NCBI RefSeq assembly: GCF_988243305.1
Contig: NZ_OZ547138.1
Length of the DNA: 64,000 bases
Direction: 5' to 3' (one strand)
Origin: a plasmid
Shown here: positions 1 to 64,000 of the stretch, one piece after another
Position numbering within the stretch: position 1 is the first letter of the stretch
How the letters are laid out: every line of letters begins with the position of its first letter
Notes under the pieces: model-generated
What the model was told of the DNA's origin: nothing
The model's input: the letters and a program-made list of their open reading frames with translations, nothing else
The model's database searches: none
Made by a program: the position numbers and the translations under genes

Positions 1-36
1 TGTTATCTTGTTATCTTGTTATCTCAAGGTGTTATC
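1..36. repeat. Inverted-orientation copies of the 8-bp GATAACAA-type repeat (TTGTTATC x3 plus a partial copy), cut by the window edge; candidate second centromere-like site downstream of the partition operon
   Basis: tgttatcttgttatcttgttatc at 1-24 is the reverse complement of the tandem repeat at 1084-1147. Confidence 0.5.
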
Positions 37-334
37 TTTGTTTTACTTCTGCTATCAATCGTGATACCTCTGTTTTTGATAGTGTTTTAAGTGCTTCTAC
101 CGCCGCCCTGACAACATCAGAACGATTCACTCTGCCTTTACCTGAAACCATCTCAGCCGTTATAAGGGCATCAATGTCTTTTAGGTTTTCTTCAAAAAAA
201 GAAATACTCACTGGTTTTGCTTTGCTTACAACCGATGATTTATCTGATGACTTTTTGGTATTATCAAGGCCAGCCGTGCCACCGTTAATAAATGCTGCCT
301 CGTCACGAGGTGAAGTGTTTGCTCTATTTCTCAC
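32..334 (-). CDS. Small partition partner protein (ParG/ParB-like, putative RHH centromere-binding protein)
   Basis: 100-aa ORF overlapping the ParA stop by 4 nt (ATGA); basic C-terminal region; position immediately downstream of ParA. Confidence 0.5.
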   Translation of the reverse strand: MRNRANTSPRDEAAFINGGTAGLDNTKKSSDKSSVVSKAKPVSISFFEENLKDIDALITAEMVSGKGRVNRSDVVRAAVEALKTLSKTEVSRLIAEVKQR

Positions 335-957
335 AGAATAACCTCTTTCACTAACGCTTCGATTTCTTGCTGGGCTTTATCATTTTGCGTTTCAAAAATT
401 GTCATTGATTCGGCCCAAGCATCTCGATGTGCTTTACGATCACATACCCGGGAGTTTGCCAGATGCATTTCAGGGTAATCCTTAAGTACTTCAGCTGCCT
501 CATTGGCTTCATTAACAAACATATTTGTGGGCGTCATGTTTAAAACGAGATATCCCCGAACATCCTCATTAAAATCTTTTGCTGCTGTAAAAACGGAGCA
601 TGTATGAGGCACAACATCCAGGTCCATCTGAGATGGGCGCAAAGGAGAAATGAATACATCTGCGGCCATCAATCCACTACGCATTTCTGCGCTATCACGG
701 CCAGCACAGTCTGCAATAACAAAATCATAGGATTTTTCGTGTTCCTTTAACATGGCTTTGATGTTACCTGTCGCGCCTGTAACCGGAATATGAGGGAGAT
801 CTTCAGGGCGATTGTTGTACCAGGTTAATACTGATTTCTGGTCATCTGCGTCGACAATAATCACTCTATTGCCTAGTGACATCAGATACGCAGCTATAGA
901 TACCGCCAGTGTACTTTTACCTACCCCACCCTTTTGACTACCTAATACTATTATCAT
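331..957 (-). CDS. ParA-family (ParF-like, type Ib) partition ATPase
   Basis: Deviant Walker A motif GSQKGGVGKST near the N-terminus; 208 aa; followed by small partner gene and flanked by repeats. Confidence 0.85.
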   Translation of the reverse strand: MIIVLGSQKGGVGKSTLAVSIAAYLMSLGNRVIIVDADDQKSVLTWYNNRPEDLPHIPVTGATGNIKAMLKEHEKSYDFVIADCAGRDSAEMRSGLMAADVFISPLRPSQMDLDVVPHTCSVFTAAKDFNEDVRGYLVLNMTPTNMFVNEANEAAEVLKDYPEMHLANSRVCDRKAHRDAWAESMTIFETQNDKAQQEIEALVKEVIL

Positions 958-1036
958 TATAGCCTCATATTAAGCTGTTAAGTTAACAACTTAATATTGC
1001 CATCTGAACACGAACCATGCAATTATTTTTGTTATG

Positions 1037-1057
1037 TTAACAACTTAGTAAGTTGTT
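1037..1057. promoter_or_regulatory. Perfect palindrome TAACAACTTA-g-TAAGTTGTTA in the partition operon promoter region; candidate operator
   Basis: 10-bp inverted repeat arms; related half-site TTAACAACTTA also at 975-990. Confidence 0.35.
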
Positions 1058-1083
1058 AAGTATTTGATTTATAGATTAATTAA

Positions 1084-1147
1084 GATAACAAGACAACAAG
1101 ATAACAAGATAACAAGATAACAAGATAACAAGATAACAAGATAACAA
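1084..1147. repeat. Eight tandem 8-bp repeats (GATAACAA, one GACAACAA variant); candidate partition centromere (parC/parH-like) or iteron array
   Basis: Direct tandem repeats read from the sequence upstream of the ParA gene start. Confidence 0.6.
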
Positions 1148-1168
1148 TATTATGGGTGGATTACATAT

Positions 1169-2440
1169 TCATAACTGGGCTACTGGCAAATCTGTCCATC
1201 TGGTGGTATACGCAGGAGAAAGCATTTCCCGTTTCATTTGCCATTCAGGGGCGGTTCCTCGCCCCGCAAACCACACTTTCCCTTTTCCCGACTGGTTCAG
1301 TTCATCGAGTGTTTTCATTAACTTTTCACTGTTTTTACGGGGCTGGATTTCATCAAATAATCCCGGCTGCGCTATACCCGATGGTGTGAAATCAGCCAGC
1401 ATGACTCCTGCCTTCATATAGCGGTACCCTTCACGCCAGACATGGTTTAAGGCTCTGCATGCGGCGGCAATAATGTCCCGGCTGTCCTGTGTGGGCAATG
1501 GAAGCTTTTCCACAGCGGCATTGCTGTAACAGGGTTCTTTTACTGCAAAGGGGGATGTCCGTACAAATGTCGTCACCTGCCGGCAATACTGACGCTCCCC
1601 ACGTAGTTTCTCTGCGGCCCGCTCTGCATACTGAACAACAGCCTGGTGCATGGCATCTTTGTCTGTGATTCGTTCACCAAAACTGCGACTACAGACAATC
1701 TGCTGTTTTGCCGGTGGTGCTTCTTCCAGGGATATGCAGGACTCGCCGTTGAGTTCGCGTACCGTACGCTCAAGAATGACGCTGAAGTTTTTCCGGATGA
1801 ATGCCGTGTTAGCCTGCGCCAGCTGCAGTGCTGTGTTAATACCCAGCGCATTCAGCTTTTCCGTCAGTCTGCGTCCTACTCCCCAGACCTCACCAACTGG
1901 CTGCAGCCCCAGTAGCTTCAAGGTCCGATTACGGTTTTCTGCCGTCAGCGCGACCACACCGGAAAACTGTGGCCATTGCTTTGTTGCCCACTGGGCACTT
2001 TTAGCCAGCGTTTTTGTAGGCGCAATGCCCACCCCCATGGTGAGTCCTGTCCAGCTCTTTACCTGTTCCCTGAGCTGATGACCAAAAATCTCCGGAGAGA
2101 TGCAATGATTTATCCCCCGCAAATCAATGAACATTTCATCAATTGAGTAGGGCTCAACTGCGGGAGAAAGCGACTCCAGAACAGCCATAACCCGTTGGCT
2201 CATGCTGTGGTACAGCGCATAATTGCTGGAAAATACATGTATTTTCTTCTCCAGGCGCATTTGTCTCACCTGAAACCAGGGCTGCCCCATTCTGATGCCA
2301 AGGGCTTTTGCCTCCGGGCTGCGCGCGATCACACAGCCATCGTTATTGCTGAGTACGATGACCGGTTCGTTGCGAAGGTCCGGGCGGAAAACTTTTTCAC
2401 ATGAGGCGTAGAAACTGTTGATATCAGCCAGTGCAAACAT
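1169..2440 (-). CDS. impB: Error-prone Y-family DNA polymerase subunit (UmuC/ImpB/MucB family)
   Basis: 423-aa translation starts MFALADINSFYASCE, the conserved UmuC N-terminus; operon with impA and impC. Confidence 0.9.
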   Translation of the reverse strand: MFALADINSFYASCEKVFRPDLRNEPVIVLSNNDGCVIARSPEAKALGIRMGQPWFQVRQMRLEKKIHVFSSNYALYHSMSQRVMAVLESLSPAVEPYSIDEMFIDLRGINHCISPEIFGHQLREQVKSWTGLTMGVGIAPTKTLAKSAQWATKQWPQFSGVVALTAENRNRTLKLLGLQPVGEVWGVGRRLTEKLNALGINTALQLAQANTAFIRKNFSVILERTVRELNGESCISLEEAPPAKQQIVCSRSFGERITDKDAMHQAVVQYAERAAEKLRGERQYCRQVTTFVRTSPFAVKEPCYSNAAVEKLPLPTQDSRDIIAAACRALNHVWREGYRYMKAGVMLADFTPSGIAQPGLFDEIQPRKNSEKLMKTLDELNQSGKGKVWFAGRGTAPEWQMKREMLSPAYTTRWTDLPVAQL

Positions 2441-2877
2441 CAGCGTAACTCCCGCGTCCTGTGTATCACGTGAGTGACAACACCAAAAATACAGATGTTT
2501 TCCGGATACAGTGTGCGGAACTCCGGGCTGTCTGAAACCGGCTCCAGTGCCGGGCGTGGGCGCAACAGCAGTCGTTTGACGGTGAACTCACCGTCGATCT
2601 CAGCGATAACGATGTCCCCGTGTTGTGGTTTTTCGGCCCTGTCCACTACCAGCAGATCACCATTCTGCACGCCAGCCTGGTTCATCGATTCACCGCTGGC
2701 GCGCAGAAAGAAGGTGGCTGCAGGTCTGCTGATGCAATAGCTGTTCAGATCCAGTTCCTGCTCAGCATAATCAGTGGCAGGCGAAGGAAAACCGGCCTGG
2801 CAACGATCGGCAAACAACGGTCGCACGTAACTGTCATCGCCTGAAGGGTCAGCCGGACGGTGATAAACGGTACTCAT
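2440..2877 (-). CDS. impA: UmuD/ImpA-like LexA-type S24 self-cleaving protein
   Basis: 145 aa with LexA-like C-terminal domain (GDSM..VVDRA..K); start/stop overlap with impB. Confidence 0.85.
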   Translation of the reverse strand: MSTVYHRPADPSGDDSYVRPLFADRCQAGFPSPATDYAEQELDLNSYCISRPAATFFLRASGESMNQAGVQNGDLLVVDRAEKPQHGDIVIAEIDGEFTVKRLLLRPRPALEPVSDSPEFRTLYPENICIFGVVTHVIHRTRELR

Positions 2878-3122
2878 GCTGCAGGCAGCCAGCTGTCGTC
2901 CTGCCAGATTTCTTCCAGCAGAGACAGGATACGTTCTTTATCCTTGTCGTTGCGGGCTCCTGTGACAGATACAGACGGGGCGCTGCCCTGGTCTATACGC
3001 AGCCAGATTTCCGGGTAGTGTGGTTTCAGACGTTGTTCGATTTCATTCTGTAGCGCCTGAAGTGTGCCTGATTTGAGGTTTTTTGTGCTCTGGCGGTCGA
3101 AAAGAATTTCAATGCGGATCAT
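2874..3122 (-). CDS. impC: ImpC small protein (first gene of the impCAB operon)
   Basis: Internal ATG at 3122 gives an 82-aa product MIRIEILFDRQ...; the longer ORF start at 3293 lacks support; LexA box directly upstream. Confidence 0.7.
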   Translation of the reverse strand: MIRIEILFDRQSTKNLKSGTLQALQNEIEQRLKPHYPEIWLRIDQGSAPSVSVTGARNDKDKERILSLLEEIWQDDSWLPAA

Positions 3123-3146
3123 GTTCTCATCTCCCTTTTCTTTATG

Positions 3147-3162
3147 CTGTATGTTTATACAG
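3147..3162. promoter_or_regulatory. LexA box (SOS operator) CTGTATGTTTATACAG upstream of impC
   Basis: Matches the CTGT-N8-ACAG consensus; located 25 bp upstream of the impC start. Confidence 0.6.
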
Positions 3163-3516
3163 TATTCTAATAACTGAATCCGCACACAGTCAAATGTCAT
3201 TGTTGTGACTAAAAAACGCTCAATTCTCTGAGTGTGTGGCTGTATGCCTGCTGTGGGCTGCTGTGTCCAGCTTATCCACAGCATTTTGCGCACGGTTCTG
3301 TGAATAAAATACCTGGTTACCCAGGCCGTGCCGGCACGTTAACCGGGCTGCATCCGATGCAAGTGTGTCGCTGTCGCCGGCCTCCTCACCCGGTCACGTT
3401 TCGTCGTTCCTCCTCCACGCGCTGCGGCTTCGGGGCCGCACCTGCATTCGTATGCGGTCGCCCGGTTACAGGTGCGGCACGGCCTGATGGAGGCCGCATG
3501 TGAGAGGAGAATTCCC

Positions 3517-4443
3517 ATGCCAAACTGGTGCTCGAATCGTATGTATTTTTCTGGTGAACCGGCACAGATCGCTGAGATTAAACGACTGGCCAGCGGCGCA
3601 GTCACACCGTTTTATCGCCGCGCCACAAATGAAGGTATTCAGCTGTTTCTGGCCGGAAGTGCCGGACTTCTGCAGACCACTGAAGATGTGCAGTTTGAAC
3701 CGTGCCCCGGACTGACGGCTGCCGGACGTGGTGTTGTATCGCCGGAGAATATCGCGTTCACACGCTGGCTGACACACCTGCAGAACGGTGTGCTACTGGA
3801 TGAACAAAACTGCCTGATGCTGCATGAACTCTGGCTGCAGAGCGGTACTGGACAGCGTCGCTGGGAAGGATTACCGGACGATGTCAGGGATACCATCACC
3901 GCACTTTTCACCGCAAAAAGAGGTGACTGGTGTGGCTTCTGGAGTAACGAGGATGTATCGGTGTGGTGGAACCGTCTGTGTGACAACGTACTGCCGGAAA
4001 AAACCATGCCGTTTGACCTGCTGACGGTTTTGCCGACCCGCCTGGATATTGAAGTGAATGGCTTTAACGGCGGTGTTCTGAACGGTGTTCCTTCTGCATA
4101 TCACTGGTATACAGAACGGTATGGCGTGAAGTGGCCTTGTGGGTATGACCTGAATATCAGCAGTCAGGGGGAAAACTTCATTCAGGTAGATTTCGACACG
4201 CCGTGGTGTCAGCCGGAAAGCGACGTTGTTGCAGAATTAAGCCGCCGTTTCAGCTGCACAATGGAGCACTGGTATGCCGAACAGGGCTGCAATTTCTGTG
4301 GCTGGCAGCGATATGAGCGTGGCGAGCTTGTTGATGTGCTGTGGGGGGAGCTGGAATGGTCTTCCCCGACAGATGACGATGAGCTGCCGGAAGTCACCGG
4401 ACCTGCGTGGATAGTCGACAATGTGGCGCATTATGGCGGATGA
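3517..4443 (+). CDS. Conserved leading-region hypothetical protein (Cys/Trp-rich)
   Basis: ORF with GAGGAG RBS 7 nt upstream of ATG 3517; the longer frame from 3472 lacks an RBS. Confidence 0.5.
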   Translation: MPNWCSNRMYFSGEPAQIAEIKRLASGAVTPFYRRATNEGIQLFLAGSAGLLQTTEDVQFEPCPGLTAAGRGVVSPENIAFTRWLTHLQNGVLLDEQNCLMLHELWLQSGTGQRRWEGLPDDVRDTITALFTAKRGDWCGFWSNEDVSVWWNRLCDNVLPEKTMPFDLLTVLPTRLDIEVNGFNGGVLNGVPSAYHWYTERYGVKWPCGYDLNISSQGENFIQVDFDTPWCQPESDVVAELSRRFSCTMEHWYAEQGCNFCGWQRYERGELVDVLWGELEWSSPTDDDELPEVTGPAWIVDNVAHYGG

Positions 4444-4455
4444 AGTATGACGGAG

Positions 4456-4485
4456 ACGGGCGGGCAACCGCCCGTTTCTTTTCCG
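4456..4485 (+). terminator. Rho-independent terminator candidate
   Basis: Hairpin ACGGGCGGG-caac-CGCCCGT followed by TTCTTTTCC. Confidence 0.5.
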
Positions 4486-4827
4486 GTAAAGGATGTCGCC
4501 GGGCTCCTCTTTTTACTGCGCCGGCTGACGCGGCGCGGCAGGAACGCTGCCTGTGGTCAGTGTCCCGCGTCCGGTGGGCACGGGACGGGCGCTTTTACCG
4601 CTCCCGGCTGGCACCGGTGACAGTGTACGCCAGCCCGTCGCCCTTTTCTGATGAACGCCCTTCAAGCCGCTTTCGCGGCATAGCCTTGCCGTCAGAAAGA
4701 CGACGGCTGCGGTATTCCACGGTCGGCCTGACCCGTTACCGGACGCGGTGAACAGCCCACAGGCAGCGGGGAACGGGCACCACAGGGGTGCCCTCCCGGT
4801 GTCCTCTGTAAGAGAAGGAGCGTTGTT

Positions 4828-5511
4828 ATGTCCCGTTTTGTCCTCGGTAACTGCATCGATGTTATGGCCCGTATTCCTGATAACGCCATTGATTTCATAC
4901 TGACTGACCCGCCGTACCTCGTCGGTTTTCGTGACCGTTTCGGGCGCACCATCGCTGGCGATAAAACCGATGAATGGCTGCAACCGGCCTGTAATGAAAT
5001 GTACCGCGTACTCAAAAAAGACGCGCTGATGGTGAGCTTCTACGGCTGGAACCGCGTCGATCGCTTTATGGCCGCCTGGAAAAATGCGGGATTCAGCGTT
5101 GTTGGTCACCTGGTCTTCACCAAAAACTACACATCGAAGGCCGCATATGTGGGCTATCGCCACGAATGCGCCTACATCCTGGCAAAAGGCCGTCCACGTC
5201 TGCCACAAAACCCGCTGCCGGACGTGCTGGGCTGGAAATATTCGGGCAATCGTCATCACCCGACGGAAAAGCCCGTTACCAGCCTGCAACCGCTGATTGA
5301 GAGCTTCACACACCCGAACGCAATTGTGCTGGACCCGTTTGCAGGCAGCGGCTCAACCTGCGTCGCTGCCCTCCAGTCCGGACGCCGGTATATCGGTATC
5401 GAGCTGCTTGAGCAGTATCACCGTGCCGGGCAGCAACGCCTTGCCGCCGTGCAACGGGCCATGCAGCAGGGGGCCGCGAATGATGACTGGTTTATGCCGG
5501 AGGCTGCGTAA
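4828..5511 (+). CDS. Orphan N6-adenine DNA methyltransferase (beta-class, DPPY motif)
   Basis: Motif LTDPPYL near the N-terminus and FAGSGST near the C-terminus; no adjacent restriction endonuclease gene. Confidence 0.8.
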   Translation: MSRFVLGNCIDVMARIPDNAIDFILTDPPYLVGFRDRFGRTIAGDKTDEWLQPACNEMYRVLKKDALMVSFYGWNRVDRFMAAWKNAGFSVVGHLVFTKNYTSKAAYVGYRHECAYILAKGRPRLPQNPLPDVLGWKYSGNRHHPTEKPVTSLQPLIESFTHPNAIVLDPFAGSGSTCVAALQSGRRYIGIELLEQYHRAGQQRLAAVQRAMQQGAANDDWFMPEAA

Positions 5512-5733
5512 ATGAACTATGCCGGACACGAAAAACTGCGCGCCGACGTGGCGGAGGTGGCCAATGCCATGTGCGACCTGCGTACAACCATGAATGAGAT
5601 GGAGCAGCGGTACAGCTTTAATGCCGACACCCTGCCGGAACGTCTGGTGCGTCAGACGCTGTTTCGCGCAAACCGCCTCCTGATGGAGGCATATACCGAA
5701 ATTCTTGAACTGGATGCGTGCTTCAAAGATTAA
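5512..5733 (+). CDS. Small hypothetical protein, translationally coupled to the methyltransferase
   Basis: Start codon overlaps the methylase stop (TAAATG); 73 aa. Confidence 0.35.
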   Translation: MNYAGHEKLRADVAEVANAMCDLRTTMNEMEQRYSFNADTLPERLVRQTLFRANRLLMEAYTEILELDACFKD

Positions 5734-5745
5734 GGAGGAGACGAA

Positions 5746-6180
5746 ATGTACGGAACATGCGAAACGCTCTGCCGTGAGCTGGCAGCAAAGTATCCGGGAA
5801 ACACGCCGCTGATGCTGCTTATCTGGTCCCCGGAAGAGATTCAGGCCCTCGCTGACGGAATGGATATTTCTCTGTCCGATCATGAAATCAGAACCGTCCT
5901 GGCGCGCCTGGAGGACATCCCGGAAGACCAGCGGACTGAATCCGGTATTTCTTCCGGTGCGGCGATGGAGATTATCAATAACGTGAGAGAAAACCGCCAG
6001 GTGACCGTCCCTGCTGAACTGCTGGCGTCCCTGATTCAGACCGCCGAACAGGCACTGTGGAAACGTGAGTGGGCCGCCCGTGATAACGGCCTCGCCGTCC
6101 CGGAATGCGTCACCCGCCGACAGGCGGTGGTTAATCAGGCCCGCGCCCTGCTGAAAAACAACACACGCGAAAACGACTGA
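5746..6180 (+). CDS. Hypothetical leading-region protein; paralog of the ORF at 7881-8303
   Basis: 144 aa; GGAG RBS; shares motif R..VTVPA..L and acidic character with 7881-8303. Confidence 0.5.
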   Translation: MYGTCETLCRELAAKYPGNTPLMLLIWSPEEIQALADGMDISLSDHEIRTVLARLEDIPEDQRTESGISSGAAMEIINNVRENRQVTVPAELLASLIQTAEQALWKREWAARDNGLAVPECVTRRQAVVNQARALLKNNTREND

Positions 6181-6224
6181 TGTTATCGCCGCCTGCGGGC
6201 GGCGATTCAGGGAGACCATGAATC

Positions 6225-6995
6225 ATGAACGAAACGCTGAATGCACTGATTTATCGCCACGCCAGCAACCTGCTGCTGGCGCAGGGCTGGCCGGAAGAGA
6301 CGGATGTTGACCAGCGTAATCCGAAGTATCCGGGCTGGATCAGCATTTACGTGCGGCTGGATGTGCCCCGGCTGGCGACGTTACTTATCAACCGTCACGG
6401 CGGCGTACTGCCGCCGCTCCTGGCCTCCGCCATTCAGAAACTGACCGGAACCGGGGCGGAACTGGTACTGTCCGGCAGTCAGTGGCAGTCGCTGCCGGTA
6501 CTTCCGGCAGACGGAACACAGGTGTTTTTCCCGTATGCCGGAGAATGGCTGACCGAAGACGAAATCAGGGCAGTTCTTGATGCAGTGCGCAATGCAGTAC
6601 GAAGCATCTGTTACCAAGTGGCAGAAGATGCCCGGCGTATCCGGGCGGCGCTGACCACCACCGGTCAGACGTTGCTGACCCGCCAGACGCGCCGCTTTCG
6701 TCTGGTTGTGAAGGAAAGCGATTACCCCTGCTGGCTTGATGAAGATGACGAAAATCTGCCCGTGGTGCTCGATGCCATTCTGAACCGTGGCGCTCGTTTT
6801 TCGTCGGTGGAAATGTATCTGGTCAGTGAGTGTGTGGAGCATATCCTGTCCAGTGGGCTGGCCTGCGATGTGCTGCGTATACCTGATGAACCGTCCCGTC
6901 GCTGGTTTGACCGGGATATTCTGCGGGAGGTGGTCCTGGAAGCCCGGACTGAAATCCGCAGCATGGCGGATGCACTGGCGAAAATCCGGAAATGA
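6225..6995 (+). CDS. Hypothetical leading-region protein
   Basis: 256-aa ORF in the same orientation as neighbours. Confidence 0.45.
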
Positions 6996-7051
6996 TGACG
7001 CTGGCGGGGAAAATCTCCGCCTTTTCCAGCCGGTCCCCGGAAAGAGCAAAA

Positions 7052-7390
7052 GGATGTCGCCGCAGGCTCCGCTTTACCCGGCCATGCGGGGCATGGCCTT
7101 GTGGGTTTTCAGTTATGTGGCCTCAGCGTCGTGTGCGGGCTGTGCCGTGCCTCCATCGTAGCCGGGCTTCTGCGGGCGGGTTGCAAGGTAAGGTGAACCG
7201 CTGCGGTCACCCGGTCCCTCCTTCCCGTCTGCCGTGATTTTCCGGTCGTTCACCCGCTCAGATTTCGCGGTCTCACCCTCCAACTCCCGTCAGCCGTGCG
7301 CGTCAGGCTGCGGCTTCCCTTGCGCCCTTGCAACCCTGCAGGTCCGGCAAAGATGGAGGCACGGCACCGCCCGGTGTCGCGGAATATGTG
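7052..7390. repeat. Structured GC-rich repeat, family A copy 1 (ssi/Frpo-like candidate single-strand promoter) upstream of klcA
   Basis: About 340 bp near-identical to 14001-14340; both end just upstream of an antirestriction gene start. Confidence 0.6.
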
Positions 7391-7408
7391 AACAACGGAG
7401 GAAATCCC

Positions 7409-7834
7409 ATGCAGTATGCGAAACCTGTCACTCTGAACGTTGAAGAGTGCGACCGTCTGTCTTTTCTGCCTTACCTGTTTGGCCTGGATTTTCTGTATGC
7501 CGAAGCGTCTGTATACGCGCTGGCGAAAAAAATGATGCCGGAATATGAAGGCGGATTCTGGCACTTCATCCGCCTGCCGGACGGTGGCGGTTACATGATG
7601 CCGGATGGCGACCGTTTTCATCTGGTCAACGGTGAAAACTGGTTTGACCGTACCGTGAGTGCTGATGCCGCAGGCATCATTTTGACTTCCCTTGTGATTA
7701 ACCGCCAGTTGTGGCTGTACCACGACAGCGGGGATGCAGGGTTGACACACCTGTACAGGATGCGCGATGCGCAGTTGTGGAGCCACATCGAATTTCACCC
7801 CGAATGCAACGCGATTTACGCGGCACTTGACTGA
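7409..7834 (+). CDS. klcA: KlcA/ArdB-family antirestriction protein
   Basis: Internal start MQYAKPVTLNVEECDRLSFLPY with GGAGG RBS gives 141 aa typical of KlcA. Confidence 0.8.
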   Translation: MQYAKPVTLNVEECDRLSFLPYLFGLDFLYAEASVYALAKKMMPEYEGGFWHFIRLPDGGGYMMPDGDRFHLVNGENWFDRTVSADAAGIILTSLVINRQLWLYHDSGDAGLTHLYRMRDAQLWSHIEFHPECNAIYAALD

Positions 7835-7880
7835 TTAACGGACGGGGCGGCAATGCCGCCCCTGTAAAGGAGACGAGAAC

Positions 7881-8303
7881 ATGTACTGTACTGTTAAAGA
7901 AATCATCCGCGATGTACTGGATACAGACGTGCCGGACAGTGAATGCGTTTTTGCCGTGGTGCTGACCCGTGGGGATGTGCGTCACATAGCCCAGGACTGG
8001 AACCTGTCAGACGATGAGCTGGAAACCGTCATGCAGCGACTGGACGATGCCTTTGAGCATGGTGCGGATGTCAGCGTTGTTCACGACGTTGTTCGTGAAC
8101 TGATGGAAGAAAAGCGCGCCAGCCGTCATGTGACAGTCCCGGCGGTGATGCTGGAAAAAGTGATGGCGCTGGCAGGCAGTGAAATGAAGCGCCTGTATGC
8201 CGTCGGGAGTGAGAACGGGGGCGACGGTGACGCATTCGTCAGGGAGGAACGCGAAGCAATGGACGTTGTGTTACAGGCGCTGGACGGGGAGACGATGTCA
8301 TGA
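7881..8303 (+). CDS. Hypothetical leading-region protein; paralog of the ORF at 5746-6180
   Basis: 140 aa; related to 5746-6180. Confidence 0.5.
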   Translation: MYCTVKEIIRDVLDTDVPDSECVFAVVLTRGDVRHIAQDWNLSDDELETVMQRLDDAFEHGADVSVVHDVVRELMEEKRASRHVTVPAVMLEKVMALAGSEMKRLYAVGSENGGDGDAFVREEREAMDVVLQALDGETMS

Positions 8304-8491
8304 ATATCAGCACAGAAACCCGCGAAATTCTGCGTAATTACAGGGCCGTGATTAATGCGCGGCGTCGTGAAATGGGGCAGAAACCGCTCACCACCGCGCA
8401 GATTGTTGATGAAATCTGCGATTTTGTGGCGAATCAGCAGGCGGTTTTCCTGGGCGGTCACTACATCCTTCAGGGCAGCAGAAACAGGTGA
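8300..8491 (+). CDS. Small hypothetical protein
   Basis: 63 aa; start overlaps the preceding stop (ATGA). Confidence 0.3.
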   Translation: MNISTETREILRNYRAVINARRREMGQKPLTTAQIVDEICDFVANQQAVFLGGHYILQGSRNR

Positions 8492-8693
8492 TACAGGGGC
8501 AGGCGGTGGAGGCCGCCTGTCAGCCCGCGCGAAAACCCCAGGCAGGCTGACGCCTGCCGGAAACGCGGGGTGCAGCGCCTGCGGCGCTGCCGGCCCGGCT
8601 TTCCGGTCAGAAGGTAGTGTATGGCTGTATGCAGGGAACAGGAGTGATATTCCGTGACACTGTCACCGTTTCTGGCTGTCTTTTATTGCGCCC

Positions 8694-9200
8694 ACTTCGG
8701 CTCCCGGCTGCCTGGCGGCATCCGGTCGTCAGGCCCGACTCCGACGGGCAGCTGCTGGCGCACCCGCCAGTCTCCGCCGAACCCGCTGGCGCGGTTTCGG
8801 GCTGCCGCTACGGTCCGATGCGTGAAAACCCGGCTTGCAGCGACCGTTCCGGTCGCGCCGCCCCTGTCGCGCCGTGACCTGCGCTCCCTGCACACCTGAC
8901 GGTGTGTGAGGAAACTGCGCCTGATGGCGCAGCAGTCCTCCCTCCTGCCGCCACTCCTGCGGCCTGTTTCCCGCTGTGGACTTTCCGGGGGGCAGACGTA
9001 ACCCCCTCCCGTTCCATCTGTCCAGGGTGAGATGCACCGGCCACAAAATTTTTAGCCATGAACCCGGCAAAAAATTTTGCGTCCGCCCCCGGACAGCTGC
9101 CCCGTGAGGCGGTAAACGGGCCCCCATCGGAAAGGTCCACTGCGGGGAGAAAACCCTGTGAAGTGGACGGCAGGAGGAGCTTTCGCTCCTCTGAAGGGGC
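8694..9200. repeat. Structured GC-rich repeat, family B copy 1 (ssi/Frpo-like) upstream of ssb
   Basis: About 500 bp homologous to 15041-15545 and, in part, 18071-18395. Confidence 0.6.
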
Positions 9201-9260
9201 ACATGAACGTCCCGTCGCCGGTATCCGGTTTATCTCACATCTTTCAGTCAGGAGGTTCTT

Positions 9261-9788
9261 ATGAGTGCACGTGGTATCAACAAGGTCATCCTCGTCGGGC
9301 GTCTGGGCAATGATCCGGAGGTCCGTTACATCCCCAACGGGGGCGCAGTGGCAAACCTGCAGGTGGCCACGTCAGAAAGCTGGCGCGACAAACAGACGGG
9401 GGAGATGCGGGAGCAGACGGAATGGCACCGCGTGGTGCTGTTCGGCAAGCTCGCGGAAGTGGCAGGTGAATATCTGCGCAAGGGCGCGCAGGTCTACATC
9501 GAGGGGCAACTCCGTACCCGTAGCTGGGAAGATAACGGTATCACCCGTTACGTCACTGAAATTCTTGTTAAGACCACGGGCACCATGCAGATGCTGGGGA
9601 GTGCACCACAGCAGAACGCTCAGGCGCAACCGAAGCCTCAGCAGTACGGCCAGCCACAGAGTGCTGACGCAACGAAAAAAGGGAGCGCGAAAACGAAAGG
9701 CCGTGGACGTAAGGCTGCGCAGCCGGAGCCTCAGCCGCAACCGCCGGAGGGTGAGGATTACTGGTTTTCAGACGATATCCCGTTCTGA
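9261..9788 (+). CDS. ssb: Plasmid single-stranded DNA-binding protein
   Basis: 175 aa, N-terminal OB-fold sequence [19 protein letters not shown], Gln/Pro-rich linker, acidic tail DDIPF. Confidence 0.95.
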
Positions 9789-9838
9789 ATGACTGACTGT
9801 GAAAACCGCCCCGTCCAGTGCGGGGCATCACCGGAGAT

Positions 9839-10078
9839 ATGAGGATGAGCGAATATTTCAGAATATTTCAGGGGCTGCCTGACGGCTCCTTTACCCGCGA
9901 ACAGGCTGAAGCCGTTGCCGCACAGTACCGGAATGTCTTTATCGAGGATGATCAGGGAACGCATTTTCGCCTGGTTGTCCGCAATAACAGTGGCCTGGTC
10001 TGGCGTACCTGGAATTTTGAGGACGGTGCCGGGTACTGGATGAACCATGTCATCCGGAATTTCGGCATTCTTAAGTAA
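9839..10078 (+). CDS. Small hypothetical protein (start uncertain: 9818 GTG, 9839 or 9845 ATG)
   Basis: ORF downstream of ssb in the same orientation. Confidence 0.35.
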
Positions 10079-10136
10079 GAGAGGTGCCGGACGCGCGAAC
10101 GTCCGGCAGGACATAAGCAATTATAAGGGGATGATT

Positions 10137-12095
10137 ATGCCTGTAACGAAGTGTGAACCAGAAACCACCCGCAAAGCAAGCCGTAAATCTGTAAAAACGC
10201 AGGAAACTGTCCTGTCTGCCCTGCTGGCGCAGACGGAGGAAGTGAGCGTGCCGCTGGCCTCGCTGATTAAATCACCGCTGAATGTGCGCACGGTGCCGTA
10301 TTCTGCGGAGTCCGTCAGCGAACTGGCGGAGTCCATTAAGGGCGTTGGCCTGTTGCAGAATCTGGTCGTGCATACCCTGCCTGGTGACCGTTACGGTGTC
10401 GCCGCAGGTGGTCGCCGACTGGCTGCACTCAACATGCTGGCAGAGCGTGGCATTATTCCGGCTGACTGGCCTGTACGCGTGAAGGTTATTCCGCAGGAGC
10501 TGGCGACTGCCGCATCAATGACTGAAAACGGTCATCGTCGGGATATGCACCCTGCCGAACAGATTGCCGGATTCCGTGCGATGGCGCAGGAAGGCAAAAC
10601 GCCTGCACAAATCGGTGATTTGCTGGGCTATTCGCCCCGCCACGTTCAGCGAATGCTGAAACTGGCAGACCTTGCGCCTGTCATCCTCGATGCGCTGGCA
10701 GAAGACCGCATCACCACAGAGCACTGTCAGGCGCTGGCGCTGGAGAACGACACCGCGCGTCAGGTGCAGGTGTTTGAAGCCGCCTGCCAGTCGGGATGGG
10801 GCGGTAAACCGGAAGTACAGACCATTCGTCGTCTGGTGACCGAAAGTGAAGTGGCGGTGGCGGGGAACAGTAAATTCCGCTTTGTGGGGGCTGATGCCTT
10901 CTCGCCAGATGAACTGCGCACTGATTTGTTCAGCGACGACGAGGGTGGCTATGTGGACTGTGTTGCGCTCGATGCCGCCCTGCTGGAAAAACTCCAGGCT
11001 GTTGCAGAGTTCCTTCGGGAAGCCGAAGGCTGGGGATGGTGCGCCGGACGCATGGAGCCTGTCGGTGAGTGCCGTGAGGATGCCGGAACATACCGCTGTC
11101 TGCCGGAGCCGGAAGCGGTGCTGACGGAGGCGGAAGAAGAACGCCTGAACGAACTGATGACGCGTTACGACGCGCTGGAAAACCAGTGTGAGGAATCCGA
11201 CCTGCTGGAAGCAGAAATGAAGCTGATTGACTGCATGGCGAAGGTCAGGGCGTGGACGCCGGAGATGCGTGCCGGAAGTGGCGTGGTGGTGTCCTGGCGT
11301 TATGGAAACGTATGTGTCCAGCGTGGTGTGCAGTTGCGCAGTGAAGATGACGCGACTGATGACGCTGACCGCACGGAACAGGTGCAGGAGAAAGCGTCAG
11401 TGGAGGAAATCAGTCTGCCGTTGCTGACGAAAATGTCTTCCGAACGCACGCTGGCAGTCCAGGCAGCACTGATGCAGCAACCGGACAAATCCCTGACACT
11501 GCTGGCATGGACGCTCTGCCTGAATGTGTTTGACAGCGGAGCGTACAGTAAACCAGCACAAATCAGCCTGGAATGTAAACATTATTCGCTGACCAGCGAT
11601 GCGCCGTCAGGGAAGGAAGGTGCCGCATTCCTGGCGCTGATGGCAGAAAAAGCCCGTCTTGCGGCCCTGTTACCGGAGGGATGGTCACGGGACATGACGA
11701 CGTTCCTGTCACTCAGTCAGGAGGTGCTGTTATCCCTGCTCAGTTTCTGCACCGCATGCAGCCTTAACGGTGTCCAGACCCGCGAGTGTGGTCGCACGTC
11801 ACGCAGTCCGCTTGACTCACTGGAGAGCGCCATCGGTTTTCACATGCGCGACTGGTGGCAGCCGACGAAAGCAAACTTCTTCGGACACCTGAAAAAGCCG
11901 CAGATTATCGCAGCCCTGAATGATGCCGGACTGTCCGGTGCCGCACGGGACGCAGAGAAGATGAAGAAAGGCGATGCCGCTGAACATGCAGAGTTCCATA
12001 TGAAAGACAACCGCTGGGTGCCTGGCTGGATGTGTTCACCACGTCCACAGACGGATGCCACTGAACGCGCCGATAACCTGGCTGATGCCGCCTGA
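10137..12095 (+). CDS. ParB-like nuclease domain protein of the leading region
   Basis: N-terminal ParB/Srx-like region (LQNLVVHTLPGDRYGVAAGGRRLAAL); about 650 aa; start ATG 10137 preferred (AAGGGG RBS). Confidence 0.7.
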   Translation: MPVTKCEPETTRKASRKSVKTQETVLSALLAQTEEVSVPLASLIKSPLNVRTVPYSAESVSELAESIKGVGLLQNLVVHTLPGDRYGVAAGGRRLAALNMLAERGIIPADWPVRVKVIPQELATAASMTENGHRRDMHPAEQIAGFRAMAQEGKTPAQIGDLLGYSPRHVQRMLKLADLAPVILDALAEDRITTEHCQALALENDTARQVQVFEAACQSGWGGKPEVQTIRRLVTESEVAVAGNSKFRFVGADAFSPDELRTDLFSDDEGGYVDCVALDAALLEKLQAVAEFLREAEGWGWCAGRMEPVGECREDAGTYRCLPEPEAVLTEAEEERLNELMTRYDALENQCEESDLLEAEMKLIDCMAKVRAWTPEMRAGSGVVVSWRYGNVCVQRGVQLRSEDDATDDADRTEQVQEKASVEEISLPLLTKMSSERTLAVQAALMQQPDKSLTLLAWTLCLNVFDSGAYSKPAQISLECKHYSLTSDAPSGKEGAAFLALMAEKARLAALLPEGWSRDMTTFLSLSQEVLLSLLSFCTACSLNGVQTRECGRTSRSPLDSLESAIGFHMRDWWQPTKANFFGHLKKPQIIAALNDAGLSGAARDAEKMKKGDAAEHAEFHMKDNRWVPGWMCSPRPQTDATERADNLADAA

Positions 12096-12146
12096 TGAAC
12101 AACCACACCGCCCCGCCGGAGACGGGGCGGCAGAGGGAGAAATACG

Positions 12147-12584
12147 ATGATGAATACCGAACTGACACTGAATGCCCTGCAGTCCATGAATGCCCAGGAA
12201 TATGAAGAAATCCGTGCTGCGGGAAGCGATATGCGCCGTAATCTCACTCACGAGGTGATGCGTGAAGTGGACGCACCGGCTAACTGGATGATGAACGGAG
12301 AGTATGGCAGCGAGTTCGGGGGCTTTTTCCCCGTCCAGGTTCGTTTCACGCCAGCCCACGAACGTTTCCACCTGGCATTATGTTCGCCGGGAGACGTCTC
12401 TCAGCTCTGGATGCTGGTTCTGGTGAATGGTGGTGGACAGCCTTTCGCCGTCGTTCAGGTGCAACATATCTTCACGCCTGTCGCGATCAGTCACACGCTG
12501 GCGCTTGCCGCGACACTGGATGCGCAGGGATACAGTGTTAACGACATCATCCATATCCTGATGGCAGAAGGAGGTCAGGCATGA
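12147..12584 (+). CDS. psiB: Plasmid SOS inhibition protein B
   Basis: 145 aa; [23 protein letters not shown]...HILMAEGGQ matches the PsiB family. Confidence 0.9.
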
Positions 12585-13300
12585 GCGCACGTTCACGGGC
12601 ACTGATCCCCCTCAGCGCAGAACAACAGGCCGCCATGCAGGCGGTGGCTGTCACAGAACAACGTCGTCGTCAGGGACGCACACTTTCAGCATGGCCTTAT
12701 GCCACCGCTTTCTTTCGCTGCCTGAATGGCAGTCGCCGGATTTCGCTGACCGATCTCCGCTTTTTTGCCCCTGCGCTGACGAAGGAGGAATTTCATGGCA
12801 ACCGTCTCCTGTGGCTGGCTGCCGTGGATAAACTGATTGAAAGTTTTGGGGAAGTCTGTGTTCTTCCCCTGCCATCCGATGCGGGGCACCGTCTGTTCCC
12901 GTCCGTGCCTTTTCGTGAAGGTGAGCGTCGTCGTCAGAAAACCACGCTGACAGAGCAGAAATACAGCCGCCAGCGGGAACGTGAGGCAGAACGACGGGAA
13001 CTGGAATACCAGACATGTTTTGCTCAGGCGCAGATTGACCTTGCGTTTCATACTCCCGCCACGGTCGGAAGCTGGTTGTCCCGCTGGTCTGGTGTTGTTG
13101 AGGAGCATGATCTGGAAACGATTTTCTGGGGGTGGTGCGGGCGTTTTCCATCACTGTCATCATTTGACCGGTTTTTCTGGCAGGAGGAACCACTCTGGCG
13201 GCTGATTTTTGAAGCCGGTGAGGCCGGTCGTGGTGCACCGGTACAGGTACGTGCACTTGAGCAGTGGATGATCCCGAACAAGCTGGAGAACGTAATATGA
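12581..13300 (+). CDS. psiA: Plasmid SOS inhibition protein A
   Basis: 239 aa immediately downstream of psiB with overlapping start/stop, the conserved psiB-psiA arrangement. Confidence 0.85.
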
Positions 13301-13893
13301 TGAAATCAGACGAAAAATACCAGGTTCCCGCGTGGATGCGACCTCTGTTGCCGTTGCTCTGCAACACCGGGGGGAACGATCCGGAAGAACTGCTGAATGA
13401 TACAGAAACCACTGCCAGTGCGAATGTTGTCCGTTATGTACTGATAGTTGCTGTGCGGTCGCAGGTTGATCTGCTGCAGCTTCTGTACAGGAAAGGGCTG
13501 TTGCGCACAGAGATACCAGGTGGCTTTTCACCGGAAGAAGCGCAGGCACTCCTGGATAATCTGGTGCGCAGCCATATCAGCAAGGCGCTGTCGGGCGAGC
13601 GAATGGCAGCCCGTGACAGAAATGCCGATCTGGCCTGGATTGGACAGCAACTGGTCGATGCCGCCTGGTTTGTCCGTGCCACACTGGAAGCGCATGGGAT
13701 GAGCGTCGGAAATGAGAGTCCCCCTGCTCCGCCGGAGACAATGCCGGACATACAGACACGGGAACTGGTGATGTTGATCAAGCGACTGGCATCATCGCTG
13801 AAAGCGGTGAAACCGGACAGTTGTGTGGTGCGTGAAGCGCAGGACTGGCTGCGCGACAGAAAACTTGTGAGCATCACGGATGTTCTCCGGTGA
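13297..13893 (+). CDS. Hypothetical leading-region protein
   Basis: ATG 13297 overlaps the psiA stop; about 198 aa. Confidence 0.45.
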   Translation: MMKSDEKYQVPAWMRPLLPLLCNTGGNDPEELLNDTETTASANVVRYVLIVAVRSQVDLLQLLYRKGLLRTEIPGGFSPEEAQALLDNLVRSHISKALSGERMAARDRNADLAWIGQQLVDAAWFVRATLEAHGMSVGNESPPAPPETMPDIQTRELVMLIKRLASSLKAVKPDSCVVREAQDWLRDRKLVSITDVLR

Positions 13894-14000
13894 ACCAGTG
13901 GAGGTATGCTTGAGGGGCAGGGACATGCCAGTCATGATCGTTTCATATCAGGGGTGGTCTGGAGGTCATGCGGTGTGCTCCCTGCTCTCGCCGGAATAAG

Positions 14001-14340
14001 GAAGTCGCCGGCGGCTCCGCTTTTACCCGGCCATGCGGGGCATGGCCTTGTGGGTTTTCAGTTATGTGGCCGCCGTGTCGTGTGCGGGCTGTGCCGTGCC
14101 TCCATCGTAGCCGGGCTTCTGCGGGCGGGATGCAAGGTAAGATGAACCGCTGCGGTCACCCGGTCCCTCCTTCCCGTCTGCCGTGATTTTCCGGTCGTTC
14201 ACCCGCTCAGATTTCGCGGTCTCACCCTCCAACTCCCGTCAGCCGTGCGCGTCGGGCTGCGGCTTTCCTTGCGCCCTTGCATCCCTGCAGGCCCGGCAAA
14301 GATGGAGGCACGGCACCGCCCGGTGTCGCAGAACATGTGA
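14001..14340. repeat. Structured GC-rich repeat, family A copy 2 (ssi/Frpo-like) upstream of ardA
   Basis: Near-identical to 7052-7390. Confidence 0.6.
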
Positions 14341-14357
14341 CTATGGAGGATTCGGGA

Positions 14358-14858
14358 ATGTCTGTTGTTGCACCTGCTGTATACGTTGGAACCTGGCACA
14401 AATACAACTGTGGAAGCATCGCCGGACGCTGGTTTGACCTGACCACGTTTGATGATGAGCGCGACTTTTTCGCCGCCTGCCGTGCTCTTCACCAGGATGA
14501 AGCCGATCCTGAACTGATGTTTCAGGATTATGAGGGATTCCCGGGGAATATGGCCTCTGAATGTCATATCAACTGGGCCTGGGTTGAAGGCTTCCGCCGG
14601 GCACGGGATGAAGGCTGCGAAGAGGCTTATCGTCTCTGGGTGGATGATACCGGTGAGACGGATTTTGACAGCTTCCGCGATGCCTGGTGGGGCGAGGCTG
14701 ACAGTGAGGAGGCTTTTGCGGTTGAGTTCGCCAGTGATACCGGCCTGCTGGCTGACGTGCCGGAGACGGTGGCGCTCTATTTTGACTATGAGGCGTATGC
14801 GCGGGATTTATTCCTGGACTCCTTCACCTTTATTGACGGTCATGTGTTCCGTCGGTGA
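14358..14858 (+). CDS. ardA: ArdA antirestriction protein (DNA mimic, anti type I R-M)
   Basis: Internal start MSVVAPAVYVGTWHKYNCGSIAGRWFDL gives 166 aa, highly acidic; about 5 kb from oriT as in IncI1. Confidence 0.9.
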   Translation: MSVVAPAVYVGTWHKYNCGSIAGRWFDLTTFDDERDFFAACRALHQDEADPELMFQDYEGFPGNMASECHINWAWVEGFRRARDEGCEEAYRLWVDDTGETDFDSFRDAWWGEADSEEAFAVEFASDTGLLADVPETVALYFDYEAYARDLFLDSFTFIDGHVFRR

Positions 14859-15040
14859 TTTACTCCCCCGCTCCGGCGGGGGTATGGCCTGCCAGGCCGC
14901 CGGAAAACCCTGGCAGGCTTACGCCTGCCTGAAATGCAGGAGGGCCGCGCCTGCGGCGCTGCCCTTCCTGCCCGTCATGGTGTGAGGCATTTTTCTGTTA
15001 TGTCGTTTCTGTTGTTCTGATTTCCGGAGGCGGGGACACC

Positions 15041-15545
15041 TTCGGCTCCCGGCTGCCTGGCGGCATCCGGTCGTCAGGCCCGACTCCGACAGGCAGCTGC
15101 TGGCGCACCCGCCAGTCTCCGCCGAACCCGCTGGCGCGGTTTCGGGCTGCCGCTACGGTCCGATGTCTGAAAAACCAGGCTTGCAGCGACCGTTCCGGTC
15201 GCGCCGCCTCTGTCGCGCCGTGACCTGCGCTCCCTGCACACCTGACGGTGTGTAAGGAAACTGCGCCTGATGGCGCAGTTGTCTGCCCTTCCGCCGCCAC
15301 CCCTGCGGCCTGTTTCCCGCTGTGGACTTTCCGGGGGCTGAAGCGGCCACAACACGTGTCAGCCGTCCAGGGGGGAGATGTACCAGCCACAAAACTTTTT
15401 GCCGCAAGCGTCAAAAACTTTTGCGTCTGCCCCCGGACAACTGCCCCGTGCCGTGGCTGTCGCTGCCCCATCGGAAAGGTCCACTGCGGGGAGAAACCCC
15501 GAAGAAGTGGACGGCAGAAGGGGCTTTCGCCCCTCCGGGGGAGCA
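15041..15545. repeat. Structured GC-rich repeat, family B copy 2 (ssi/Frpo-like)
   Basis: Homologous to 8694-9200. Confidence 0.6.
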
Positions 15546-15589
15546 ACCGGTCGGCCCGGCGACCTGATTCAGCAGAAGGAGACGTTTTC

Positions 15590-16024
15590 ATGACAGTCAG
15601 CAGCACGATTTCCGTTTTTTGCCGCGACGGGGTGTTCCGTACCGTTTACTGCCACCTGCACGGTGAGCCGACCTGGAACGGTCGCATCCTGCATACCCAC
15701 TATGCCACCGGTCAGCAGGCCGAAGCCCTGGTTGAACACGGTGATATCCGTTGCCTCGGTCCCCGTTGCGACAAACCCGCCGGGCATACGCTTCAGAACC
15801 CGGTGGACGGTGTGACGGCTTATTACGGACGTGACAGTGGTTTCCGGATGGACAGTGAGGCGCGTGAGTACCGTTCTTTCAGGGAGGCCATCGCCACGGA
15901 AAGCACTGAAGAGGTGCGCTTCCATTATGTGTTCATCGACGGCTACTGGAAGGTGATGTACCGCACGCCGGAAGGCTGGAAGATGAAGTCGCTTGCGCTG
16001 GCACTGCGCCGCTGTCCGAAATGA
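15590..16024 (+). CDS. Hypothetical Cys/His-containing protein directly downstream of an ssi-like element
   Basis: ATG 15590 with AGAAGGAG RBS; 144 aa (MTVSSTISVFCRDGVF...). Confidence 0.5.
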   Translation: MTVSSTISVFCRDGVFRTVYCHLHGEPTWNGRILHTHYATGQQAEALVEHGDIRCLGPRCDKPAGHTLQNPVDGVTAYYGRDSGFRMDSEAREYRSFREAIATESTEEVRFHYVFIDGYWKVMYRTPEGWKMKSLALALRRCPK

Positions 16025-16030
16025 AAAAAA

Positions 16031-16051
16031 GGCAGGGCGATAAACCCTGCC
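16031..16051. terminator. Hairpin GGCAGGG-cgataaa-CCCTGCC flanked by an A-run; candidate (bidirectional) terminator
   Basis: Inverted repeat immediately after the stop of the 15590-16024 ORF. Confidence 0.3.
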
Positions 16052-16117
16052 TCTCTCCGCCGGCGCTTCCCCGCCAGGAAGCCCGGCATCTCAATCACTA
16101 TCTATGGAGATTATGCC

Positions 16118-16384
16118 ATGAGACCATCAATTATCTTCGCAACCGCCGAGTATGTAAAGCGTCTGCGTGAAGAGTGCCTGCGGGAGAATAAACCCCTGCA
16201 CCGCCATACCCGCTTCAGACGTCAGGAGCTGGCACAGGATGAGATTAACCCGGACGTCCTGGCGATGAGCGGTCATATCGCCAGACGCTGCAGTGAGCAG
16301 AAGCGGGTGCGTATCCCCGCTATGAAAGCCAGCGAATGGGGCCACCTGCTCCGCGCGCTTGAAATTGAACGGGTCTGCCACTGA
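16118..16384 (+). CDS. Small hypothetical protein
   Basis: 88 aa; GGAG RBS. Confidence 0.35.
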   Translation: MRPSIIFATAEYVKRLREECLRENKPLHRHTRFRRQELAQDEINPDVLAMSGHIARRCSEQKRVRIPAMKASEWGHLLRALEIERVCH

Positions 16385-16448
16385 TTAACCCTTGCCGTCT
16401 GCCTGTGCAGGCGGCAGGATACGTTCAGACATCTCACCAGGAGGAACC

Positions 16449-17351
16449 GTGAGTAAGAAGAAAAACACCACAACGCCCACGCCGCATGATGCCGCGTTCC
16501 GGTCGTTCCTGGCGAATCCCGACGTCGCCAGAGATTTTCTGGAACTGCATCTTCCGGCGGAGTACCGGCAGTTGTGCGACCTGTCCACGCTGAAGCTGGA
16601 ACCCGCCACCTTTGTAGAGCCGGACCTGCATCAGTACGCCAGCGATATCCTCTGGAGCGTGAAAACCACCGGGGGTGAAGACGGCTATGTTTATACGCTC
16701 ATCGAGCACCAGAGCACCGAAAATCTGTACATGCCTTTTCGCATGTTACGTTACAGTGTGGCGGCGATGCAGAGACATCTGGAGCAGCACAAAACGTTGC
16801 CACTGGTGATTCCGGTGCTGTTCTATCACGGTGAGCGCAGCCCGTACCCGTACAGCATGAACTGGCTGGACTGTTTTGAGAATCCGGCACTTGCGGCTAA
16901 AATATACACAAAGCCGTTTCCGCTGGTTGATATCACTGTCGTTGATGACAATGAAATCATGAATCATCGCCGGATGGCCGCACTGACGCTGCTGATGAAG
17001 CATATCCGCCATCGTGACATGATGGAGCTGCTGGACAAACTCCCGAAGGTCATGGTGGAAATTTCAGACGAGCAGGTGCGTGTTCTGATTCATTACATCG
17101 TTAACGCAGGGGACTCTGTATCACCGGAATTTATGCGGGCGCTGGCTGAGCGTCTGCCGCAGCATGAGGATAAACTGATGACTATCGCAGAACGTCTTGA
17201 GCAAAAAGGTCGCCAGGAGGGCAGGATGGAAGGTGCGCTTGAAAAAGCCCTGGCTATTGCGTGCCAGCTTCAGAAAATGGGGATGACGCCGGAGCAGATT
17301 AAGCAGGCTACCGGGCTTTCCGATGACGAACTGAAGAAAATCACTCACTGA
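16449..17351 (+). CDS. Rpn-family (YhgA-like) recombination-promoting nuclease / putative transposase
   Basis: GTG start with AGGAGG RBS; about 300 aa with the YhgA-like core (ASDILWSV...YTLIEHQS) and the characteristic repeated C-terminal tail (ERLEQKGRQEGRMEGALEKA). Confidence 0.7.
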   Translation: MSKKKNTTTPTPHDAAFRSFLANPDVARDFLELHLPAEYRQLCDLSTLKLEPATFVEPDLHQYASDILWSVKTTGGEDGYVYTLIEHQSTENLYMPFRMLRYSVAAMQRHLEQHKTLPLVIPVLFYHGERSPYPYSMNWLDCFENPALAAKIYTKPFPLVDITVVDDNEIMNHRRMAALTLLMKHIRHRDMMELLDKLPKVMVEISDEQVRVLIHYIVNAGDSVSPEFMRALAERLPQHEDKLMTIAERLEQKGRQEGRMEGALEKALAIACQLQKMGMTPEQIKQATGLSDDELKKITH

Positions 17352-17363
17352 TGAGAGTATCAC

Positions 17364-17389
17364 AGCCCGGCAAAATGCCGGGCTTTTTA
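17364..17389 (+). terminator. Rho-independent terminator after the Rpn gene
   Basis: Hairpin AGCCCGGC-aaaat-GCCGGGCT followed by TTTTT. Confidence 0.55.
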
Positions 17390-17413
17390 TCCAGCAGGAG
17401 CAGAGCAAACAGT

Positions 17414-17584
17414 ATGACGCTTGCAGAACGTCTTATACAGAAAGGTTTTGAAAAAGGCGCTCTTGAAGTGGCGCGGGAAATAGCCTGTCGGCTTCGGGAT
17501 ATGGGCTGGCCGCCGAAACGGATTCAGGAGGCTACCGGACTTTCCGGTGAAGAACTGAAAAAACTGTTTCCTGATGAGCAGTAG
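17414..17584 (+). CDS. Small protein homologous to the Rpn C-terminal domain (free-standing RpnS-like candidate)
   Basis: 56 aa from ATG 17414 (CAGGAG RBS); MTLAERLIQKG..GALEVAREIACRLRDMGWPPKRIQEATGLSGEELKKL aligns with the Rpn tail TIAERLEQKG..GALEKALAIACQLQKMGMTPEQIKQATGLSDDELKKI. Confidence 0.45.
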   Translation: MTLAERLIQKGFEKGALEVAREIACRLRDMGWPPKRIQEATGLSGEELKKLFPDEQ

Positions 17585-17614
17585 CCTGGCATTCAGCCAG
17601 GCTGTGAATCACGC

Positions 17615-17866
17615 TCACACATCCTCTGCCGTTTCCCCCAGTTCATTTTCCAGACGCCTGATGATATCTGCCTTACGCATCCCCTGCATGTGAGGCAGCA
17701 GGTCACGGACTGAAAGAGCCTGGGTGGTCCTCCAGACGGTGACGTCCACCTGTTCCGCATTTTCCCAGGCGTGCCATGTTCTCTGCGTCACGCCAAATTC
17801 TCTGGCCGCTTTTTCGCGTGACCAGAGCATGCTTTTTCGCCAGATTCGCAGTTCCCAGTCGGTCAT
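17615..17866 (-). CDS. Small HTH (XRE-like) DNA-binding protein
   Basis: 83 aa; segment LWSREKAAREFGVTQRTWHAWE resembles an HTH; palindromic operators in its upstream region. Confidence 0.5.
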   Translation of the reverse strand: MTDWELRIWRKSMLWSREKAAREFGVTQRTWHAWENAEQVDVTVWRTTQALSVRDLLPHMQGMRKADIIRRLENELGETAEDV

Positions 17867-17880
17867 AAAATACCTTTGAA

Positions 17881-17968
17881 AAAGTGAAAAAACTTCACTT
17901 TATTTTATCACCATAATCACCAAATCAGCGCGAAAAATAAGTGTGAAAAAGTGAAGAAATTTCACTTT
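17881..17968. promoter_or_regulatory. Two palindromic operator-like sites AAAGTGAA-N5-TTCACTTT (17881-17901 and 17948-17968)
   Basis: Two near-identical 21-bp palindromes 67 bp apart in an AT-rich intergenic region upstream of the HTH gene. Confidence 0.4.
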
Positions 17969-18070
17969 TTTTAATTGCAGATGTCGTGCTGTTTTCTCTG
18001 TTTTCACCTGTGCGGGAGTGGTGTGCCAGTGACCACCACATGCCATTGTTGTGCCGTCGTTTTTCTTCAG

Positions 18071-18395
18071 TCGCGCCGGATGCGGCGCTCCCTGCACACC
18101 TGACGGTGTGTAAGGCCACTGCGCCTGATGGCGCAGCTGTCTCTGCCTGTCTGCCGCCGCACTGCGGCCTGTTCTCCGCAGACGGACTTTCCGGGGGAAC
18201 ATACACGACCACATCCCGTTTCAGTTATCCAGGGGAGAGATGTACCAGCCACAAAACTTTTTGCCGCAGGCGTCAAAAACTTTTGCGTCTGCCCCCGGAC
18301 AACTGCCCCGTGACGTGGTGAGCATCCCCCGTCGGAAAGGTCCACTGCGGGGAAATCCCCGAAGACCCGGACGGCAGAAGGAGCTTCGCTCCTCC
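18071..18395. repeat. Structured GC-rich repeat, family B copy 3 (partial; ssi/Frpo-like)
   Basis: Homologous to the right-hand 330 bp of 8694-9200 and 15041-15545. Confidence 0.55.
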
Positions 18396-18442
18396 GGGAA
18401 ATGACCTGGCTGACCCGGCAGTCGTGACGATGAGGAGACAAT

Positions 18443-19294
18443 GTGATGAATCAGACTTTACCCACTGCTGACCTGAATACTGCCGGCACGACAGATATTA
18501 TTCCGTCTGTGGCCATCGACCGCATTATCGCGCAGCGTAACGAAGGTATTGCACTGTTCATGCAGGCGATGGAATGCCTGGCGACAGCACGCAGGATTCT
18601 GCTCGATGCTTCTGGTGACATTTTTCTCTACGGGTTTGAAGACTGCGTGACTGACTCTGTTCGATGCATGGATAAACCGGAAGAAGCAAAAAAGAATATC
18701 ACCCGTCTTGCCGACCGTAAAATCTGGGACCGCCTGATGGCGGATACGGGGATGTACACCTTCATGAGTTCATGCCAGCGTGATGAGTGGAACAGCCAGC
18801 TGATGAGCGACACCTGTCCTGAAATCACCCTGGACAATGTGCTGGCAACTTTTCGCCATCTGAATGCCAGCAAGATGCAGACATTTGAACAGAGACTGAT
18901 TGATGTCTACCGGAAATTGTCATGGGATTACAGAACCAATAATCCCTGCCGTCTGGGCAAGAAAATCATTATTGAAAACCTGCTGTACCGCTGGAGTAAC
19001 GGGCGTGTGACGCTGGACTGCAGCGGACGGGAGGCACTGGATGACCTGGTACGTCCGTTTTATCTGCTGGAGGGACGCAACGTTCCTGACTTCAGGAACA
19101 GCATCGGGGCGCAGTATGGTGAATATCTCGGGAACGGCGATAATGTCGGTAAGCTGTTAGAAGGGGAATATTTTACGGTGCGTGGCTACCAGAAAGGGAC
19201 CGTACACATTGTCTTTAAGCGTCCTGACCTTGTTGAAAAACTGAATGATATTATTGCACGGCATTATCCTGGTGCATTGCCGCCACGAGTCTGA
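18443..19294 (+). CDS. Hypothetical protein directly downstream of an ssi-like element
   Basis: 283-aa ORF with GAGGAG RBS, followed by a terminator. Confidence 0.5.
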   Translation: MMNQTLPTADLNTAGTTDIIPSVAIDRIIAQRNEGIALFMQAMECLATARRILLDASGDIFLYGFEDCVTDSVRCMDKPEEAKKNITRLADRKIWDRLMADTGMYTFMSSCQRDEWNSQLMSDTCPEITLDNVLATFRHLNASKMQTFEQRLIDVYRKLSWDYRTNNPCRLGKKIIIENLLYRWSNGRVTLDCSGREALDDLVRPFYLLEGRNVPDFRNSIGAQYGEYLGNGDNVGKLLEGEYFTVRGYQKGTVHIVFKRPDLVEKLNDIIARHYPGALPPRV

Positions 19295-19304
19295 TTAAAC
19301 AGAA

Positions 19305-19336
19305 AAGCCCTGGTATTTATGCCGGGGCTTTTTTTC
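19305..19336 (+). terminator. Rho-independent terminator candidate
   Basis: Imperfect hairpin AGCCCTGG...CCGGGGCT followed by TTTTTTT. Confidence 0.5.
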
Positions 19337-19378
19337 TGTAATCATCATAATCTCAGAACACGATGTGACATTGTCACA

Positions 19379-19714
19379 TCAATTGTTGTTCATATCGATG
19401 CCATCTTTCCTGCCTGAATCTGTCTTTTTAGGTGCTGTTTTAGAGGAAGAACGGCGGGATGGTTTTTTCGATTCTGCTTCCCGAATAATGTCGCGAAGTG
19501 CTTTCTCTCCTACTTCATACCCTGCATTTTTGAGCGTGTCACGAACATCTGCCAGTGTATAACCCTTTGTCCTTACCAGGACAATGATGTCATCACGAAT
19601 GGCATCAAGAAAATCACGCAATGTTTTCCGTTGAGCGGTGAGGTCCGGCAATTCCGATAAGGCAGCTTTTGCCAGCTGGATGTCATCATCTGAGTAAAAT
19701 TTTTTAGAAGCCAT
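19379..19714 (-). CDS. Hypothetical protein with basic Ser/Lys-rich C-terminal tail, divergent from nikA next to oriT
   Basis: ATG 19714 (MASKKFYSDDDIQ) with GAGAGA RBS; 111 aa. Confidence 0.45.
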   Translation of the reverse strand: MASKKFYSDDDIQLAKAALSELPDLTAQRKTLRDFLDAIRDDIIVLVRTKGYTLADVRDTLKNAGYEVGEKALRDIIREAESKKPSRRSSSKTAPKKTDSGRKDGIDMNNN

Positions 19715-19769
19715 TGGCACTTTCTCTCTGTTTTATGTTGAAGCCTGATTTTATCACCAAAACTGCCTC

Positions 19770-19935
19770 CTGGCAGGGCTGCGCCCTGCCTCTGCCGTCT
19801 GCATAAGACTATGATGCACAAAAATAACAGGCTATAATTGACCGAAAAACGGGACAGGATGTGGGAATGTCGGACCGCGCACGCGCACTCAGACATTCCC
19901 CACCTGGTCAGGGCTTTGCCCCGACACCCCGGTAA
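19770..19935 (-). other. oriT: Origin of transfer (oriT) region with inverted repeats; nick predicted on the minus strand
   Basis: Intergenic region immediately upstream of nikA-nikB; inverted repeats GGCAGGGC-tgc-GCCCTGCC (19783-19801) and GGAATGTC...GACATTCC (19864-19900); sequence resembles my recollection of the R64 nick region. Confidence 0.5.
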
Positions 19936-19945
19936 GGAGCAGACC

Positions 19946-20278
19946 ATGAGTGAGAAGAAAACCCGAACGGGCAGTGAGAACAGGAAGAGAATTGTAAAAT
20001 TCACGGCGAGATTCACGGAGGATGAGGCTGAAATCGTAAGAGAAAAAGCGGAGTCAAGTGGACAGACGGTTTCAACATTTATACGAAGTTCTTCACTGGA
20101 TAAGGTGGTTAACTGCCGTACTGACGACCGTATGATTGATGAGATTATGCGTCTTGGCCGCCTTCAGAAGCATCTGTTTGTGGAGGGAAAACGCACTGGT
20201 GATAAGGAGTATGCAGAGGTTCTTGTTGCCATTACTGAATATGTCAATGCTCTGCGAAGAGACTTAATGGGACGCTGA
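19946..20278 (+). CDS. nikA: Relaxosome accessory protein NikA (RHH, oriT binding)
   Basis: 110 aa MSEKKTRTGSENRKRIVKFTARFTEDEAEIV with AAGGAG RBS; directly upstream of the relaxase. Confidence 0.9.
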   Translation: MSEKKTRTGSENRKRIVKFTARFTEDEAEIVREKAESSGQTVSTFIRSSSLDKVVNCRTDDRMIDEIMRLGRLQKHLFVEGKRTGDKEYAEVLVAITEYVNALRRDLMGR

Positions 20279-20289
20279 GATAACTGCTG

Positions 20290-23001
20290 ATGAATGCCAT
20301 TATTCCGCACAAAAGACGTGACGGCAGGTCTTCCTTTGAAGACCTGATTGCGTACACGTCTGTGCGGGATGATGTGCAGGAAAATGAGCTCACAGAAGAC
20401 AGCGAAATCAAGAGTGATGTCCCTCACCGCAACCGTTTCAGACGGCTTGTTGATTATGCAACACGCCTGCGTAACGAAAAATTTGTCTCCCTGATTGATG
20501 TGATGAAGGACGGCAGTCAGTGGGTAAATTTCTATGGCGTAACCTGTTTCCATAACTGCAATTCACTGGAAACAGCTGCTGAAGAGATGCAGTACAAGGC
20601 GGACAAAGCTGTTTTTTCCCGTAATGATACAGACCCCGTTTTCCACTACATTCTTTCCTGGCCTGCGCATGAAAGCCCGCGTCCTGAGCAGCTTTTTGAC
20701 TGTGTGCGTCACACACTGAAATCTCTTGAACTCTCAAAACATCAGTACGTGGCTGCCGTTCATACGGACACGGATAATCTGCATGTGCATGTTGCCGTGA
20801 ATCGTGTACATCCTGAAACTGGTTATATTAACTGGCTTTCCTGGAGCCAGGAAAAACTCAGCCGTGCATGTCGTGAACTTGAACTTAAGCACGGATTCGC
20901 GCCTGATAATGGCTGCTTTGTGCATGCACCCGGCAACCGTATTGTGCGCAAAACAGCGCTGGTACGTGAGCGCCGTAATGCCTGGCGACGCGGGAAAAAG
21001 CAGACGTTCAGGGAATATATTGCGCAGATGTCGATTGCCGGGCTGCGTGAAGAGCCCGCACAAGACTGGTTGTCTTTGCATAAACGGCTGGCCAGTGATG
21101 GTCTGTATATCACGATGCAGGAAGGGGAACTGGTGGTGAAGGATGGCTGGGACAGAGCGCGGGAAGGTGTTGCACTCAGTTCGTTCGGACCGTCATGGAC
21201 AGCTGAAAAACTGGGGCGGAAACTGGGGGAATATCAGCCTGTACCGACAGATATTTTCAGTCAGGTGGGGACACCCGGTCGTTATGATCCGGAAGCCATA
21301 AACGTTGATATCCGGCCGGAAAAAGTGGCAGAAACGGAGAGTCTGAAACAGTACGCCTGCCGTCATTTTGCCGAACGCTTACCGGAAATGGCGAGAAATG
21401 GTGAGCTGGAAAGTTGCCTGGATGTGCACAGAACTCTGGCAAAGGCTGGATTATGGATGGGGATCCAGCACGGGCATCTGGTACTGCATGATGGATTTGA
21501 TAAACAACAGACACCAGTACGTGCAGACAGTGTGTGGCCGTTAATGACGCTGGATTATATGCAGGATCTGGATGGTGGATGGCAGCCTGTACCGAAGGAT
21601 ATTTTTACTCAGGTTATACCCGGAGAACGATTCCGGGGACGTAATCTTGGTACTCAGGCTGTCAGTGATTACGAATGGTATCGTATTCGGATGGGGACAG
21701 GTCCACAGGGAGCAATAAAGCGCGAACTGTTTTCCGATAAGGAAAGTCTGTGGGGGTACACGACTGTTCAGTGTGAGTCGTTGATTGAAGATATGATCGC
21801 GGGCGGGAATTTCAGCTGGCAGGCGTGCCATGAGATGTTTGCGCGTAAAGGGCTTATGTTGCAGAAACAGCATCATGGTCTTGTGATTGTGGATGCGTTT
21901 AATCATGAGCTCACACCAGTGAAGGCCAGCAGTATCCACCCGGATTTGACGTTATCCAGGGCTGAGCCGCAGGCAGGGCCATTTGAGATTGCAGGTGCAG
22001 ATATATTTGAACGGGTGAAGCCTGAATGTCGCTACAATCCGGAACTTGCTGCCAGCGATGAAGTGGAGCTCGGCTTCCGGCGCGATCCTGTACTGCGTCG
22101 TGAACGCCGTGAAGCCCGTGCAGCTGCGCGGGAAGATTTGCGCGCGCGTTATCTTGCATGGAAGGAGCACTGGCGTAAACCCGACTTACGTTACGGAGAA
22201 CGGTTACGGGAAATTCATGCTGCCTGCCGTCGGCGCAAGGCGTATATCCGTGTGCAGTTCCGGGATCCACAATTGCGTAAGCTGCATTACCATATTGCAG
22301 AAGTGCAGCGTATGCAGGCGCTGATCAGGCTGAAGGAGAGTGTGAAGGAAGAGCGGTTGTCACTGATTGCGGAGGGTAAGTGGTATCCTTTGTCCTACCG
22401 GCAGTGGGTGGAGCAACAGGCGGTACAGGGAGACAGAGCTGCATTATCACAGTTACGTGGCTGGGATTATCGTGATCGTCGCAAAGACAAGCGACGAACA
22501 ACGAATGCCGACCGCTGCGTGATTCTCTGTGAACCGGGAGGAACTCCACTTTATGAAGACACTGGCGTTCTCGAAGCCCGTCTGCAGAAAGATGGCAGTG
22601 TGCGTTTTCGTGATCGGAGGAATGGCGAGTTAGTCTGTGTGGATTATGGGGACCGTGTGGTGTTCTACCATCATCAGGACAGAAATGAACTGGTGGATAA
22701 GCTGAATCTGATTGCTCCTGTATTGTTTGATCGTGAGCCAAGAATGGGTTTTGAACCGGAAGGCTCATATCAACAGTTTAATGATGTATTTGCGGAAATG
22801 GTGGCCTGGCATAATGCAGCTGGAATAACCGGAAGTGGACACTTTGTAATCAGCCGCCCGGATGTGGATTTACATCGTCAGCGTAGTGAACAGTACTACC
22901 ACGAATATATCAGGCAACAGAAAAGCATATCCGGGGGGCATGGCGCATCTTATGCTCCAGTTCAGGATAATGAGTGGACGCCACCATCACCTGGAATGTA
23001 G
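20290..23001 (+). CDS. nikB: MOBP-family relaxase NikB
   Basis: 903-aa ORF with relaxase histidine motif HVHVAVNRVHPETG; nikA-nikB organisation typical of IncI-complex plasmids. Confidence 0.9.
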   Translation: MNAIIPHKRRDGRSSFEDLIAYTSVRDDVQENELTEDSEIKSDVPHRNRFRRLVDYATRLRNEKFVSLIDVMKDGSQWVNFYGVTCFHNCNSLETAAEEMQYKADKAVFSRNDTDPVFHYILSWPAHESPRPEQLFDCVRHTLKSLELSKHQYVAAVHTDTDNLHVHVAVNRVHPETGYINWLSWSQEKLSRACRELELKHGFAPDNGCFVHAPGNRIVRKTALVRERRNAWRRGKKQTFREYIAQMSIAGLREEPAQDWLSLHKRLASDGLYITMQEGELVVKDGWDRAREGVALSSFGPSWTAEKLGRKLGEYQPVPTDIFSQVGTPGRYDPEAINVDIRPEKVAETESLKQYACRHFAERLPEMARNGELESCLDVHRTLAKAGLWMGIQHGHLVLHDGFDKQQTPVRADSVWPLMTLDYMQDLDGGWQPVPKDIFTQVIPGERFRGRNLGTQAVSDYEWYRIRMGTGPQGAIKRELFSDKESLWGYTTVQCESLIEDMIAGGNFSWQACHEMFARKGLMLQKQHHGLVIVDAFNHELTPVKASSIHPDLTLSRAEPQAGPFEIAGADIFERVKPECRYNPELAASDEVELGFRRDPVLRRERREARAAAREDLRARYLAWKEHWRKPDLRYGERLREIHAACRRRKAYIRVQFRDPQLRKLHYHIAEVQRMQALIRLKESVKEERLSLIAEGKWYPLSYRQWVEQQAVQGDRAALSQLRGWDYRDRRKDKRRTTNADRCVILCEPGGTPLYEDTGVLEARLQKDGSVRFRDRRNGELVCVDYGDRVVFYHHQDRNELVDKLNLIAPVLFDREPRMGFEPEGSYQQFNDVFAEMVAWHNAAGITGSGHFVISRPDVDLHRQRSEQYYHEYIRQQKSISGGHGASYAPVQDNEWTPPSPGM

Positions 23002-23021
23002 GGATGAGGAGTGGATATTAA

Positions 23022-23055
23022 AAATCTTAACTTGTATTAGTTAAGATTTTCTTTG
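23022..23055 (+). terminator. Rho-independent terminator after nikB
   Basis: Perfect 11-bp inverted repeat AAATCTTAACT-tgtatt-AGTTAAGATTT followed by a T-rich tract. Confidence 0.55.
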
Positions 23056-23104
23056 CTCTGACAGAGCTATGGTACTGAGATCTATATGGATTGAGGAGCA
23101 ATAT

Positions 23105-23500
23105 ATGGGGGTAAAGAAAATCGTTATGCTGGCTATTTTAGTCAGCTTTGTGGCGGGATGTGCGCCATTACATCCTTCAAATTGCCATAAAACTACAGCC
23201 CTGGGTAGTTGCAGTTCAGGACGTTGGGATGATCAGGATGAATGGGGGGAGCAAGCACGGGGAATCAGGGATGCAATTAATGCTAAACTTGATGATCCGC
23301 AAAAATGGAAAAGGAAAAAATGCAGGTTGCATATGGAATTCTCCCGGGATGGCACGGCGTTAAAAATATCAACCAGTAATGGCGATAAAGCCTATTGCGA
23401 AGCGATAAAGTCAGCAGCCCATAAAGCTAAATTCCCGGCCTTCAACAATCCGGAAGTTTATAGAGATTTTCAAAAATCCGGCTTTGACATGCGCGGTTAG
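23105..23500 (+). CDS. Putative lipoprotein
   Basis: Internal start MGVKKIVMLAILVSFVAGC gives a signal peptide with lipobox VAGC. Confidence 0.55.
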   Translation: MGVKKIVMLAILVSFVAGCAPLHPSNCHKTTALGSCSSGRWDDQDEWGEQARGIRDAINAKLDDPQKWKRKKCRLHMEFSRDGTALKISTSNGDKAYCEAIKSAAHKAKFPAFNNPEVYRDFQKSGFDMRG

Positions 23501-23785
23501 CTCCACGACATATCTGTAGGGCTAACAGAAGACTGTCAGGTTGGCTGATTACTACACTGGAACCTGAGGTACTTTGCCTCAGGTTATGTTGACATACTCA
23601 AAAATAGATTCTTACATTATCCCGGTAACGGCGTCCTTCATCGGCCTGCCAGTTACCATCAATGGTATTGGTACCCTCGTTCTTTCTGTCTGTGATGTTA
23701 ATAAGGGCAAAATTAATCAGCATGTCTGGCAGGAATGATTCCGCGTCTGGCACAGCCAGGCACCTGATGGCATGAAATGCCGCTA

Positions 23786-23812
23786 AGCCCGCGTAATTGC
23801 GGGCTTTTTTTT
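23786..23812 (+). terminator. Strong orphan rho-independent terminator hairpin (possible small-RNA 3' end)
   Basis: AGCCCGC-gtaatt-GCGGGCT followed by eight T; no protein gene ends nearby on this strand. Confidence 0.4.
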
Positions 23813-24042
23813 GTTTGTGTTTGGCACGATCTGGCAACGGGAGGAAGCGCCAAGCACCGTTTGAGCATGGCATTAAAGCTGGTATTATGGTTTGGCGATG
23901 CCATGATTGATGCCGATACCATGCTGCGTTCTTTTGTGTGTTCATGGTATTAATATTCTATAAGTTACTGTTTCGTAAGAAAAAATACGATAAATTCGAG
24001 ATTTTTTCAGCATGGTATCGGAGACGAAGAAGGACAAGGTAC

Positions 24043-24591
24043 ATGCTGACCGATACCAAGCTGCGCAATCTCAAGCCCAGGGACAAACTCTACAAAGTGA
24101 ATGACCGGGAAGGTCTCTATGTGGCAGTGACTCCAGCCGGCTCCATCTCGTTCCGTTACAACTACTCAATCAACGGTCGGCAGGAGACCATCACCTTTGG
24201 GCGTTATGGTGTCGGTGGCATCACCCTGGCCGAAGCCCGCGAGCTGTTGGGTGACGCCAAGAAGATGGTTGCGGCGGGCAAGTCGCCGGCCAAGGAGAAA
24301 GCCCGAGACAAGGCGCGGGTGAAAGATGCAGAGACGTTCGGTGCCTGGGCGGAGAAGTGGCTGCGTGGCTACCAGATGGCCGACTCCACCCGCGATATGC
24401 GCCGCTCGGTTTATGAGCGTGAGCTGAAGCCGAAATTCAGCAATCAGAAGCTGGTGGAGATCACCCACGAAGACTTGCGGGCGCTGGCTGATGCCATTGT
24501 TGAGCGAGGCGCACCGGCCACCGCCGTTCATGTGCGTGAAATCGTGTTGCAGGTATTTCGCTGGGCCATCGAGCGTGGGCAGAAGGTCGAA
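24043..24591 (+). pseudogene. int: N-terminal fragment of a P4-like tyrosine integrase, truncated by IS26
   Basis: MLTDTKLRNLKPRDKLYKVNDREGLYVAVTPAGSISFRYNY is a typical integrase arm-binding N-terminus; the frame runs into the IS26 terminal repeat at 24592. Confidence 0.6.
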
Positions 24592-25411
24592 GGCACTGTT
24601 GCAAATAGTCGGTGGTGATAAACTTATCATCCCCTTTTGCTGATGGAGCTGCACATGAACCCATTCAAAGGCCGGCATTTTCAGCGTGACATCATTCTGT
24701 GGGCCGTACGCTGGTACTGCAAATACGGCATCAGTTACCGTGAGCTGCAGGAGATGCTGGCTGAACGCGGAGTGAATGTCGATCACTCCACGATTTACCG
24801 CTGGGTTCAGCGTTATGCGCCTGAAATGGAAAAACGGCTGCGCTGGTACTGGCGTAACCCTTCCGATCTTTGCCCGTGGCACATGGATGAAACCTACGTG
24901 AAGGTCAATGGCCGCTGGGCGTATCTGTACCGGGCCGTCGACAGCCGGGGCCGCACTGTCGATTTTTATCTCTCCTCCCGTCGTAACAGCAAAGCTGCAT
25001 ACCGGTTTCTGGGTAAAATCCTCAACAACGTGAAGAAGTGGCAGATCCCGCGATTCATCAACACGGATAAAGCGCCCGCCTATGGTCGCGCGCTTGCTCT
25101 GCTCAAACGCGAAGGCCGGTGCCCGTCTGACGTTGAACACCGACAGATTAAGTACCGGAACAACGTGATTGAATGCGATCATGGCAAACTGAAACGGATA
25201 ATCGGCGCCACGCTGGGATTTAAATCCATGAAGACGGCTTACGCCACCATCAAAGGTATTGAGGTGATGCGTGCACTACGCAAAGGCCAGGCCTCAGCAT
25301 TTTATTATGGTGATCCCCTGGGCGAAATGCGCCTGGTAAGCAGAGTTTTTGAAATGTAAGGCCTTTGAATAAGACAAAAGGCTGCCTCATCGCTAACTTT
25401 GCAACAGTGCC
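24592..25411 (+). mobile_element. IS26: IS26 (820 bp) copy 1
   Basis: 14-bp terminal inverted repeats GGCACTGTTGCAAA (24592) and TTTGCAACAGTGCC (25411); no 8-bp target duplication. Confidence 0.95.
24655..25359 (+). CDS. tnpA: IS26 transposase Tnp26
   Basis: 234 aa MNPFKGRHFQRDIILWAVRWYCKYGISYRELQEM. Confidence 0.95.
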   Translation: MNPFKGRHFQRDIILWAVRWYCKYGISYRELQEMLAERGVNVDHSTIYRWVQRYAPEMEKRLRWYWRNPSDLCPWHMDETYVKVNGRWAYLYRAVDSRGRTVDFYLSSRRNSKAAYRFLGKILNNVKKWQIPRFINTDKAPAYGRALALLKREGRCPSDVEHRQIKYRNNVIECDHGKLKRIIGATLGFKSMKTAYATIKGIEVMRALRKGQASAFYYGDPLGEMRLVSRVFEM

Positions 25412-25480
25412 GGATTGAATATAACCGACGTGACTGTTACATTTAGGTGGCTAAACCCGTCAAGCCCTCAGGAGTGAATC

Positions 25481-26386
25481 ATGACCGTAGTCACGACCGC
25501 CGATACCTCCCAACTGTACGCACTTGCAGCCCGACATGGGCTCAAGCTCCATGGCCCGCTGACTGTCAATGAGCTTGGGCTCGACTATAGGATCGTGATC
25601 GCCACCGTCGACGATGGACGTCGGTGGGTGCTGCGCATCCCGCGCCGAGCCGAGGTAAGCGCGAAGGTCGAACCAGAGGCGCGGGTGCTGGCAATGCTCA
25701 AGAATCGCCTGCCGTTCGCGGTGCCGGACTGGCGCGTGGCCAACGCCGAGCTCGTTGCCTATCCCATGCTCGAAGACTCGACTGCGATGGTCATCCAGCC
25801 TGGTTCGTCCACGCCCGACTGGGTCGTGCCGCAGGACTCGGAGGTCTTCGCGGAGAGCTTCGCGACCGCGCTCGCCGCCCTGCATGCCGTCCCCATTTCC
25901 GCCGCCGTGGATGCGGGGATGCTCATCCGTACACCGACGCAGGCCCGTCAGAAGGTGGCCGACGACGTTGACCGCGTCCGACGCGAGTTCGTGGTGAACG
26001 ACAAGCGCCTCCACCGGTGGCAGCGCTGGCTCGACGACGATTCGTCGTGGCCAGATTTCTCCGTGGTGGTGCATGGCGATCTCTACGTGGGCCATGTGCT
26101 CATCGACAACACGGAGCGCGTCAGCGGGATGATCGACTGGAGCGAGGCCCGCGTTGATGACCCTGCCATCGACATGGCCGCGCACCTTATGGTCTTTGGT
26201 GAAGAGGGGCTCGCGAAGCTCCTCCTCACGTATGAAGCGGCCGGTGGCCGGGTGTGGCCGCGGCTCGCCCACCACATCGCGGAGCGCCTTGCGTTCGGGG
26301 CGGTCACCTACGCACTCTTCGCCCTCGACTCGGGTAACGAAGAGTACCTCGCTGCGGCGAAGGCGCAGCTCGCCGCAGCGGAATGA
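25481..26386 (+). CDS. mph(A): Macrolide 2'-phosphotransferase Mph(A)
   Basis: 301 aa MTVVTTADTSQLYALAARHGLKLHG; part of the canonical IS26-mph(A)-mrx-mphR(A)-IS6100 module. Confidence 0.95.
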   Translation: MTVVTTADTSQLYALAARHGLKLHGPLTVNELGLDYRIVIATVDDGRRWVLRIPRRAEVSAKVEPEARVLAMLKNRLPFAVPDWRVANAELVAYPMLEDSTAMVIQPGSSTPDWVVPQDSEVFAESFATALAALHAVPISAAVDAGMLIRTPTQARQKVADDVDRVRREFVVNDKRLHRWQRWLDDDSSWPDFSVVVHGDLYVGHVLIDNTERVSGMIDWSEARVDDPAIDMAAHLMVFGEEGLAKLLLTYEAAGGRVWPRLAHHIAERLAFGAVTYALFALDSGNEEYLAAAKAQLAAAE

Positions 26387-27621
26387 GCGAACGTCGATAT
26401 AGCCCGCTCGCGACGCTGTTCGCGGCGACCTTTCTCTTCCGGATCGGCAACGCGGTGGCGGCCCTCGCGCTTCCATGGTTCGTCCTGTCTCATACAAAGA
26501 GCGCGGCCTGGGCGGGCGCCACGGCCGCTAGCAGCGTCATCGCGACCATCATCGGCGCGTGGGTTGGTGGTGGCCTCGTCGATCGGTTCGGGCGCGCGCC
26601 CGTCGCATTGATCTCGGGTGTGGTGGGCGGCGTGGCCATGGCGAGCATCCCACTGCTCGATGCCGTTGGCGCCCTCTCGAACACTGGGCTGATCGCTTGC
26701 GTGGTGCTCGGTGCCGCGTTCGACGCACCCGGTATGGCCGCGCAGGACAGTGAGCTGCCCAAACTCGGCCACGTCGCCGGGCTCTCCGTTGAGCGCGTCT
26801 CGTCACTGAAAGCGGTGATCGGGAACGTCGCGATTCTAGGTGGCCCGGCCCTTGGGGGGGCCGCAATCGGCCTGCTTGGCGCTGCGCCAACGCTCGGGCT
26901 GACGGCGTTCTGCTCCGTCCTTGCAGGTCTGCTCGGCGCGTGGGTGCTTCCCGCGCGTGCCGCTCGGACGATGACCACGACGGCGACTCTCTCCATGCGC
27001 GCCGGCGTCGCTTTTCTCTGGAGCGAACCCCTGCTGCGCCCTCTCTTTGGTATAGTGATGATCTTCGTGGGCATCGTTGGCGCCAACGGCAGCGTCATCA
27101 TGCCTGCGCTGTTTGTAGATGCAGGACGCCAAGTAGCAGAGCTCGGGCTGTTCTCCTCAATGATGGGGGCTGGTGGTCTCCTTGGCATTGCCATTCATGC
27201 GTCGGTCGGCGCCCGGATATCAGCGCAGAACTGGCTGGCGGTGGCATTTTGTGGCTCTGCGGTGGGCTCGCTTCTGCTTTCACAGTTGCCAGGCGTGCCG
27301 GTGCTGATGTTGTTGGGCGCGCTCGTGGGACTGCTGACCGGCTCAGTCTCTCCCATTCTCAACGCTGCCATCTACAACCGCACGCCGCCAGAACTTCTCG
27401 GCCGGGTACTCGGCACGGTCTCGGCGGTGATGCTGTCAGCCTCGCCCATGGTTATGCTTGCGGCCGGCGCGTTTGTCGACCTTGCTGGTCCGCTCCCTGG
27501 CCTCGTTGTATCGGCCGTGTTTGCGGGGCTCGTGGCTCTACTCTCGCTCCGTCTTCAATTTGCTACAATGGCGGCGGCAGCCACAGCCTCCGCCCCAACC
27601 CATACAGAAGGTGAACACTGA
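26383..27621 (+). CDS. mrx: MFS-type membrane protein Mrx
   Basis: 412-aa polytopic membrane protein; start overlaps the mph(A) stop. Confidence 0.9.
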   Translation: MSERRYSPLATLFAATFLFRIGNAVAALALPWFVLSHTKSAAWAGATAASSVIATIIGAWVGGGLVDRFGRAPVALISGVVGGVAMASIPLLDAVGALSNTGLIACVVLGAAFDAPGMAAQDSELPKLGHVAGLSVERVSSLKAVIGNVAILGGPALGGAAIGLLGAAPTLGLTAFCSVLAGLLGAWVLPARAARTMTTTATLSMRAGVAFLWSEPLLRPLFGIVMIFVGIVGANGSVIMPALFVDAGRQVAELGLFSSMMGAGGLLGIAIHASVGARISAQNWLAVAFCGSAVGSLLLSQLPGVPVLMLLGALVGLLTGSVSPILNAAIYNRTPPELLGRVLGTVSAVMLSASPMVMLAAGAFVDLAGPLPGLVVSAVFAGLVALLSLRLQFATMAAAATASAPTHTEGEH

Positions 27622-28205
27622 TGCCCCGCCCCAAGCTCAAGTCCGATGACGAGGTACTCGAGGCCGCCACCGTAGTGCTGAAGCGTTGCGGTCCCATAGA
27701 GTTCACGCTCAGCGGAGTAGCAAAGGAGGTGGGGCTCTCCCGCGCAGCGTTAATCCAGCGCTTCACCAACCGCGATACGCTGCTGGTGAGGATGATGGAG
27801 CGCGGCGTCGAGCAGGTGCGGCATTACCTGAATGCGATACCGATAGGCGCAGGGCCGCAAGGGCTCTGGGAATTTTTGCAGGTGCTCGTTCGGAGCATGA
27901 ACACTCGCAACGACTTCTCGGTGAACTATCTCATCTCCTGGTACGAGCTCCAGGTGCCGGAGCTACGCACGCTTGCGATCCAGCGGAACCGCGCGGTGGT
28001 GGAGGGGATCCGCAAGCGACTGCCCCCAGGTGCTCCTGCGGCAGCTGAGTTGCTCCTGCACTCGGTCATCGCTGGCGCGACGATGCAGTGGGCCGTCGAT
28101 CCGGATGGTGAGCTAGCTGATCATGTGCTGGCTCAGATCGCTGCCATCCTGTGTTTAATGTTTCCCGAACACGACGATTTCCAACTCCTCCAGGCACATG
28201 CGTAA
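27621..28205 (+). CDS. mphR(A): TetR-family repressor MphR(A)
   Basis: 194 aa with N-terminal HTH; start overlaps the mrx stop. Confidence 0.9.
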   Translation: MPRPKLKSDDEVLEAATVVLKRCGPIEFTLSGVAKEVGLSRAALIQRFTNRDTLLVRMMERGVEQVRHYLNAIPIGAGPQGLWEFLQVLVRSMNTRNDFSVNYLISWYELQVPELRTLAIQRNRAVVEGIRKRLPPGAPAAAELLLHSVIAGATMQWAVDPDGELADHVLAQIAAILCLMFPEHDDFQLLQAHA

Positions 28206-28643
28206 ACGGAGGTGTGCAGAGTCCCTGCGGCAGGCGACGAACACGACCGTCGTCGATTAGTACCGGTACGGTCGGTGGTATCGAAGTCTTGATCACCACT
28301 CAGGTCTACGGCTTACAAATGGTGACCATCCCGATACTTGCGTCAGAGCACCGGGCCGATTCTTTGACAGTGAATCACTCCCGTAAGGTTGTGCCGGTGT
28401 GGGTGTCCCGGGTCGAGACGATACTCCGCCAATGCGCCCAGCAAACAACCTGGCCATCGCAGGTGGTGGGGAGCGGTGTGGCGGATGAGTTGGACAAGTT
28501 GGTGTAGCAGCACGAGCACGGCGAGATAACATCGCAGGAGTTCGACATGCTCAAGAGACAGCTGATTGCGAATCGCGATGCAGATTCATAACCCGATTGC
28601 GGGTTGGCTTCACTCCACCATCACCGAGCAGACTAGCACGGCG

Positions 28644-29523
28644 GGCTCTGTTGCAAAGATTGGCGGCAGTCAGAGGTAGGCTGTCGCTCTGCGCCGATCA
28701 GGCGGCTGCTGCGAAATGGTGGTTGAGCATGCCCATGGCCTCCGTCAGCGCCGAGGGCCCAATGCCAAAAGCTCTCTCCACAAGGCGCACCTCGCCCCTG
28801 ATGCCGGGCTGCAGGCACCAGGGGCGAGCCTGTCCTTTGCGCAGGGCTCGCATGACTTCGAATCCCTTGATCGTGGCATAGGCCGTGGGGATCGATTTGA
28901 AACCGCGCACCGGCTTGATCAGTATCTTGAGCTTTCCGTGATCGGCCTCGATCACGTTATTGAGATACTTCACCTGCCGGTGGGCCGTCTCCCGGTCCAG
29001 CTTTCCTTCGCGCTTCAATTCGGTGATCGCTGCACCATAGCTCGGCGCTTTGTCGGTATTGAGCGTGGCAGGCTTTTCCCAGTGCTTCAGGCCTCGCAGG
29101 GCCTTGCCCAGGAACCGCTTCGCTGCCTTGGCGCTGCGGGTCGGCGACAGGTAGAAATCGATCGTGTCGCCCCGCTTGTCGACTGCCCGGTACAGGTAGG
29201 TCCACTTGCCCCGCACCTTGACGTAGGTTTCATCCAGGCGCCAGCTCGGATCAAAGCCACGCCGCCAGAACCAGCGCAGCCGCTTCTCCATCTCCGGGGC
29301 GTAGCACTGGACCCAGCGATAGATCGTCGTATGGTCGACCGAAATGCCGCGTTCCGCCAGCATTTCCTCAAGGTCGCGATAGCTGATCGGATAGCGACAA
29401 TACCAGCGCACCGCCCACAGGATCACATCACCCTGGAAATGGCGCCACTTGAAATCCGTCATCGTTCCGTCCGTCCAATCTCCGCCAAGCATGCTCAAGC
29501 TTCACGATTTTTGCAACAGAGCC
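28644..29523 (-). mobile_element. IS6100: IS6100 (880 bp)
   Basis: Terminal inverted repeats GGCTCTGTTGCAAA (28644) and TTTGCAACAGAGCC (29523). Confidence 0.95.
28698..29462 (-). CDS. tnpA: IS6100 transposase
   Basis: MTDFKWRHFQGDVILWAVRWYCRYPISYRDLEEM, IS6-family transposase. Confidence 0.9.
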   Translation of the reverse strand: MTDFKWRHFQGDVILWAVRWYCRYPISYRDLEEMLAERGISVDHTTIYRWVQCYAPEMEKRLRWFWRRGFDPSWRLDETYVKVRGKWTYLYRAVDKRGDTIDFYLSPTRSAKAAKRFLGKALRGLKHWEKPATLNTDKAPSYGAAITELKREGKLDRETAHRQVKYLNNVIEADHGKLKILIKPVRGFKSIPTAYATIKGFEVMRALRKGQARPWCLQPGIRGEVRLVERAFGIGPSALTEAMGMLNHHFAAAA

Positions 29524-29688
29524 CACACGAGTATTGAGCATAGTCGAGATTGGTGCAGATCACTTCTGATATTGAACTGTCAGGAGCTGGCTGCACAACA
29601 GCCATTACGCCCAATCAACTGGTGCAGTCGTCTTCTGAAAATGACAATCCAGTTAGGGTATAGCTCAACCTGACATAGAAGCAAAAAC

Positions 29689-29994
29689 TCAACCACCTTC
29701 TACCAACTCTCCGAACAGCTCCTTGACCTTTGTTTTCGCATCAGCAAGTGCAGTTCTGCCTTGTTCAGTGATGTCATAAACACGCCGTTCACGTCGCCCG
29801 GTGCGTTCGTGGCGTGAGGTCAGATAGCCTTTTTTTTCCAGGCCGTGCAGCATCGGGTACACGGTGCCAGCGCTCATCTCGTAGCCGTGTCGGCGTAGCT
29901 CTTCGATGATCCCCAGCCCAAAGACAGGTTCCTCGGCTGCATGGTGAAGGATGTGCAGGCGGATCAAACCGCCGTAGAGGTCTTTGTCAGTCAT
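29689..29994 (-). CDS. padR: PadR-family transcriptional regulator
   Basis: 101 aa with PadR-like winged HTH (GYEMSAGTVYPMLHGLEKKGYL); canonical partner of chrA in class 1 integron 3' regions. Confidence 0.8.
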   Translation of the reverse strand: MTDKDLYGGLIRLHILHHAAEEPVFGLGIIEELRRHGYEMSAGTVYPMLHGLEKKGYLTSRHERTGRRERRVYDITEQGRTALADAKTKVKELFGELVEGG

Positions 29995-30004
29995 TTTTTG
30001 TGCC

Positions 30005-31210
30005 TCACAGAGCGACGCTCAACAGCCACCCAGCTGCACCGCTACCGAGGACAACCAGCCACGGCGGGAGCTTCCAGAACATAAGTGCGACAAGGGCAAC
30101 TAATGCCAAGCCGAAGTCTTGCGGCTGAAAGATGGCGCTAGTCCATACAGGCTGATACAGCGCGGCCAGCAGCAAGCCGACTACAGCGGCATTGATCCCG
30201 GCCAGCGCAGCTTGGATGCCTGTATTGCGGCGCAAACGCTCCCAAAATGGCATTGATCCGACGACCAGCAAGAACGAGGGCGCGAAGATAGCCAGCAGAC
30301 ACACAATGCCGCCGATCCAGCCCGACGGGGCGGTGTTCATCGAGGCACCAAGAAACGCGGCGAACGTGAACAAAGGGCCGGGCACCGCTTGAGCTGCCCC
30401 GTACCCCGCGAGAAAGGATTCATTGTTGACCCAGCCGGAGGGCACCACTTCGGCTTGCAGTAATGGCAGCACAACGTGACCACCGCCGAACACCAGTGAT
30501 CCGACACGATAGAAGGAATCCACCATTGCCATGGTTTGACTTGGCATCAGTTCGGCCAACACCGGCAGGCCAATCAGCAAGACAAAGAACAGCGAGAGCC
30601 AAAGCACGCCGGCCCGGTGACTGACCGTGATAGGTAGGGGGTCATGCTCAACAACTTTCGCTGGCTTGAACAATAACCGGCCTGCGATGCCTGCGATAGC
30701 AATCACGCCAACCTGTCCCCACGCGGACGGCACAAGTAAAACGACGCAGGTAGCAATTGCCATGATGGTGACTCGCAGCCCATCCGTGCATAGGTTACGC
30801 GCCATGCCCCATACTGCTTGAGCGACCACGGCCACAGCCACCACTTTTAAGCCATGCAACGCGCCCTGCGAGACGTAATCGCCATAGCTGGAGATGCCGA
30901 GCGCAAAAAGGATCAAGGCTATGGCAGACGGCAGCGTGAAGCCAGCCCAAGCAGCCAGCGCCCCGCTGTATCCAGCCCGAGACAGTCCTACCGCTATGCC
31001 GACCTGGCTGCTTGCAGGCCCTGGCAAGAACTGACAAAGCGCGACCAAGTCAGCATAGCTCCGTTCGGAGAGCCAGCGCCGCCGTGTGACAAATTCGGCG
31101 CGGAAGTAGCCCAAGTGCGCAATGGGGCCGCCAAAAGATGTCAATCCAAGCCGCAGAAAAATAAGAAAGACCGACCATGGTCTGCTGTCATCGGTAGGGT
31201 TATTCGTCAT
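30005..31210 (-). CDS. chrA: Chromate ion transporter ChrA
   Basis: 401-aa polytopic membrane protein with CHR-family repeats. Confidence 0.9.
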   Translation of the reverse strand: MTNNPTDDSRPWSVFLIFLRLGLTSFGGPIAHLGYFRAEFVTRRRWLSERSYADLVALCQFLPGPASSQVGIAVGLSRAGYSGALAAWAGFTLPSAIALILFALGISSYGDYVSQGALHGLKVVAVAVVAQAVWGMARNLCTDGLRVTIMAIATCVVLLVPSAWGQVGVIAIAGIAGRLLFKPAKVVEHDPLPITVSHRAGVLWLSLFFVLLIGLPVLAELMPSQTMAMVDSFYRVGSLVFGGGHVVLPLLQAEVVPSGWVNNESFLAGYGAAQAVPGPLFTFAAFLGASMNTAPSGWIGGIVCLLAIFAPSFLLVVGSMPFWERLRRNTGIQAALAGINAAVVGLLLAALYQPVWTSAIFQPQDFGLALVALVALMFWKLPPWLVVLGSGAAGWLLSVAL

Positions 31211-31365
31211 ACTTTCGCCTTCATGATCTGCAACGAGTTGATCAATAATAAGCGAAATTCGATAACGAAATTCGATATAAATCTAGAAAAAAATACCTCT
31301 ATGTGTACTACGCAGTTTTAGCTGTGGCTTTCACAGGAGCACGCTTACTTACGGCTTAGCGTGCT

Positions 31366-31569
31366 TTATTTTCCGTTTTCTGAGGCGATCCCTAGGAGCT
31401 CGGATCTCAGGACGAAGGTCTCCGCGAATGTCCGGTCGATCCGCGCGACGTCCCAGGCGGGCGTTCCCTTGGCGGACATCCACGCCGCAGCGTCGTGCAT
31501 CAGCCGCACAACCTCGTCGATATCACCCGAGCAGGCGACCCGAACGTTCGGAGGCTCCTCGCTGTCCAT
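31366..31569 (-). pseudogene. orf5: Truncated orf5 (GNAT acetyltransferase remnant of the 3'-conserved segment)
   Basis: MDSEEPPNVRVACSGDIDEVVRLMHDAAAWM is the orf5 N-terminus; ORF is only 67 aa. Confidence 0.6.
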
Positions 31570-31696
31570 TCGCTCCCCTGGCGCGGTATGAACCGCCGCC
31601 TCATAGTGCAGTTTGATCCTGACGAGCCCAGCATGTCTGCGCCCACCTTCGCGGAACCTGACCAGGGTCCGCTAGCGGGCGGCCGGAAGGTGAATG

Positions 31697-32536
31697 CTAG
31701 GCATGATCTAACCCTCGGTCTCTGGCGTCGCGACTGCGAAATTTCGCGAGGGTTTCCGAGAAGGTGATTGCGCTTCGCAGATCTCCAGGCGCGTGGGTGC
31801 GGACGTAGTCAGCGCCATTGCCGATCGCGTGAAGTTCCGCCGCAAGGCTCGCTGGACCCAGATCCTTTACAGGAAGGCCAACGGTGGCGCCCAAGAAGGA
31901 TTTCCGCGACACCGAGACCAATAGCGGAAGCCCCAACGCCGACTTCAGCTTTTGAAGGTTCGACAGCACGTGCAGCGATGTTTCCGGTGCGGGGCTCAAG
32001 AAAAATCCCATCCCCGGATCGAGGATGAGCCGGTCGGCAGCGACCCCGCTCCGTCGCAAGGCGGAAACCCGCGCCTCGAAGAACCGCACAATCTCGTCGA
32101 GCGCGTCTTCGGGTCGAAGGTGACCGGTGCGGGTGGCGATGCCATCCCGCTGCGCTGAGTGCATAACCACCAGCCTGCAGTCCGCCTCAGCAATATCGGG
32201 ATAGAGCGCAGGGTCAGGAAATCCTTGGATATCGTTCAGGTAGCCCACGCCGCGCTTGAGCGCATAGCGCTGGGTTTCCGGTTGGAAGCTGTCGATTGAA
32301 ACACGGTGCATCTGATCGGACAGGGCGTCTAAGAGCGGCGCAATACGTCTGATCTCATCGGCCGGCGATACAGGCCTCGCGTCCGGATGGCTGGCGGCCG
32401 GTCCGACATCCACGACGTCTGATCCGACTCGCAGCATTTCGATCGCCGCGGTGACAGCGCCGGCGGGGTCTAGCCGCCGGCTCTCATCGAAGAAGGAGTC
32501 CTCGGTGAGATTCAGAATGCCGAACACCGTCACCAT
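31697..32536 (-). CDS. sul1: Sulfonamide-resistant dihydropteroate synthase Sul1
   Basis: 279 aa from [21 protein letters not shown]; overlaps the qacEdelta1 stop as in the 3'-CS. Confidence 0.97.
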
Positions 32537-32877
32537 GGCGTCGGCCTCCGCAGCGACTTCCACGATGGGGATCGGGCGAGCAAAAAGGCAGCAATTATGA
32601 GCCCCATACCTACAAAGCCCCACGCATCAAGCTTTTGCCCATGAAGCAACCAGGCAATGGCTGTAATTATGACGACGCCGAGTCCCGACCAGACTGCATA
32701 AGCAACACCGACAGGGATGGATTTCAGAACCAGAGAAAGAAAATAAAATGCGATGCCATAACCGATTATGACAACGGCGGAAGGGGCAAGCTTAGTAAAG
32801 CCCTCGCTAGATTTTAATGCGGATGTTGCGATTACTTCGCCAACTATTGCGATAACAAGAAAAAGCCAGCCTTTCAT
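32530..32877 (-). CDS. qacEdelta1: Truncated SMR efflux protein QacEdelta1
   Basis: 115 aa [27 protein letters not shown]. Confidence 0.95.
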
Positions 32878-33082
32878 GATATATCTCCCAATTTGTGTAG
32901 GGCTTATTATGCACGCTTAAAAATAATAAAAGCAGACTTGACCTGATAGTTTGGCTGTGAGCAATTATGTGCTTAGTGCATCTAACGCATAGTTGAGCGG
33001 CGGGCGCAGCCCGTCCGCTTGAACGCCGAGTTAGGCATCAGATGCCCTCGGCGCGGGTCGATGCACTTTTCGCACATGCCGC
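32878..33082 (-). other. attC: attC recombination site of the aadA5 cassette plus cassette/3'-CS boundary
   Basis: Intergenic segment between the aadA5 stop and qacEdelta1 with GTTAG/CTAAC core-like repeats; boundaries approximate. Confidence 0.45.
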
Positions 33083-33871
33083 TCAACGCAAGATTCTCTC
33101 AATCGTTGCTTTGGCATATCGAACGAACGCGGCCGTCTCTTCGACGCGCATTGCTAGGTCGTCGTCCTCGCTACCCAGGTACGCCGCGCGTGCCTTGCAG
33201 ATGAGGGGCCGATGCTCGGCAGGCAAACGCTCCGATACCCATGCGGCAGCAACGTCCTTAGGAGCAATGAGACCAGTTGAAGCGCTGTACCAAATGCGAG
33301 CAAGAGCAAGAACGACGTTCCGCTCGTCACCCTTCCAATCCGACTCTGCATTCCACTGGGCAATAGTGTCGAAAAGCGCCTTGGAGAAATGCTCCTTCGG
33401 CACCGGCTCGAAAAACGTGGCTGCGGATGGGCCTAGAAGCGCAAGGCTGTGTTGCCTCGCCTTGGTCAGCAAAATCGCAAGATCGTGATCCAGAACGGCA
33501 GGCTCGAACGTTCCGGAAAGGATGTCGTGGCGGAGCCACTCACCGAACTGAAGCTCACGCCGCGCCGGATAGCGCCAAGGCACTACTTCGCTTCGAGCGA
33601 CAACAGTTAGCTCCAGCGGTCGCCATGTTCCGCCATCGCCTGGCGGTGATGAGACTTTCAGCAAATCGAGCATTAGCGCCTGCCGGAGCGAATCGTTAGG
33701 TGCGGCGCTGACGGTCACGAGCAAGTCTATGTCGCTGTCCGGCTTCAGCCCTCCATCGATCGCAGATCCGAACAGGTGGATTGTGTCCAGTGTCGCAGCC
33801 AGATGGCGCTCGATCACCGCGCGAGCGTGGGACAGCTGCTTGAAAACTTGTGCAGGGAAAAATTCACCCAT
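33083..33871 (-). CDS. aadA5: Aminoglycoside (3'') adenylyltransferase, aadA5-type
   Basis: 262 aa MGEFFPAQVFKQLSHARAVIERHL; aadA family; sequence recalled as aadA5 (dfrA17-aadA5 array). Confidence 0.85.
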   Translation of the reverse strand: MGEFFPAQVFKQLSHARAVIERHLAATLDTIHLFGSAIDGGLKPDSDIDLLVTVSAAPNDSLRQALMLDLLKVSSPPGDGGTWRPLELTVVARSEVVPWRYPARRELQFGEWLRHDILSGTFEPAVLDHDLAILLTKARQHSLALLGPSAATFFEPVPKEHFSKALFDTIAQWNAESDWKGDERNVVLALARIWYSASTGLIAPKDVAAAWVSERLPAEHRPLICKARAAYLGSEDDDLAMRVEETAAFVRYAKATIERILR

Positions 33872-34001
33872 GATGCCTAACGTTAAGTTCAGCGGCAGCT
33901 TTTAAGTTGCGGCTTTGTGGAATACTTTTGCGCAGCAAAACCACAAAGACGCGACTTAAAAGCTGTCCAAGGAGCGAAGCGACTGGTGCTGCAACGCATT
34001 G
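33872..34001 (-). other. attC: attC site of the dfrA17 cassette
   Basis: Short intergenic segment between cassettes; boundaries approximate. Confidence 0.45.
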
Positions 34002-34475
34002 TTAGCCTTTTTTCCAAATCTGGTATGTATAATTTATATTAGACATAAAAAACTGTTCAAAAACCAAATTGAAATTCTCAGGCATTATAGGGAATTTGAT
34101 ATCACCTTCGACTTCAACGTGAACAGTAGACAAATGAATTATATCTGCTTTTTCAATAAGGCTATTATAGATTTGACCCCCGCCAGAGACATATACATGA
34201 TCTGTAACTTTTGATAGCTCTTTCAAAGCATTTTCTATTGAAGGAAAAACTAGGACGTTTTCATTTGAGCTTGAAATTCCGTTCTTTGACACTACTGCAT
34301 ATTTGCGATTTGGAAGAACACCCATAGAGTCAAATGTTTTTCTTCCGACAAGGAGCCATTGATTATATGTGAGCGCTTTAAAGAGTAGTTGCTCACCTTT
34401 TACTGACCACGGGATATCAGGACCACTACCGATTACGCCATTTTCTGACACTGCAGAAATCAATGATATTTTCAA
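34002..34475 (-). CDS. dfrA17: Trimethoprim-resistant dihydrofolate reductase, dfrA17-type
   Basis: 157 aa from [23 protein letters not shown]; first cassette next to attI1. Confidence 0.85.
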
Positions 34476-34632
34476 TTTAACTCCCTTAATGGCTAACTTT
34501 GTTTTAGGGCGACTGCCCTGCTGCGTAACATCGTTGCTGCTCCATAACATCAAACATCGACCCACGGCGTAACGCGCTTGCTGCTTGGATGCCCGAGGCA
34601 TAGACTGTACAAAAAAACAGTCATAACAAGCC
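34476..34632 (-). other. attI1: attI1 integration site region of the class 1 integron
   Basis: Region between the intI1 start and the first cassette. Confidence 0.6.
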
Positions 34633-35646
34633 ATGAAAACCGCCACTGCGCCGTTACCACCGCTGCGTTCGGTCAAGGTTCTGGACCAGTTGCGTGAGCG
34701 CATACGCTACTTGCATTACAGTTTACGAACCGAACAGGCTTATGTCCACTGGGTTCGTGCCTTCATCCGTTTCCACGGTGTGCGTCACCCGGCAACCTTG
34801 GGCAGCAGCGAAGTCGAGGCATTTCTGTCCTGGCTGGCGAACGAGCGCAAGGTTTCGGTCTCCACGCATCGTCAGGCATTGGCGGCCTTGCTGTTCTTCT
34901 ACGGCAAGGTGCTGTGCACGGATCTGCCCTGGCTTCAGGAGATCGGAAGACCTCGGCCGTCGCGGCGCTTGCCGGTGGTGCTGACCCCGGATGAAGTGGT
35001 TCGCATCCTCGGTTTTCTGGAAGGCGAGCATCGTTTGTTCGCCCAGCTTCTGTATGGAACGGGCATGCGGATCAGTGAGGGTTTGCAACTGCGGGTCAAG
35101 GATCTGGATTTCGATCACGGCACGATCATCGTGCGGGAGGGCAAGGGCTCCAAGGATCGGGCCTTGATGTTACCCGAGAGCTTGGCACCCAGCCTGCGCG
35201 AGCAGCTGTCGCGTGCACGGGCATGGTGGCTGAAGGACCAGGCCGAGGGCCGCAGCGGCGTTGCGCTTCCCGACGCCCTTGAGCGGAAGTATCCGCGCGC
35301 CGGGCATTCCTGGCCGTGGTTCTGGGTTTTTGCGCAGCACACGCATTCGACCGATCCACGGAGCGGTGTCGTGCGTCGCCATCACATGTATGACCAGACC
35401 TTTCAGCGCGCCTTCAAACGTGCCGTAGAACAAGCAGGCATCACGAAGCCCGCCACACCGCACACCCTCCGCCACTCGTTCGCGACGGCCTTGCTCCGCA
35501 GCGGTTACGACATTCGAACCGTGCAGGATCTGCTCGGCCATTCCGACGTCTCTACGACGATGATTTACACGCATGTGCTGAAAGTTGGCGGTGCCGGAGT
35601 GCGCTCACCGCTTGATGCGCTGCCGCCCCTCACTAGTGAGAGGTAG
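34633..35646 (+). CDS. intI1: Class 1 integron integrase IntI1
   Basis: 337 aa [53 protein letters not shown]. Confidence 0.97.
34720..34748 (-). promoter_or_regulatory. Pc: Cassette promoter Pc, hybrid variant (-35 TGGACA, 17-bp spacer, -10 TAAACT) inside intI1
   Basis: Read on the minus strand: TGGACA-taagcctgttcggttcg-TAAACT. Confidence 0.7.
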
Positions 35647-35823
35647 GGCAGCGCAAGTCAATCCTGGCGGATTCACTACCCCTGCGCGAAGGCCATCGGT
35701 GCCGCATCGAACGGCCGGTTGCGGAAAGTCCTCCCTGCGTCCGCTGATGGCCGGCAGCAGCCCGTCGTTGCCTGATGGATCCAACCCCTCCGCTGCTATA
35801 GTGCAGTCGGCTTCTGACGTTCA

Positions 35824-35848
35824 GTGCAGCCGTCTTCTGAAAACGACA
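35824..35848. mobile_element. IRi, 25-bp inverted repeat marking the intI1 end of the class 1 integron
   Basis: GTGCAGCCGTCTTCTGAAAACGACA is the reverse complement of TGTCGTTTTCAGAAGACGGCTGCAC. Confidence 0.8.
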
Positions 35849-36199
35849 ATGGAGGTGGTAGCCGAGGGTGTGGAAACACCCGACTGCCTTGCGTGGTTGC
35901 GGCAGGCGGGTTGCGACACGGTGCAGGGTTTCCTGTTCGCCAGGCCGATGCCGGCGGCGGCCTTCGTCGGCTTCGTCAACCAATGGAGGAACACCACCAT
36001 GAACGCCAATGAACCGAGCACCAGTTGCTGCGTGTGCTGCAAGGAAATCCCGCTCGATGCCGCCTTCACGCCGGAAGGGGCCGAGTACGTGGAGCATTTC
36101 TGCGGGCTGGAGTGCTATCAGCGCTTCCAGGCGCGGGCCAGCACTGCGACCGAAACCAGCGTCAAACCGGACGCTTGTGATTCGCCGCCGTCAGGTTGA
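35849..36199 (+). CDS. tnpM: TnpM (urf2M-derived putative transposition modulator of Tn21)
   Basis: 116-aa ORF starting immediately after IRi ([28 protein letters not shown]), the Tn21 signature of integron insertion. Confidence 0.7.
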
Positions 36200-36374
36200 G
36201 GCATACCCTAACTTGATGTCAGGCAGGGCCGCGCCGCTTCGTCAGAATAGAGTCTGCTTTCCCATTTTTTGACACATGCCCGCGAAGGTTATAGATTTCA
36301 GCCTGACAGAAATGGGCTTTGAGGCACAACGGAACAGAAAGTGCACTTAAGCCGCCTTCAACCAAGGAGACATC
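36200..36374. other. res: res (resolution) site region of the Tn21-family transposon
   Basis: Intergenic region between tnpM and tnpR; assigned by position. Confidence 0.5.
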
Positions 36375-36935
36375 GTGCAGGGGCACCGCATCGGCTACGT
36401 CCGGGTCAGCAGCTTTGACCAGAACCCGGAACGCCAGCTGGAACAAACCCAGGTGAGCAAGGTGTTCACCGACAAGGCATCGGGCAAGGACACCCAGCGC
36501 CCCCAGCTCGAAGCGCTGCTGAGCTTCGTCCGCGAAGGCGATACAGTGGTGGTGCACAGCATGGATCGGCTGGCCCGCAACCTCGATGACCTGCGTCGCT
36601 TGGTACAGAAGCTGACTCAGCGCGGCGTGCGCATCGAGTTCCTGAAGGAGGGCCTGGTGTTCACTGGCGAGGACTCGCCGATGGCCAACCTGATGCTGTC
36701 GGTGATGGGGGCCTTCGCTGAGTTCGAGCGCGCCCTGATCCGCGAGCGGCAGCGTGAGGGCATCGCCTTGGCCAAGCAGCGTGGCGCGTACCGGGGCCGC
36801 AAGAAAGCCCTGTCCGATGAGCAGGCTGCTACCCTGCGGCAGCGAGCGACGGCCGGCGAGCCCAAGGCGCAGCTTGCCCGCGAGTTCAACATCAGCCGGG
36901 AAACCCTCTACCAGTACCTCCGCACGGACGACTGA
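36375..36935 (+). CDS. tnpR: Serine resolvase TnpR (Tn21 subgroup)
   Basis: 186 aa MQGHRIGYVRVSSFDQNPERQLE with catalytic serine and C-terminal HTH. Confidence 0.9.
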   Translation: MQGHRIGYVRVSSFDQNPERQLEQTQVSKVFTDKASGKDTQRPQLEALLSFVREGDTVVVHSMDRLARNLDDLRRLVQKLTQRGVRIEFLKEGLVFTGEDSPMANLMLSVMGAFAEFERALIRERQREGIALAKQRGAYRGRKKALSDEQAATLRQRATAGEPKAQLAREFNISRETLYQYLRTDD

Positions 36936-36938
36936 CAC

Positions 36939-39869
36939 ATGCCGCGTCGCTTGATCCTCTCGGCCACGGAGCGGGACACCCTGCTTGCGCTGCCGGAAAG
37001 CCAGGATGACCTGATCCGCTACTACACCTTCAACGACTCCGACCTGTCGCTGATCCGCCAGCGACGCGGCGACGCCAACCGCCTCGGCTTCGCCGTGCAG
37101 CTCTGCCTGCTGCGCTACCCCGGTTACGCGCTGGGAACCGACAGCGAGCTGCCCGAGCCGGTCATCCTGTGGGTGGCGAAGCAAGTCCAGGCCGAGCCGG
37201 CGAGCTGGGCAAAGTACGGCGAGCGCGACGTGACCCGTCGCGAGCATGCCCAGGAACTGCGCACCTACCTGCAACTGGCCCCGTTCGGCCTGTCCGACTT
37301 CCGCGCCCTGGTGCGCGAGCTAACCGAGCTGGCCCAGCAGACCGACAAAGGCTTGCTGCTGGCCGGTCAGGCCCTGGAGAGCCTACGGCAGAAACGACGC
37401 ATCCTGCCGGCGCTGAGCGTGATTGACCGGGCCTGCTCGGAAGCCATTGCGCGAGCCAATCGGCGGGTCTACCGCGCCCTGGTCGAACCACTCACGGACT
37501 CGCATCGGGCCAAGCTGGACGAGCTGTTGAAGCTCAAGGCCGGCAGCAGCATCACCTGGTTGACCTGGCTGCGCCAGGCACCGCTGAAACCCAACTCTCG
37601 GCACATGCTGGAACACATCGAGCGGCTGAAGACATTTCAGTTGGTGGACTTGCCCGAAGGCCTGGGCCGGCACATCCACCAGAACCGCCTGCTCAAGCTG
37701 GCCCGCGAGGGTGGGCAGATGACGCCCAAAGACCTCGGTAAGTTCGAGCCGCAGCGCCGCTACGCGACCCTGGCCGCCGTGGTGCTGGAGAGCACCGCGA
37801 CCGTGATCGATGAGCTGGTCGATCTGCATGACCGCATCCTGGTCAAGCTGTTCAGCGGCGCGAAGCACAAGCATCAGCAGCAGTTCCAGAAGCAGGGCAA
37901 GGCGATCAACGACAAGGTGCGCCTGTACTCCAGGATCGGCCAGGCGCTGCTGGAAGCGAAGGAAAGCGGCAGCGACCCCTATGCCGCCATCGAGGCGGTG
38001 ATTCCCTGGGACGAGTTCACCGAGAGCGTCAGCGAGGCCGAGCTGCTGGCCCGGCCGGAAGGCTTCGACCACCTGCACCTGGTCGGCGAGAACTTCGCCA
38101 CCCTGCGCCGTTACACGCCGGCCGCGCAAGGCGTGCTGGCAGCCGTGCAGACCCTGCGTGAGATGAACGCCGACAACCTGCGCAAGGTGCCGGCCGATGC
38201 ACCCACGGCCTTCATCAAGCCGCGCTGGAAGCCGCTGGTGATCACCCCGGAAGGCCTCGACCGGAAATTCTACGAAATCTGCGCCCTGTCCGAGCTGAAG
38301 AACGCCCTGCGCTCCGGCGACATCTGGGTCAAGGGCTCGCGGCAGTTCCGCGACTTCGACGACTACCTGCTGCCGGCCGAGAAGTTCGCCGCACTCAAGC
38401 GCGAGCAGGCCCTGCCCCTGGCGATCAACCCGAACAGCGACCAGTACCTGGAAGAGCGTTTGCAGCTGCTGGACGAGCAGTTGGCCACCGTCACCCGCCT
38501 GGCCAAGGACAACGAGCTGCCCGATGCCATCCTCACCGAGTCAGGGCTGAAAATCACCCCGCTGGATGCGGCGGTGCCGGATCGGGCGCAGGCGCTGATC
38601 GACCAAACCAGCCAGTTACTGCCGCGCATCAAGATCACCGAACTGCTGATGGACGTGGACGACTGGACGGGCTTCAGCCGCCACTTCACCCACTTGAAGG
38701 ACGGGGCCGAGGCCAAAGACAGGACGTTGCTGCTGTCCGCAATCCTCGGTGATGCGATCAACCTCGGGCTGACCAAGATGGCCGAGTCGAGCCCCGGCCT
38801 GACCTACGCCAAGCTGTCCTGGCTGCAAGCCTGGCACATCCGCGACGAAACCTATTCGGCGGCCTTGGCCGAGCTGGTCAACCACCAGTATCGCCACGCC
38901 TTTGCCGCCCACTGGGGCGACGGCACGACCTCATCCTCCGATGGCCAGCGCTTCCGCGCGGGTGGCCGGGGCGAGAGCACCGGGCACGTCAACCCGAAGT
39001 ACGGTAGCGAGCCGGGACGGCTGTTCTATACCCATATCTCCGACCAGTACGCGCCGTTCAGCACCCGCGTGGTGAATGTCGGCGTCCGCGATTCCACCTA
39101 TGTGCTCGACGGCCTGCTGTACCACGAGTCCGACCTGCGGATCGAGGAGCACTACACCGACACGGCCGGCTTCACCGATCACGTCTTTGCCCTGATGCAC
39201 CTGCTAGGCTTCCGCTTCGCGCCGCGCATCCGCGACCTCGGCGAAACCAAGCTGTACGTGCCGCAGGGCGTGCAAGCCTACCCGACGTTGCGCCCGCTGA
39301 TCGGCGGCACCCTGAACATCAAGCACGTGCGTGCCCACTGGGACGACATCCTGCGCCTGGCCAGCTCGATCAAGCAGGGCACCGTCACCGCCTCGCTGAT
39401 GCTGCGCAAGCTCGGCAGCTACCCGCGCCAGAACGGACTGGCCGTGGCCCTGCGCGAGCTGGGCCGGATCGAGCGCACGCTGTTCATCCTGGACTGGCTG
39501 CAAAGTGTTGAACTGCGCCGCCGCGTGCATGCCGGCCTGAACAAAGGTGAGGCGCGCAACTCGCTGGCCAGGGCGGTGTTCTTCAACCGCCTTGGGGAAA
39601 TCAGGGATCGGAGCTTCGAGCAGCAGCGCTACCGGGCCAGCGGCCTCAACCTGGTGACGGCGGCTATCGTGCTGTGGAACACGGTGTACCTGGAACGCGC
39701 CACCCAGGGGTTGGTCGAGGCCGGCAAGCCGGTGGACGGCGAGCTGCTGCAATTCCTGTCGCCGCTGGGCTGGGAGCACATCAACCTAACCGGCGATTAC
39801 GTCTGGCGGCAGAGCCGCAGACTGGAAGACGGGAAGTTTCGGCCCTTACGGATGCCCGGAAAACCTTAG
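36939..39869 (+). CDS. tnpA: Tn3-family transposase TnpA (Tn21 subgroup; 3' end in a Tn1721-type IR)
   Basis: 976-aa [34 protein letters not shown]; the stop lies inside the 38-bp terminal repeat. Confidence 0.9.
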
Positions 39870-39902
39870 CGTACGATTTTTTCCGAATTCTGCGGGCTCC
39901 CC
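39865..39902. mobile_element. 38-bp Tn3-family terminal inverted repeat, Tn1721-type
   Basis: CTTAGCGTACGATTTTTTCCGAATTCTGCGGGCTCCCC, reverse complement of GGGGAGCCCGCAGAATTCGGAAAAAATCGTACGCTAAG. Confidence 0.8.
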
Positions 39903-40200
39903 TATCTCATCTGCGCAAGGCAGAACGTGAAGACGGCCGCCCTGGACCTCGCCCGCGAGCGCCAGGCGCACGAGGCCGGCGCGCGGACCCGCGCCACGGC
40001 CCACGAGCGGACGCCGCAGCAGGAGCGCCAGAAGGCCGCCAGAGAGGCCGAGCGCGGCCGTGAGGCTTGGACGCTAGGGCAGGGCATGAAAAAGCCCGTA
40101 GCGGGCTGCTACGGGCGTCTGACGCGGTGGAAAGGGGGAGGGGATGTTGTCTACATGGCTCTGCTGTAGTGAGTGGGTTGCGCTCCGGCAGCGGTCCTGA

Positions 40201-40851
40201 TCAATCGTCACCCTTTCTCGGTCCTTCAACGTTCCTGACAACGAGCCTCCTTTTCGCCAATCCATCGACAATCACCGCGAGTCCCTGCTCGAACGCTGCG
40301 TCCGGACCGGCTTCGTCGAAGGCGTCTATCGCGGCCCGCAACAGCGGCGAGAGCGGAGCCTGTTCAACGGTGCCGCCGCGCTCGCCGGCATCGCTGTCGC
40401 CGGCCTGCTCCTCAAGCACGGCCCCAACAGTGAAGTAGCTGATTGTCATCAGCGCATTGACGGCGTCCCCGGCCGAAAAACCCGCCTCGCAGAGGAAGCG
40501 AAGCTGCGCGTCGGCCGTTTCCATCTGCGGTGCGCCCGGTCGCGTGCCGGCATGGATGCGCGCGCCATCGCGGTAGGCGAGCAGCGCCTGCCTGAAGCTG
40601 CGGGCATTCCCGATCAGAAATGAGCGCCAGTCGTCGTCGGCTCTCGGCACCGAATGCGTATGATTCTCCGCCAGCATGGCTTCGGCCAGTGCGTCGAGCA
40701 GCGCCCGCTTGTTCCTGAAGTGCCAGTAAAGCGCCGGCTGCTGAACCCCCAACCGTTCCGCCAGTTTGCGTGTCGTCAGACCGTCTACGCCGACCTCGTT
40801 CAACAGGTCCAGGGCGGCACGGATCACTGTATTCGGCTGCAACTTTGTCAT
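40201..40851 (-). CDS. tetR(A): Tetracycline repressor TetR(A)
   Basis: 216 aa from MTKLQPNTVIRAALDLLNEVGVDGLTTRKLAERLGVQQPALYWHF. Confidence 0.95.
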   Translation of the reverse strand: MTKLQPNTVIRAALDLLNEVGVDGLTTRKLAERLGVQQPALYWHFRNKRALLDALAEAMLAENHTHSVPRADDDWRSFLIGNARSFRQALLAYRDGARIHAGTRPGAPQMETADAQLRFLCEAGFSAGDAVNALMTISYFTVGAVLEEQAGDSDAGERGGTVEQAPLSPLLRAAIDAFDEAGPDAAFEQGLAVIVDGLAKRRLVVRNVEGPRKGDD

Positions 40852-40956
40852 GCTTGACACTTTATCACTGATAAACATAATATGTCCACCAACTTATCAG
40901 TGATAAAGAATCCGCGCGTTCAATCGGACCAGCGGAGGCTGGTCCGGAGGCCAGAC

Positions 40957-42156
40957 GTGAAACCCAACAGACCCCTGATCGTAATTCTGAGCACTGTCGC
41001 GCTCGACGCTGTCGGCATCGGCCTGATTATGCCGGTGCTGCCGGGCCTCCTGCGCGATCTGGTTCACTCGAACGACGTCACCGCCCACTATGGCATTCTG
41101 CTGGCGCTGTATGCGTTGATGCAATTTGCCTGCGCACCTGTGCTGGGCGCGCTGTCGGATCGTTTCGGGCGGCGGCCGGTCTTGCTCGTCTCGCTGGCCG
41201 GCGCTGCTGTCGACTACGCCATCATGGCGACGGCGCCTTTCCTTTGGGTTCTCTATATCGGGCGGATCGTGGCCGGCATCACCGGGGCGACTGGGGCGGT
41301 AGCCGGCGCTTATATTGCCGATATCACTGATGGCGATGAGCGCGCGCGGCACTTCGGCTTCATGAGCGCCTGTTTCGGGTTCGGGATGGTCGCGGGACCT
41401 GTGCTCGGTGGGCTGATGGGCGGTTTCTCCCCCCACGCTCCGTTCTTCGCCGCGGCAGCCTTGAACGGCCTCAATTTCCTGACGGGCTGTTTCCTTTTGC
41501 CGGAGTCGCACAAAGGCGAACGCCGGCCGTTACGCCGGGAGGCTCTCAACCCGCTCGCTTCGTTCCGGTGGGCCCGGGGCATGACCGTCGTCGCCGCCCT
41601 GATGGCGGTCTTCTTCATCATGCAACTTGTCGGACAGGTGCCGGCCGCGCTTTGGGTCATTTTCGGCGAGGATCGCTTTCACTGGGACGCGACCACGATC
41701 GGCATTTCGCTTGCCGCATTTGGCATTCTGCATTCACTCGCCCAGGCAATGATCACCGGCCCTGTAGCCGCCCGGCTCGGCGAAAGGCGGGCACTCATGC
41801 TCGGAATGATTGCCGACGGCACAGGCTACATCCTGCTTGCCTTCGCGACACGGGGATGGATGGCGTTCCCGATCATGGTCCTGCTTGCTTCGGGTGGCAT
41901 CGGAATGCCGGCGCTGCAAGCAATGTTGTCCAGGCAGGTGGATGAGGAACGTCAGGGGCAGCTGCAAGGCTCACTGGCGGCGCTCACCAGCCTGACCTCG
42001 ATCGTCGGACCCCTCCTCTTCACGGCGATCTATGCGGCTTCTATAACAACGTGGAACGGGTGGGCATGGATTGCAGGCGCTGCCCTCTACTTGCTCTGCC
42101 TGCCGGCGCTGCGTCGCGGGCTTTGGAGCGGCGCAGGGCAACGAGCCGATCGCTGA
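40957..42156 (+). CDS. tet(A): Tetracycline efflux MFS transporter Tet(A)
   Basis: 399 aa from GTG (VKPNRPLIVILSTVALDAVGIGLIMPVLPGLLRDL); divergent from tetR(A). Confidence 0.95.
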   Translation: MKPNRPLIVILSTVALDAVGIGLIMPVLPGLLRDLVHSNDVTAHYGILLALYALMQFACAPVLGALSDRFGRRPVLLVSLAGAAVDYAIMATAPFLWVLYIGRIVAGITGATGAVAGAYIADITDGDERARHFGFMSACFGFGMVAGPVLGGLMGGFSPHAPFFAAAALNGLNFLTGCFLLPESHKGERRPLRREALNPLASFRWARGMTVVAALMAVFFIMQLVGQVPAALWVIFGEDRFHWDATTIGISLAAFGILHSLAQAMITGPVAARLGERRALMLGMIADGTGYILLAFATRGWMAFPIMVLLASGGIGMPALQAMLSRQVDEERQGQLQGSLAALTSLTSIVGPLLFTAIYAASITTWNGWAWIAGAALYLLCLPALRRGLWSGAGQRADR

Positions 42157-42187
42157 TCGTGGAAACGATAGGCCTATGCCATGCGGG

Positions 42188-43072
42188 TCAAGGCGACTTC
42201 CGGCAAGCTATACGCGCCCTAGGAGTGCGGTTGGAACGTTGGCCCAGCCAGATACTCCCGATCACGAGCAGGACGCCGATGATTTGAAGCGCACTCAGCG
42301 TCTGATCCAAGAACAACCATCCTAGCAACACGGCGGTCCCCGGGCTGAGAAAGCCCAGTAAGGAAACAACTGTAGGTTCGAGTCGCGAGATCCCCCGGAA
42401 CCAAAGGAAGTAGGTTAAACCCGCTCCGATCAGGCCGAGCCACGCCAGGCCGAGAACATTGGTTCCTGTAGGCATCGGGATTGGCGGATCAAACACTAAA
42501 GCTACTGGAACGAGCAGAAGTCCTCCGGCCGCCAGTTGCCAGGCGGTAAAGGTGAGCAGAGGCACGGGAGGTTGCCACTTGCGGGTCAGCACGGTTCCGA
42601 ACGCCATGGAAACCGCCCCCGCCAGGCCCGCTGCGACGCCGACAGGATCTAGCGCTGCGTTTGGTGTCAACACCAACAGCGCCACGCCCGCAGTTCCGCA
42701 AATAGCCCCCAGGACCGCCATCAATCGTATCGGGCTACCTAGCAGAGCGGCAGAGATGAACACGACCATCAGCGGCTGCACAGCGCCTACCGTCGCCGCG
42801 ACCCCGCCCGGCAGGCGGTAGACCGAAATAAACAACAAGCTCCAGAATAGCGAAATATTAAGTGCGCCGAGGATGAAGATGCGCATCCACCAGATTCCCG
42901 TTGGAATCTGTCGGACGATCATCACGAGCAATAAACCCGCCGGCAACGCCCGCAGCATCGCGACCGTCATCGGTGAGAAGTTCGGCAGGTATTGGGTGGT
43001 GACAATGTAGGTGCTGCCCCAAATGGCAGGTGCTATCGCTGTGAACAATAAATCGGGCGTGCGTAATGACAT
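42188..43072 (-). CDS. pecM: EamA-family membrane protein PecM (Tn1721 tet module)
   Basis: 294-aa polytopic membrane protein convergent with tet(A). Confidence 0.8.
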   Translation of the reverse strand: MSLRTPDLLFTAIAPAIWGSTYIVTTQYLPNFSPMTVAMLRALPAGLLLVMIVRQIPTGIWWMRIFILGALNISLFWSLLFISVYRLPGGVAATVGAVQPLMVVFISAALLGSPIRLMAVLGAICGTAGVALLVLTPNAALDPVGVAAGLAGAVSMAFGTVLTRKWQPPVPLLTFTAWQLAAGGLLLVPVALVFDPPIPMPTGTNVLGLAWLGLIGAGLTYFLWFRGISRLEPTVVSLLGFLSPGTAVLLGWLFLDQTLSALQIIGVLLVIGSIWLGQRSNRTPRARIACRKSP

Positions 43073-43463
43073 GCGATTACAAGACCTCCGCTACGGCGAT
43101 GGGTTTTTGAGAGTTGCAGGCGCCGCGATGACCGCACCCTGACTTGGACTGGCCCTGCCTCGCACCAATCCACCTGCGGCTATGGCCGCGATCATGCGAG
43201 GCCCGAAAATTACACGACCTGTACACGTCCGCCGAACCCGGAACGCAACAGAGCTTCGTGGGCATCCCGATCCGGGTCGTAGCAGCAGTCCTGGACCAAA
43301 CGCACGTCGTAGTCCGCATCACTAGCCCAGGCGACGCTTGAAAGAACAACGCCGGTGGTGCTTATCCCGGCCATGACAAGCGTGCTTACGCCGCGCGTCC
43401 GAAGGTCGGCGTCGAGCGCCGTGCCATAAAAGACGCTGGCTCGCGGACATGCATAGAAAAGGT

Positions 43464-44283
43464 GGCACTGTTGCAAAGTTAGCGATGAGGCAGCCTTTTG
43501 TCTTATTCAAAGGCCTTACATTTCAAAAACTCTGCTTACCAGGCGCATTTCGCCCAGGGGATCACCATAATAAAATGCTGAGGCCTGGCCTTTGCGTAGT
43601 GCACGCATCACCTCAATACCTTTGATGGTGGCGTAAGCCGTCTTCATGGATTTAAATCCCAGCGTGGCGCCGATTATCCGTTTCAGTTTGCCATGATCGC
43701 ATTCAATCACGTTGTTCCGGTACTTAATCTGTCGGTGTTCAACGTCAGACGGGCACCGGCCTTCGCGTTTGAGCAGAGCAAGCGCGCGACCATAGGCGGG
43801 CGCTTTATCCGTGTTGATGAATCGCGGGATCTGCCACTTCTTCACGTTGTTGAGGATTTTACCCAGAAACCGGTATGCAGCTTTGCTGTTACGACGGGAG
43901 GAGAGATAAAAATCGACAGTGCGGCCCCGGCTGTCGACGGCCCGGTACAGATACGCCCAGCGGCCATTGACCTTCACGTAGGTTTCATCCATGTGCCACG
44001 GGCAAAGATCGGAAGGGTTACGCCAGTACCAGCGCAGCCGTTTTTCCATTTCAGGCGCATAACGCTGAACCCAGCGGTAAATCGTGGAGTGATCGACATT
44101 CACTCCGCGTTCAGCCAGCATCTCCTGCAGCTCACGGTAACTGATGCCGTATTTGCAGTACCAGCGTACGGCCCACAGAATGATGTCACGCTGAAAATGC
44201 CGGCCTTTGAATGGGTTCATGTGCAGCTCCATCAGCAAAAGGGGATGATAAGTTTATCACCACCGACTATTTGCAACAGTGCC
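43464..44283 (-). mobile_element. IS26: IS26 (820 bp) copy 2, inverted relative to copy 1
   Basis: Terminal repeats GGCACTGTTGCAAA (43464) and TTTGCAACAGTGCC (44283); no target duplication. Confidence 0.95.
43516..44220 (-). CDS. tnpA: IS26 transposase Tnp26
   Basis: Protein identical to the copy at 24655-25359. Confidence 0.95.
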   Translation of the reverse strand: MNPFKGRHFQRDIILWAVRWYCKYGISYRELQEMLAERGVNVDHSTIYRWVQRYAPEMEKRLRWYWRNPSDLCPWHMDETYVKVNGRWAYLYRAVDSRGRTVDFYLSSRRNSKAAYRFLGKILNNVKKWQIPRFINTDKAPAYGRALALLKREGRCPSDVEHRQIKYRNNVIECDHGKLKRIIGATLGFKSMKTAYATIKGIEVMRALRKGQASAFYYGDPLGEMRLVSRVFEM

Positions 44284-45151
44284 AGCTGAAACAGGCGCCA
44301 TAGTAGGTCGCATAGGTGATGCATCAAATCGGCTTAGCGAACACACCCGAGGCCTACTAAAGGATATTGAGTCAAGCAATGTACTTACAGTTGAGCAGCA
44401 GGCAGAGACAGATCAAATAGCAACGGCAGTAAACCAAATGGTGGCAAGCATTCAAGAGGTTGCGAGCAATGCACAGCATGCTGCAGATGCGGCCGGAAGA
44501 GCAGACACTGAGACGGCATCTGGCCAGCGTCTGGTAGCCCACACAAGCCAGTCAATCACTGCCCTTGAAGGTGAAATTAGGCAAGCCACTCAGGTTATTC
44601 ATGAGCTTGAAGGTCAAAGTAACGAGATATCAAAAGTTCTTGACGTTATACGAGGGATCGCCGAGCAAACGAATTTGTTGGCACTCAACGCAGCAATTGA
44701 GGCCGCGCGTGCTGGTGAGCAGGGGCGTGGTTTTGCTGTTGTCGCCGATGAGGTTCGCAGTCTTGCTGCTCGCACACAGCAATCGACAACGGATATTCAA
44801 AGCATGATCAGCGCTCTACAAGAGCGAGCGCAATCCGCTGTTACAGTCATGGAGCAAAGTAGTCGGCAAGCGCACACGAGTGTAGCTCACGCAGAGGAAG
44901 CAGCTACAGCTCTTGATGGAATTGGCCAACGCGTTAACGAAATTACCGACATGAACGCGCAAATAGCGACTGCGGTCGAGCAGCAGGGAGCAGTAAGTGA
45001 AGACATAAACCGCAGTATTATCAATATACGCGATGCTGCTGATACCAATGTACAGACCGGGCAGAATAATTTGCAAAGTGCGAAATCTGTCGCTCAGTTA
45101 ACTAGCGCTCTGAGCGAACTGGCAAAACAGTTTTGGGAAAAACGAGGATAA
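44284..45151 (+). pseudogene. C-terminal fragment of a methyl-accepting chemotaxis-like protein (Tn1721 mcp/orfI-like), N-terminus removed by IS26
   Basis: MCP signalling-domain sequence ([33 protein letters not shown]); frame begins at the IS26 boundary. Confidence 0.6.
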
Positions 45152-45302
45152 CGCTTTTCAGTATCTCGACAGGGATAACTTACTTTACCATCGGTTATCC
45201 CTTTTAGCCGCACAAATTTTAGCCATGGCTTTTCAGGAAGTCAGGGCTATCAGAATGGCCTTAGAAAGCCTAGTCAAAGAGCTGTCACGAGAACACCGTT
45301 AG

Positions 45303-45340
45303 CTTAGCGTACGATTTTTTCCGAATTCTGCGGTTCCCCC
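45303..45340. mobile_element. 38-bp Tn3-family terminal inverted repeat, Tn1721-type, second copy
   Basis: CTTAGCGTACGATTTTTTCCGAATTCTGCGGTTCCCCC; same orientation as the copy at 39865. Confidence 0.75.
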
Positions 45341-45516
45341 TAGAAAGCTTCTTTAAATCATTAAAGGCTGAGTTGATTTGGCGCAGACACTGGCAAACAA
45401 GGCGAGATATTGAGATTGCAATCTTCGAATATATAAATGGCTTTTATAATCCACGCCGAAGACATTCAACACTCGGCTGGAAATCGCCGGTGGCATTTGA
45501 GAAAAAAGCCGCTTAA
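45341..45516 (+). pseudogene. 3' fragment of an IS3-family transposase gene (integrase-core C-terminus; IS1133-like remnant as in Tn5393)
   Basis: Translation ...IFEYINGFYNPRRRHSTLGWKSPVAFEKKAA* is a typical IS3-family OrfB C-terminus; abuts the Tn1721 IR. Confidence 0.5.
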
Positions 45517-45622
45517 AATGAGAGATAGACCGGAACACAACCGGTGCAAGTCCATAGCAACTCGTTTCTTTTCGCAGGTTGAGCCACCTCCGCGCTTCAT
45601 CAGAAAACTGAAGGAACCTCCA

Positions 45623-46426
45623 TTGAATCGAACTAATATTTTTTTTGGTGAATCGCATTCTGACTGGTTGCCTGTCAGAGGCGGAGAATCTGGTGATTTT
45701 GTTTTTCGACGTGGTGACGGGCATGCCTTCGCGAAAATCGCACCTGCTTCCCGCCGCGGTGAGCTCGCTGGAGAGCGTGACCGCCTCATTTGGCTCAAAG
45801 GTCGAGGTGTGGCTTGCCCCGAGGTGATCAACTGGCAGGAGGAACAGGAGGGTGCATGCTTGGTGATAACGGCAATTCCGGGAGTACCGGCGGCTGATCT
45901 GTCTGGAGCGGATTTGCTCAAAGCGTGGCCGTCAATGGGGCAGCAACTTGGCGCTGTTCACAGCCTATCGGTTGATCAATGTCCGTTTGAGCGCAGGCTG
46001 TCGCGAATGTTCGGACGCGCCGTTGATGTGGTGTCCCGCAATGCCGTCAATCCCGACTTCTTACCGGACGAGGACAAGAGTACGCCGCAGCTCGATCTTT
46101 TGGCTCGTGTCGAACGAGAGCTACCGGTGCGGCTCGACCAAGAGCGCACCGATATGGTTGTTTGCCATGGTGATCTCTGCATGCCGAACTTCATGGTGGA
46201 CCCTAAAACTCTTCAATGCACGGGTCTGATCGACCTTGGGCGGCTCGGAACAGCAGATCGCTATGCCGATTTGGCACTCATGATTGCTAACGCCGAAGAG
46301 AACTGGGCAGCGCCAGATGAAGCAGAGCGCGCCTTCGCTGTCCTATTCAATGTATTGGGGATCGAAGCCCCCGACCGCGAACGCCTTGCCTTCTATCTGC
46401 GATTGGACCCTCTGACTTGGGGTTGA
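45623..46426 (+). CDS. strA: Streptomycin phosphotransferase APH(3'')-Ib
   Basis: 267 aa from TTG (MNRTNIFFGESHSDWLPVRGGESGDFVFRRGDG). Confidence 0.9.
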   Translation: MNRTNIFFGESHSDWLPVRGGESGDFVFRRGDGHAFAKIAPASRRGELAGERDRLIWLKGRGVACPEVINWQEEQEGACLVITAIPGVPAADLSGADLLKAWPSMGQQLGAVHSLSVDQCPFERRLSRMFGRAVDVVSRNAVNPDFLPDEDKSTPQLDLLARVERELPVRLDQERTDMVVCHGDLCMPNFMVDPKTLQCTGLIDLGRLGTADRYADLALMIANAEENWAAPDEAERAFAVLFNVLGIEAPDRERLAFYLRLDPLTWG

Positions 46427-47262
46427 TGTTCATGCCGCCTGTTTTTCCTGCTCATTGGCACGTTTCGCAACCTGTTCTCATTGCGGACACCTTTTCCAGC
46501 CTCGTTTGGAAAGTTTCATTGCCAGACGGGACTCCTGCAATCGTCAAGGGATTGAAACCTATAGAAGACATTGCTGATGAACTGCGCGGGGCCGACTATC
46601 TGGTATGGCGCAATGGGAGGGGAGCAGTCCGGTTGCTCGGTCGTGAGAACAATCTGATGTTGCTCGAATATGCCGGGGAGCGAATGCTCTCTCACATCGT
46701 TGCCGAGCACGGCGACTACCAGGCGACCGAAATTGCAGCGGAACTAATGGCGAAGCTGTATGCCGCATCTGAGGAACCCCTGCCTTCTGCCCTTCTCCCG
46801 ATCCGGGATCGCTTTGCAGCTTTGTTTCAGCGGGCGCGCGATGATCAAAACGCAGGTTGTCAAACTGACTACGTCCACGCGGCGATTATAGCCGATCAAA
46901 TGATGAGCAATGCCTCGGAACTGCGTGGGCTACATGGCGATCTGCATCATGAAAACATCATGTTCTCCAGTCGCGGCTGGCTGGTGATAGATCCCGTCGG
47001 TCTGGTCGGTGAAGTGGGCTTTGGCGCCGCCAATATGTTCTACGATCCGGCTGACAGAGACGACCTTTGTCTCGATCCTAGACGCATTGCACAGATGGCG
47101 GACGCATTCTCTCGTGCGCTGGACGTCGATCCGCGTCGCCTGCTCGACCAGGCGTACGCTTATGGGTGCCTTTCCGCAGCTTGGAACGCGGATGGAGAAG
47201 AGGAGCAACGCGATCTAGCTATCGCGGCCGCGATCAAGCAGGTGCGACAGACGTCATACTAG
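46426..47262 (+). CDS. strB: Streptomycin phosphotransferase APH(6)-Id
   Basis: 278 aa from MFMPPVFPAHWHVSQPVLIADTFSSLVWKV; overlaps the strA stop. Confidence 0.9.
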   Translation: MFMPPVFPAHWHVSQPVLIADTFSSLVWKVSLPDGTPAIVKGLKPIEDIADELRGADYLVWRNGRGAVRLLGRENNLMLLEYAGERMLSHIVAEHGDYQATEIAAELMAKLYAASEEPLPSALLPIRDRFAALFQRARDDQNAGCQTDYVHAAIIADQMMSNASELRGLHGDLHHENIMFSSRGWLVIDPVGLVGEVGFGAANMFYDPADRDDLCLDPRRIAQMADAFSRALDVDPRRLLDQAYAYGCLSAAWNADGEEEQRDLAIAAAIKQVRQTSY

Positions 47263-47330
47263 ATATCAAGCGACTTCTCCTATCCCCTGGGAACACATCA
47301 ATCTTACCGGAGAATATCGTTGGCCAAAGC

Positions 47331-47368
47331 CTTAGCGTAGGATTTCGCCCTCTCCCGCAAACGACCCC
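47331..47368. mobile_element. Tn5393-type 38-bp terminal inverted repeat downstream of strB
   Basis: CTTAGCGTAGGATTTCGCCCTCTCCCGCAAACGACCCC, a Tn3-family GGGG...CTAAG repeat. Confidence 0.7.
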
Positions 47369-47381
47369 AGGAGGAAAGGGC

Positions 47382-47606
47382 ATGAAGAAGCCGAACCAAG
47401 ACGACGAGCCGTTTTTCATCACCGAGGAGATTGCGGCCGAAATGATCGCCGGCGGCTATGAGTTCGAGCTGCCGCCCATTCCTTGCACCATCCGCCTACG
47501 CGACGTGCTGGAGCGCATGACCGATGCTGAGCTAGCATTGCAGCCGGGCGAGATCGCCGACCAGGAGCGTGAACGCTGCCGGCGCAAGCCGTGTTCAACC
47601 TCATGA
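47382..47606 (+). CDS. Small hypothetical ORF just outside the Tn5393 IR
   Basis: AGGAGG RBS 6 nt upstream of ATG; 74 aa; function unknown. Confidence 0.3.
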   Translation: MKKPNQDDEPFFITEEIAAEMIAGGYEFELPPIPCTIRLRDVLERMTDAELALQPGEIADQERERCRRKPCSTS

Positions 47607-47705
47607 TCTGGTCATGGTATTTTTCATGGCACTGAGCCTGATAGTTCTTGCAAATTGTTGTCACTAAAGGGTTTTGTGTGCTTGTTTACAATCGAGTGGG
47701 AGTGA
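47606..47705. repeat. ISCR2-associated end-like sequence, copy M (motifs CATGGTATTTTTCATGG and CTTGTTTACAATCGAGTGGGA)
   Basis: Shares two motifs at identical 51-nt spacing with 50893-50995. Confidence 0.4.
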
Positions 47706-47816
47706 CGGGCACTGGCTGGCAATGTCTAGCAACGGCAGGCATTTCGGCTGAGGGTAAAAGAACTTTCCGCTAAGCGATAGACTGTATGTAAACACAGTAT
47801 TGCAAGGACGCGGAAC

Positions 47817-49310
47817 ATGCCTCATGTGGCGGCCAGGACGGCCAGCCGGGATCGGGATACTGGTCGTTACCAGAGCCACCGACCCGAGCAAACCCTTCTC
47901 TATCAGATCGTTGACGAGTATTACCCGGCATTCGCTGCGCTTATGGCAGAGCAGGGAAAGGAATTGCCGGGCTATGTGCAACGGGAATTTGAAGAATTTC
48001 TCCAATGCGGGCGGCTGGAGCATGGCTTTCTACGGGTTCGCTGCGAGTCTTGCCACGCCGAGCACCTGGTCGCTTTCAGCTGTAAGCGTCGCGGTTTCTG
48101 CCCGAGCTGTGGGGCGCGGCGGATGGCCGAAAGTGCCGCCTTGCTGGTTGATGAAGTACTGCCTGAACAACCCATGCGTCAGTGGGTGTTGAGCTTCCCG
48201 TTTCAGCTGCGTTTCCTGTTTGCCAGCCGGCCCGAGATCATGGGGTGGGTGCTGGGCATCGTTTACCGCGTCATTGCCACGCACCTGGTCAAGAAAGCGG
48301 GCCATACCCACCAAGTGGCCAAGACGGGCGCGGTCACCCTGATCCAGCGTTTTGGATCGGCGCTCAATCTGAATGTTCACTTCCACATGCTGTTTCTCGA
48401 CGGTGTGTATGTCGAGCAATCCCACGGCTCAGCGCGTTTCCGCTGGGTCAAGGCGCCGACCAGCCCAGAGCTCACCCAGCTGACGCACACCATCGCCCAC
48501 CGGGTGGGTCGCTATCTGGAACGGCAAGGCCTGCTGGAACGGGATGTCGAAAACAGCTATCTGGCCTCGGATGCGGTGGATGACGACCCGATGACACCCC
48601 TGCTGGGGCACTCGATCACTTACCGTATCGCTGTCGGTTCACAGGCGGGGCGAAAGGTGTTCACTTTGCAAACTCTGCCGACCAGTGGTGATCCGTTCGG
48701 TGACGGGATTGGCAAGGTAGCCGGGTCCAGCCTGCACGCCGGCGTGGCGGCCAGGGCCGATGAACGCAAGAAGCTCGAACGGCTGTGCCGGTACATCAGC
48801 CGCCCGGCGGTATCCGAGAAGCGGCTGTCGTTAACACGAGGCGGCAACGTGCGCTACCAGCTCAAGACGCCGTACCGGGACGGCACCACGCACGTCATTT
48901 TCGAACCATTGGATTTCATTGCAAGGCTGGCCGCCCTGGTACCGAAGCCCAGAGTCAACCTAACCCGCTTCCACGGGGTGTTCGCACCCAACAGTCGGCA
49001 CCGGGCGTTGGTCACGCCGGCAAAACGGGGCAGGGGCAACAAGGTCAGGGTGGCTGATGAACCGGCAACACCAGCACAACGGCGAGCGTCGATGACATGG
49101 GCGCAACGGCTCAAGCGTGTTTTCAATATCGACATCGAGACCTGCAGCGGCTGCGGCGGCGCCATGAAAGTCATCGCCTGCATTGAAGACCCTATAGTGA
49201 TCAAGCAGATCCTTGATCACCTGAAGCACAAAGCCGAAACCAGCGGGACCAGGGCGTTACCCGAAAGCCGGGCGCCACCGGCTGAGCTGCTCCTGGGTCT
49301 GTTTGACTGA
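47817..49310 (+). CDS. rcr2: ISCR2 rolling-circle (IS91-family) transposase
   Basis: 497 aa with Cys-rich zinc-binding N-terminus (CESCHAEHLVAFSCKRRGFCPSCGARRM) and HUH-type core; classic sul2 neighbour. Confidence 0.9.
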   Translation: MPHVAARTASRDRDTGRYQSHRPEQTLLYQIVDEYYPAFAALMAEQGKELPGYVQREFEEFLQCGRLEHGFLRVRCESCHAEHLVAFSCKRRGFCPSCGARRMAESAALLVDEVLPEQPMRQWVLSFPFQLRFLFASRPEIMGWVLGIVYRVIATHLVKKAGHTHQVAKTGAVTLIQRFGSALNLNVHFHMLFLDGVYVEQSHGSARFRWVKAPTSPELTQLTHTIAHRVGRYLERQGLLERDVENSYLASDAVDDDPMTPLLGHSITYRIAVGSQAGRKVFTLQTLPTSGDPFGDGIGKVAGSSLHAGVAARADERKKLERLCRYISRPAVSEKRLSLTRGGNVRYQLKTPYRDGTTHVIFEPLDFIARLAALVPKPRVNLTRFHGVFAPNSRHRALVTPAKRGRGNKVRVADEPATPAQRRASMTWAQRLKRVFNIDIETCSGCGGAMKVIACIEDPIVIKQILDHLKHKAETSGTRALPESRAPPAELLLGLFD

Positions 49311-49485
49311 CGAGCCTGAAGGCCAACGATACCAATCAAAATGCTGCGTTCACAGCGCCGCGGCAGGGATCCGCCGTGCTGGTTGTCGGAAAAGGAGCCG
49401 CTAGTGGGAAAGAGGAGGGTAAATTTTCAGCGTTGCTGGCTCCCCGTCAGCCGGATTGGGTTGCATCGCAGGGGTGTCGAAAGAG

Positions 49486-49788
49486 TCAACTGCGGTCCAA
49501 AGCTGTTGGACTTGGGTGAAAAGGGCGTTTATTCTTCCTATACGTTGTCGGCAGCGGGCCAAAAAGGAATACGTCCATGCCCATCGAGGTGAAACCGGCT
49601 GTGAGCGCGGGTTCAAGCATATAGCCCGACAGGCGCGTATCCTTGCCGATCACGACACGATGGCGGTGGTCACCGCGACGAAAGACACGGCCAGCCGCCA
49701 TGCCGACGCGCAAGGCGGTTTCCGCCGTCATCGCGCCTTCGTTGGCTTTGCCACGAATACCGTCTGTGCCGAAATATTTGCGCACCAT
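49486..49788 (-). pseudogene. glmM: Truncated phosphoglucosamine mutase gene (glmM remnant)
   Basis: N-terminus [18 protein letters not shown] of GlmM followed by out-of-context sequence; lies between ISCR2 and sul2. Confidence 0.7.
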
Positions 49789-49874
49789 AAGGTCGATTAT
49801 CCTGTCGTCGGGTCGCCCTCAAAGGGGACATGCCTGCTGAACCGCGAATATAGAGAAATATCCCGAATGTGCAG

Positions 49875-50690
49875 TTAACGAATTCTTGCGGTTTCTTTCA
49901 GCGCCGCCAATACCGCCAGCCCGTCGCGCAAGGGGCGCGGCTCGTGTGTGCGGATGAAGTCAGCTCCACCTGCGGCGGCGGCAAGCTCTGCAGCGAGTGT
50001 CGCGGCCCCGACATCCCCCGGACCACGGCCTGTGAGCGCGCGCAGAAAGGATTTGCGCGAAACAGACAGAAGCACCGGCAAATCGAAGCGCAGCCGCAAT
50101 TCATCGAACCGCGCCAGCACCGAGAGCGAGGTTTCGGGAGCAGCCCCCAGAAAAAACCCCATGCCGGGATCAAGGACAAGGCGGTTGCGTTTGATACCGG
50201 CACCCGTCAGCGCCGCGATGCGCGCGTCAAAGAACGCCGCAATGTGATCCATGATGTCGCCAGCGGGTGCCTCGCGCCGATCTGCCTGCCCGTCTTGCAC
50301 CGAATGCATAACGACGAGTTTGGCAGATGATTTCGCCAATTGCGGATAGAACGCAGCGTCTGGAAAACCGCGAATATCATTGAGATAGGCCACACCACGC
50401 GACAAGGCATAGGCTTGCGTCGCGGGTTGATAACTGTCGAGCGAGACGGGAATGCCATCTGCCTTGAGCGCGTCCAGCACCGGCGCGATACGCGCGATTT
50501 CTGTGTCGGACGAAACAGGCGCGGCGTCGGGATTGCTGGATGCCGGACCGAGGTCGATCACATCTGCCCCCTCGGCCATCAGCTTACGCGCCTGCGCAAT
50601 GGCTGCGTCTGGCGCCAGATACCGGCCTCCATCGGAGAAACTGTCCGAGGTTATGTTGACGATGCCGAAAATGATGAGCGATTTATTCAT
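49875..50690 (-). CDS. sul2: Sulfonamide-resistant dihydropteroate synthase Sul2
   Basis: 271 aa MNKSLIIFGIVNITSDSFSDGGRY. Confidence 0.95.
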   Translation of the reverse strand: MNKSLIIFGIVNITSDSFSDGGRYLAPDAAIAQARKLMAEGADVIDLGPASSNPDAAPVSSDTEIARIAPVLDALKADGIPVSLDSYQPATQAYALSRGVAYLNDIRGFPDAAFYPQLAKSSAKLVVMHSVQDGQADRREAPAGDIMDHIAAFFDARIAALTGAGIKRNRLVLDPGMGFFLGAAPETSLSVLARFDELRLRFDLPVLLSVSRKSFLRALTGRGPGDVGAATLAAELAAAAGGADFIRTHEPRPLRDGLAVLAALKETARIR

Positions 50691-50892
50691 GGGGGCTTCT
50701 ATAATAATAATAATCGAGCATGAGTCTCATACGGATGCTCGGGTCGAAAGGGAATCCCCAGGCGAGTAACCTGTTTGCGGTGATCCATTAGCTGCAGGAG
50801 CAGAATAGCATACATCTGGAAGCAAAGCCAGGAAAGCGGCCTATGGAGCTGTGCGGCAGCGCTCAGTAGGCAATTTTTCAAAATATTGTTAA

Positions 50893-50995
50893 GCCTTTTC
50901 TGAGCATGGTATTTTTCATGGTATTACCAATTAGCAGGAAAATAAGCCATTGAATATAAAAGATAAAAATGTCTTGTTTACAATAGAGTGGGATC
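50893..50995. repeat. ISCR2-associated end-like sequence, copy R, beyond sul2
   Basis: CATGGTATTTTTCATGG ...51 nt... CTTGTTTACAATAGAGTGGGA. Confidence 0.4.
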
Positions 50996-51146
50996 TGGGA
51001 ATTCATACCAATATCCATAGAAGTGAATCTATTACGAACGTGGGGAACCCTGGCACCATTTTTTGTGCTGCCCATATTTGTTTTCATGTATAATTCATAA
51101 TCAAAGCGTTCATCCTGATTTAGCTTAACTGATTAAAATCCGTAGA

Positions 51147-51440
51147 TTATGATTTTATCAGTTTTGTGACTTTATTTATTATGGGGAGCTTACCCAGTAT
51201 TTCGAAATTATCGGGAGAACACTTGTACCATCTGTTTGAGCCTGCAAGTATTTCTCTGTCCCATCGTCTGACCCTCTCCCCGTTTCTGAGTATGCATATC
51301 ATATAGTTTTCGGGCACCATCAGTGTCCGGGCTGCCAGAAGACTATTTTTAAACGTCAGGGAAGTGATATTGATATCTTCTCCGGAATTTTTACGATAAA
51401 TAACAGACCATGAGTTTGTTTCCGGGCTACTAATACACAT
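51147..51440 (-). CDS. Hypothetical protein downstream of trbC
   Basis: 97-aa ORF; weak support. Confidence 0.3.
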   Translation of the reverse strand: MCISSPETNSWSVIYRKNSGEDINITSLTFKNSLLAARTLMVPENYMICILRNGERVRRWDREILAGSNRWYKCSPDNFEILGKLPIINKVTKLIKS

Positions 51441-51553
51441 TTATTGTACCTCTGGTGATGGATTGAAATCCTGAATCCTCCGCTTACTATGGTGAGCGGA
51501 GGAGATTAATAATCGCGTAAAGGTTGTTATTAAAATCAGCCATACAGGTGTTA

Positions 51554-53857
51554 TCAGAATCTTTTTTTACGACTCTCTTGTTTTCCACCTGATGGTGTCT
51601 GAGCGACATTTTTTTTATGGGGCGGGGATGCAGTTAGATCCGGTACAGGTAACAGCATCTCCAGGGGGAGCAGAGTATTCAGAATCGCCTTCACTGAAGG
51701 TATATCTTCAGGACCGGAGTGTTCCTCTTCCGGACGATTCAGTGTGATATAACATACCCGGCGTTCTTCCCTGGTTGTGTTATTGATAGTGTGCACAGCC
51801 TTTTTCCACAGTTCGTTTGCCCGGGATTCGATATCTGTATCATATTGCGGAAGCAGATCCAGTGATGTCTGCGCTGTTGCCAACTGGCGCTGGAATGTAT
51901 CAATGATACGGTAAGGCTCTGTACGGTTTTTACGACGTTTACGGGATGGTTTTGCTGTCAGTACACCGATGATGCTGCTGACATGCTCCGGTGTGGGGAG
52001 CCTGCGCTGCACTGTCCTGGGGACGAGACGGCGGAGACGCTCCAGCCGGGGGGCTTCAACGGAAATATAGCGGTTGATGACCACCGGATCACTGTCGCAA
52101 CTTTTCTCGCTGTCCGGAATATACACAGAGGCTGACGGCACCACATCCCCCTGGAAAACGGTAAAGAACTCACCAGCATTCAGTCTGATCAAATCCTGCA
52201 CGTCGATTTTGCTTTCCATCTGGATGGTGATCTGGTTACCGTCCACCCAGGACTCACCCATCACACCATCGTGGCGCTGCAGGCTGCCCATTCTGGCCCG
52301 TGCCTCTTCACCGGCGGCATTTTTCACCGTTCTTGCCGTTTTGTCGTCACTGACAATGCGTCCGGCGAATTTGGTGCCGGCGTTCTGCATCAGTGTGGCG
52401 GTGTTGGTGGCGGAGGTCTGCCCTTCAATTCGCTCCTGATCCTGCGCCGTCATTATCAGGGAAAACTCCAGTGAACGTACCTGGGTGGCCTCCACAGCAA
52501 TGCGGTCTGTGTAGTAGGCACCGACTTCGTCAAGGATACAGATATAGGGGAAGCTGCCTTTGTATTTTTTGACTTCCAGGGTCTGTGCATCTGTGCCTTC
52601 CAGCCGGTAGCCCAGGTCACGGGCGAGGAGCATGCTCTGCTGGGTGACGAACATACGACCGAGTGCCGACGTGGTATGAGCCGATGTGTCCAGTGCAGGG
52701 ATCATCACAATCAGAATGCGGTCGCTGTGAATACTGTCGCGAATATCGATGTCGCCGGCATCTGCCGCAAAGACGTCCCCGAAGGTTTCGGCAAAGGTTG
52801 TGAACGTTTCCGAGAACTGACCGGAGAGATAAGCATGCTGTTTACGGGGCTCCTCAGTCCAGGCTGACGGCGTTCTCACCAGTGACATATCGAATCCCGG
52901 GACATCCTGCAGGTAGTTTCGCAGTGGTGCGATAGCTTCTTCCGGCCACTGGTCATCAAGGCCACGGCAATAGAGTTTTGCCATCCCTTCCAGCGTCATA
53001 TGTTCCCGTAACATCTGCAGGGACATGGTTTTACCTTCCCGGACGCACCAGAATTTTGTGCCAAAGACCAGGGCCTTGTTCATGGCTATCGCCCGTGACT
53101 GCCATTCACCGCCCTGAACGTTCTGGGGCAGCATGGACTGCATGGTTTCGGCGGTGAAGGCTTCGGTGCTGAATGCGAACGGGTTCCAGGTGTTTGACTG
53201 TGGGCGGGATTTTTCGCCGCTCTGAATGATTTCACTGCGGGATTTTCCGCCGTTCATGAAGTTGATGACTTCGATATCATCCTCCCTGCCAAAACGTCGG
53301 GAGAGATACCAGATTGTCCTCGTGGTATCGTTCTGTGCCTTTCCGTCAACAAAGGTAAAGCCTCTTCCCCAGCAGAGCGGGTTGAGCAGCCAGGCAAAGG
53401 TGGTTTCTGTTTTACCGCCACCGGTGGTGGCAAAAAACATGACATGCCGGGTGAGGTCATCCATGCTCAGCCAGAGCTCACGACCGATATCGTTGATACG
53501 GCGGTAACCGACATAAAAAATCCCCCGGGCGGGGAATGTTTCATCCGCTTCATACTGAAACAGGGTGGGCCAGAAGCTGAAGAGGCTTCTCCTGACCTTT
53601 CTGTCCTGGGAGGGGTCATCAAGGCTGAGTGTCATGGGCATACGCAGGGGGCATCGCCAGCGTTGCAGCATGAATATCACGGAGGTGACCAGGGTGAACA
53701 GCAGGCAGACAGGAAGGGCCAGTGGCCATATCAGCGCCGTAATGATACTGCCGGCCAGACACAGACCAGTGATGTTCAGGTTATGCAGTGCATTCCACAA
53801 CGGGTTTCCCCAGGCCGTGCGGTGTATGAGGTCAGGATTAACGTGGTGCTGGCTCAT
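51554..53857 (-). CDS. trbC: Conjugal transfer ATPase TrbC (type IVB coupling-protein-like, Walker A)
   Basis: 767 aa; N-terminal transmembrane segments, Walker A FFATTGGGKTET; trbA-trbB-trbC operon convergent with nikB. Confidence 0.8.
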   Translation of the reverse strand: MSQHHVNPDLIHRTAWGNPLWNALHNLNITGLCLAGSIITALIWPLALPVCLLFTLVTSVIFMLQRWRCPLRMPMTLSLDDPSQDRKVRRSLFSFWPTLFQYEADETFPARGIFYVGYRRINDIGRELWLSMDDLTRHVMFFATTGGGKTETTFAWLLNPLCWGRGFTFVDGKAQNDTTRTIWYLSRRFGREDDIEVINFMNGGKSRSEIIQSGEKSRPQSNTWNPFAFSTEAFTAETMQSMLPQNVQGGEWQSRAIAMNKALVFGTKFWCVREGKTMSLQMLREHMTLEGMAKLYCRGLDDQWPEEAIAPLRNYLQDVPGFDMSLVRTPSAWTEEPRKQHAYLSGQFSETFTTFAETFGDVFAADAGDIDIRDSIHSDRILIVMIPALDTSAHTTSALGRMFVTQQSMLLARDLGYRLEGTDAQTLEVKKYKGSFPYICILDEVGAYYTDRIAVEATQVRSLEFSLIMTAQDQERIEGQTSATNTATLMQNAGTKFAGRIVSDDKTARTVKNAAGEEARARMGSLQRHDGVMGESWVDGNQITIQMESKIDVQDLIRLNAGEFFTVFQGDVVPSASVYIPDSEKSCDSDPVVINRYISVEAPRLERLRRLVPRTVQRRLPTPEHVSSIIGVLTAKPSRKRRKNRTEPYRIIDTFQRQLATAQTSLDLLPQYDTDIESRANELWKKAVHTINNTTREERRVCYITLNRPEEEHSGPEDIPSVKAILNTLLPLEMLLPVPDLTASPPHKKNVAQTPSGGKQESRKKRF

Positions 53858-54962
53858 TGTGATACTCCTCGCTATCTGTTGCTTTCAGGAAGAGGCGAAC
53901 GGAAGTGGCGTCTTTCAGGATGCCGGACGGCAGGTGCCAGCCGGTATCTGATAACACCCAGGGGGTTCCGCCAAAACCGAACTGGCGGAAAGCCTGGTTA
54001 TTGACATCGATGGCAGCACGTGCGGCGGTCAGACACTGTCCATCCTGTGCGGCCGGTGCATCGCCGGTGGGGGCCATACCACTGTCAGCGGAATACAGCT
54101 GATGCCATCCGGTCGCCCGTTTTTGTGAGTCCGGTTCACACAGCAGCGGAGCAGTCCGCTTTGTACTGGACTCCCCGCCAATCACGGAGACCGGATAAAT
54201 CACCACGCTGAATTCCCGGGCCAGTTGCTTAAGCGCGGGTTCCAGCAGACGGCAGTTGATGCATGCGGGGTCAAGGAAGGCGTACAGCGTGCGTTCATGA
54301 CCAGTGGACAGGTTAATGGTGAACATCCCCCGGTCTGCGTTGCGTTTAAGTACTGTGGCCAGATTACGGCGGGCCTCAGCGGCCTGAACGTGTTGTTCTT
54401 CCGTCACTGCCGTCGGGGCGGGGGCAGAAGAAGGTTCCTGCTGTGTGGGAGCCGGGCGGGCCGGGATGCTGTTAACATGATGTTCCGTATGTGGGCGTGG
54501 TGTCTCTGTGTCGGTTACTGGTTCAGCTCTCCATTCCTGAGATGTAGGGTAAGCCAGCGTGGAAGGGGGCTCTGCCTTCATCCAGTGGTAACCTGCAACT
54601 GTCGCCGGCAGAGCAATTCCGGCGATAAAGCCACACATCAGTGTCCGCCAGAAGCCATTTTTCCGGGAGGGATGTTTTCCTTTTCCGGCATATTCGGCAT
54701 CCAGGCAGGCATCAATCGCTGAGAGCATTCTGCCGATGTGATGTCCGGGACGTTCTGCATCAACGGTATCAACAAGCACCGTTTCGGTTATTTCGCGAAA
54801 AGGGGAACTGAAGGACAGGTGCATCAGCCTGTTATTACGGTTAATCAGTGCGCCCAGTTCTGTGACTGGCAGGATGGCAATCACCTCCCGATTACCGTCA
54901 GGGTACAGGGCGATCAGGGACAGGTGTTTATTATTCAGTGTTGCAGTGTAGTGGATGGTCAT
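53838..54962 (-). CDS. trbB: Conjugal transfer protein TrbB (thioredoxin-like, CxxC)
   Basis: 374 aa with CINC motif, Pro/Thr-rich linker and a transmembrane segment. Confidence 0.7.
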   Translation of the reverse strand: MTIHYTATLNNKHLSLIALYPDGNREVIAILPVTELGALINRNNRLMHLSFSSPFREITETVLVDTVDAERPGHHIGRMLSAIDACLDAEYAGKGKHPSRKNGFWRTLMCGFIAGIALPATVAGYHWMKAEPPSTLAYPTSQEWRAEPVTDTETPRPHTEHHVNSIPARPAPTQQEPSSAPAPTAVTEEQHVQAAEARRNLATVLKRNADRGMFTINLSTGHERTLYAFLDPACINCRLLEPALKQLAREFSVVIYPVSVIGGESSTKRTAPLLCEPDSQKRATGWHQLYSADSGMAPTGDAPAAQDGQCLTAARAAIDVNNQAFRQFGFGGTPWVLSDTGWHLPSGILKDATSVRLFLKATDSEEYHNEPAPR

Positions 54963-56293
54963 TGTTCTTTTTCCTTGTCGGCGGGATGCTGTTTTTCGGT
55001 GGTTTCGGTGGTTTCGGTGGTTTCGGTGGTTTCGGTGGTTTCGGTGGTTTCGGTGGTTTCGGTGGTTTCGGTGGTTTCACCAGTGTCAGTGTCTTCGTCG
55101 TTATCATGGCGGCGGGGTATCACGTCATCCGTGAGTGACCAGCGGGTCCTGATCTGACGTTTACGATCGCGATCTGGCTGAGGTTCGTCCCATATCAGGC
55201 CCAGCCCCAGCATGTCCCGTCGAAGCCCTTCAATGGCCTCTTCCACACAGGGTTCCGGGCAGGGGAGGCCGAGACGGCTGGCTTCATTTTCTGCCCGGGC
55301 AACGGCCACCACGCCGGCCCCTTCGATGAAGCCTTTTGTGGTGTTTGCCCGGTGAAGGGCATAGAAGAGCGTCCGGTCAACGCCCTTGAGCCACAGCCAG
55401 TTCGGAGGCGTCAGGCGCAAATCATGTGCGTAAAGCCAGACCAGACCGCTGCGAACGTAACGGTGCTGCCTGAGCCACTGTTGTGCGCCTTCTGTTTTGA
55501 TGACCCGGATAAAGGCGTTTCTGGCCAGTGAATACACCGGCGTGCTGAAACGCCCCTGGTCCCGTTTACTTTTGAGCCTGCAGGAGAGATTGAGGTTGTT
55601 CATCAGGGCTACCGCTGCTTTCCGGTCACCGAGGAAGAACTGCAGGCCAAAGATGGCAAAGAGCGCTTTTTCATGTGGGGCCATGTCTTTCCAGCTGGTC
55701 AGTGGTTGCCCCAGTTGCGCCATGAAGCACTGGCGTGTGGACGCAACATCGAGCTGCATGTTGCGGATAAGGTTGTTCTGCTCCACAAAGACTTCGGGGG
55801 TTAGTGCGACACGGCGCTCGGGACGTTTTTGTCCGTGGAAGAGTCTGTTGTTGTCTCCATCAGCCAGAACGGGGGCGATCGCCGGTGACAGAGCTGAAAA
55901 AATATGGGGCAGTGTGTGGATATTCAGTGGCCTGCGGGTAAAACGGGGCTGGGCCGGATGGTGAAACCACATCCACAGAAAGCCGAATGTCATGGGAAGC
56001 AGAATCAACCAGAGGATCCCCACTGTCCGGGACATAACATCCAGCCACTGGCCGAAAGTGATGGTTGCCGCGTTGTTAGCAGTGATGGCCAGCAGGTTGT
56101 AACGGGGGGCGGCAAAGTTGTGAAAGGGCCCCCAGTCAATCATGCCCCACAGTGTGTGCAGGATCAGGCAGGAGGCGAAGACGATTTCAGGTAAAAAGCG
56201 CCAGATGATAATCGCAAAGAGCAGGCATATGGCACCGACGATATACCATATAGCCATTGGATCTTCGGCGGCAGACGTCTGTTGGTAAGACAC
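54959..56293 (-). CDS. trbA: Conjugal transfer membrane protein TrbA with C-terminal TET tandem repeat
   Basis: 444-aa polytopic membrane protein, first gene of the trb operon; C-terminus GETTETTETTETTETTETTETTETTE. Confidence 0.7.
   Translation of the reverse strand: MSYQQTSAAEDPMAIWYIVGAICLLFAIIIWRFLPEIVFASCLILHTLWGMIDWGPFHNFAAPRYNLLAITANNAATITFGQWLDVMSRTVGILWLILLPMTFGFLWMWFHHPAQPRFTRRPLNIHTLPHIFSALSPAIAPVLADGDNNRLFHGQKRPERRVALTPEVFVEQNNLIRNMQLDVASTRQCFMAQLGQPLTSWKDMAPHEKALFAIFGLQFFLGDRKAAVALMNNLNLSCRLKSKRDQGRFSTPVYSLARNAFIRVIKTEGAQQWLRQHRYVRSGLVWLYAHDLRLTPPNWLWLKGVDRTLFYALHRANTTKGFIEGAGVVAVARAENEASRLGLPCPEPCVEEAIEGLRRDMLGLGLIWDEPQPDRDRKRQIRTRWSLTDDVIPRRHDNDEDTDTGETTETTETTETTETTETTETTETTETTEKQHPADKEKEQ
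54994..55080. repeat. Tandem 9-bp repeat (GGTTTCGGT, about 9.5 copies) within the 3' end of trbA
   Basis: Perfect tandem repeats read directly; encode the (TTE)n tract on the minus strand. Confidence 0.85.
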
Positions 56294-56436
56294 GGGGATT
56301 CCTCCATCGATAAATAGATAAATTTCGGGATGAGGCTGAGTGGAATTAATGCGAACAATCGCCGGTAATGACTGGGCAGGGCTGAATTCAGCAGGGCATT
56401 TTCACAGGAACAGCAGAAGGTGGTGAGAGACAGGCA

Positions 56437-56535
56437 CAAAAAAGCCGACTGGTGAGGCCGGCTTTTTTGCGATCCCAGGGAGAGTGGGTGGCTCTGGCCC
56501 GGAGGAAGTCTCTTTTCAACTAACGTTACCAGAAT
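56437..56535 (-). ncRNA. Candidate antisense antitoxin small RNA 1 (predicted, type I TA unit 1)
   Basis: Minus-strand promoter-like TTGCGA-17-TATTCT near 56560-56590, 34-nt segment complementary to the toxin-1 5' UTR (motif 56491-56524 versus 56727-56758), terminated by a hairpin plus T-run on the minus strand (56437-56467). Confidence 0.35.
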
Positions 56536-56829
56536 ATCGTTATATTCACCTGATCGCAATCTGTTCGTTACAGTCTATTGTTCCGGGAGTAGCGATATCG
56601 CCTGAAACAAGTATAATCAGCAAGTTAGCCTTGTCTGGAGACTTACCTTCGCATCAATCCATCGGGACTATGGATCTGTGCTATTCAAAGACCTGGCCGG
56701 ACAAACAGGTGGTGCTGCGTCTGGTGCTCTGGCCGGAGGAAGTCTCTTTTCAGCTAACAATGAAAGAGCTGTTGTGACAGGCAATGTAAGAGTAAACAAC
56801 AGTGATTTCCTCCATTGATGGAGAAACGG

Positions 56830-56925
56830 ATGATTAACCTGTTAATCATCGTTCTCAGGGCGGTTGTTGCTGTGGCTAACGCAGTGATAGCAATCCTGGA
56901 ACTGATCCGGGAACTGGTTGACTGA
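56830..56925 (+). CDS. Candidate DinQ/TisB-like type I toxin, 31-aa hydrophobic peptide (copy 1)
   Basis: MINLLIIVLRAVVAVANAVIAILELIRELVD; RBS GGAG embedded in the palindrome CTCCATTGATGGAG; strong terminator downstream. Confidence 0.55.
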   Translation: MINLLIIVLRAVVAVANAVIAILELIRELVD

Positions 56926-56946
56926 TAATCCCGGAAACGTACTTAA

Positions 56947-56975
56947 GGGCAGAGGGTCACCGCCCTCTGCCCTTT
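56947..56975 (+). terminator. Rho-independent terminator of toxin unit 1
   Basis: 10-bp stem GGGCAGAGGG-tcaccg-CCCTCTGCCC followed by TTT. Confidence 0.6.
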
Positions 56976-57163
56976 AATAATCTACGGACAGATTACTTTC
57001 TGTACTTCCAGAGCCTGTTTCTGTGAGTCAAACATGAGCTGGTTTTTACCGACTACACCCAAGTAAATATATTCGATATCTCCCATTTGCCGTATTTTCG
57101 TAAAATTCAACAGGAAATATTCAACGGGAGTGAGAGAACTGCTGTCCGGGGAGGAGGTACAGA

Positions 57164-57262
57164 CGCAAAAAAACCGACTGGTGAGGCCGGTTTTTTTGCG
57201 ATTCCGGATCGAAGTTGGTAGCCCTGACCGGAAGATAACTGCCTATAACTGACTATGAAATA
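57164..57262 (-). ncRNA. Candidate antisense antitoxin small RNA 2 (predicted, type I TA unit 2)
   Basis: Minus-strand promoter-like TTGCAG-17-TATTAT near 57285-57315, segment 57221-57252 matching the toxin-2 5' UTR motif (57410-57441), hairpin plus T-run 57166-57197. Confidence 0.35.
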
Positions 57263-57513
57263 ATACGGCTGAAATAATATTTCTGCAAGCACAGTATAAG
57301 TATATACTCGGTGTGTCAGCTTTGAGGCACGTTCTTTCCGGCATATCGTTCACCGGGATGAACAGGTTGCAAGTCCTGGCCAAAACATCAGGTGGTGCTG
57401 GTTTTGGTGCTCTGGCCGGAGAAGAACTGTCTATAACTGACACTATAGAAAACGTGGCGACAGGCAATGTAAGGGCAAACCACGGTGTTCTTTCTCCATT
57501 GATGGAGAAGCGG

Positions 57514-57609
57514 ATGATTAACCTGTTAATCATCGTTCTCAGGGCGGTTGTTGCTGTGGCTAACGCAGTGATAGCAATCCTGGAACTGATCCGGGAACTG
57601 GTTGACTGA
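57514..57609 (+). CDS. Candidate DinQ/TisB-like type I toxin, 31-aa peptide (copy 2, identical coding sequence)
   Basis: Coding sequence identical to 56830-56925, same RBS palindrome and terminator. Confidence 0.55.
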   Translation: MINLLIIVLRAVVAVANAVIAILELIRELVD

Positions 57610-57630
57610 TAATCCCGGAAACGTACTTAA

Positions 57631-57659
57631 GGGCAGAGGGTCACCGCCTTCTGCCCTTT
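57631..57659 (+). terminator. Rho-independent terminator of toxin unit 2
   Basis: GGGCAGAGGG-tcaccg-CCTTCTGCCC followed by TTT. Confidence 0.6.
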
Positions 57660-57997
57660 AACAAAATATGCTCAGGTTAAAAATCGAAAACCTTCCTGCA
57701 CTTCCTGTGCCTGTTCCCGTGAGTCAAACATGAGCCGGCTTTTACCCGGAACTCCCCAGGAAATATATTCTACATCCACCCACCATTTTCCGTATTCTTC
57801 ATACGGTCCGGATATCACTTTAGTGACAAATGCATCAACCAGGTTCATTTTTACACCTTTCTGTTATTCTGCTTATTACGACCAGCAGACAGCAAATATT
57901 AAAAATAACGCGGCGGTAAAAATGGCAATTTTTTCCATGCTGTATTTTTGCCATTTATTTTCTTTGAAATGGTTTTTTTCTTCATATCAGCAAATAA

Positions 57998-58465
57998 TTA
58001 TTTCTTATTCTGTTTTCTCCAGGTCCATGGTGGTACCGGATTTTTATCTGCCCATAATCCCCGCTTCAGGGCGCGGGCATCACGCTGGAGCGGCGGGAGA
58101 GTATAGTCATTATTGTAGTCCGGGTACACCCAGGCAGCGCCGTTACGGACCTGCCAGCGATTTGCTTCTGTGCCGTCAGCGGTATAGACCCGGCCGAGAA
58201 TACGGCCATACCTGTCTGTCTGCGCGTATTGCACGGTTACGGGCTTTCCGGCCACCAGGTCCTTCAGCTGAGTGGCTGACCAGCGTCCAAAGGGCTGTTT
58301 CTTTTCCGGTGCATCAATATTAGCCAGACGGACCCTGACAGGCTTTTTGTCCTGTAATATTTCCAGCGTATCACCATCAAGAACGCGGATGACGTGCCCC
58401 TGAATCTGTGCGGCACAGAGAGAGGCGGAAAAAATAATGGTGAGTGAAAATATATATTTTATCAT
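57998..58465 (-). CDS. nuc: Secreted thermonuclease-like endonuclease (SNase family, plasmid nuc-type)
   Basis: 155 aa with signal peptide and SNase-like motifs (VIRVLDGDTLEI, RLANIDAPE, DRYGRILGRV). Confidence 0.8.
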   Translation of the reverse strand: MIKYIFSLTIIFSASLCAAQIQGHVIRVLDGDTLEILQDKKPVRVRLANIDAPEKKQPFGRWSATQLKDLVAGKPVTVQYAQTDRYGRILGRVYTADGTEANRWQVRNGAAWVYPDYNNDYTLPPLQRDARALKRGLWADKNPVPPWTWRKQNKK

Positions 58466-58567
58466 TTCATCGTCTCCTTTTTATTTATGAAAACAGGTGC
58501 AATTAATATTGCGAAATAATAACGTTCAGGTGTGTTTTTTTTGGCAGTGTGATACTTCACGCAGGGC

Positions 58568-59248
58568 ATGAATTCCAGTACGCTGATATCCGTGATGATA
58601 CGGCAACAGATATCCGGTGACGGTATGCAGGAACATATTGATTATCAGATTGAGAAATATCAGTTCAGGGCCAGGAATGAGTCACCGCGACTGATGCGCC
58701 AGTGGGAAGATGTCATGCGTGAATGCCGTGATACCGGAGCAGGAGCCAGGGAGCGGCTGCGGATTGCCTTACTTAATGTTGATTATGTGACCAGTTTTGA
58801 ACTGCCGTTTCGTCTGCTGTTAACCCGGACACCGCAGATGATTGACAGCGTGCGGCGGGAATGGCAGCTCAGCCAGAAAAAAGTTGTATTCAATGAGCGG
58901 CAGCGGGGATGTGTATACAGTCTGCAGAATGACTTATCCGGCGTGCCGGATAGCTTCAGTTACAGTCTTGCGACGCGAATACGGCGGGCGGACAGCTATG
59001 GCATGACGACGCGTTGTTTCACTGATATAGCCGGGCAGGTTAAAGCCCCGACAGCACGGCTGAAACTGGCGCTGGAAAGCGGGTTAATTGTCACCGCGCT
59101 GGATGGTCTGTTCTGGCTTGGTATTCAACGTATTGCCGCAGATGTGCAGCGGCTGCGTCAGTCCGGAATGACAATCATCACCCGGGATGTTGAGGTCTCA
59201 GACTCGCTGACCGGAACCACACGGGTTGTTTCCGGGTACAGCCTTTGA
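58568..59248 (+). CDS. Hypothetical protein (start uncertain, possibly ATG 58626)
   Basis: 226-aa ORF; no recognisable motif. Confidence 0.4.
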   Translation: MNSSTLISVMIRQQISGDGMQEHIDYQIEKYQFRARNESPRLMRQWEDVMRECRDTGAGARERLRIALLNVDYVTSFELPFRLLLTRTPQMIDSVRREWQLSQKKVVFNERQRGCVYSLQNDLSGVPDSFSYSLATRIRRADSYGMTTRCFTDIAGQVKAPTARLKLALESGLIVTALDGLFWLGIQRIAADVQRLRQSGMTIITRDVEVSDSLTGTTRVVSGYSL

Positions 59249-59449
59249 TTTATGCAACAAAGTATCGCAGCGTCGAATATGAGCTATGGCCAGATTTTTG
59301 TTAATCGTGGTTGTTGCAACATGTAAGGCGAATGACCACACTATTCTGGCACGCTCGTAATCATGCTGAAATTCTGCTTCCTGTCCTGCCGTGATGAGTT
59401 CCGACCAGGACATACGGCGAAGTGTATGTCTGTCAGTAATATCCGTCAT
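59198..59449 (-). CDS. Small hypothetical protein (fourth gene of a coupled four-gene cluster)
   Basis: 83 aa; start overlaps the upstream gene stop by 4 nt. Confidence 0.35.
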   Translation of the reverse strand: MTDITDRHTLRRMSWSELITAGQEAEFQHDYERARIVWSFALHVATTTINKNLAIAHIRRCDTLLHKSKAVPGNNPCGSGQRV

Positions 59450-59661
59450 GAGCTCTCAGCCTCCTCCTTCGTATTTCCGTCAGAAACACAAACGCCCCGC
59501 AGAGAAAATTCGCCAACATTCTCCTTTTTAATGGCGCGCAATGCATCGCGGCAGGCCCGTTCGGTATGAAAGGCCTGGCTGTGCACCGCCAGTGTGGGCT
59601 GACGGGCATCACCGGAAGAGACATTAAAGGGCGATGAAAGCCAGAAAATCAGTAGCCACAT
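59446..59661 (-). CDS. Small hypothetical protein with N-terminal hydrophobic segment (third gene)
   Basis: 71 aa; MWLLIFWLSSPF signal-like N-terminus. Confidence 0.35.
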   Translation of the reverse strand: MWLLIFWLSSPFNVSSGDARQPTLAVHSQAFHTERACRDALRAIKKENVGEFSLRGVCVSDGNTKEEAESS

Positions 59662-59664
59662 GCG

Positions 59665-60048
59665 TCACACCTCGTCCTTTTTATGCGGGTATCTGGACAG
59701 AATATTGAGCGCCTGTAATGGCGCTTCATGCATTTCACGGATACAACGGGCATCGGTGATATTTTCCCGGTAATGTGTGGTTTCCAGCATCATATGATGC
59801 ATATGGAGCATCCGGGCCAGGGCTGCGCGGAGTTCTTCAATATGTTGTTCATGGGAATGCTGGCGGGGCTGTATCCGGCAGAGAGGGATAACCTCCACAT
59901 CATCCGGGTGCGCGCGAAGCCACGCGTCAGTGACTGCAATGTCGTCAGTGTAAAACCATGTGCCGGATGTCCCGTTGGCCAGAAAACGCATTTTCCAGGT
60001 TTCTGGGGTGGCGGTTGTGTTGTTATCTTTCATGGTGCCACCACTCAT
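59665..60048 (-). CDS. Hypothetical protein (second gene)
   Basis: 127 aa; start overlaps the upstream gene stop. Confidence 0.4.
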   Translation of the reverse strand: MSGGTMKDNNTTATPETWKMRFLANGTSGTWFYTDDIAVTDAWLRAHPDDVEVIPLCRIQPRQHSHEQHIEELRAALARMLHMHHMMLETTHYRENITDARCIREMHEAPLQALNILSRYPHKKDEV

Positions 60049-60236
60049 TCAACAGGCTTAATGCTGTCCAGGCGCAGTCTGCTCAGACTGTCGTGGCTGC
60101 CACAGCGGCGTCCAGTGCTTTTGCTGTAGCACTCCTGCCCCCTGATACACCATGCCGTTGGCGTTTCGTAGAGGCTGACACGTCGGGTTTTATCTTTAAT
60201 GATGAGAAGCCCGGTGTGAGTTTTTGTCTTTTTCAT
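60045..60236 (-). CDS. Small hypothetical protein (first gene)
   Basis: 63 aa. Confidence 0.3.
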   Translation of the reverse strand: MKKTKTHTGLLIIKDKTRRVSLYETPTAWCIRGQECYSKSTGRRCGSHDSLSRLRLDSIKPVE

Positions 60237-60323
60237 CGGTGGGGTACAAACGCAGAAATTTTGTTGTCATCAGTTTTTGCCTGCAGAGGCCTGAAAAGAC
60301 AGCGTTTTCAGGCCCTGTTCAGG

Positions 60324-60566
60324 TTAGTGAATATTCTTGCCTGGCTTTTCGGCAATATCAATCCCCTGAAGTTGCATGGATATCCCATGCCCATTGAGCA
60401 TCTGGCTGTCCATGGAATGGATACCGCATGTCATCATCAGGTTGTAACAAAGCGTACTCAGCATGGTGAGCGCCTCTTCTGAGGATTTACAATGTGTATT
60501 CATAAGGGCCAGAAACTGCTCAACAACATCCGGGTTAATGCTGGTACTGTGTATTTCATCCTTCAT
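60324..60566 (-). CDS. Small hypothetical protein (start taken at MKDEIHST)
   Basis: 80 aa from an internal ATG with a weak RBS; the longer ORF extends to 60644. Confidence 0.35.
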   Translation of the reverse strand: MKDEIHSTSINPDVVEQFLALMNTHCKSSEEALTMLSTLCYNLMMTCGIHSMDSQMLNGHGISMQLQGIDIAEKPGKNIH

Positions 60567-60747
60567 GATGTGTCCTTGTTTTTTATTATTTTGCATTTCA
60601 GAAAATAACACGATGCCTGCAGCCCGGAAAACAGATGTGTGCACACGTAGTCACTTTCCGGCTTTATTTCTGTCCCTGACACAAAATACGTGGTGGCATG
60701 AAAAGGATTGTGGCGGACAGGAAAACGATTAGAATAGCGGCGGGCGC

Positions 60748-61041
60748 TTGAGGCTGTATGCCGAAAGCGTTTTGTGGACGGCATGTAGCAGAAAGCCCCA
60801 GGCGATTTTTTTATCAATCAACCCAGGGCCCACTGTAATGCCTAGACAACATTATAGTAGCCCGATGACGGCCGAAAGGCAATGGAGGGGCTGCGATGCC
60901 ACAACGAACGTTTTTAATGATGTTAATCGTCGTCTGTGTGACGATACTGTGTTTTGTCTGGATGGTGAGGGATTCGCTTTGCGGATTTCGTATCGAGCAG
61001 GGAAATACGGTGTTTGTGGCAACGTTAGCCTACGAAGTTAA
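60748..61041 (+). CDS. pndC: Candidate PndC (mok-like frame overlapping pndA; true start uncertain)
   Basis: ORF overlapping pndA in another frame, as in hok/mok-type loci. Confidence 0.35.
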   Translation: MRLYAESVLWTACSRKPQAIFLSINPGPTVMPRQHYSSPMTAERQWRGCDATTNVFNDVNRRLCDDTVFCLDGEGFALRISYRAGKYGVCGNVSLRS

Positions 61042-61048
61042 ACGTTAA
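60896..61048 (+). CDS. pndA: Hok-family type I toxin PndA
   Basis: 50 aa MPQRTFLMMLIVVCVTILCFVWMVRDSLCGFRIEQGNTVFVATLAYEVKR, GGAGG RBS. Confidence 0.85.
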   Translation: MPQRTFLMMLIVVCVTILCFVWMVRDSLCGFRIEQGNTVFVATLAYEVKR

Positions 61049-61185
61049 CGGGCAACACGGCGGCAGGACATCTGCCGCCGGATTGTTGCGAAGGCTGACC
61101 TCAATGCGCCTTGTTTGTCTTTTTTACCGGACGACTGCTGGATGCTGCTGTCCGGCAGCTATTATTTTTTCCGTCCTGTGCGTCA

Positions 61186-62772
61186 TCAATTATGACAGTC
61201 GCTCTCATTTGGTTGTCTCTGGTTAGATGTATTATTAGATATTTTCGGGGTAATTCGATAAAAGTTATCCACTTCAGCACCAGACTGAATGATATATGCA
61301 ATAAGATCTAAACGATGAATCTCGTATCGTGTACGTAACTCCATCATTTCACGCCATGCTAAAATCCTTGATGTTTTCAGTTCAGCCTCTATAAGTTTCC
61401 ATGTGTTTGTTGAGATGGCATGTTCTTCCAGCTGACGTAACGAGAACCTATCACTAATGACCAACCATCCCCATCCTCGAGTATGTGCCCATTTGCGACC
61501 TGCATTACTTTTTATTCTCGTGAGACTCAAGGTCATTCGGTCTGTTGGCTTCACTTCCATAAGTAGGCACCGACCATCAACTGTCGCAATGAGTAAATCT
61601 GGATAGTATTTTTTTGATTTGTTTTTAAAACAATATGGAATAGAAAATGGTTGTTCTTGATAGAAAAGAACCTGATCGCAACATTCTAATAGATTCATTA
61701 TTTTAAACTCAAGCCCTGATTCGTACTGGACTGTACGACCTAATTTTTGAGAGTAAAAGAATCCAGATATGTCAGTATCATTAACCGCTCTCTGTGAACA
61801 TAGCTGTTCTACGGGGGGAGGAGGTGCGATATATTTTGGCCAATGTGTATTGTCTAGCCATTTACTGAATATGAACTCAACTCTTTCTTTCTTGATTCGG
61901 GCTCTTTCCTGAGCGTGAGCGTGTGCTAATTCTGCTCTTCGTTCACGTAACTTCTGCTTTTGTAATTGTGATATTAATGAGAGCGAATTTTTTATTTCAT
62001 CTCGTCTTGCTTTAGGAATGCCTGCGGCAAAAATGATGAATTTGGCGGCTAACTCAGAGGATGTAACGAAATCCCGATGAACAATACGATAAATCCATAC
62101 TGCTATATCATATGGTGAATTACCTATTGAGTTAATAAGGGCTTTAAGGCAAGCTCCAGGTGTCCCTTCATAGCGAGATTTAGCAGCTAGTAAGCCAAGG
62201 GCTCGTTCCTGAAGTTGTCTTACCCTTTCACGGGAAATTCCTAATTTGACGGCAATATCTGCCAGAGAATGAGGTGAATCATCTGTGCCGAGTCGCATTA
62301 GAAGAATATATTGATGTCGTTTATTAGATAAACTTTCGATAGCAGAATGAATTAGCATAATGACATCATGTTCATCGGCTATATAATCTTTAAAATCTGT
62401 ATTGGGTTGGCAGAGGGGGAGTGGGGTATTTTGTTTAAAACTATTCTTTTGTATTTCAACTTTATCATGAGCAATTGTTTTTGCAGTGCTCAATGATATT
62501 AAATTATTGATGATACTATTGTGTTCTTGGCGAGGAATCTTGTTGAAGTAATTGCTGAGATCATTCACCGTGTTTATATCGTTGAACTCAAGAAACTCAG
62601 AAGGAAGCAGGCGTTTGATTGCTCCACGTATTCCCCCGGACGATCGTTGATGTGTTTGAGTAAGTTTTTTTAGCGAGACGCCCTCCGCTATGGATACGAG
62701 AAGACGCTGTAACTCTTCAGTATTCCATGGAGTACCATGTCGTGCTGGAAAATTGCTGCGGGATTCAGACAT
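61186..62772 (-). CDS. Hypothetical protein combining a sigma-70 region-4-like HTH with a C-terminal PD-(D/E)xK (TnsA-like) nuclease-fold domain
   Basis: 528 aa; middle segment LADIAVKLGISRERVRQLQERALGLL; C-terminal YESGLEFK...YPDLLIATVDGRCLLMEVKP resembles the E...D...EVK catalytic arrangement of TnsA-like endonucleases. Confidence 0.5.
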   Translation of the reverse strand: MSESRSNFPARHGTPWNTEELQRLLVSIAEGVSLKKLTQTHQRSSGGIRGAIKRLLPSEFLEFNDINTVNDLSNYFNKIPRQEHNSIINNLISLSTAKTIAHDKVEIQKNSFKQNTPLPLCQPNTDFKDYIADEHDVIMLIHSAIESLSNKRHQYILLMRLGTDDSPHSLADIAVKLGISRERVRQLQERALGLLAAKSRYEGTPGACLKALINSIGNSPYDIAVWIYRIVHRDFVTSSELAAKFIIFAAGIPKARRDEIKNSLSLISQLQKQKLRERRAELAHAHAQERARIKKERVEFIFSKWLDNTHWPKYIAPPPPVEQLCSQRAVNDTDISGFFYSQKLGRTVQYESGLEFKIMNLLECCDQVLFYQEQPFSIPYCFKNKSKKYYPDLLIATVDGRCLLMEVKPTDRMTLSLTRIKSNAGRKWAHTRGWGWLVISDRFSLRQLEEHAISTNTWKLIEAELKTSRILAWREMMELRTRYEIHRLDLIAYIIQSGAEVDNFYRITPKISNNTSNQRQPNESDCHN

Positions 62773-63045
62773 GATTTTATCTTTATGTTTTCTAGGTACT
62801 GCCTTGAGTGTGTGGTTATGATAATTATTTATAATGATATTGTTATCTTTTATAGATAACTGATATGCAGAATTGTATTGATTTTGTCTACAGTGGGCAA
62901 GACAGTGCTAAGAATTTGTGGGGAAAACATAGAGACTCCATGCGGCGTCCTGAGATAGACGGCAGACAGGCATTCTGCCTGAAAAGAAAAAGCCGGTTCA
63001 GAGAAAACCGGCTGACGGATTATCGTCTAACAGTTGATAGCTACC

Positions 63046-63693
63046 TCAAAATACTTCTGCAACAGGAACACCGGCAACTTTTTCCCACTCTTTAACCCGA
63101 TACCGGATCATCTGTGGGAAACGTTCCTTGTACTCATATCCACGTGCAGCCATGGTGTGCATGGTGTTGGCCAGCGTCCTTGATGAGATGCCGGAGATTT
63201 CCAGTGGGATCATCGGCAGACTCACATATGTAGTGTGGATTTCCAGCTTGCCGTCTTCAGCAACCGTGCGGGTAAAGTTGTGAATATCCAGACCAATCAC
63301 ATCCATCACATTGTTCGGATAAATGCGCACATACAGCATGGTGCCGTTTTTAATGTCGATCCCGAAATAACAACTCTTCGAGAATGACAGTTGCTCATAA
63401 TCGCTGGTTGGAGCAAAGTGACAGCTTTCTTTTATCTGCTGAACAACCTGCTGGACTTTCTTTTTTTTCGCTCTGGTTCTCAGATATAGCCAGAGTAATG
63501 GGAGAATTATTAATGCCCAGCATCCATATGCAAAAATAAAATCCATTGTTTGAGATAAGGCTGAATCATGAACAATTAGTGTTCCGAAAAAAGCATAAAA
63601 TAATAAGCATGGTATGCCAAATATGAAATACGCATTGCGAACAAGGTAATAATATGGCCACCAGGAAGGATATCTGCTTTTTGTTGTACTCAT
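63046..63693 (-). CDS. Inner-membrane protein (two N-terminal TM helices plus soluble domain); possible entry-exclusion (ExcA-like) protein
   Basis: 215 aa; sits directly downstream of a partial gene that may be a traY-like transfer gene; exclusion assignment is positional only. Confidence 0.4.
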   Translation of the reverse strand: MSTTKSRYPSWWPYYYLVRNAYFIFGIPCLLFYAFFGTLIVHDSALSQTMDFIFAYGCWALIILPLLWLYLRTRAKKKKVQQVVQQIKESCHFAPTSDYEQLSFSKSCYFGIDIKNGTMLYVRIYPNNVMDVIGLDIHNFTRTVAEDGKLEIHTTYVSLPMIPLEISGISSRTLANTMHTMAARGYEYKERFPQMIRYRVKEWEKVAGVPVAEVF

Positions 63694-63780
63694 AATAAAC
63701 CCCCATATTCACCTGAATATATTTTAATCTCTTCAGGTGAATATGGCAATAGTGTTTTATTGGTTTTTCGATATTTTTAT

Positions 63781-64000
63781 TTATTGTTTTATTCCGTCTT
63801 TATCATCTCCATTAACATTTTTCAGTTTTTCTTCACGAACGCCAGGTGTTCTGCGCATATTGGTATTACCTCCGGCAATAATATCTTTGACTGAAGAAAC
63901 CATATTCCCCAGCATATTAACACCGTCACGTCCGCCCAGAAAATTAATTACATGGTCAGGCAGATAAGCCTGAAGCGCAAAAACGGCTGCAACCAGTGTG
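63781..64000 (-). CDS. 3' end of a gene running off the window (C-terminus ...KDIIAGGNTNMRRTPGVREEKLKNVNGDDKDGIKQ); possibly a conjugal transfer gene
   Basis: Open minus-strand frame from the window edge to stop TAA at 63781-63783; partial, absent from the ORF track. Confidence 0.4.
   Translation of the reverse strand, partial: TLVAAVFALQAYLPDHVINFLGGRDGVNMLGNMVSSVKDIIAGGNTNMRRTPGVREEKLKNVNGDDKDGIKQ

Follow-up and report, generated by a model that had tools for sequence, protein, structure and literature searches.

A 9-bp in-frame tandem repeat of variable copy number near the 3' end of the conjugation gene trbA in IncB/O/K/Z-type plasmids

The conjugation gene trbA of an I-complex plasmid carries, close to its 3' end, a perfect 9-bp tandem repeat that encodes a run of Glu-Thr-Thr triplets, and this tract ranges from 1 to 13 units among related plasmids. 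We consider it highly probable that the tract is a slippage-driven, in-frame variable-number tandem repeat (VNTR) located in an expendable and disordered protein tail, where changes in length are tolerated and probably near-neutral. As such, it is a solid but ordinary case of coding-repeat instability, and a fresh example of a well-known type of feature. No published description of the tract was found in the full-text literature that we searched for trbA together with tandem repeats, IncI1, or IncK; the 9-bp repeat mentioned in one study of IncI1 plasmids lies near pilJ rather than in trbA, which that study describes as nearly invariant in IncI1 (PMC8004404).

The array was identified within a 64,000-nucleotide stretch of plasmid DNA, hereafter the window (contig NZ_OZ547138.1; Table 1). 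Tandem Repeats Finder (TRF) delineated 9.4 head-to-tail copies of a 9-bp period with 100% matches and 0 indels, i.e., the succession of near-identical short units expected of a VNTR, and the score of 170 was the highest among the 20 arrays detected in the window. The array can also be read by eye in the sequence, and 85 bases at a perfect period of 9 are far beyond what chance would yield. A preliminary description, made from the letters alone, had reported about 9.5 perfect copies of the unit GGTTTCGGT at positions 54994–55080. The copy number agrees with the TRF estimate, the unit is a rotation of the TRF unit TTTCGGTGG, and the start coordinate stands, but the end was set 2 nt too far (TRF end, 55078).

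Table 1 Features of the trbABC region, with positions given in window coordinates.
Feature	Position	Strand	Basis
Perfect 9-bp tandem repeat (VNTR)	54994..55078	(-)	TRF, sequence, codon view
trbA, 444 aa, DotM/IcmP-like type IVB coupling-complex subunit	54959..56293	(-)	ORF, Pfam, PDB matches, Foldseek, RefSeq
DotM_C cytoplasmic domain, TrbA residues 185–358, net charge +10	55220..55741	(-)	Pfam PF23127, charge count
Predicted disordered C-terminal tail, TrbA residues 373–444, repeat inside	54962..55177	(-)	AlphaFold2 pLDDT, charge count
ATGA, in which the stop codon of trbA (TGA) overlaps the start codon of trbB (ATG)	54959..54962	(-)	Sequence, ORF coordinates, alignment with the IncI1-type junction
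trbB, 374 aa, DsbC-like with a thioredoxin fold, in translational coupling with trbA	53838..54962	(-)	ORF; weak Pfam Thioredoxin_2 match; RefSeq "DsbC family protein"
trbC, final gene of trbABC, 767 aa, DotL-like type IV coupling protein	51554..53857	(-)	ORF, Pfam TraG-D_C, RefSeq

In the minus-strand codon register, positions 54998–55078 read as nine consecutive GAA ACC ACC units, corresponding to (ETT)9 at TrbA residues E406–T432, and the protein ends in ...RRHDNDEDTDTG(ETT)9EKQHPADKEKEQ. The ORF, Pfam, the RefSeq annotation, and the codon view all place the repeat in the 3' end of trbA, as initially proposed, and the (TTE)n tract then described is the same peptide in another register. Its location "at the TrbA C-terminus" was nearly right: the tract lies near the C-terminus rather than at it, since E433 and 11 further residues (KQHPADKEKEQ), 12 residues in all, come after the last ETT unit. 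At the DNA level, the array stops 35 nt short of the trbB start, and the ribosome-binding region of trbB (AAGGA) doubles as coding sequence for the last TrbA residues, ADKEKEQ.

Several lines of evidence connect this gene to type IVB conjugation. In identical relatives, RefSeq names the product "IncI1-type conjugal transfer protein TrbA", trbB and trbC (the latter with a Pfam TraG-D_C match) lie directly downstream, and MOB-suite assigns the carrier plasmids to IncK2/Z, IncI1/B/O, or IncI-gamma/K1, with a MOBP relaxase and an MPF_I mating-pair formation system. These carriers are thus members of the IncB/O/K/Z group of the I-complex. Collinear relatives contain traO–traY, excA, and nikAB, and 464 of the 471 carrier plasmids in PLSDB are predicted to be conjugative. 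Both R64 and pMS7163B, an IncB/O/K/Z plasmid, require trbA for conjugation (PMC10286972).

The protein itself shares the domain and fold of DotM (IcmP) from Legionella pneumophila. Pfam DotM_C (PF23127) matched TrbA with an E-value of 2.2e-47 and 162 bits (cut-off, 27 bits), with residues 185–358 covering profile positions 2–171 of 172, and sequence matches in the PDB were to Legionella DotM/IcmP, among them DotM at full length within the type IV coupling complex (residues 4–358 of the query against 9–362 of DotM). When an AlphaFold2 model of TrbA, built from an alignment of 21 sequences, was compared to the PDB with Foldseek, the top 13 matches were all Legionella DotM (probability 1.00, target-normalised TM 0.60–0.79), and the next matches had E > 2. 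In both proteins, a basic cytoplasmic domain comes after an N-terminal region with membrane helices. Identity is nonetheless limited to ~24–26%, and the NCBIfam equivalog model for DotM_IcmP (NF033890), while aligning end to end (TrbA 16–359 against profile 3–347 of 356), scored 69.2 bits and did not reach its cut-off of 230 bits, so that TrbA is a distant homologue rather than a functional equivalog of Legionella DotM.

Next, we evaluated the number of units in related plasmids. Using 701 bp around the tract as a query, we obtained matches in 471 PLSDB plasmids and in 392 records from 380 of 5,426 complete E. coli genomes in RefSeq, i.e., in a group of resistance plasmids that is widespread. 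From the PLSDB plasmids and from the complete RefSeq E. coli genomes, we drew one sample each of 60 rows at even spacing, all finished assemblies, and the number of units in records that were not fetched was derived from the length of the matched span. For all 120 sampled rows, the difference in length between this span and the query was an exact multiple of 9 bp. Alleles of 1 to 12 units were represented by 7, 6, 4, 7, 5, 10, 7, 3, 3, 4, 2, and 2 rows of the plasmid sample, respectively, and alleles of 1 to 13 units by 9, 12, 4, 8, 6, 5, 6, 3, 3, 1, 1, 1, and 1 rows of the genome sample. In 16 plasmid loci fetched so as to include every length class, the change was located inside the tract and the remainder of the tail was constant, and three more fetched loci (L018, with 2 units, L023, and L022) were in agreement. 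The single-unit allele was seen in L011 and L015, and the longest fetched allele was that of L023, with 13 units. Close relatives are therefore polymorphic by whole units inside the array, as judged from the 120 spans and the 19 inspected loci, and the suggestion of the preliminary description that the number of repeats could differ between plasmids was borne out: the comparison of sequenced relatives that it had proposed revealed anything but the uniform copy number that would have spoken against it. A match with 219 additional bp (H185/L022) does not represent a giant allele; it consists of a 219-bp tandem duplication of the junction between the trbA 3' end and the trbB 5' end, with 9 units in each copy.

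Because tandem repeats are a known cause of assembly errors, these differences might in principle reflect assembly collapse or expansion, or sequencing error, and the odd duplicated junction of L022 could be taken as a sign of such problems. We consider this scarcely credible as an explanation of the copy-number differences, given that the longest allele spans 117 bp, less than typical short reads, that loci always differ by whole units with perfect flanks, and that alleles follow sequence lineages, with interrupted units found in one lineage only. Independent assemblies of clonal plasmids also concur, and show at the same time that the locus does not vary erratically: all five 119,787-bp plasmids from sheep faeces, obtained in one study, and several 109,845-bp plasmids of Shigella sonnei carry 6 units.

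The tract changes in number faster than its flanks accumulate point substitutions. Among the best 60 matches to the 5,047 bp of trbC–trbB–trbA, nearly all were substitution-free, yet they carried 2, 3, 4, 5, 6, 7, 8, 9, or 10 units, i.e., nine alleles in these 5-kb flanks, and the identities of 99.8, 99.6, and 99.5% observed among these best 60 corresponded to exactly 9, 18, and 27 gap columns. Two near-identical pairs of plasmids illustrate this further, although they were picked because they differ at the tract, so that the unbiased support comes from the best-60 list. Compared to its closest relative, NZ_CP145695.1, the window displays 0 substitutions over 64 kb, and the sole differences are 9 vs 6 units in trbA and 8 vs 7 units in an 8-bp array (1082–1147). 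Plasmids CP056904 and CP056610 (97,730 and 97,721 bp) are identical over the 45 kb compared, apart from a single trbA unit (4 vs 3). From the 64-kb and 45-kb pairs, the tract changes at least as fast as substitutions arise across tens of kb. In relative terms only, and from two pairs and the best-60 list, we infer that its rate of change would be about four to five orders of magnitude above that of a single site. Regarding the background of these plasmids, a single UK wastewater study yielded the two E. coli isolates that carry CP056904 and CP056610, and NZ_CP145695.1 and the window have a 27-kb resistance region in common, located at an identical position.

Strand slippage is the standard mechanism for arrays of this kind. 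Nine identical 9-bp units would allow the nascent and template strands to mispair by whole units during DNA synthesis, possibly in vegetative replication or in the synthesis of the complementary strand after conjugative transfer, and units would be gained or lost as a result. Repeat purity has the effect that slippage would predict: 11–13 copies are reached in lineages whose units are pure ACC-ACC, and 1–4 copies are found in the sampled members of the lineage whose units are interrupted by ACT or ACA. In these respects, the trbA tract resembles the in-frame coding VNTRs used in multilocus typing (MLVA), such as the 6-bp STTR loci of Salmonella Typhimurium, which are likewise made of short perfect units, differ by whole units between close relatives, change well above the rate of substitutions, and serve as fine epidemiological markers; one of these, STTR10pl, is also plasmid-borne, on pSLT. 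Unlike the STTR loci, the trbA tract is part of a gene that I-complex resistance plasmids need for conjugation, and we know of no typing scheme that includes it.

The tract also has features in common with the simple-sequence contingency loci of Haemophilus, Neisseria, and Campylobacter, namely a perfect short repeat within or near a gene and a presumed origin by slipped-strand mispairing. By analogy, it might act as a phase-variable switch or regulator, in which a change in units toggles trbA or the coupled trbB, or alters trbB translation through mRNA structure or spacing, and its position just upstream of a trbB start coupled through ATGA would be compatible with such a role. The repeats of contingency loci, however, are not divisible by 3 or are located in promoter spacers, and thereby turn expression on or off. 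The trbA unit, in contrast, comprises three codons, so that each allele remains in frame and the ATGA coupling of trbA and trbB is untouched. Accordingly, all 120 sampled alleles differed by whole units, the 19 trbA ORFs that were fetched and translated were all intact and in frame, and the ATGA and the Shine-Dalgarno sequence were identical in every translated locus of the present lineage, i.e., neither the reading frame nor a promoter spacing is switched. An effect on trbB at the RNA level was rejected as well, since the accessibility computed from the ViennaRNA partition function was flat from n = 0 to n = 15, with predicted unpaired probabilities of 0.749–0.756 for the trbB Shine-Dalgarno sequence and 0.63–0.66 for the initiation region. 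We therefore regard a switch of this type as very improbable. The sole effect at the level of the product is a TrbA tail with (ETT)n, with n = 1 to 13.

This tail extends well beyond the conserved part of the protein. TrbA has 86 residues past the DotM_C domain, the repeat among them, while the alignment with Legionella DotM stops ~18 residues short of the DotM C-terminus. In the AlphaFold2 model, the last helix spans residues 351–364, and residues 373–444 have a pLDDT of 27–45 without secondary structure, so that the ETT units are predicted to lengthen a disordered tail outside the folded domain. Residues 392–444 carry a net charge of −13, and each ETT unit adds 1 negative charge and 3 residues. 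Across the DotM/TrbA family, tails are extremely variable (98 full-length representatives, clustered at 50%), although a repetitive tail is not a general trait of the family: only one other perfect peptide tandem repeat, EIPEIPEIP in P0124, was found among the 98. Taken together, we consider that the variation in length is most likely tolerated or near-neutral rather than functional, with the C-terminal tail of this DotM-like subunit being free to vary in the present lineage.

Alternatively, the length of the tail may matter. An acidic (ETT)n tail might bind the basic domain of TrbA or a partner such as TrbC, the relaxase, or the primase, so that its length would set conjugation efficiency or substrate choice, and its hypermutability would allow quick retuning. 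Consistent with this possibility, the basic DotM_C domain sits next to the acidic tail, with one more negative charge per unit, the spread of alleles is broad yet bounded at ≤13 units, and all 17 of the TrbA homologues with 58–77% identity have an acidic C-terminus with a final Phe. The latter suggests a functional C-terminus in the family, and together with the opposite charges of domain and tail points to a possible function of the tail, which could be modulated by its length. Nevertheless, all alleles from 1 to 13 units circulate, near-clonal plasmids differ widely in allele, IncI1-type plasmids conjugate without the tract, and TrbA, as a cytoplasmic or inner-membrane protein, faces no obvious external diversifying pressure. 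We therefore consider adaptive tuning unlikely; if tail length did matter, this would point to an unstudied role of the tail.

In one version of this idea, the tail might act as a pseudo-substrate akin to the Glu-rich signals recognized in Legionella, where surface arginines of DotM bind acidic, Glu-rich C-terminal peptides (PMC5802825). Among the five binding arginines of DotM (R196/R197, R217, and R314/R315), however, R314 alone has an Arg counterpart in TrbA (VDRRLWY vs VDRTLFY); R217 is opposite an Asp, and R196/R197 fall outside the confident alignment. With four of these five arginines unconserved and no part of the tail confidently docked by AlphaFold2, mimicry of the DotM ligands is disfavoured and kept as a low-probability reading. 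More broadly, the (ETT)n tail would provide the type IVB coupling complex with an acidic pseudo-substrate or tether of tunable length. It would mimic the acidic C-terminal tails of proteins that are transferred or recruited, or compete with them for a basic surface on TrbA or TrbC; an example of such a tail could be the SSB-type tip, ...DDIPF, and related TrbA proteins have tails similar to this tip. We hold this to be distinctly improbable. If true, conjugation efficiency would be a quantitative trait that evolves rapidly and reversibly.

The preferred reading, a slippage-driven VNTR in a tolerant tail, is also compatible with the distribution of the tract among TrbA homologues. IncI1 plasmids of the R64/ColIb-P9 type have the same gene in the same trbA–trbB–trbC operon and the same type IVB conjugation, and their TrbA shares 77% amino acid identity over residues 1–394. 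Unlike the present protein, however, IncI1-type TrbA is 402 aa long and ends in ...LPRTPATDNEF. The ETT tract is absent from this sequence and from the Enterobacter homologue compared, which ends in ...RPGDDDDLIF, and more generally IncI1-type TrbA and other homologues have a much shorter tail or none at all. IncI1-type trbA and trbB are separated by an 18-nt spacer, whereas in the present lineage the trbA reading frame stays open across the repeat and the Shine-Dalgarno sequence of trbB (AAGGA, within ...DKEKEQ) as far as the ATGA overlap. By this comparison, the tract arose in the IncB/O/K/Z-type lineage alone, in which the trbA ORF continues across the region of the IncI1-type spacer, and the shortest alleles (GAA ACC ACC GAA AAA and GAA ACC ACA GAA ACC) look like a proto-repeat.

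The same comparison bears on whether the array could be a cis-acting DNA element, i.e., a set of iteron-like binding sites for a plasmid protein that by chance lies inside trbA. Arrays with DNA-level roles do occur on this plasmid, since the window contains a true iteron-like 8-bp array beside a ParA operon. For the trbA array, however, a single unit is enough in many plasmids (e.g., L011 and L015), and the array is missing from IncI1-type relatives of equal gene order. In addition, it has no inverted partner, it is not intergenic, its 9-bp period does not match helical phasing, and synonymous changes in lineage 2 (ACC/ACT/ACA) preserve the peptide and not the DNA word. We accordingly give almost no weight to a role as a cis element.

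In practice, the tract could serve as a fine-scale marker of the transmission of IncB/O/K/Z plasmids, because plasmids that are otherwise identical can differ at this tract and at very few other places. Conversely, it needs masking or special handling when plasmids are compared by SNPs, cgMLST, or identity. Allele length also makes annotation inconsistent: PGAP names products with ≤9 units "IncI1-type conjugal transfer protein TrbA", and assigns those with 10–13 units a generic name or "hypothetical protein". In NCBIfam, no TrbA-specific HMM was found, and the DotM_IcmP match is sub-threshold only. Since the DotM_IcmP score is equal for 1, 9, 12, and 13 units, this shift in name is not an effect of the HMM score, and is presumably due to length or coverage rules.

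At its C-terminus, the TrbA encoded here differs from its more distant relatives. All 17 TrbA homologues with 58–77% identity (P0003–P0040) end in a short acidic stretch followed by a C-terminal Phe, with tips such as EDDEQPF, DDDSPF, DDAPIF, and TDNEF. These tips resemble the C-terminal tip of SSB, and the SSB encoded by the plasmid ssb gene terminates in FSDDIPF. The acidic-Phe tip, a possible protein-interaction motif, has been lost from TrbA in the IncB/O/K/Z lineage, with the ETT tail now in its place. The adjacent trbA–trbB junction has been remodelled between lineages, with an ATGA overlap here versus an 18-nt spacer in IncI1-type plasmids (compared with L017, a locus of that type), and the final TrbA residues here are consequently translated from the trbB ribosome-binding region.

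RefSeq product names for TrbA vary with the number of 9-bp repeat units (annotations of relatives' loci L004, L007, L010, L016, and L023): alleles with ≤9 units are named “IncI1-type conjugal transfer protein TrbA”, those with 10–11 units “conjugal transfer protein TrbA”, and those with 12 units “hypothetical protein”, and newer records use “DotM-related subunit”. Since the NCBIfam HMM score is equal across all alleles, the change of name is presumably caused by a length or coverage rule. In the outlier locus L022 (NZ_JBEWXE020000002.1), a tandem duplication leaves a partial second “TrbA” pseudogene, with 9 units present in each copy; this duplication could be genuine or an assembly artefact.

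Table. Coordinates of features in and around the trb region and elsewhere on the plasmid (window positions unless a locus is named).
Feature	Position	Details
8-bp array, inverted orientation	1-24 (window edge)	TGTTATCT x3
ParA-family ATPase	~331-957, minus strand	
8-bp array	1082-1147	AAGATAAC x8.2, one unit reading AAGACAAC
ssb	9261-9788	
Multidrug-resistance region	23734-50991	~27 kb; inserted between small ORF downstream of nikB/tolA-like and trbC 3' end
trbA–trbB junction	54959-54997	compared with L017 1590-1630
Tandem duplication	~56830-57609	~684 bp; directly upstream of trbA; 12-bp TRF hits at 56893 and 57577
Tandem duplication in L022	L022 1260-1700	219 bp; trbA 3' end and trbB start

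In the identical relative's annotation, a gene for a DinQ-like type I toxin (dqlB) lies in each copy of the duplication upstream of trbA; both copies have diverged from the homologous region of CP056904, a plasmid from a wastewater study (82% identity). The resistance region contains IS26, mph(A)-mrx-mphR, IS6100, chrA, sul1-qacEdelta1-aadA5-dfrA17-intI1, TnAs1, tet(A), strAB, ISVsa3, and sul2. This region is missing from CP056904, and NZ_CP051713 carries a different, 9-kb resistance region at the same site, so this site is an insertion hotspot.

Besides the trbA repeat, the sole further difference between the window and its closest relative over 64 kb is the number of units in the 8-bp array (8 vs 7), making this a second fast-changing tandem array. 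This array and its inverted counterpart flank the ParA-family ATPase operon and so have the look of iterons forming a centromere or an operator-like element.

Follow-up and report, generated by a model that had tools for sequence, protein, structure and literature searches.

The 4.5-kb gap between trbA and pnd is a known gene order of IncB/O/K/Z plasmids

Plasmids of the I-complex fall into cluster 1 (I1/Igamma) and cluster 2 (B/O/K/Z), between which the tra, trb and nik genes are weakly conserved (PMC10286972). The region from trbA through pnd to excA has been described for the IncI1 plasmids R64 and ColIb-P9 (Furuya & Komano 1996, as cited in PMC10286972 and PMC4083329), and R64 was lost rapidly once its pnd operon was inactivated (Furuya & Komano 1996, as reported in PMC4083329). 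Within cluster 2, knockouts of pndACB (pCT_065), a nuclease gene (pCT_057) and a sigma-like gene (pCT_066) of the IncK1 plasmid pCT (NC_014477; Cottell et al. 2011 and 2014) had no effect on either stability or transfer (PMC4083329), so a maintenance role is unproven in the B/O/K/Z clade. The small toxin genes of the region most resemble dqlB-agrB of pOXA-48, in which a toxin gene and a divergent antisense RNA act by base pairing (PMC12365149), and the chromosomal dinQ-agrB locus (PMC3567139, PMC5066626).

The window analysed here comprises 64,000 nucleotides of a plasmid contig (NZ_OZ547138.1, assembly GCF_988243305.1) and runs from the parA/impB region into traY; a rep gene was not found within it. 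In the ORF listing, the trbA start codon lies at 56293 and the pndA ATG at 60896, a gap of 4602 bp, while BLAST places the onset of homology to the R64 pnd locus at 60701, 4407 bp from the trbA start. Depending on the pnd boundary used, the gap is thus 4.4-4.6 kb, in agreement with the roughly 4.5 kb given in the initial annotation, whose range of 56293-61048 extended from the trbA start to the pndA stop. The contents listed there (tandem toxin units, nuc, a 226-aa ORF and small genes) were all recovered, and the features of the region are as follows.

54959..56293, minus strand: trbA (444 aa, DotM-like), left anchor; Pfam DotM_C, E=2e-47
54994..55078, minus strand: 9-bp tandem repeat (9.4 copies) at the trbA 3' end, encoding a Thr-Glu-Thr repeat; TRF, 100% matches
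56436..56523, minus strand: AgrB-like antisense sRNA of unit 1; Rfam RF02891 AgrB, 37.4 bits, slightly under the gathering score of 40
56830..56925, plus strand: dqlB copy 1, 31-aa DinQ-like type I toxin; NCBIfam NF041473 DqlB, 65.4 bits (cutoff 35); PGAP annotation, NZ_CP069452
56982..57110, minus strand: truncated 42-aa remnant of the 58-aa gene, end of unit 1; ORF and tblastn with the R64 58-aa protein
57165..57252, minus strand: AgrB-like antisense sRNA of unit 2; Rfam AgrB, 47.7 bits (gathering score 40), E=7e-6
57514..57609, plus strand: dqlB copy 2; PGAP annotation, 94% aa identity to R64 DqlB
57672..57848, minus strand: small conserved gene (58 aa), convergent with dqlB; product 83% identical (aa) to its 58-aa counterpart in R64; phrog_8110, E=2e-18
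57998..58465, minus strand: nuc, 155-aa SNase-type thermonuclease with an N-terminal signal-like segment; Pfam SNase, E=6.5e-22, 78.5 bits (cutoff 21)
58568..59248, plus strand: 226-aa ORF (207 aa by the PGAP start), ECs1377 family, C-terminal winged helix; NCBIfam NF052300, 299.6 bits (cutoff 190)
59198..59449, minus strand: 83-aa ORF, its start codon sharing ATGA with the stop codon of the 71-aa gene; ORF coordinates
59446..59661, minus strand: 71-aa hypothetical gene; phrog_3766, E=2.5e-11; annotated in pCT, p3521 and pDV10
59665..60048, minus strand: 127-aa ORF (122 aa by PGAP), hypothetical; conserved in pCT and pDV10
60324..60566, minus strand: 80-aa hypothetical gene adjoining pnd; annotated in pCT, p3521 and pDV10
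60701..61110, plus strand: pndACB, hok/sok-family type I toxin-antitoxin locus; 90% nt identity to the R64 pnd locus (BLAST)
60896..61048, plus strand: pndA, 50-aa Hok/Gef toxin; Pfam HOK_GEF, 46.7 bits
61186..62772, minus strand: 528-aa protein combining a TnsA-like endonuclease domain at the N terminus with sigma-70 region 4; Pfam Tn7_TnsA-like_N and Sigma70_r4
63046..63693, minus strand: excA, right anchor of the slot; PGAP annotation, 51% aa identity to R64 ExcA

Comparison with the IncI1 plasmids (RefSeq copies NC_005014 for R64, GenBank accession AP005147, and NC_002122 for ColIb-P9) showed that the expected proximity of pnd to trbA in that group was correct, the pndA start lying 291 bp from the trbA start in both plasmids against 4602 bp in the window. 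Their gene order is trbA-pnd-83aa-dqlB-58aa-HEAT-excA in a slot of 2.3-2.5 kb, with pnd adjoining trbA and the dqlB unit on the excA side. R64 and ColIb-P9 share with the window the slot between trbABC and excA itself, pnd, one dqlB/AgrB-like unit and the 58-aa gene, and lack nuc, the winged-helix gene, the 71-aa and 127-aa genes and the TnsA-like gene. Nucleotide identity between the window and R64 (BLAST) was 69% for trbB/C, 72% for trbA (77% aa), 74% for the dqlB unit and 90% for pnd; the window's trbA was 95% identical to that of pCT at the nucleotide level. In R621a, finQ is added in the slot and the trbA and pndA starts are 1712 bp apart. The R64-type trbA-pnd junction is present in 751 PLSDB records.

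A single collinear BLAST alignment links window positions 53801-64000 to the IncB/O reference p3521 (NC_014843; 99.1% identity), and another links them to the IncZ reference pOT-ESBL-0589 (MN335640; 98.5%). Both carry, like the window, two dqlB units, nuc, the winged-helix gene, the small genes, pnd, the TnsA-like gene and excA, and the distance between the trbA and pndA starts is 4601 bp in p3521 and 4590 bp in pOT-ESBL-0589. They differ from the window only by point differences and by the copy number of the 9-bp repeat in trbA, a gene whose length varies among relatives by multiples of 9 nt (1299, 1317, 1326 and 1335 nt). The IncK1 plasmid pCT has the window's gene order at 95-99.7% identity, but 420 bp of its first dqlB unit are missing, leaving one dqlB ORF, and an IS21-family element of 2.64 kb separates nuc from the winged-helix gene. 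The IncK2 plasmid pDV10 likewise keeps the order, at 92-96% identity, but with one dqlB unit and without the TnsA-like gene. From trbC to excA, the window is collinear with, and highly identical to, the B/O, Z and K references. Of the two suggestions made from the sequence at the outset, that of a related I-complex group is supported by this 10-kb collinearity and by the divergence of the trb/exc flanks from R64 (69-72% nt).

The Inc group of the window can be approached by proxy. In the near-identical complete plasmid p1-S1-KEN-03-A (NZ_CP145695.1), the rep region matches that of pCT at 98.3% identity and the RNAI stem-loop is identical to pCT's, i.e. of IncK1 type, suggesting the same group for the window; the replicons of p3521 and pOT-ESBL-0589 are B/O and Z, and the interval was also found at 100% identity on a K2/Z-typed plasmid.

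The interval is very probably the intergenic slot that ordinarily separates trbA from excA in cluster 2 (the IncB/O/K/Z branch) of the I-complex conjugative plasmids, a reading for which the coordinates, family assignments and collinearity with reference plasmids were observed directly. On either side of the slot is a transfer operon transcribed leftward (trbABC and excA-traY), and the modules within it would serve maintenance and accessory roles instead of transfer; they are two dqlB/AgrB-like units, the 58-aa gene, a putatively secreted SNase-type nuclease, the winged-helix ECs1377-family protein, four small genes, pndACB and the TnsA-N/sigma-region-4 protein. In the IncI1/Igamma branch, the slot is short, and the shared pnd, single dqlB unit and 58-aa gene follow a different order, with pnd directly beside trbA. 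The 4.5-kb gap would thus stem from an old split of the two branches and a reshuffling of their modules, and not from a recent insertion. The other suggestion, lineage-specific accessory DNA, stands insofar as the content is specific to the B/O/K/Z clade and varies somewhat within it, but not as an insertion into an IncI1 backbone. The synteny comparison proposed at the same time, once run, showed the order to be absent from the IncI1 references R64 and ColIb-P9 and present in the IncB/O/K/Z references, so no anomaly remains: the gap is normal, previously sequenced and partly tested IncB/O/K/Z gene order, and as such already known. The word 'backbone' is only approximate for the slot, given the variation in pCT (the missing 420 bp and the IS element), in pDV10 (no TnsA-like gene) and in Shiga toxin-producing Escherichia coli (STEC) plasmids, in which the 71-aa and 127-aa genes are replaced by DUF2569 and phosphoethanolamine transferase genes, and vapBC, a second hok or epeA is added.

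A recent accessory insertion of about 4.5 kb between trbA and pnd of an R64-like IncI1 plasmid would account for the short trbA-pnd distance in R64 and ColIb-P9, for the lack of counterparts to nuc and the winged-helix, 71-aa and 127-aa genes in the slot of R64, ColIb-P9 and R621a, and for the matches of several interval genes to phage protein families. However, the flanks themselves are not of IncI1 type, as the trbA and ExcA identities show, and the dqlB unit lies on the opposite side of pnd relative to R64, an order that a simple insertion cannot yield. Neither the ORF listing nor the annotation places an IS element or transposase at the interval borders, the order is common to all of the B/O/K/Z references, and collinearity with p3521 and pOT-ESBL-0589 refutes the insertion, which we consider highly improbable. 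Even less credible is that the tandem units, and hence the length of the interval, are an assembly artefact: repeats 72-95% alike over about 700 bp are of a type that short-read assemblers can mishandle, but the copies here are diverged and non-identical, and the two-unit structure recurs in two independent complete plasmids, p3521 and pOT-ESBL-0589, as well as in dozens of records with 100% identity.

More weight, although still well short of an even chance, is given to the slot being a freely exchanging cargo hotspot, of which the window would be one of many states and not a clade backbone. The STEC plasmids NZ_CP027324 and pO104_H21 keep trbA, dqlB, nuc with the winged-helix gene, the 80-aa gene with hok, and excA as anchors around different cargo (phosphoethanolamine transferase, DUF2569, vapBC, a GNAT-type toxin gene and epeA), IS elements have inserted in the slot of pCT and other plasmids, the TnsA-like gene is variably present and finQ occupies the slot in R621a. 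Against this, 315 PLSDB records retain at least 80% of exactly this interval, and references of four Inc types (B/O, Z, K1 and K2) share it at 95-99% identity, which argues that the state seen in the window is dominant and vertically stable.

Returning to the modules of the cluster 2 slot, the two tandem toxin units (56438-57096 and 57159-57864) were detected by a separate repeat search, with a repeat spacing of 684-729 bp; TRF, with a longest period of 500, missed them. Both units have the DqlB toxin peptide and a divergent upstream AgrB-like RNA that shares a repeat of 26-33 nt with the toxin leader, as in pOXA-48. The toxin here, which scores above the DqlB family cutoff, is short and hydrophobic like those of pOXA-48 and chromosomal dinQ-agrB. 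In unit 1, whose Rfam score is below threshold, the 26-nt stretch 56499-56524 recurs in the dqlB leader at 56733-56758 (96% identical); in unit 2, the repeat is 33 nt (57221-57253 and 57409-57441, 82% identical). The repeats are in keeping with an AgrB-type sRNA complementary to the toxin 5' UTR in each unit. Unlike the described systems, the window has two diverged tandem copies, the first of which combines the sub-threshold AgrB score with a truncated downstream 58-aa gene, the 42-aa remnant being 61% identical to residues 25-52 of the R64 protein (tblastn).

The nuc translation contains the SNase catalytic and Ca-binding motifs DGDT, RLANIDAPE and DRYGR, consistent with SNase-family membership, and matched a thermonuclease among PDB sequences (E ~1e-12); the product is predicted to be exported. 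Its counterpart in pCT, pCT_057, was named 'parB-like nuclease' (PMC4083329). The name parB_2 (PMC10286972) was considered for nuc and rejected, as parB_2 sits in the leading region downstream of ssb. The 226-aa ORF also matched Pfam HTH_39 and phrog_24243. The genes of the small-gene cluster all lie on the minus strand within 59198-60644, and among them the 83-aa ORF gave a weak match to NCBIfam ANR_neg_reg (20.6 bits, under the cutoff of 32). The 80-aa protein showed 36% identity over 42 aa to the 83-aa pnd neighbour of R64 (E=1e-4), a weak match from a single BLASTP comparison. The 127-aa and 80-aa proteins had no functional match in Pfam, NCBIfam, PHROGs, PADLOC or PDB sequences, the 127-aa protein matching neither a family nor a PDB entry. 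For the 71-aa and 58-aa proteins, the only matches were to functionally uncharacterised PHROG families (phrog_3766 and phrog_8110). A simple promoter and terminator scan gave no excess over shuffled expectation.

The pnd locus has the hok/sok-family layout of a Hok/Gef ORF, a conserved mRNA/antisense region (Rfam sok match at 60742-60898, 125.6 bits, gathering score 59) and an overlapping leader ORF (60748..61041, in another frame from pndA and consistent with pndC). By analogy with R64 pnd and pOXA-48 dqlB-agrB, both toxin-antitoxin types would act as post-segregational killers here. The pCT counterpart of the 528-aa protein, pCT_066, was described as a 'putative sigma factor' (PMC4083329).

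It is doubtful, even taking the two proposals together, that either the core formed by the nuclease, the winged-helix gene and the 127-71-83-aa genes works as one unit or the pnd cassette moves between branches. Such a core may consist of a secreted SNase nuclease, a divergent ECs1377-type winged-helix regulator and a tightly packed 127/71/83-aa operon, and could, for example, use a nuclease under regulation for exclusion, establishment or anti-defence, a function that only B/O/K/Z plasmids would have. The pnd cassette, for its part, may be mobile between plasmid branches as a self-contained unit: its 410 bp are 90% identical between branches while its neighbours are 69-74% identical, its position differs between branches relative to every shared neighbour, and R621a and ColIb-P9 contain partial extra copies.

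Beyond correct annotation, the significance of the cluster 2 reading is small. The trbA-pnd gap offers a quick marker that a replicon-less fragment belongs to IncB/O/K/Z and not IncI1, which is useful because typing of I-complex plasmids by replicon alone is unreliable, their backbones being mosaics (PMC10286972). From the comparison, the type I toxin-antitoxin loci of these plasmids reside in the trbA-excA slot, which is also where cargo is gained; several of its conserved genes are still of hypothetical role (the 58-, 71-, 80-, 83- and 122/127-aa genes and that for the ECs1377-family protein). In public records, the 83-aa ORF is called 'neurotensin receptor R8', an annotation artefact.

The interval between trbA and the pnd locus (the hok/sok-family pndACB killer locus, with toxin PndA) had been put at about 4.5 kb in the initial annotation, and measurement agreed: the trbA start is 4407 bp away from the pnd locus and 4602 bp from the pndA ATG. 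The R64 pnd locus has its homology at 60701-61110 of the window (BLAST), and the Rfam sok model matched 60742-60898 with 125.6 bits (gathering score, 59). Every item previously listed for the interval was found; past the tandem toxin-antitoxin units the order is the 58-aa gene, nuc, the 226-aa ORF, a run of 127-, 71- and 83-aa ORFs, the 80-aa gene, pnd, the gene for a 528-aa protein and excA.

Features of the trbA-excA slot and its ends
54959..56293, minus strand: trbA, 444 aa, Pfam DotM_C match (ORF listing)
56438-57096: toxin unit 1, in tandem with unit 2
56436-56523, minus strand: AgrB-like RNA of unit 1 (Rfam RF02891)
56830..56925, plus strand: dqlB copy 1, toxin ORF
56982-57110: 42-aa remnant of the 58-aa gene, all that unit 1 keeps of it
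57159-57864: toxin unit 2, in tandem with unit 1
Within unit 2, minus strand: AgrB-like RNA of unit 2 (Rfam RF02891, 47.7 bits; gathering score, 40)
57514..57609, plus strand: dqlB copy 2, toxin ORF
57672..57848, minus strand: 58-aa gene, downstream of the units
57998..58465, minus strand: nuc, SNase-type nuclease
58568..59248, plus strand: 226-aa ORF, ECs1377 family, C-terminal winged helix
59198-59449, minus strand: 83-aa ORF
60324..60566, minus strand: 80-aa gene, preceding the pnd locus
60896..61048, plus strand: pndA, 50-aa Hok/Gef toxin (ORF listing and family match)
61186..62772, minus strand: 528-aa protein, sigma-70 region 4 plus a TnsA-like endonuclease domain at the N-terminus
63046..63693, minus strand: excA, beyond the 528-aa gene

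Two explanations had been offered for the gap, lineage-specific accessory DNA or membership of a related I-complex group, and the second is correct: the gene order is common to IncB/O, IncZ, IncK1 and IncK2 plasmids. Window 53801-64000 aligned as one collinear piece with the IncB/O reference p3521 (99.1%) and the IncZ reference pOT-ESBL-0589 (98.5%), and the distance from trbA start to pndA start, 4602 bp in the window, is 4601 and 4590 bp in these plasmids. The IncK1 plasmid pCT has the window's gene order at 95–99.7% identity, differing in the absence of 420 bp of the first toxin unit and in a 2.64-kb IS21-family element after nuc (6822 bp between the two starts, 4182 bp without the IS). In the IncK2 plasmid pDV10 (3688 bp) the order recurs with a single dqlB unit, and the TnsA-like 528-aa gene is absent; in its place there is a short stretch and then a small HEAT-like gene. 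The order is not new: reference plasmids published since 2011 have it, as do hundreds of database records.

The expectation that pnd lies close to trbA in IncI1 plasmids held good, the trbA and pndA starts being 291 bp apart in R64 and ColIb-P9, where the entire trbA-excA slot spans 2.3–2.5 kb and reads trbA, pnd, an 83-aa gene, dqlB, the 58-aa gene, a small HEAT-like gene and excA; R621a (IncIγ) has the R64-type order with an inserted finQ and a distance of 1712 bp. Nucleotide identity between window and R64 was 69% for trbB/C, 72% for trbA, 74% for the dqlB unit and 90% for pnd, with only 51% amino acid identity for ExcA. Moreover, the dqlB unit is found between pnd and excA in R64 but between trbA and pnd in the window, so that no single insertion interconverts the two orders. 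A modified IncI1 plasmid was therefore rejected on the diverged trb/exc flanks and the different arrangement of shared modules. The I-complex has been divided into cluster 1 (I1/Iγ) and cluster 2 (B/O/K/Z), between which tra, trb and nik are weakly conserved (PMC10286972), and the PLSDB counts match this division: at least 80% of the interval is present at a single location in 315 records, and the R64-type trbA-pnd junction in 751.

The trbA 3' end contains a perfect 9-bp tandem repeat (9.4 copies, 54994-55078) coding for a Thr-Glu-Thr repeat tail, which the 402-aa R64 TrbA lacks. Related plasmids have trbA genes of 1299, 1317, 1326 and 1335 nt; as the steps are multiples of 9, the copy number of the repeat is polymorphic.

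Variation within the clade was examined in two STEC plasmids, NZ_CP027324 and pO104_H21. Both kept nuc with the winged-helix (226-aa) gene and the 80-aa gene with hok, and in between both carried other cargo, including DUF2569 and a phosphoethanolamine transferase. Of the two, NZ_CP027324 alone showed trbA and dqlB, and its further cargo includes vapBC, another hok and a GNAT/DUF1778 toxin pair; pO104_H21 alone showed excA and has epeA beside nuc. IS elements have landed in the slot of several plasmids. Given the differing cargo and these landings, the slot is a site where cargo is tolerated, and it has one dominant state, that of the window.

The two tandem units are 72–95% identical copies spaced 684–729 bp apart. 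Their dqlB assignment was supported by NCBIfam (DqlB, 65.4 bits, cutoff 35), and the ORF of copy 1 is intact, encoding the same 31-aa peptide as copy 2. In each unit the sRNA gene and the dqlB leader have a short direct repeat in common (unit 1, 56499-56524 and 56733-56758, 96% identical; unit 2, 57221-57253 and 57409-57441, 82% identical); as the sRNA is read off the opposite strand, the AgrB-like sRNA is complementary to the dqlB mRNA leader. This arrangement is the dinQ-agrB layout, for which base pairing and addiction-module action have been shown experimentally in pOXA-48 (PMC12365149). The first unit looks partly decayed, with a truncated 58-aa gene and a sub-threshold AgrB-like RNA (37.4 bits, gathering score 40). 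The dql genes were defined as a family in 2016 (PMC5066626); the reported share of plasmids with dqlB is 83.2% for IncB/O/K/Z and 67.4% for IncI1 (PMC12365149).

The pnd cassette, at 90% identity between window and R64, stands apart from all neighbouring shared DNA (69–74%); window 60701-61110 was compared with L004 3978-4388, L007 45185-45351 and L005 5100-5226. In R621a and in ColIb-P9 the 5' region of pnd is present in one additional, partial copy. The conservation is unusually high, and the cassette is placed differently in the two branches; the cause could be a strongly constrained mRNA fold or exchange of the cassette between branches.

The best-supported reading is that the slot, lying between two transfer operons, would be a home for plasmid-maintenance and accessory modules, of which the two type I toxin-antitoxin families are the most plausible functional parts. 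By analogy with their homologues, these loci would kill on plasmid loss: the unstable antisense RNA would decay once the plasmid is gone, and plasmid-free cells would be killed. When Cottell et al. inactivated pndACB, the nuclease (there called parB) and pCT_066 in pCT in 2014, stability was unchanged, and loss of pndACB or pCT_066 also had no effect on conjugation, growth, biofilm or competitive index (PMC4083329). In the cluster 2 plasmid pMS7163B, pnd was a conjugation hit by transposon sequencing, but the defined mutant had no phenotype (PMC10286972).

The 528-aa protein is the pCT_066 of pCT, an ‘unusual putative sigma factor’; this sigma-like gene was highlighted when Cottell et al. sequenced pCT in 2011 (PMC3377399). 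The nuclease has intact SNase motifs and is probably exported, because its N-terminus carries a signal-like segment; it may be under the control of the divergent winged-helix gene. The families of the winged-helix protein (ECs1377 family, phrog_24243) stem from phage and prophage collections, and the 71-aa and 58-aa proteins also matched PHROG families. The 71-aa and 122-aa proteins have exact copies on chromosome-sized contigs (5.4–5.5 Mb), so these modules are not plasmid-only. The 127-, 71- and 83-aa ORFs are tightly packed on the minus strand; the 83-aa start overlaps the 71-aa stop (ATGA), and this ORF also runs into the 3' end of the oppositely oriented 226-aa gene. It gave a weak, sub-threshold match to ANR (AraC negative regulator); the name ‘neurotensin receptor R8’, borne by it in many public records, is an obvious annotation artefact. 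The remaining small genes of the slot had no assignable function in Pfam, NCBIfam, PHROGs, PADLOC and PDB searches.

The window opens in the parA/impB region; the leading region, nikAB, a resistance region, trbCBA, the slot and excA follow, and it ends at the start of traY. No rep gene lies within its 64 kb. Plasmid p1-S1-KEN-03-A (NZ_CP145695.1, 126 kb) is ~100% identical over the whole window; because it matches pCT at 98.3% identity in the rep region and exactly in the RNAI stem-loop, which differs from those of R64, ColIb-P9, R621a and pDV10, the window plasmid is likely IncK1, an assignment by proxy only, as the K2/Z-typed NZ_CP141095.1 has the same interval at 100% identity and backbones are mosaic. 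NZ_CP141095.1 also carries a 2.66-kb group II intron (ltrA; 24992-27654) immediately upstream of ssb in its leading region, absent from the window at the matching point 9299/9300. Among the contents of the large resistance region (~23740-51500), which separates trbC from the nikB end of the oriT operon, are IS26 copies, a Tn3-family element and an ISVsa3 element, along with sul2, aph(3'')-Ib, aph(6)-Id and tet(A); p3521 too has sul2, aph(3'')-Ib and blaTEM-1 adjoining trbC.

Follow-up and report, generated by a model that had tools for sequence, protein, structure and literature searches.

The closest described relatives of the locus considered here are the plasmid dql systems, a family named and defined in 2016 by Kristiansen et al. 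(PMC5066626). Homologues on pOXA-48 (IncL) and pOXA-484 (IncX3) were reported in 2025 to be toxic, agrB-rescued and plasmid-stabilising (PMC12365149, PMC12317039), and dqlB was found on 83.2% of the IncB/O/K/Z plasmids and on 67.4% of the IncI1 plasmids (PMC12365149). The DqlB/AgrB family is already known, including on I-complex plasmids; the sequence-only reading, which took the locus to be undescribed on such plasmids, is contradicted by PMC5066626, by this prevalence and by the gene name assigned by PGAP. The dql literature that we searched deals with single modules and mentions neither tandem copies nor specificity classes nor orphan agrB genes. Chromosomal dinQ of Escherichia coli K-12 belongs to the SOS regulon and influences both recombination and the compaction of the nucleoid (PMC3567139). 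It is repressed by agrB, whose RNA forms a duplex with the processed toxin mRNA, which RNase III then cleaves (PMC5066626), and the agrB start site has been mapped by primer extension, while the second antisense gene, agrA, does not make up for the loss of agrB in vivo (PMC3567139). A precedent for tandem type I modules diverged in specificity is zorO-orzO/zorP-orzP of E. coli O157:H7, in which a few variable 5′ nucleotides of the sRNA discriminate between targets and OrzP cannot repress zorO (PMC3919570); orphan orz antitoxins are also known (PMC11264685).

The window, a 64-kb stretch of a conjugative I-complex, IncI1/B/O-typed plasmid, carries between the two flanking genes listed below a region which we judge probably to comprise two complete tandem DqlB/AgrB type I toxin–antitoxin modules, with the same peptide and two antisense specificity classes. 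For this plasmid itself we describe how the sequence is laid out and to which families its parts belong, together with the predicted folds and the specificity predicted for the pairing. The description of two units of the same architecture in the sequence-only reading (hairpin, motifs A and B, a buried Shine–Dalgarno (SD) sequence, ORF and terminator) holds, with each element found where it had been placed.
54959-56293, minus strand: trbA, flanking gene
57998-58465, minus strand: thermonuclease gene, flanking gene
56830..56925, plus strand: dqlB-1, 31-aa toxin ORF MINLLIIVLRAVVAVANAVIAILELIRELVD, matching NCBIfam NF041473
57514..57609, plus strand: dqlB-2, 31-aa toxin ORF with the same nucleotide sequence as dqlB-1

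The two toxin ORFs show 0/96 nucleotide differences and encode the same 31 residues, as had been noticed from the letters alone. The peptide matches the equivalog HMM NF041473, "DinQ-like type I toxin DqlB", with 66.2 bits against a cutoff of 35, and the alignment is full length, placing residues 1-31 on profile positions 1-31. Thus, by its sequence the ORF is unambiguously a DqlB family toxin, which agrees with the earlier proposal of a DinQ-like single-helix toxin in both units. DinQ proper (NF041472), a member of the SOS regulon, is ruled out by a score of 19.1 bits, below its cutoff of 30, together with promoters that have no LexA box. The proposed likeness to TisB adds nothing: at E <= 1 the NCBIfam scan of the peptide returned the DqlB and DinQ models only and no TisB family, which rules out TisB/IstR membership. 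The peptide is about 70-85% identical to the DqlB versions of IncX, IncL and IncN plasmids. In NZ_MN335640 and NZ_CP060062 the homologous position bears a PGAP annotation as dqlB, and RefSeq names the gene at the homologous locus, with two copies named in one related record. Other records are less complete: the one identical to the window has no annotation at the locus, and the PLSDB gene table of a close relative lists one of the two copies. A third copy of the module was sought in the 64-kb window by blastn and tblastn, since the plasmid search had given two places per record, and none was found.

The toxin leaders contain the elements expected of the family.
56613..56618, plus strand: predicted -10 box TATAAT of dqlB-1 (sequence and alignment to the K-12 dinQ 5′ region)
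57303..57308, plus strand: predicted -10 box TATACT of dqlB-2 (alignment to the K-12 dinQ promoter)
56810..56823, plus strand: SD-sequestering hairpin of dqlB-1 (CUCCA-UUGA-UGGAG)
57494..57507, plus strand: SD-sequestering hairpin of dqlB-2 (mRNA fold prediction)
56945..56975, plus strand: dqlB-1 terminator hairpin (inverted repeat I4; 13-bp stem in the MFE fold)
57629..57659, plus strand: dqlB-2 terminator hairpin (inverted repeat and fold)
From the positions of these boxes we infer transcript starts near 56625 for dqlB-1 and near 57316 for dqlB-2. In both units the palindrome CTCCATTGATGGAG spans the GGAG SD sequence and forms a hairpin homologous to the SD stem-loop of K-12 dinQ (PMC5066626), and the leader blocks are conserved among these units, K-12 dinQ and ten other dql loci. 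The features by which the dql family 5′ UTR was defined, namely conserved elements, alternative pairings and the SD stem-loop (PMC5066626), are all present. Folding of the predicted full-length mRNAs gives, for both units, a 5′ segment paired with motif B and an SD that is hidden, in agreement with the +1 dinQ model (PMC5066626). For dqlB-1 the unpaired probability of the SD is ~0 in the predicted full-length form and rises to 0.4-0.9 once at least 40 nt are removed from the 5′ end, whereas for dqlB-2 it stays at ~0 in every predicted form. Opening of the SD by 5′ truncation was thus reproduced in silico for unit 1 and not for unit 2, and the processing step is therefore one that we infer. The dqlB terminator stems are GC-rich and were not flagged by a generic terminator scan because their U-tract is short, as it likewise is in K-12 dinQ.

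No CTG-N10-CAG motif (LexA box) was found at either dqlB promoter. Each unit has a single such motif inside the transcribed leader with 9/20 consensus matches, and in unit 2 the site that aligns with the K-12 LexA box is degenerate, reading CAG...CTC; the homologous site in pTF2 has been scored as a LexA box (PMC12211044). LexA (SOS) control was rejected on account of these motifs being weak and confined to the leaders. As the promoters have no LexA box, dqlB expression is probably constitutive rather than SOS-induced.

Divergently from each toxin gene lies a predicted minus-strand RNA gene with its own promoter.
56436..56523, minus strand: agrB-like sRNA gene 1 (class alpha), 88 nt (Rfam RF02891 AgrB)
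57165..57252, minus strand: agrB-like sRNA gene 2 (class beta), 88 nt (Rfam RF02891 AgrB)
56531..56559, minus strand: predicted agrB-like 1 promoter, TTGCGA, 17-nt spacer, TATTCT
57260..57288, minus strand: predicted agrB-like 2 promoter, TTGCAG, 17-nt spacer, TATTAT (sequence and positional homology to K-12 agrB)
Such divergent antisense RNAs, with motif A behind promoter-like sequences, had been proposed from the sequence, and the Rfam AgrB matches coincide exactly with the RNAs so predicted. The match of agrB-like 2 is full length and, at 47.7 bits, exceeds the gathering score of 40; a whole-window Rfam gathering scan recovered it as well. That of agrB-like 1 is likewise full length at 37.4 bits (E = 5e-4), just under the gathering score, and a near-identical copy of it in the related locus L003 reaches 41.0 bits. 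The fold of agrB-like 1 begins with a mostly single-stranded 5′ tail of ~20 nt, followed by one internal stem-loop and then the terminator hairpin at 56436-56470, and both sRNAs share this three-part fold with K-12 AgrB (z = -2.45 for agrB-like 1 and -4.64 for agrB-like 2). The hairpins at 56436-56470 and 57165-57199, which are flanked by A/T runs, are 87% identical over 52 nt. An alternative identity as ZorO/OrzO-P was discarded, as the Rfam OrzO-P model, whose gathering score is 60, reaches 28.7-30.8 bits and covers the terminator hairpins alone.

Each predicted sRNA promoter is separated by 7 nt from the 5′ end of the Rfam match that follows it, and both promoters occupy the position of the K-12 agrB promoter, TTGCAA-17-TAGTAT. 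The promoter of agrB-like 1 is identical in two related loci (L003 and L015) and has two differences in a third (L005), none of them in the hexamers. A generic promoter scan flagged neither, as just 8/12 consensus positions match, and a generic terminator scan flagged the sRNA hairpins on the plus strand alone; we therefore take the mapped K-12 locus as guide, by homology of position. At E <= 1 the Rfam model detected no agrB at the pOXA-48 (L012) and IncN (L013) loci. The agrB of pOXA-48 is experimentally validated, and hence a missing Rfam match is not evidence of absence.

The pairing of each sRNA with a leader is where the two units part ways.
56726..56758, plus strand: target site B1, the segment of the dqlB-1 leader to which the 5′ end of agrB-like 1 is complementary
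57409..57441, plus strand: target site B2 in the dqlB-2 leader, complementary to agrB-like 2
Over 34 nt, motif A1 (56491-56524) is 94% identical to B1 (E = 9e-8 in a blastn search of the 64-kb window), and A2 (57221-57253) is 82% identical to B2 over 33 nt; four of the six A2/B2 differences are G:U pairs in the RNA duplex, leaving two real mismatches. The complementarity accordingly amounts to 33/34 positions for the alpha pair and to 27 Watson-Crick plus 4 G:U pairs over 33 for the beta pair. Duplex energies were computed for the 5′ 36 nt of each sRNA against short target windows; folding of whole sRNAs against whole leaders was dropped, as it ignores intramolecular structure and yields inflated, unrealistic duplexes. 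The cognate duplexes reach -59.8 (agrB-like 1:B1) and -51.2 kcal/mol (agrB-like 2:B2), as compared to -33.9 to -38 kcal/mol when either sRNA is set against the leader of the other unit. On the same scale K-12 agrB:dinQ gives -58/-60 and agrA:dinQ -43/-44 kcal/mol, so that the cross pairs here are weaker than the latter. When the 64-kb window was scanned on both strands in 60-nt windows, the top target of each sRNA, its own gene aside, was its own leader; the cognate leaders lie ~7-9 sd below the background mean and the non-cognate ones within the random tail. The co-variation of the motifs within each unit and the agrB/dinQ-like geometry, both put forward by the sequence-only reading, are therefore borne out computationally, as is the separation of cognate from non-cognate pairs by duplex energy. 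On these models each sRNA is predicted to control just its own toxin message, giving two classes, alpha and beta, and this recognition by each RNA of its own message only would be the sole new point of the locus.

The two sRNAs might instead cross-react via their shared core, the tandem then being a dosage duplication with redundant antitoxins and not a pair of orthogonal specificities. A core of 13-15 nt (GCUCUGGCCGGAG) is indeed complementary in all four sRNA/leader combinations, and zor/orz repression needs just 15 continuous or 17 discontinuous base pairs (PMC3919570); some cross-talk through this core may thus occur. However, the core sits in stem-loop 1 of the sRNA and not in the 5′ tail, where most of the first ~20 nt differ between the units; K-12 agrA, which has the same core and more (25/31 positions), cannot replace agrB (PMC3567139); and the cross duplex energies equal those of the best random sites in the 64 kb. 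We consequently regard redundancy of the antitoxins as improbable and favour two separate specificities.

The repeat unit runs past the toxin terminator into a small convergent ORF, an extension absent from the sequence-only reading, which also missed that the identity of the toxin ORFs is a local island.
57672..57848, minus strand: convergent 58-aa ORF of unknown function (PHROG 8110, E = 2e-18)
56982..57110, minus strand: truncated copy (42 codons) of the 58-aa ORF (tblastn and direct repeat D3)
The truncated copy marks the end of repeat unit 1; it is 64% identical to the 58-aa ORF over residues 25-52 (tblastn), and the direct repeat D3 is 80% identical. The 58-aa ORF accompanies the beta module in IncI1 and IncK plasmids and stands next to dqlB, annotated as a hypothetical protein, in four of the related loci (L004, L007, L008 and L015); it is probably outside the toxin–antitoxin mechanism. 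Whereas the regulatory parts of the two units are 30-73% identical, the ORF and terminator are 99% identical. This pattern suggests that the alpha and beta units are old alleles and that the identity of the ORF came from gene conversion, by which, as far as the sequences tell, it is better explained than by duplication with selection on the ORF only. About 3 kb away in the same window lies a hok/sok (pnd) module (60742-60898).

Tandem carriers were counted with a junction-specific query plus separate sRNA and leader queries; counting by coverage of the whole region was abandoned, as single modules match both halves of the query and inflate the count. A comparison with other IncI/B/O/K plasmids, suggested by the sequence-only reading, found about 116-125 PLSDB plasmids with the tandem, the junction being conserved at >=99% identity, and ~130 PLSDB plasmids of the same lineage in which a 420-bp deletion has taken out toxin 1 but left antitoxin 1 in place. 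This is the order of loss expected of a working toxin–antitoxin pair. dqlB-1 is lost in about half of the lineage, and the deletion in these relatives therefore shows that this copy is dispensable. The same deletion lends itself to the reading that one module is active and the other a decaying relic like K-12 agrA, with no functional meaning in the tandem. The sub-threshold Rfam score of agrB-like 1 would fit such decay, as would the mismatches of agrB-like 2, whose pair is weaker than the beta pair of IncI1 plasmids (-51 vs -62 kcal/mol), so that antitoxin 2 may be drifting. Yet promoters, target sites, SD hairpins, ORFs and terminators are intact in both units, both cognate duplexes are far above background strength, the two ORFs have been kept identical, and the tandem junction is kept at >=99% identity in about 116-125 plasmids. 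A single active module thus appears unlikely to us, though less so than antitoxin redundancy, and in the reading that we prefer both copies are presumably functional.

IncX, IncHI2, IncL/M and IncN plasmids carry the same module in unrelated surroundings. This bears on whether the region simply belongs to the neighbouring transfer gene trbA, as its untranslated leader or as a regulatory region, for which one might cite agrB-like 1 lying on the trbA strand 143 nt upstream of the trbA start codon. Both RNAs, however, end in strong terminator hairpins and the elements match dedicated toxin and antitoxin models; the occurrence of the module independent of context leads us to consider a trbA leader refuted, its probability being negligible.

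Orphan agrB-like genes of both alpha and beta types, each promoter-bearing, occur on IncI-gamma/K1 plasmids, NZ_CP129821 and NZ_CP122589 among them, and ~130 IncB/O/K/Z plasmids have an orphan alpha agrB. The orphan sRNAs of loci L007 and L008 are predicted to pair with the two leaders of this window at -53 to -57 kcal/mol, a cognate-like strength. Such orphans on other I-complex plasmids fit inter-plasmid interactions, and, with the SOS regulation and cellular effects of chromosomal dinQ (PMC3567139), they speak for real type I modules whose main role is other than addiction, be it anti-phage abortive infection, stress/SOS growth control or competition with co-resident plasmids. Against this, neither dqlB promoter has a LexA box, and close homologues behave as addiction modules when plasmid curing and stability are assayed (PMC12365149, PMC12317039). 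We give a chiefly non-addictive role about the same low likelihood as antitoxin redundancy.

Accepting addiction as the main role, toxicity, rescue by agrB and plasmid stabilisation would be expected by analogy with the published homologues. Each module would express a ~350-nt dqlB mRNA from the plus strand, with its SD locked in the hairpin and its 5′ leader segment paired with the internal motif B, and a divergent promoter would yield the 88-nt AgrB-like sRNA from the minus strand. The 5′ tail of the sRNA would pair with motif B of its own mRNA, leaving the message untranslated, and the duplex, by analogy with agrB/dinQ, would mark the mRNA for RNase III cleavage. Upon plasmid loss the sRNA would decay while the stable mRNA is processed and translated, and the 31-aa helical peptide would enter the inner membrane and kill or arrest the cell (post-segregational killing).

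More tentatively, and on computational evidence, we raise the possibility, which we hold to be doubtful at present, that the dqlB/agrB modules of I-complex plasmids form discrete, mutually orthogonal specificity classes and maybe an inter-plasmid addiction/anti-addiction network. If so, a plasmid with two classes would retain effective post-segregational killing beside a co-resident that provides the antitoxin of one of them, IncI1 plasmids being an example of class beta carriers, and promoter-bearing orphan agrB genes could be selected for neutralising the addiction modules of rivals. DqlB/AgrB is a recently validated, often unannotated stability determinant of resistance plasmids, and IncB/O/K/Z plasmids of E. 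coli and Shigella can carry two copies, predicted not to cross-react, with hok/sok close by. Plasmid curing based on antitoxin RNA would then need both RNAs, and annotation pipelines should call both dqlB copies. How antisense specificity diversifies could also be studied here on natural material, namely the two classes, an ORF that has been homogenised and derivatives in which the toxin was deleted first.

Set beside known systems, the locus has most in common with the plasmid dql modules, sharing toxin family NF041473, a divergent agrB-like sRNA that pairs with the 5′ UTR over ~33-35 nt, and the leader landmarks CAGGUGGUGCUG, GCUCUGG..GGAG, GUGACAGGC and the SD hairpin. It shares with K-12 dinQ-agrAB (Weel-Sneve et al. 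2013, PMC3567139) the gene geometry, sRNA architecture, promoter layout, SD-sequestering hairpin and alternative leader pairings. However, the peptide here is of the DqlB subfamily, the promoters have no LexA box, and while K-12 has two tandem agr genes for one toxin gene, of which just the well-matched agrB controls the toxin, here there are two of each, with each sRNA matched to its own toxin message. Like zorO-orzO/zorP-orzP (Wen, Won and Fozo 2014, PMC3919570), it combines a tandem-duplicated toxin with divergent trans-acting sRNAs; the latter system, in contrast, is chromosomal, has a different toxin family and discriminates by a 3-nt variable region, as opposed to most of the first ~20 sRNA nucleotides. 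hok/sok (pnd) resembles it, as proposed here, in type I post-segregational killing by a stable locked toxin mRNA activated by processing and countered by an unstable antisense RNA. Nevertheless, the toxins are unrelated, and Sok is cis-encoded and overlaps the mok/hok leader, whereas AgrB is encoded separately and acts in trans via limited complementarity. Unlike the published single dql modules, the locus has two complete modules in tandem that share one ORF sequence but differ in sRNA and target; it extends known biology and is no new kind of system.

The two tandem units seen in the sequence are present with the anatomy described for them, as established by reading 55800-58300, listing ORFs and searching for repeats. 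They lie head to tail, with trbA on one side and a thermonuclease gene on the other.

Features of units 1 and 2 (in that order) and of the flanking genes
54959-56293, minus strand: trbA, flanking gene
56436-56470 and 57165-57199: hairpin with A and T runs on its flanks
56491-56524 and 57221-57253: motif A
56726-56758 and 57409-57441: motif B, a near-copy of motif A about 190-235 bp after it
56810-56823 and 57494-57507: palindrome CTCCATTGATGGAG over the GGAG Shine-Dalgarno (SD) sequence
56830-56925 and 57514-57609: 31-codon ORF (dqlB-1, dqlB-2)
Last element of each unit: GC-rich terminator stem
57998-58465, minus strand: thermonuclease gene, flanking gene

The A1/B1 repeat shows 94% identity over 34 nt (E = 9e-8 against the window) and A2/B2 82% over 33 nt, with four of the six differences in the latter becoming G:U pairs in the RNA duplex. 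A similarity search of the window found no third copy of the unit in the 64 kb. A convergent 58-aa ORF after dqlB-2 (57672-57848, minus strand) matches PHROG 8110, of unknown function (E = 2e-18), and its homologues beside dqlB are annotated as a hypothetical protein in IncI1, IncI-gamma and IncK plasmids. As dqlB-1 is likewise followed by a copy, truncated to 42 codons (56982-57110, minus strand), this ORF was part of the ancestral repeat unit. The 3′ end of trbA carries a perfect 9-bp tandem repeat, TTTCGGTGG (54994-55078, 9.4 copies), translated as a (TET)n tract close to the C-terminus of TrbA, which may be a length-variable region, as trbA lengths differ among related plasmids. Elsewhere, a pnd-type Rfam sok/hok region (60742-60898, plus strand, 125.6 bits), ~3 kb from the dqlB pair, is a third type I toxin–antitoxin module of the window, and an Rfam AAC_AAD_leader/attI site match (34462-34543, minus strand, 68.8 bits) points to a class 1 integron on the plasmid.

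The sequence-only reading of a type I toxin with a divergent trans-acting RNA was right as to family. The encoded peptide, MINLLIIVLRAVVAVANAVIAILELIRELVD, scores 66.2 bits against the NCBIfam model NF041473, "DinQ-like type I toxin DqlB" (cutoff 35), and only 19.1 bits against that for DinQ (cutoff 30); these were the sole models recovered by the NCBIfam scan at E <= 1, with none for TisB. Both minus-strand sRNA genes match Rfam AgrB (RF02891, gathering score 40) over the full model length, agrB-like 2 (57252..57165) with 47.7 bits and agrB-like 1 (56523..56436) with 37.4, the former also being recovered by a gathering-threshold Rfam scan of the whole window. The predicted folds of both RNAs resemble K-12 AgrB, with a mostly unpaired 5′ tail of ~20 nt, an internal stem-loop and a terminator hairpin. 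Their predicted promoters, TTGCGA-17-TATTCT and TTGCAG-17-TATTAT, lie 7 nt from the respective RNA 5′ ends and are positionally homologous to that of K-12 agrB (TTGCAA-17-TAGTAT) in a comparison with dinQ-agrAB, where primer extension has located the start of agrB (PMC3567139). On every point that sequence can address, both units read as members of the DqlB/AgrB family; membership of DinQ proper, TisB or Zor/Orz was considered and does not fit.

Annotation of dqlB/agrB across related records is inconsistent. Over the query, the window matches LR213460.1 at 100% identity; this Shigella sonnei plasmid, typed IncI1/B/O, MOBP and MPF_I, has nothing annotated at the dqlB locus. RefSeq annotates dqlB at the same locus of related IncK2/Z plasmids, twice in NZ_CP060062; for NZ_MN335640.1, one of two copies is listed in the incomplete PLSDB gene table. 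None of the feature tables retrieved for related plasmids lists an agrB sRNA gene. Rfam AgrB finds no match at E <= 1 in the pOXA-48-like NZ_CP030135.1 or the IncN plasmid NZ_CP010382.1; since the validated pOXA-48 agrB gives no match, the model misses more divergent plasmid versions.

The unit-specific co-variation of motifs A and B noted from the sequence is reflected in the predicted duplex energies.

Predicted duplex energies, sRNA 5′ 36 nt against the target region of the leader
agrB-like 1 with dqlB-1 (cognate): -59.8 kcal/mol
agrB-like 2 with dqlB-2 (cognate): -51.2 kcal/mol
agrB-like 1 with dqlB-2 (cross): -33.9 kcal/mol
agrB-like 2 with dqlB-1 (cross): -34.5 kcal/mol
K-12 agrB with dinQ: -58.2 kcal/mol
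K-12 agrA with dinQ: -42.7 kcal/mol

With an 86-nt target window the agrB-like 2 cross pair reaches -38 kcal/mol, and K-12 agrB and agrA with dinQ -60 and -44. The agrA–dinQ pair offers a natural benchmark: AgrA is complementary to dinQ at 25 of 31 positions, and loss of agrB is not compensated despite a 9.5-fold up-regulation of agrA (PMC3567139); the cross pairs of our units are weaker still. When both strands of the 64-kb window were scanned in 60-nt windows, the cognate leader was the best site of each sRNA besides its own gene, while the non-cognate leader came about tenth, amid chance sites (background mean -18 to -20 kcal/mol, sd 4.7). Differences between the units cluster in the first ~20 sRNA nt, i.e., the 5′ tail, and the common core GCUCUGGCCGGAG sits inside the sRNA's own stem. 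The predicted orthogonality of the units, whose specificities we term alpha (unit 1) and beta (unit 2), is well supported computationally.

The segment identities do not fit a recent duplication with divergence confined to the antisense region, which was considered for the origin of the tandem: between the units they are 66% for the sRNA gene, 30% for the inter-promoter region, 73% for the leader, 99% for the ORF plus terminator (56807-56960 versus 57491-57644; 0/96 differences in the ORF) and 51% for the downstream 180 nt. In the leader, unit 1 shares 96% and 89% identity with the single modules of two IncFIB/IncI-gamma/K1-typed plasmids (L005, L006), and unit 2 shares 93% with an IncI1 module (L004). 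These identities mark the units as two old alleles, alpha and beta, whose ORF and terminator have been homogenised, gene conversion being the simplest route. Slight differences separate the two ORFs of L003, which also carries the tandem.

Full-length mRNAs of the two units, with putative starts near 56625 and 57316, are predicted to pair a 5′ segment with motif B and to sequester the SD completely, in agreement with the translationally inert +1 form of dinQ (PMC5066626). Removal of at least 40 nt from the 5′ end opens the unit 1 SD (predicted probability unpaired 0.4-0.9), and that of unit 2 stays closed in the predicted folds after the same removal; we infer that dqlB would be activated by processing. 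By inspection, the 5′ element and an anti-SD-proximal element vary between units together with motif B (GGAGGAAGUC with GACUUACCUUC and GAUUUCCUCC in unit 1; GGAGAAGAAC with GUUCUUUCC and GUUCUUUCUCC in unit 2), and co-variation of this kind is expected under the alternative-pairing model (PMC5066626). Neither dqlB promoter has a LexA box. Each leader contains one CTG-N10-CAG at homologous positions (56691-56710, 57374-57393), and a study of plasmid pTF2 scored the homologous motif as a dqlB LexA box (PMC12211044). However, it is transcribed, matches 9/20 consensus positions as against 15/20 in the K-12 dinQ box, and overlaps the conserved CAGGUGGUGCUG block, making an RNA element more likely than a LexA operator. 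In contrast to dinQ, which is under SOS control, these modules are probably not.

We surveyed fourteen loci (IncK2/Z, IncI1, IncI-gamma/K1, IncX1/3/4, IncHI2, IncL/M, IncN and one plasmid-borne dinQ) by Rfam scan and a duplex-energy matrix. Cognate pairs range from -41 to -64 kcal/mol, the majority being -51 or stronger; nearly every non-cognate pair is weaker than -45, and same-class pairs across plasmids have cognate-like energies; this separation points to at least six predicted specificity classes. Several surveyed plasmids carry orphan agrB-like genes. The IncK2/Z plasmid NZ_CP135650 (L015) retains agrB-alpha with only the beta toxin, and two IncI-gamma/K1 plasmids (L007 from NZ_CP129821.1, 1119-2237; L008 from NZ_CP122589.1, 1498-2557) each have one dqlB preceded by three agrB-like genes, all of these with promoter-like elements: a beta-type and an alpha-type orphan and one cognate. 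The orphan sRNAs of L007 and L008 are predicted to pair with the window's two leaders as strongly as the cognate ones (-53 to -57 kcal/mol). On these two plasmids Rfam also gives a weak sok-like match in the interval from the first to the second sRNA gene.

Megablast counts in PLSDB (records with at least 80% query coverage; estimated by means of identity bands and listings at even spacing) gave 256 records for window-type agrB-beta (249 at >=99% identity), 809 for the beta leader (256 at >=99%; 553, IncI1-type, at 90-95%), 289 for agrB-alpha (230 at >=99%) and 193 for the alpha leader (95 at >=99%; 64 at 95-99%). The sequence-only reading had raised the question of whether the tandem is conserved in related plasmids: a junction-specific query, from the dqlB-1 terminator through agrB-2, finds it intact in about 116-125 plasmids and matches in two pieces, at 88% identity, in about 130 of the L015 type. 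Alignment of L015 (NZ_CP135650.1), 1300-2700, with window 56229-58053 maps a 420-bp deletion in this type (window 56663-57082) at a TCCAT microhomology, which takes out the leader, ORF and terminator of the alpha unit and leaves agrB-alpha and its promoter as an orphan antitoxin. Toxin loss with antitoxin retention is the decay order expected of a functional pair, and the deletion shows that dqlB-1 is dispensable. The deletion plasmids belong to one lineage with the window, and many come from Shigella sonnei.

The locus is a known system, correctly read at the outset, except that it had been taken as undescribed on I-complex plasmids. Kristiansen et al. 2016 (PMC5066626) defined the dql (dinQ-like) family of enterobacterial chromosomes and plasmids and its dqlA and dqlB subfamilies, and dqlB is carried by 83.2% of IncB/O/K/Z and 67.4% of IncI1 plasmids (PMC12365149). 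The pOXA-48 DqlB-agrB was demonstrated in 2025 to be an addiction module with a toxic product rescued by agrB (PMC12365149), and the pOXA-484 (IncX3) locus was independently validated (PMC12317039). The papers searched make no mention of tandem copies or specificity classes. What is new is computational and incremental: two predicted orthogonal classes that adjoin each other and share a homogenised ORF, a large lineage in which a deletion has left the antitoxin orphaned, and orphan sRNAs of the alpha and beta types elsewhere among I-complex plasmids. For a tandem pair with diverged specificity, the nearest precedent is zorO-orzO/zorP-orzP, where OrzP is unable to repress zorO owing to a 3-nt variable region (PMC3919570) and orphan orz antitoxins are likewise known (PMC11264685).

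Follow-up and report, generated by a model that had tools for sequence, protein, structure and literature searches.

A conserved four-gene module of small proteins in the trbA-excA interval of an IncI-complex plasmid, with a last gene that distantly resembles the ANR family

Four small genes (g1 to g4) on the minus strand of a plasmid stretch of 64,000 nucleotides, referred to here as the window, form a conserved and tightly packed module, as judged by comparison with related plasmids and chromosomes. The product of the last gene, g4, distantly resembles the ANR (AraC negative regulator, Aar-like) family, at scores that stay below the family threshold. The explanation that we tentatively prefer, at somewhat less than an even chance, is that g1-g4 are a co-inherited accessory operon of small, soluble, phage-related proteins which would take part in host regulation through protein-protein contacts. 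For a plasmid specialist the outcome would probably be a well-delimited set of conserved hypothetical genes and no surprise.

Layout, selection and proposed transcription of the genes

The window was compared with the IncI-complex plasmid pHUSEC41-1 over 1,601 bases and was found to be 100% identical, and the region with g1-g4 and a fifth small gene (g5) was placed in the variable trbA-excA interval (Table 1). With respect to oriT, g1-g4 share the side of nikB/trb, ardA/psiB/ssb being on the other side, and they are outside the plasmid leading region; the nikB/trb side enters the recipient late during IncI1 transfer. Genes for conflict and stability are found around g1-g5, namely a thermonuclease, two dqlB toxins, pnd and a TnsA-like/sigma-r4 protein.

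Table 1. Coordinates of the genes and predicted elements in the window
Feature	Coordinates	Strand	Remarks
g1	60045-60236	minus	63 aa; ORF list
g2	59665-60033	minus	122 aa; upstream alternative ATG 60048 gives 127 aa (59665-60048)
g3	59446-59661	minus	71 aa; ORF list
g4	59198-59449	minus	83 aa; ORF list
g5	60324-60566	minus	80 aa from ATG at 60566
g2 C-terminal module	59689-59847	minus	~50 residues, g2 residues 63-115
ANR-like core of g4	59252-59398	minus	residues 18-66
Stem-loop 3' of g5	60280-60323	minus	predicted
Promoter-like site TTGATA-17-AAGAAT	60333-60361	minus	consensus scan
pndA (Hok/Gef) CDS	60896-61048	plus
Rfam sok match RF01794	60742-60898		125.6 bits

The first-pass annotation had described four minus-strand ORFs of 63, 127, 71 and 83 aa, and all of them are present in the ORF list and the sequence, along with the junctions that it gave: an ATGA overlap of g1 and g2 (60045-60048), a gap of 3 nt between g2 and g3 (TGA-cgc-ATG) and an ATGA overlap of g3 and g4 (59446-59449). 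However, the claimed overlap of g1 and g2 probably rests on a wrong start of g2. The g2 homologues in IncK/Iγ plasmids begin at the equivalent of ATG 60033, which is also the start picked by PGAP, so a g2 of 122 aa separated from g1 by 11 nt is most likely; moreover, the ATG of the ATGA overlap is out of frame with g2 in these homologues. The three junctions in the window are thus -4 nt (or +11 nt with the conserved g2 start), +3 nt and -4 nt. The spacers within g1-g4 never exceed 33 nt in the window and its homologues. On this basis, the earlier deduction of a co-translated operon stands in part: the common strand, the tight spacing and the kept gene order agree with it, but the exact 4-nt overlaps are not conserved, the spacers of the IncK2/Z locus (L004) being 10, 9 and 33 nt. 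Translational coupling of g1-g4 is possible, but it is not a conserved constraint.

The order g1-g2-g3-g4 is the same in IncI1-type, IncK2/Z and IncIγ/K1 plasmids and in chromosomes. Since this order is kept despite saturated synonymous sites, a co-transcribed operon is the natural reading. The DNA similarity to the IncK type stops exactly at the start codon of g1. A consensus scan placed a promoter-like site ahead of g1, within the 3' end of g5; the scan gave 4 sites where 2.6±1.5 were expected in shuffles, so that the evidence for this site is weak. We propose a single transcript for g1-g4, whose promoter would lie either close to the 3' end of g5 or further upstream. As for translation signals, g3 has a good Shine-Dalgarno sequence (GAGGTG, 7 nt upstream) and g5 has AAGGA 6 nt upstream; none is visible upstream of g1 in the window.

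Chance alone often yields ORFs as short as these (52 ORFs of 30 aa or more overlap the surrounding 5-kb stretch), and therefore the decisive evidence for genes is comparative. Homologues on IncK2/Z and IncIγ/K1 plasmids, which are ~72% identical in DNA, were used as references for dN/dS; the synonymous sites are saturated in these comparisons (dS >1). The dN/dS values were 0.10-0.12 for g1, 0.13-0.20 for g2, 0.07 for g3, ~0.14 for g4 and 0.19 for g5. The antisense shadow ORF at 59728-60129 on the plus strand (133 aa) is open in the homologues too, yet its dN/dS of 0.80 rules it out as a gene model. All five ORFs are intact in the plasmid lineages and in three inspected chromosomal copies, and one chromosomal copy has an in-frame deletion of 9 nt in g2. 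Their exact protein sequences are recorded from ~1,000 or more contigs each. These comparisons show that all five are real genes under purifying selection. The first-pass annotation had allowed that the region might be the remnant of a disrupted larger gene, which it is not.

We also weighed a reading in which the ORFs of g1-g5 are functionless hitch-hiking remnants or a part of the pnd stability locus. In its favour, no phenotype is known for g1-g5, the slot is mosaic and rich in IS elements in chromosomes, and one deletion variant (L008) has g2 fused to g4. The low dN/dS at dS >1, the intact ORFs and the recurrence of the exact proteins argue against remnants. The pnd locus, with a Hok/Gef ORF and the sok RNA structure of hok/sok systems, is self-contained at 60742-61048 with none of g1-g5 inside, and in IncIγ/K1 loci and in chromosomes g1-g4 are found unaccompanied by pnd. 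We consider both forms of this reading very improbable.

It is g5 that co-varies with pnd, the hok/sok-type killing locus of IncI/B/K plasmids and its immediate neighbour, from which g5 is transcribed divergently. The g5 protein is acidic (pI 5.3), and the gene was found on 479 plasmids, which are MPF_I-type wherever a type is shown. In the IncK2/Z locus g5 adjoins Hok/Gef, 4 kb away from g1-g4, and is followed by its own terminator hairpin of 14 bp with a U-run (z = -5.8). Another locus (L015) shows mosaic divergence, with 54 differences in g5 against 8 in total in g1-g4. Therefore g5, which had been grouped with the cluster, is from these comparisons a gene in its own right, which moves together with pnd as well. 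In a chromosomal island it is kept with g1-g4 and without pnd. In the window a predicted stem-loop (core GGCCUGAAAA-7 nt-UUUUCAGGCC) lies immediately 3' of the stop codon of g5 and has no U-tract; it is kept in L015, with a change of G-C to G-U, and in the chromosomal copy L021. The IncK2/Z locus has its terminator hairpin instead. The window hairpin may be a partial terminator or an RNA end between g5 and g1.

Distribution and phage relationships of g1, g2 and g3

A match was found in 599 plasmid records and in 1,348 of 5,426 complete E. coli genomes (about a quarter). At least 80% of g1-g4 is present in 978 of these genomes (about a sixth), and most copies are chromosomal. The block from g5 to g4 also occurs in the IS-flanked sat-iha island, a virulence island of urinary-tract and extraintestinal E. 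coli, where it has no tra genes. We suppose that the operon, whose place is the trbA-excA slot of I-complex conjugative plasmids, would have been captured there together with g5. Each of g1, g2 and g3 is also found alone elsewhere, so the four genes need not act together; DNA related to g4 occurs alone too. Searches of g1, g2, g3 and g5 against Pfam, NCBIfam, PADLOC and PDB sequences gave no match. This lack of an enzymatic or defence signal was counted for the preferred explanation. Our literature search found no paper that addresses g1-g5; they are not among the genes covered by the TnSeq work on pESBL and the knock-out work on pCT, and the pESBL transposon study used a plasmid with different trbA-excA content (PMC4288162).

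The first gene, g1, encodes a basic protein (pI 9.95) and is present in 5 of 5 related loci, where it is often uncalled. It matches phrog_1226, phrog_7520 and phrog_5148 at 1e-17 to 3e-14, and temperate phages, lambdoid ones among them, carry homologues (43-53% identical) in their early regions. A zinc site formed by its three Cys was considered and ruled out, as the Klebsiella phage homologue does not conserve them. The g3 protein matches phrog_3766 at 2.5e-11, and all four of these phage families, into which g1 and g3 fall, are of unknown function. Klebsiella phage 2b LV-2017 carries an unannotated g3 homologue (41% identical) between its EaD and Eaa genes, and g3 was found by itself in a chromosomal ICE. 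Word-indexed homologue searches with g1 and g3 returned close relatives only.

The N-terminus of g3 is hydrophobic (MWLLIFWL) and had been called signal-peptide-like. If g3 were exported with a cleavable signal peptide and disulfide-bonded, the module could act at the envelope, for example on conjugation, entry exclusion or the pilus. A candidate VSS/G cleavage site (VSS/GD) follows the hydrophobic residues, the Cys residues C37 and C58 are conserved, the phage 2b LV-2017 homologue retains both of them and the hydrophobic N-terminus, and transfer genes flank the module between trbA and excA. However, a Sec signal peptide is defined by a basic n-region, a hydrophobic core of at least ~10 residues and an AXA-type cleavage site, whereas inspection of g3 by eye gave a core of just 7 residues (WLLIFWL) and no basic n-region. 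The other products of the module, g1, g2 and g4, are hydrophilic and look cytoplasmic, and the same block is kept in the chromosomal island that is free of tra genes. In pESBL, the gene content of which differs, transfer was scored as independent of the non-tra genes of the slot (PMC4288162). An envelope role is thus quite unlikely in our judgement.

The full-length g2 family is small and is confined to Enterobacteriaceae, chiefly E. coli, and tblastn of g2 against phages gave no match. An AF2 model built from 53 sequences (pLDDT 70.6) predicts an N-terminal β-β-α-β unit and a C-terminal helical hairpin, and fold searches with this model returned generic helical matches only. The C-terminal module has the family consensus L..AL.RM..MH.LMM.K.NHGASFYDAECIREMNEAP.QA, and an exhaustive profile search with it gave 68 proteins at E<=1e-3. 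Of these, ~45 share only this module with g2, located at the C-terminus of otherwise unrelated proteins of 60-220 aa; one carrier is encoded among the early genes of a Mu-like prophage, with Gam on one side and GemA/Mor on the other. Ten scanned carriers had no Pfam family match to the module, and the sole PHROG match that overlaps it is a weak one to phrog_34012 (E 6e-4, one protein). By these profile matches the helical module of g2 is widespread but uncatalogued, and the search defines a domain of ~50 residues that is common to many mobile-element proteins.

The early operons of temperate phages (for example exo-xis/ea of λ and ead/eaa of P22) are similar to the module in being runs of very short, tightly packed ORFs of unknown function, and phage early regions hold true homologues of g1 and g3 and, in a Mu-like early protein, the module of g2. 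The likeness to the exo-xis genes of λ is an analogy, with homology shown to no named exo-xis protein. In contrast to the module, the four genes are never found together in the phages examined, and whole g2 is without a phage match.

These relationships bear on another explanation, according to which g1-g4 are a phage-derived cassette of the 'moron' type that protects or establishes its element, for example by superinfection exclusion, anti-defence or host interference, with no role in transcriptional regulation; the likeness of g4 to ANR would then reflect a shared helical-hairpin scaffold. The relatives of g1 and g3 in temperate-phage early regions, beside Ead/Eaa and nin genes, are consistent with it, as are the Mu-like early operon with the g2 module, the neighbourhood rich in conflict and stability genes, and a g4 that is sub-threshold for ANR and without an equivalent of W45 (see below). 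Against it, PADLOC models gave no match to any of g1-g5 at E<=0.1, the module lies outside the leading region, where anti-defence genes cluster, and a chromosomal island, which undergoes neither conjugation nor lysis, has kept the block. We regard this cassette as unlikely, though as a serious competitor. In the regulatory explanation that we prefer, the products of g1-g4 would act by protein-protein binding and not by catalysis, and g1, g2 and g3 would be independent small host-interaction factors like those of temperate-phage early operons.

g4 and the ANR family

The first-pass annotation held that none of the small proteins resembles one that can be named, which is wrong for g4, a protein of 9.4 kDa (pI 9.3). 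The NF033650 (ANR_neg_reg) model has a curated cut-off of 32 bits, and Aar scores 65.7 bits as a control. It matched the window g4 at 20.6 bits (E 3e-4), the chromosomal g4 at 25.3 bits (E 1e-5) and the IncK/Iγ copies at 28.3 bits (E 1e-6), all below this cut-off. Both g4 and Aar match phrog_2227 and phrog_30383, and they do so in a consistent register. The IncK/Iγ versions of g4 are longer (103-107 aa) and share 49-54% identity with the window g4 across 72-73 aligned codons.

The ANR signature consists of A10, E14, A22, W26, A29, W43 and R47, corresponding to A14, E18, A26, W30, A33, W45 and R49 of Aar (PMC4983702). A gapless alignment of g4 with Aar keeps E18, A26, W30, A33 and also C53 (Aar numbering). 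At the other positions, A14 is replaced by G in the window g4 and is A in other copies, R49 gives way to His (window) or Lys (IncK copies), and Leu stands in place of W45 in every g4 copy. Four to five signature residues out of seven are kept, and so is the Cys. Mutation of W45 abolished the activity of Aar (PMC4983702). The family is described as being below 10 kDa, which holds for the window g4, whereas the IncK homologue is above this size (12.7 kDa). A profile of g4 homologues did not single out Aar among 5,191 decoys (E 1.2), hhalign of g4 against Aar gave a probability of 7%, and a sequence search of the PDB found no solved ANR structure. Two other assignments were tried and rejected. 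The g4 tail 'PCGSGQRV' as a truncated SEC-C motif is ruled out, the tail being variable and frameshifted in other copies, and membership of PerC is ruled out as Pfam PF06069 gave no match even at E<=10.

On comparing g4 with the known members of the family (Aar of the EAEC 042 plasmid pAA, Cnr and Rnr), we find it alike in being small, basic and encoded on mobile DNA of pathogenic E. coli. It differs from Aar in ~17 extra N-terminal residues and in the variable C-terminal tail (to 103-107 aa in IncK). Also, g4 ends a four-gene operon, whereas Aar is solitary and is activated by its cognate AraC regulator. ANR proteins bind AraC-family proteins and H-NS (PMC4983702, PMC5570504). The family is characterised by an all-helical architecture of three helices and by contact with the central region of AraC/XylS activators and/or with H-NS, whose regulons are repressed. 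In the preferred explanation g4 would most likely work in the same way: it would be a small, helical partner of a host activator of the AraC/XylS type or of H-NS, and its binding would retune host gene expression once the element arrives. The annotation of the matching plasmid pHUSEC41-1 lists no gene for H-NS, Hha or an AraC-family protein, so any target of g4 would be chromosomal. An ANR gene is expected to have an AraC-family regulator in the same element or genome; host chromosomes encode AraC-family proteins, so at the level of the genome this expectation is trivial. In the same variable slot pESBL has a Hha/YmoA-type modulator, that is, a small regulator-modulating protein as is proposed for g4 (PMC4288162); the two have no sequence relationship and the parallel is positional and speculative.

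Should g4 work as Aar does, host transcription factors would be subject to a modulator encoded by a very common block of I-complex resistance plasmids and extraintestinal E. coli chromosomes, with a bearing on plasmid-host cross-talk and virulence regulation. A bolder version, which we think doubtful, takes g4 for a functional, unrecognised branch of ANR anti-activators, carried with three partners by several hundred I-complex resistance and virulence plasmids of the plasmid collection, through which host programmes controlled by AraC/XylS-type proteins or H-NS could be retuned by plasmids on arrival and by the sat-iha island, and takes the g2 module for a new, widespread interaction domain of mobile elements. 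Were this branch real, the host programmes affected could include acid resistance, fimbriae and virulence.

The gene is conserved and yet missing from the plasmid annotations that were inspected. In 4 of 4 plasmid records g4 is unannotated (PGAP tables, with 'none' beneath the plasmid tblastn matches), and a chromosomal copy is annotated as a hypothetical protein of 90 aa. Two names attached to g4 in databases, 'neurotensin receptor R8' and 'FlgM', are unsupported by any family search. The 3' end of g4 overlaps a convergent HTH gene by 51 nt.

Gene models and coding evidence

All five minus-strand ORFs of the first-pass annotation (the four closely packed genes g1-g4 and a fifth small gene, g5) are present in the ORF list and the raw sequence, with the same junctions: ATGA for g1/g2, TGA-cgc-ATG for g2/g3 and ATGA for g3/g4. 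Small ORFs are common by chance (52 that reach 30 aa or more overlap 5 kb here), and therefore diverged homologues were used as the coding test. A distant blastn search gave about 230 plasmids (IncK2/Z, IncIγ/K1 and relatives) with DNA ~72% identical across g3-g2-g1, in which all four g1-g4 proteins are recognisable in unchanged order; the DNA similarity to the IncK2/Z and IncIγ/K1 plasmids ends precisely at the g1 start codon. Because dN/dS against the diverged homologues is low, unlike that of an antisense ORF, all five ORFs, g4 among them although it lacks annotation, are taken as real protein-coding genes. That the module is a conserved one of real genes is very probable, and that it has no function is highly improbable. 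The antisense candidate, a 133-aa ORF opposite g2, is open in the homologues, but its dN/dS of 0.80 and 44% amino-acid identity mark it as a shadow ORF. It may be noted that RefSeq calls g3, g2 (as 122 aa) and g5 in all four plasmid records inspected, g1 in two and g4 in none.

Coordinates of the genes and related features (window positions unless a locus is named); dN/dS values are Nei-Gojobori estimates against four diverged loci, with synonymous sites near or at saturation (dS ~1 for g5, >1.3 for g1-g3, saturated for g4)
Feature	Coordinates	Strand	Length	dN/dS	Source or remark
g5	60324-60566	-	80 aa	0.19	ORF list + raw sequence
g1	60045-60236	-	63 aa	0.10-0.12	ORF list + raw sequence
g2	59665-60048	-	127 aa as listed	0.13-0.20	ORF list + raw sequence
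g3	59446-59661	-	71 aa	0.07	ORF list + raw sequence
g4	59198-59449	-	83 aa	about 0.14	ORF list + raw sequence
dqlB (DinQ-like type I toxin gene), two copies	56830-56925 and 57514-57609	+			between trbA and thermonuclease
AgrB antisense RNA	57165-57252	-			Rfam match, 47.7 bits
Thermonuclease (secreted-type staphylococcal-nuclease homologue)	57998-58465	-			divergent from HTH gene
ECs1377-family winged-HTH protein gene	58625-59248	+			3' end overlaps g4 by 51 nt
pnd	60742-60898 (sok); 60896-61048 (pndA)				sok from Rfam match
528-aa protein gene	61186-62772	-	528 aa		adjoins pnd
g5-like sequences	L004 9711-9953 and 10491-10673				IncK2/Z plasmid locus
S6 peptidase autotransporter genes	L003 7073-11164, L007 401-4491, L009 404-4495				IncIγ/K1-type plasmid loci

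For g2, the IncK/Iγ proteins begin with MNDGRQ, which aligns with MKDNNT from the ATG at 60033, and in those loci the ATG that overlaps the end of g1 is not in the g2 reading frame; the evidence therefore favours a g2 protein of 122 aa, its gene separated from g1 by an 11-nt spacer, over one of 127 aa. Coupling by overlap had been proposed at first, and while the close packing is conserved the overlaps are not, the L004 spacers being 10, 9 and 33 nt. Shine-Dalgarno-like sequences precede g3 (GAGGTG), g4 (GGAGGAGG/GAGAG) and g5 (AAGGA); that of g2 is weak (GGTGG), and none is seen upstream of g1 in the raw sequence. A stem-loop without U-tract follows the g5 stop codon (60280-60323), also in related copies, and a weak promoter-like site lies at 60361-60333 (-). 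No terminator was found downstream of g4, which overlaps the convergent HTH gene. The natural reading is that g1-g4 would form a single transcript.

The comparisons also show g5 to be a unit separate from g1-g4. In L004 it lies 4 kb away from them and adjoins Hok/Gef, followed by a strong hairpin and U-run, and the related locus L015 differs from the window at 54 positions in g5 and 8 in all of g1-g4. On chromosomes g5 is kept with g1-g4 and the hok/sok-type locus pnd is absent. In L004 g5-like sequences flank pnd on both sides, the upstream one complete and the downstream one a partial copy of 50 residues (72% identical).

Genomic setting and distribution

IncI-complex plasmids, for example pHUSEC41-1, carry the 1.6-kb region at 100% identity, in the trbA-excA gap. 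The order is two dqlB type I toxins with AgrB antisense RNA, a 58-aa ORF, the thermonuclease and the HTH gene, then g4, g3, g2, g1, g5, pnd, a 528-aa TnsA-N/sigma-70-region-4 protein and excA. Three type I toxin loci (two dqlB and pnd) thus fall inside 5 kb. The thermonuclease has a weak match (1.3e-11) to SNc+LTD, a candidate model of PADLOC. In the 528-aa protein a sigma-70 region-4-like HTH at residues ~130-200 is oddly combined with a TnsA-endonuclease-like domain at residues ~330-440, and from position and description the protein would correspond to pCT_066, the 'unusual putative sigma factor' beside pnd in pCT. Elsewhere in the window, an Rfam AAC_AAD_leader/attI-site match (34462-34543, minus strand, 68.8 bits) points to a region of integron-type resistance cassettes.

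Among plasmids, 599 records match the module; Escherichia or Shigella is the source of nearly all of them, and most are conjugative (MPF_I in the loci inspected). Of 5,426 complete E. coli genomes 1,348 have a match, 978 hold at least 80% of g1-g4, and 980 places are chromosomal. On chromosomes the copies show 95-97% identity and have IS elements at their flanks, with homology spanning window ~59000-60700, so that g5 and an HTH-gene remnant are included and pnd is not; one has an in-frame 9-nt deletion in g2. iha adjoins the copy in all three chromosomal loci inspected; in L021, the locus of which wide flanks were viewed, the copy is between sat and iha. There sat (L021 1-2718), a serine-protease autotransporter gene, is ~6 kb away across IS elements; in IncIγ/K1-type plasmids another such gene (S6 peptidase) lies directly upstream of g1 on the same strand, so this neighbourhood recurs in plasmids and chromosome.

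g2, g3 and DNA related to g4 are also found singly in other mobile contexts. The contig L013 (6001-6375 and 8782-10468) has a lone full-length g2 homologue (about 55% identical) among other genes, and therefore g2 also travels without g1, g3 and g4; type III secretion export genes, three PerC-family genes, a ProQ/FinO gene and ssb are on the same contig. A natural deletion variant (L008 5001-5321) fuses the N-terminal half of g2 in frame to g4 residues 28-83 (C-terminal two-thirds), removing g3 and leaving g1 and g5 intact.

Relatives of the g1, g2 and g3 products

The g1 protein matches phrog_1226, 7520 and 5148. Phages of Escherichia, Yersinia, Klebsiella and Cronobacter, and Stx phages, carry homologues (43-53% identical) in their early regions; conservation does not extend to the Cys residues of g1. 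Similarly g3 matches phrog_3766, and a homologue encoded by a Klebsiella phage, in the interval from EaD to Eaa, shares its hydrophobic N-terminus and its two Cys. That the module acts through g3 at the envelope or in secretion is considered unlikely. As a whole g2 has no match in phages, its full-length family being small, confined to Enterobacteriaceae and mostly in E. coli. Yet in an exhaustive profile search its C-terminal ~50 residues proved to be a module with which many otherwise unrelated proteins of 60-220 aa also end, one of them in a Mu-like early region; in the ten carriers scanned the module matched no Pfam family and, in PHROG, gave one weak overlapping match. The AF2 model of g2 from this alignment (pLDDT 70.6) has an N-terminal β-β-α-β unit and a helical hairpin, and fold searches with it returned nothing specific. 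No match was found for g1-g5 in PADLOC or, by sequence, among solved structures. The main rival explanation, a phage-type cassette that serves establishment, exclusion or anti-defence and in which the resemblance of g4 to ANR (AraC negative regulator) proteins is incidental, is possible though doubtful.

ANR-like features of g4 and proposed function

It was first held that none of the products resembles a nameable protein; g1 and g3 reach PHROG families and g2 a module without a Pfam family, and for g4 the statement fails. Against NF033650 (NCBIfam, ANR family transcriptional regulator) g4 scores 20.6 bits (E 3e-4) in the window, 25.3 bits in the chromosomal copy and 28.3 bits (E 1e-6) in the IncK/Iγ copies, compared with a curated cut-off of 32 and a score of 65.7 for genuine Aar (pAA, strain 042). 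PHROG families 2227 and 30383 are common to g4 and Aar in consistent register, which gives a gapless alignment (g4 residue n = Aar residue n-8). The ANR signature of Santiago et al. is A10, E14, A22, W26, A29, W43 and R47, and mutation of A14, E18, A26 or W45 abolishes Aar activity (PMC4983702). Aar E18, A26, W30, A33 and C53 are kept in g4, whereas A14 is Gly in the window copy (Ala in others), W45 is Leu in all copies and R49 is His or Lys. Since Aar does not stand out in a search with a profile built from g4 homologues alone (E 1.2 among 5,191 decoys; hhalign probability 7%), we term g4 ANR-like and not an ANR family member; homology to ANR proteins is fairly probable. On chromosomes the annotated g4 product has 90 aa and its tail differs. 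Source records name g4 'neurotensin receptor R8' and the IncK form (L004 4628-4951) 'flagellar biosynthesis protein FlgM', propagated across the records listed, and neither name had support in any family search; presumably 'R8' was the label of an ORF in an early paper on a pathogenicity island.

Our literature search found no paper addressing g1-g5, which are already in databases as hypothetical proteins. A pESBL TnSeq study concerned a plasmid with different trbA-excA genes, including a Hha/YmoA-like one (PMC4288162), and in the pCT study knock-outs of the neighbouring 'sigma factor' pCT_066 and of pndACB gave no phenotype. What the analysis adds is evidence that g4 and g1 are coding, the recognition of g4 as ANR-like, a corrected start for g2, the split of g5 from the g1-g4 module, the link to the chromosomal island and the uncatalogued module at the g2 C-terminus.

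The g1-g4 genes are a selection-maintained, co-inherited set whose four products are small, hydrophilic and of phage affinity, one being ANR-like, and are divergent relatives of known kinds of small mobile-element proteins. ANR proteins act by protein contacts on AraC/XylS activators and H-NS (PMC4983702, PMC5570504); as they work so, and as no catalytic or DNA-binding family was detected, the g1-g4 products may act via protein-protein contacts. An anti-activator function of g4 like that of ANR proteins is suggested tentatively. No AraC, H-NS or Hha gene is annotated on the matching plasmid, and therefore any target would be a host protein.
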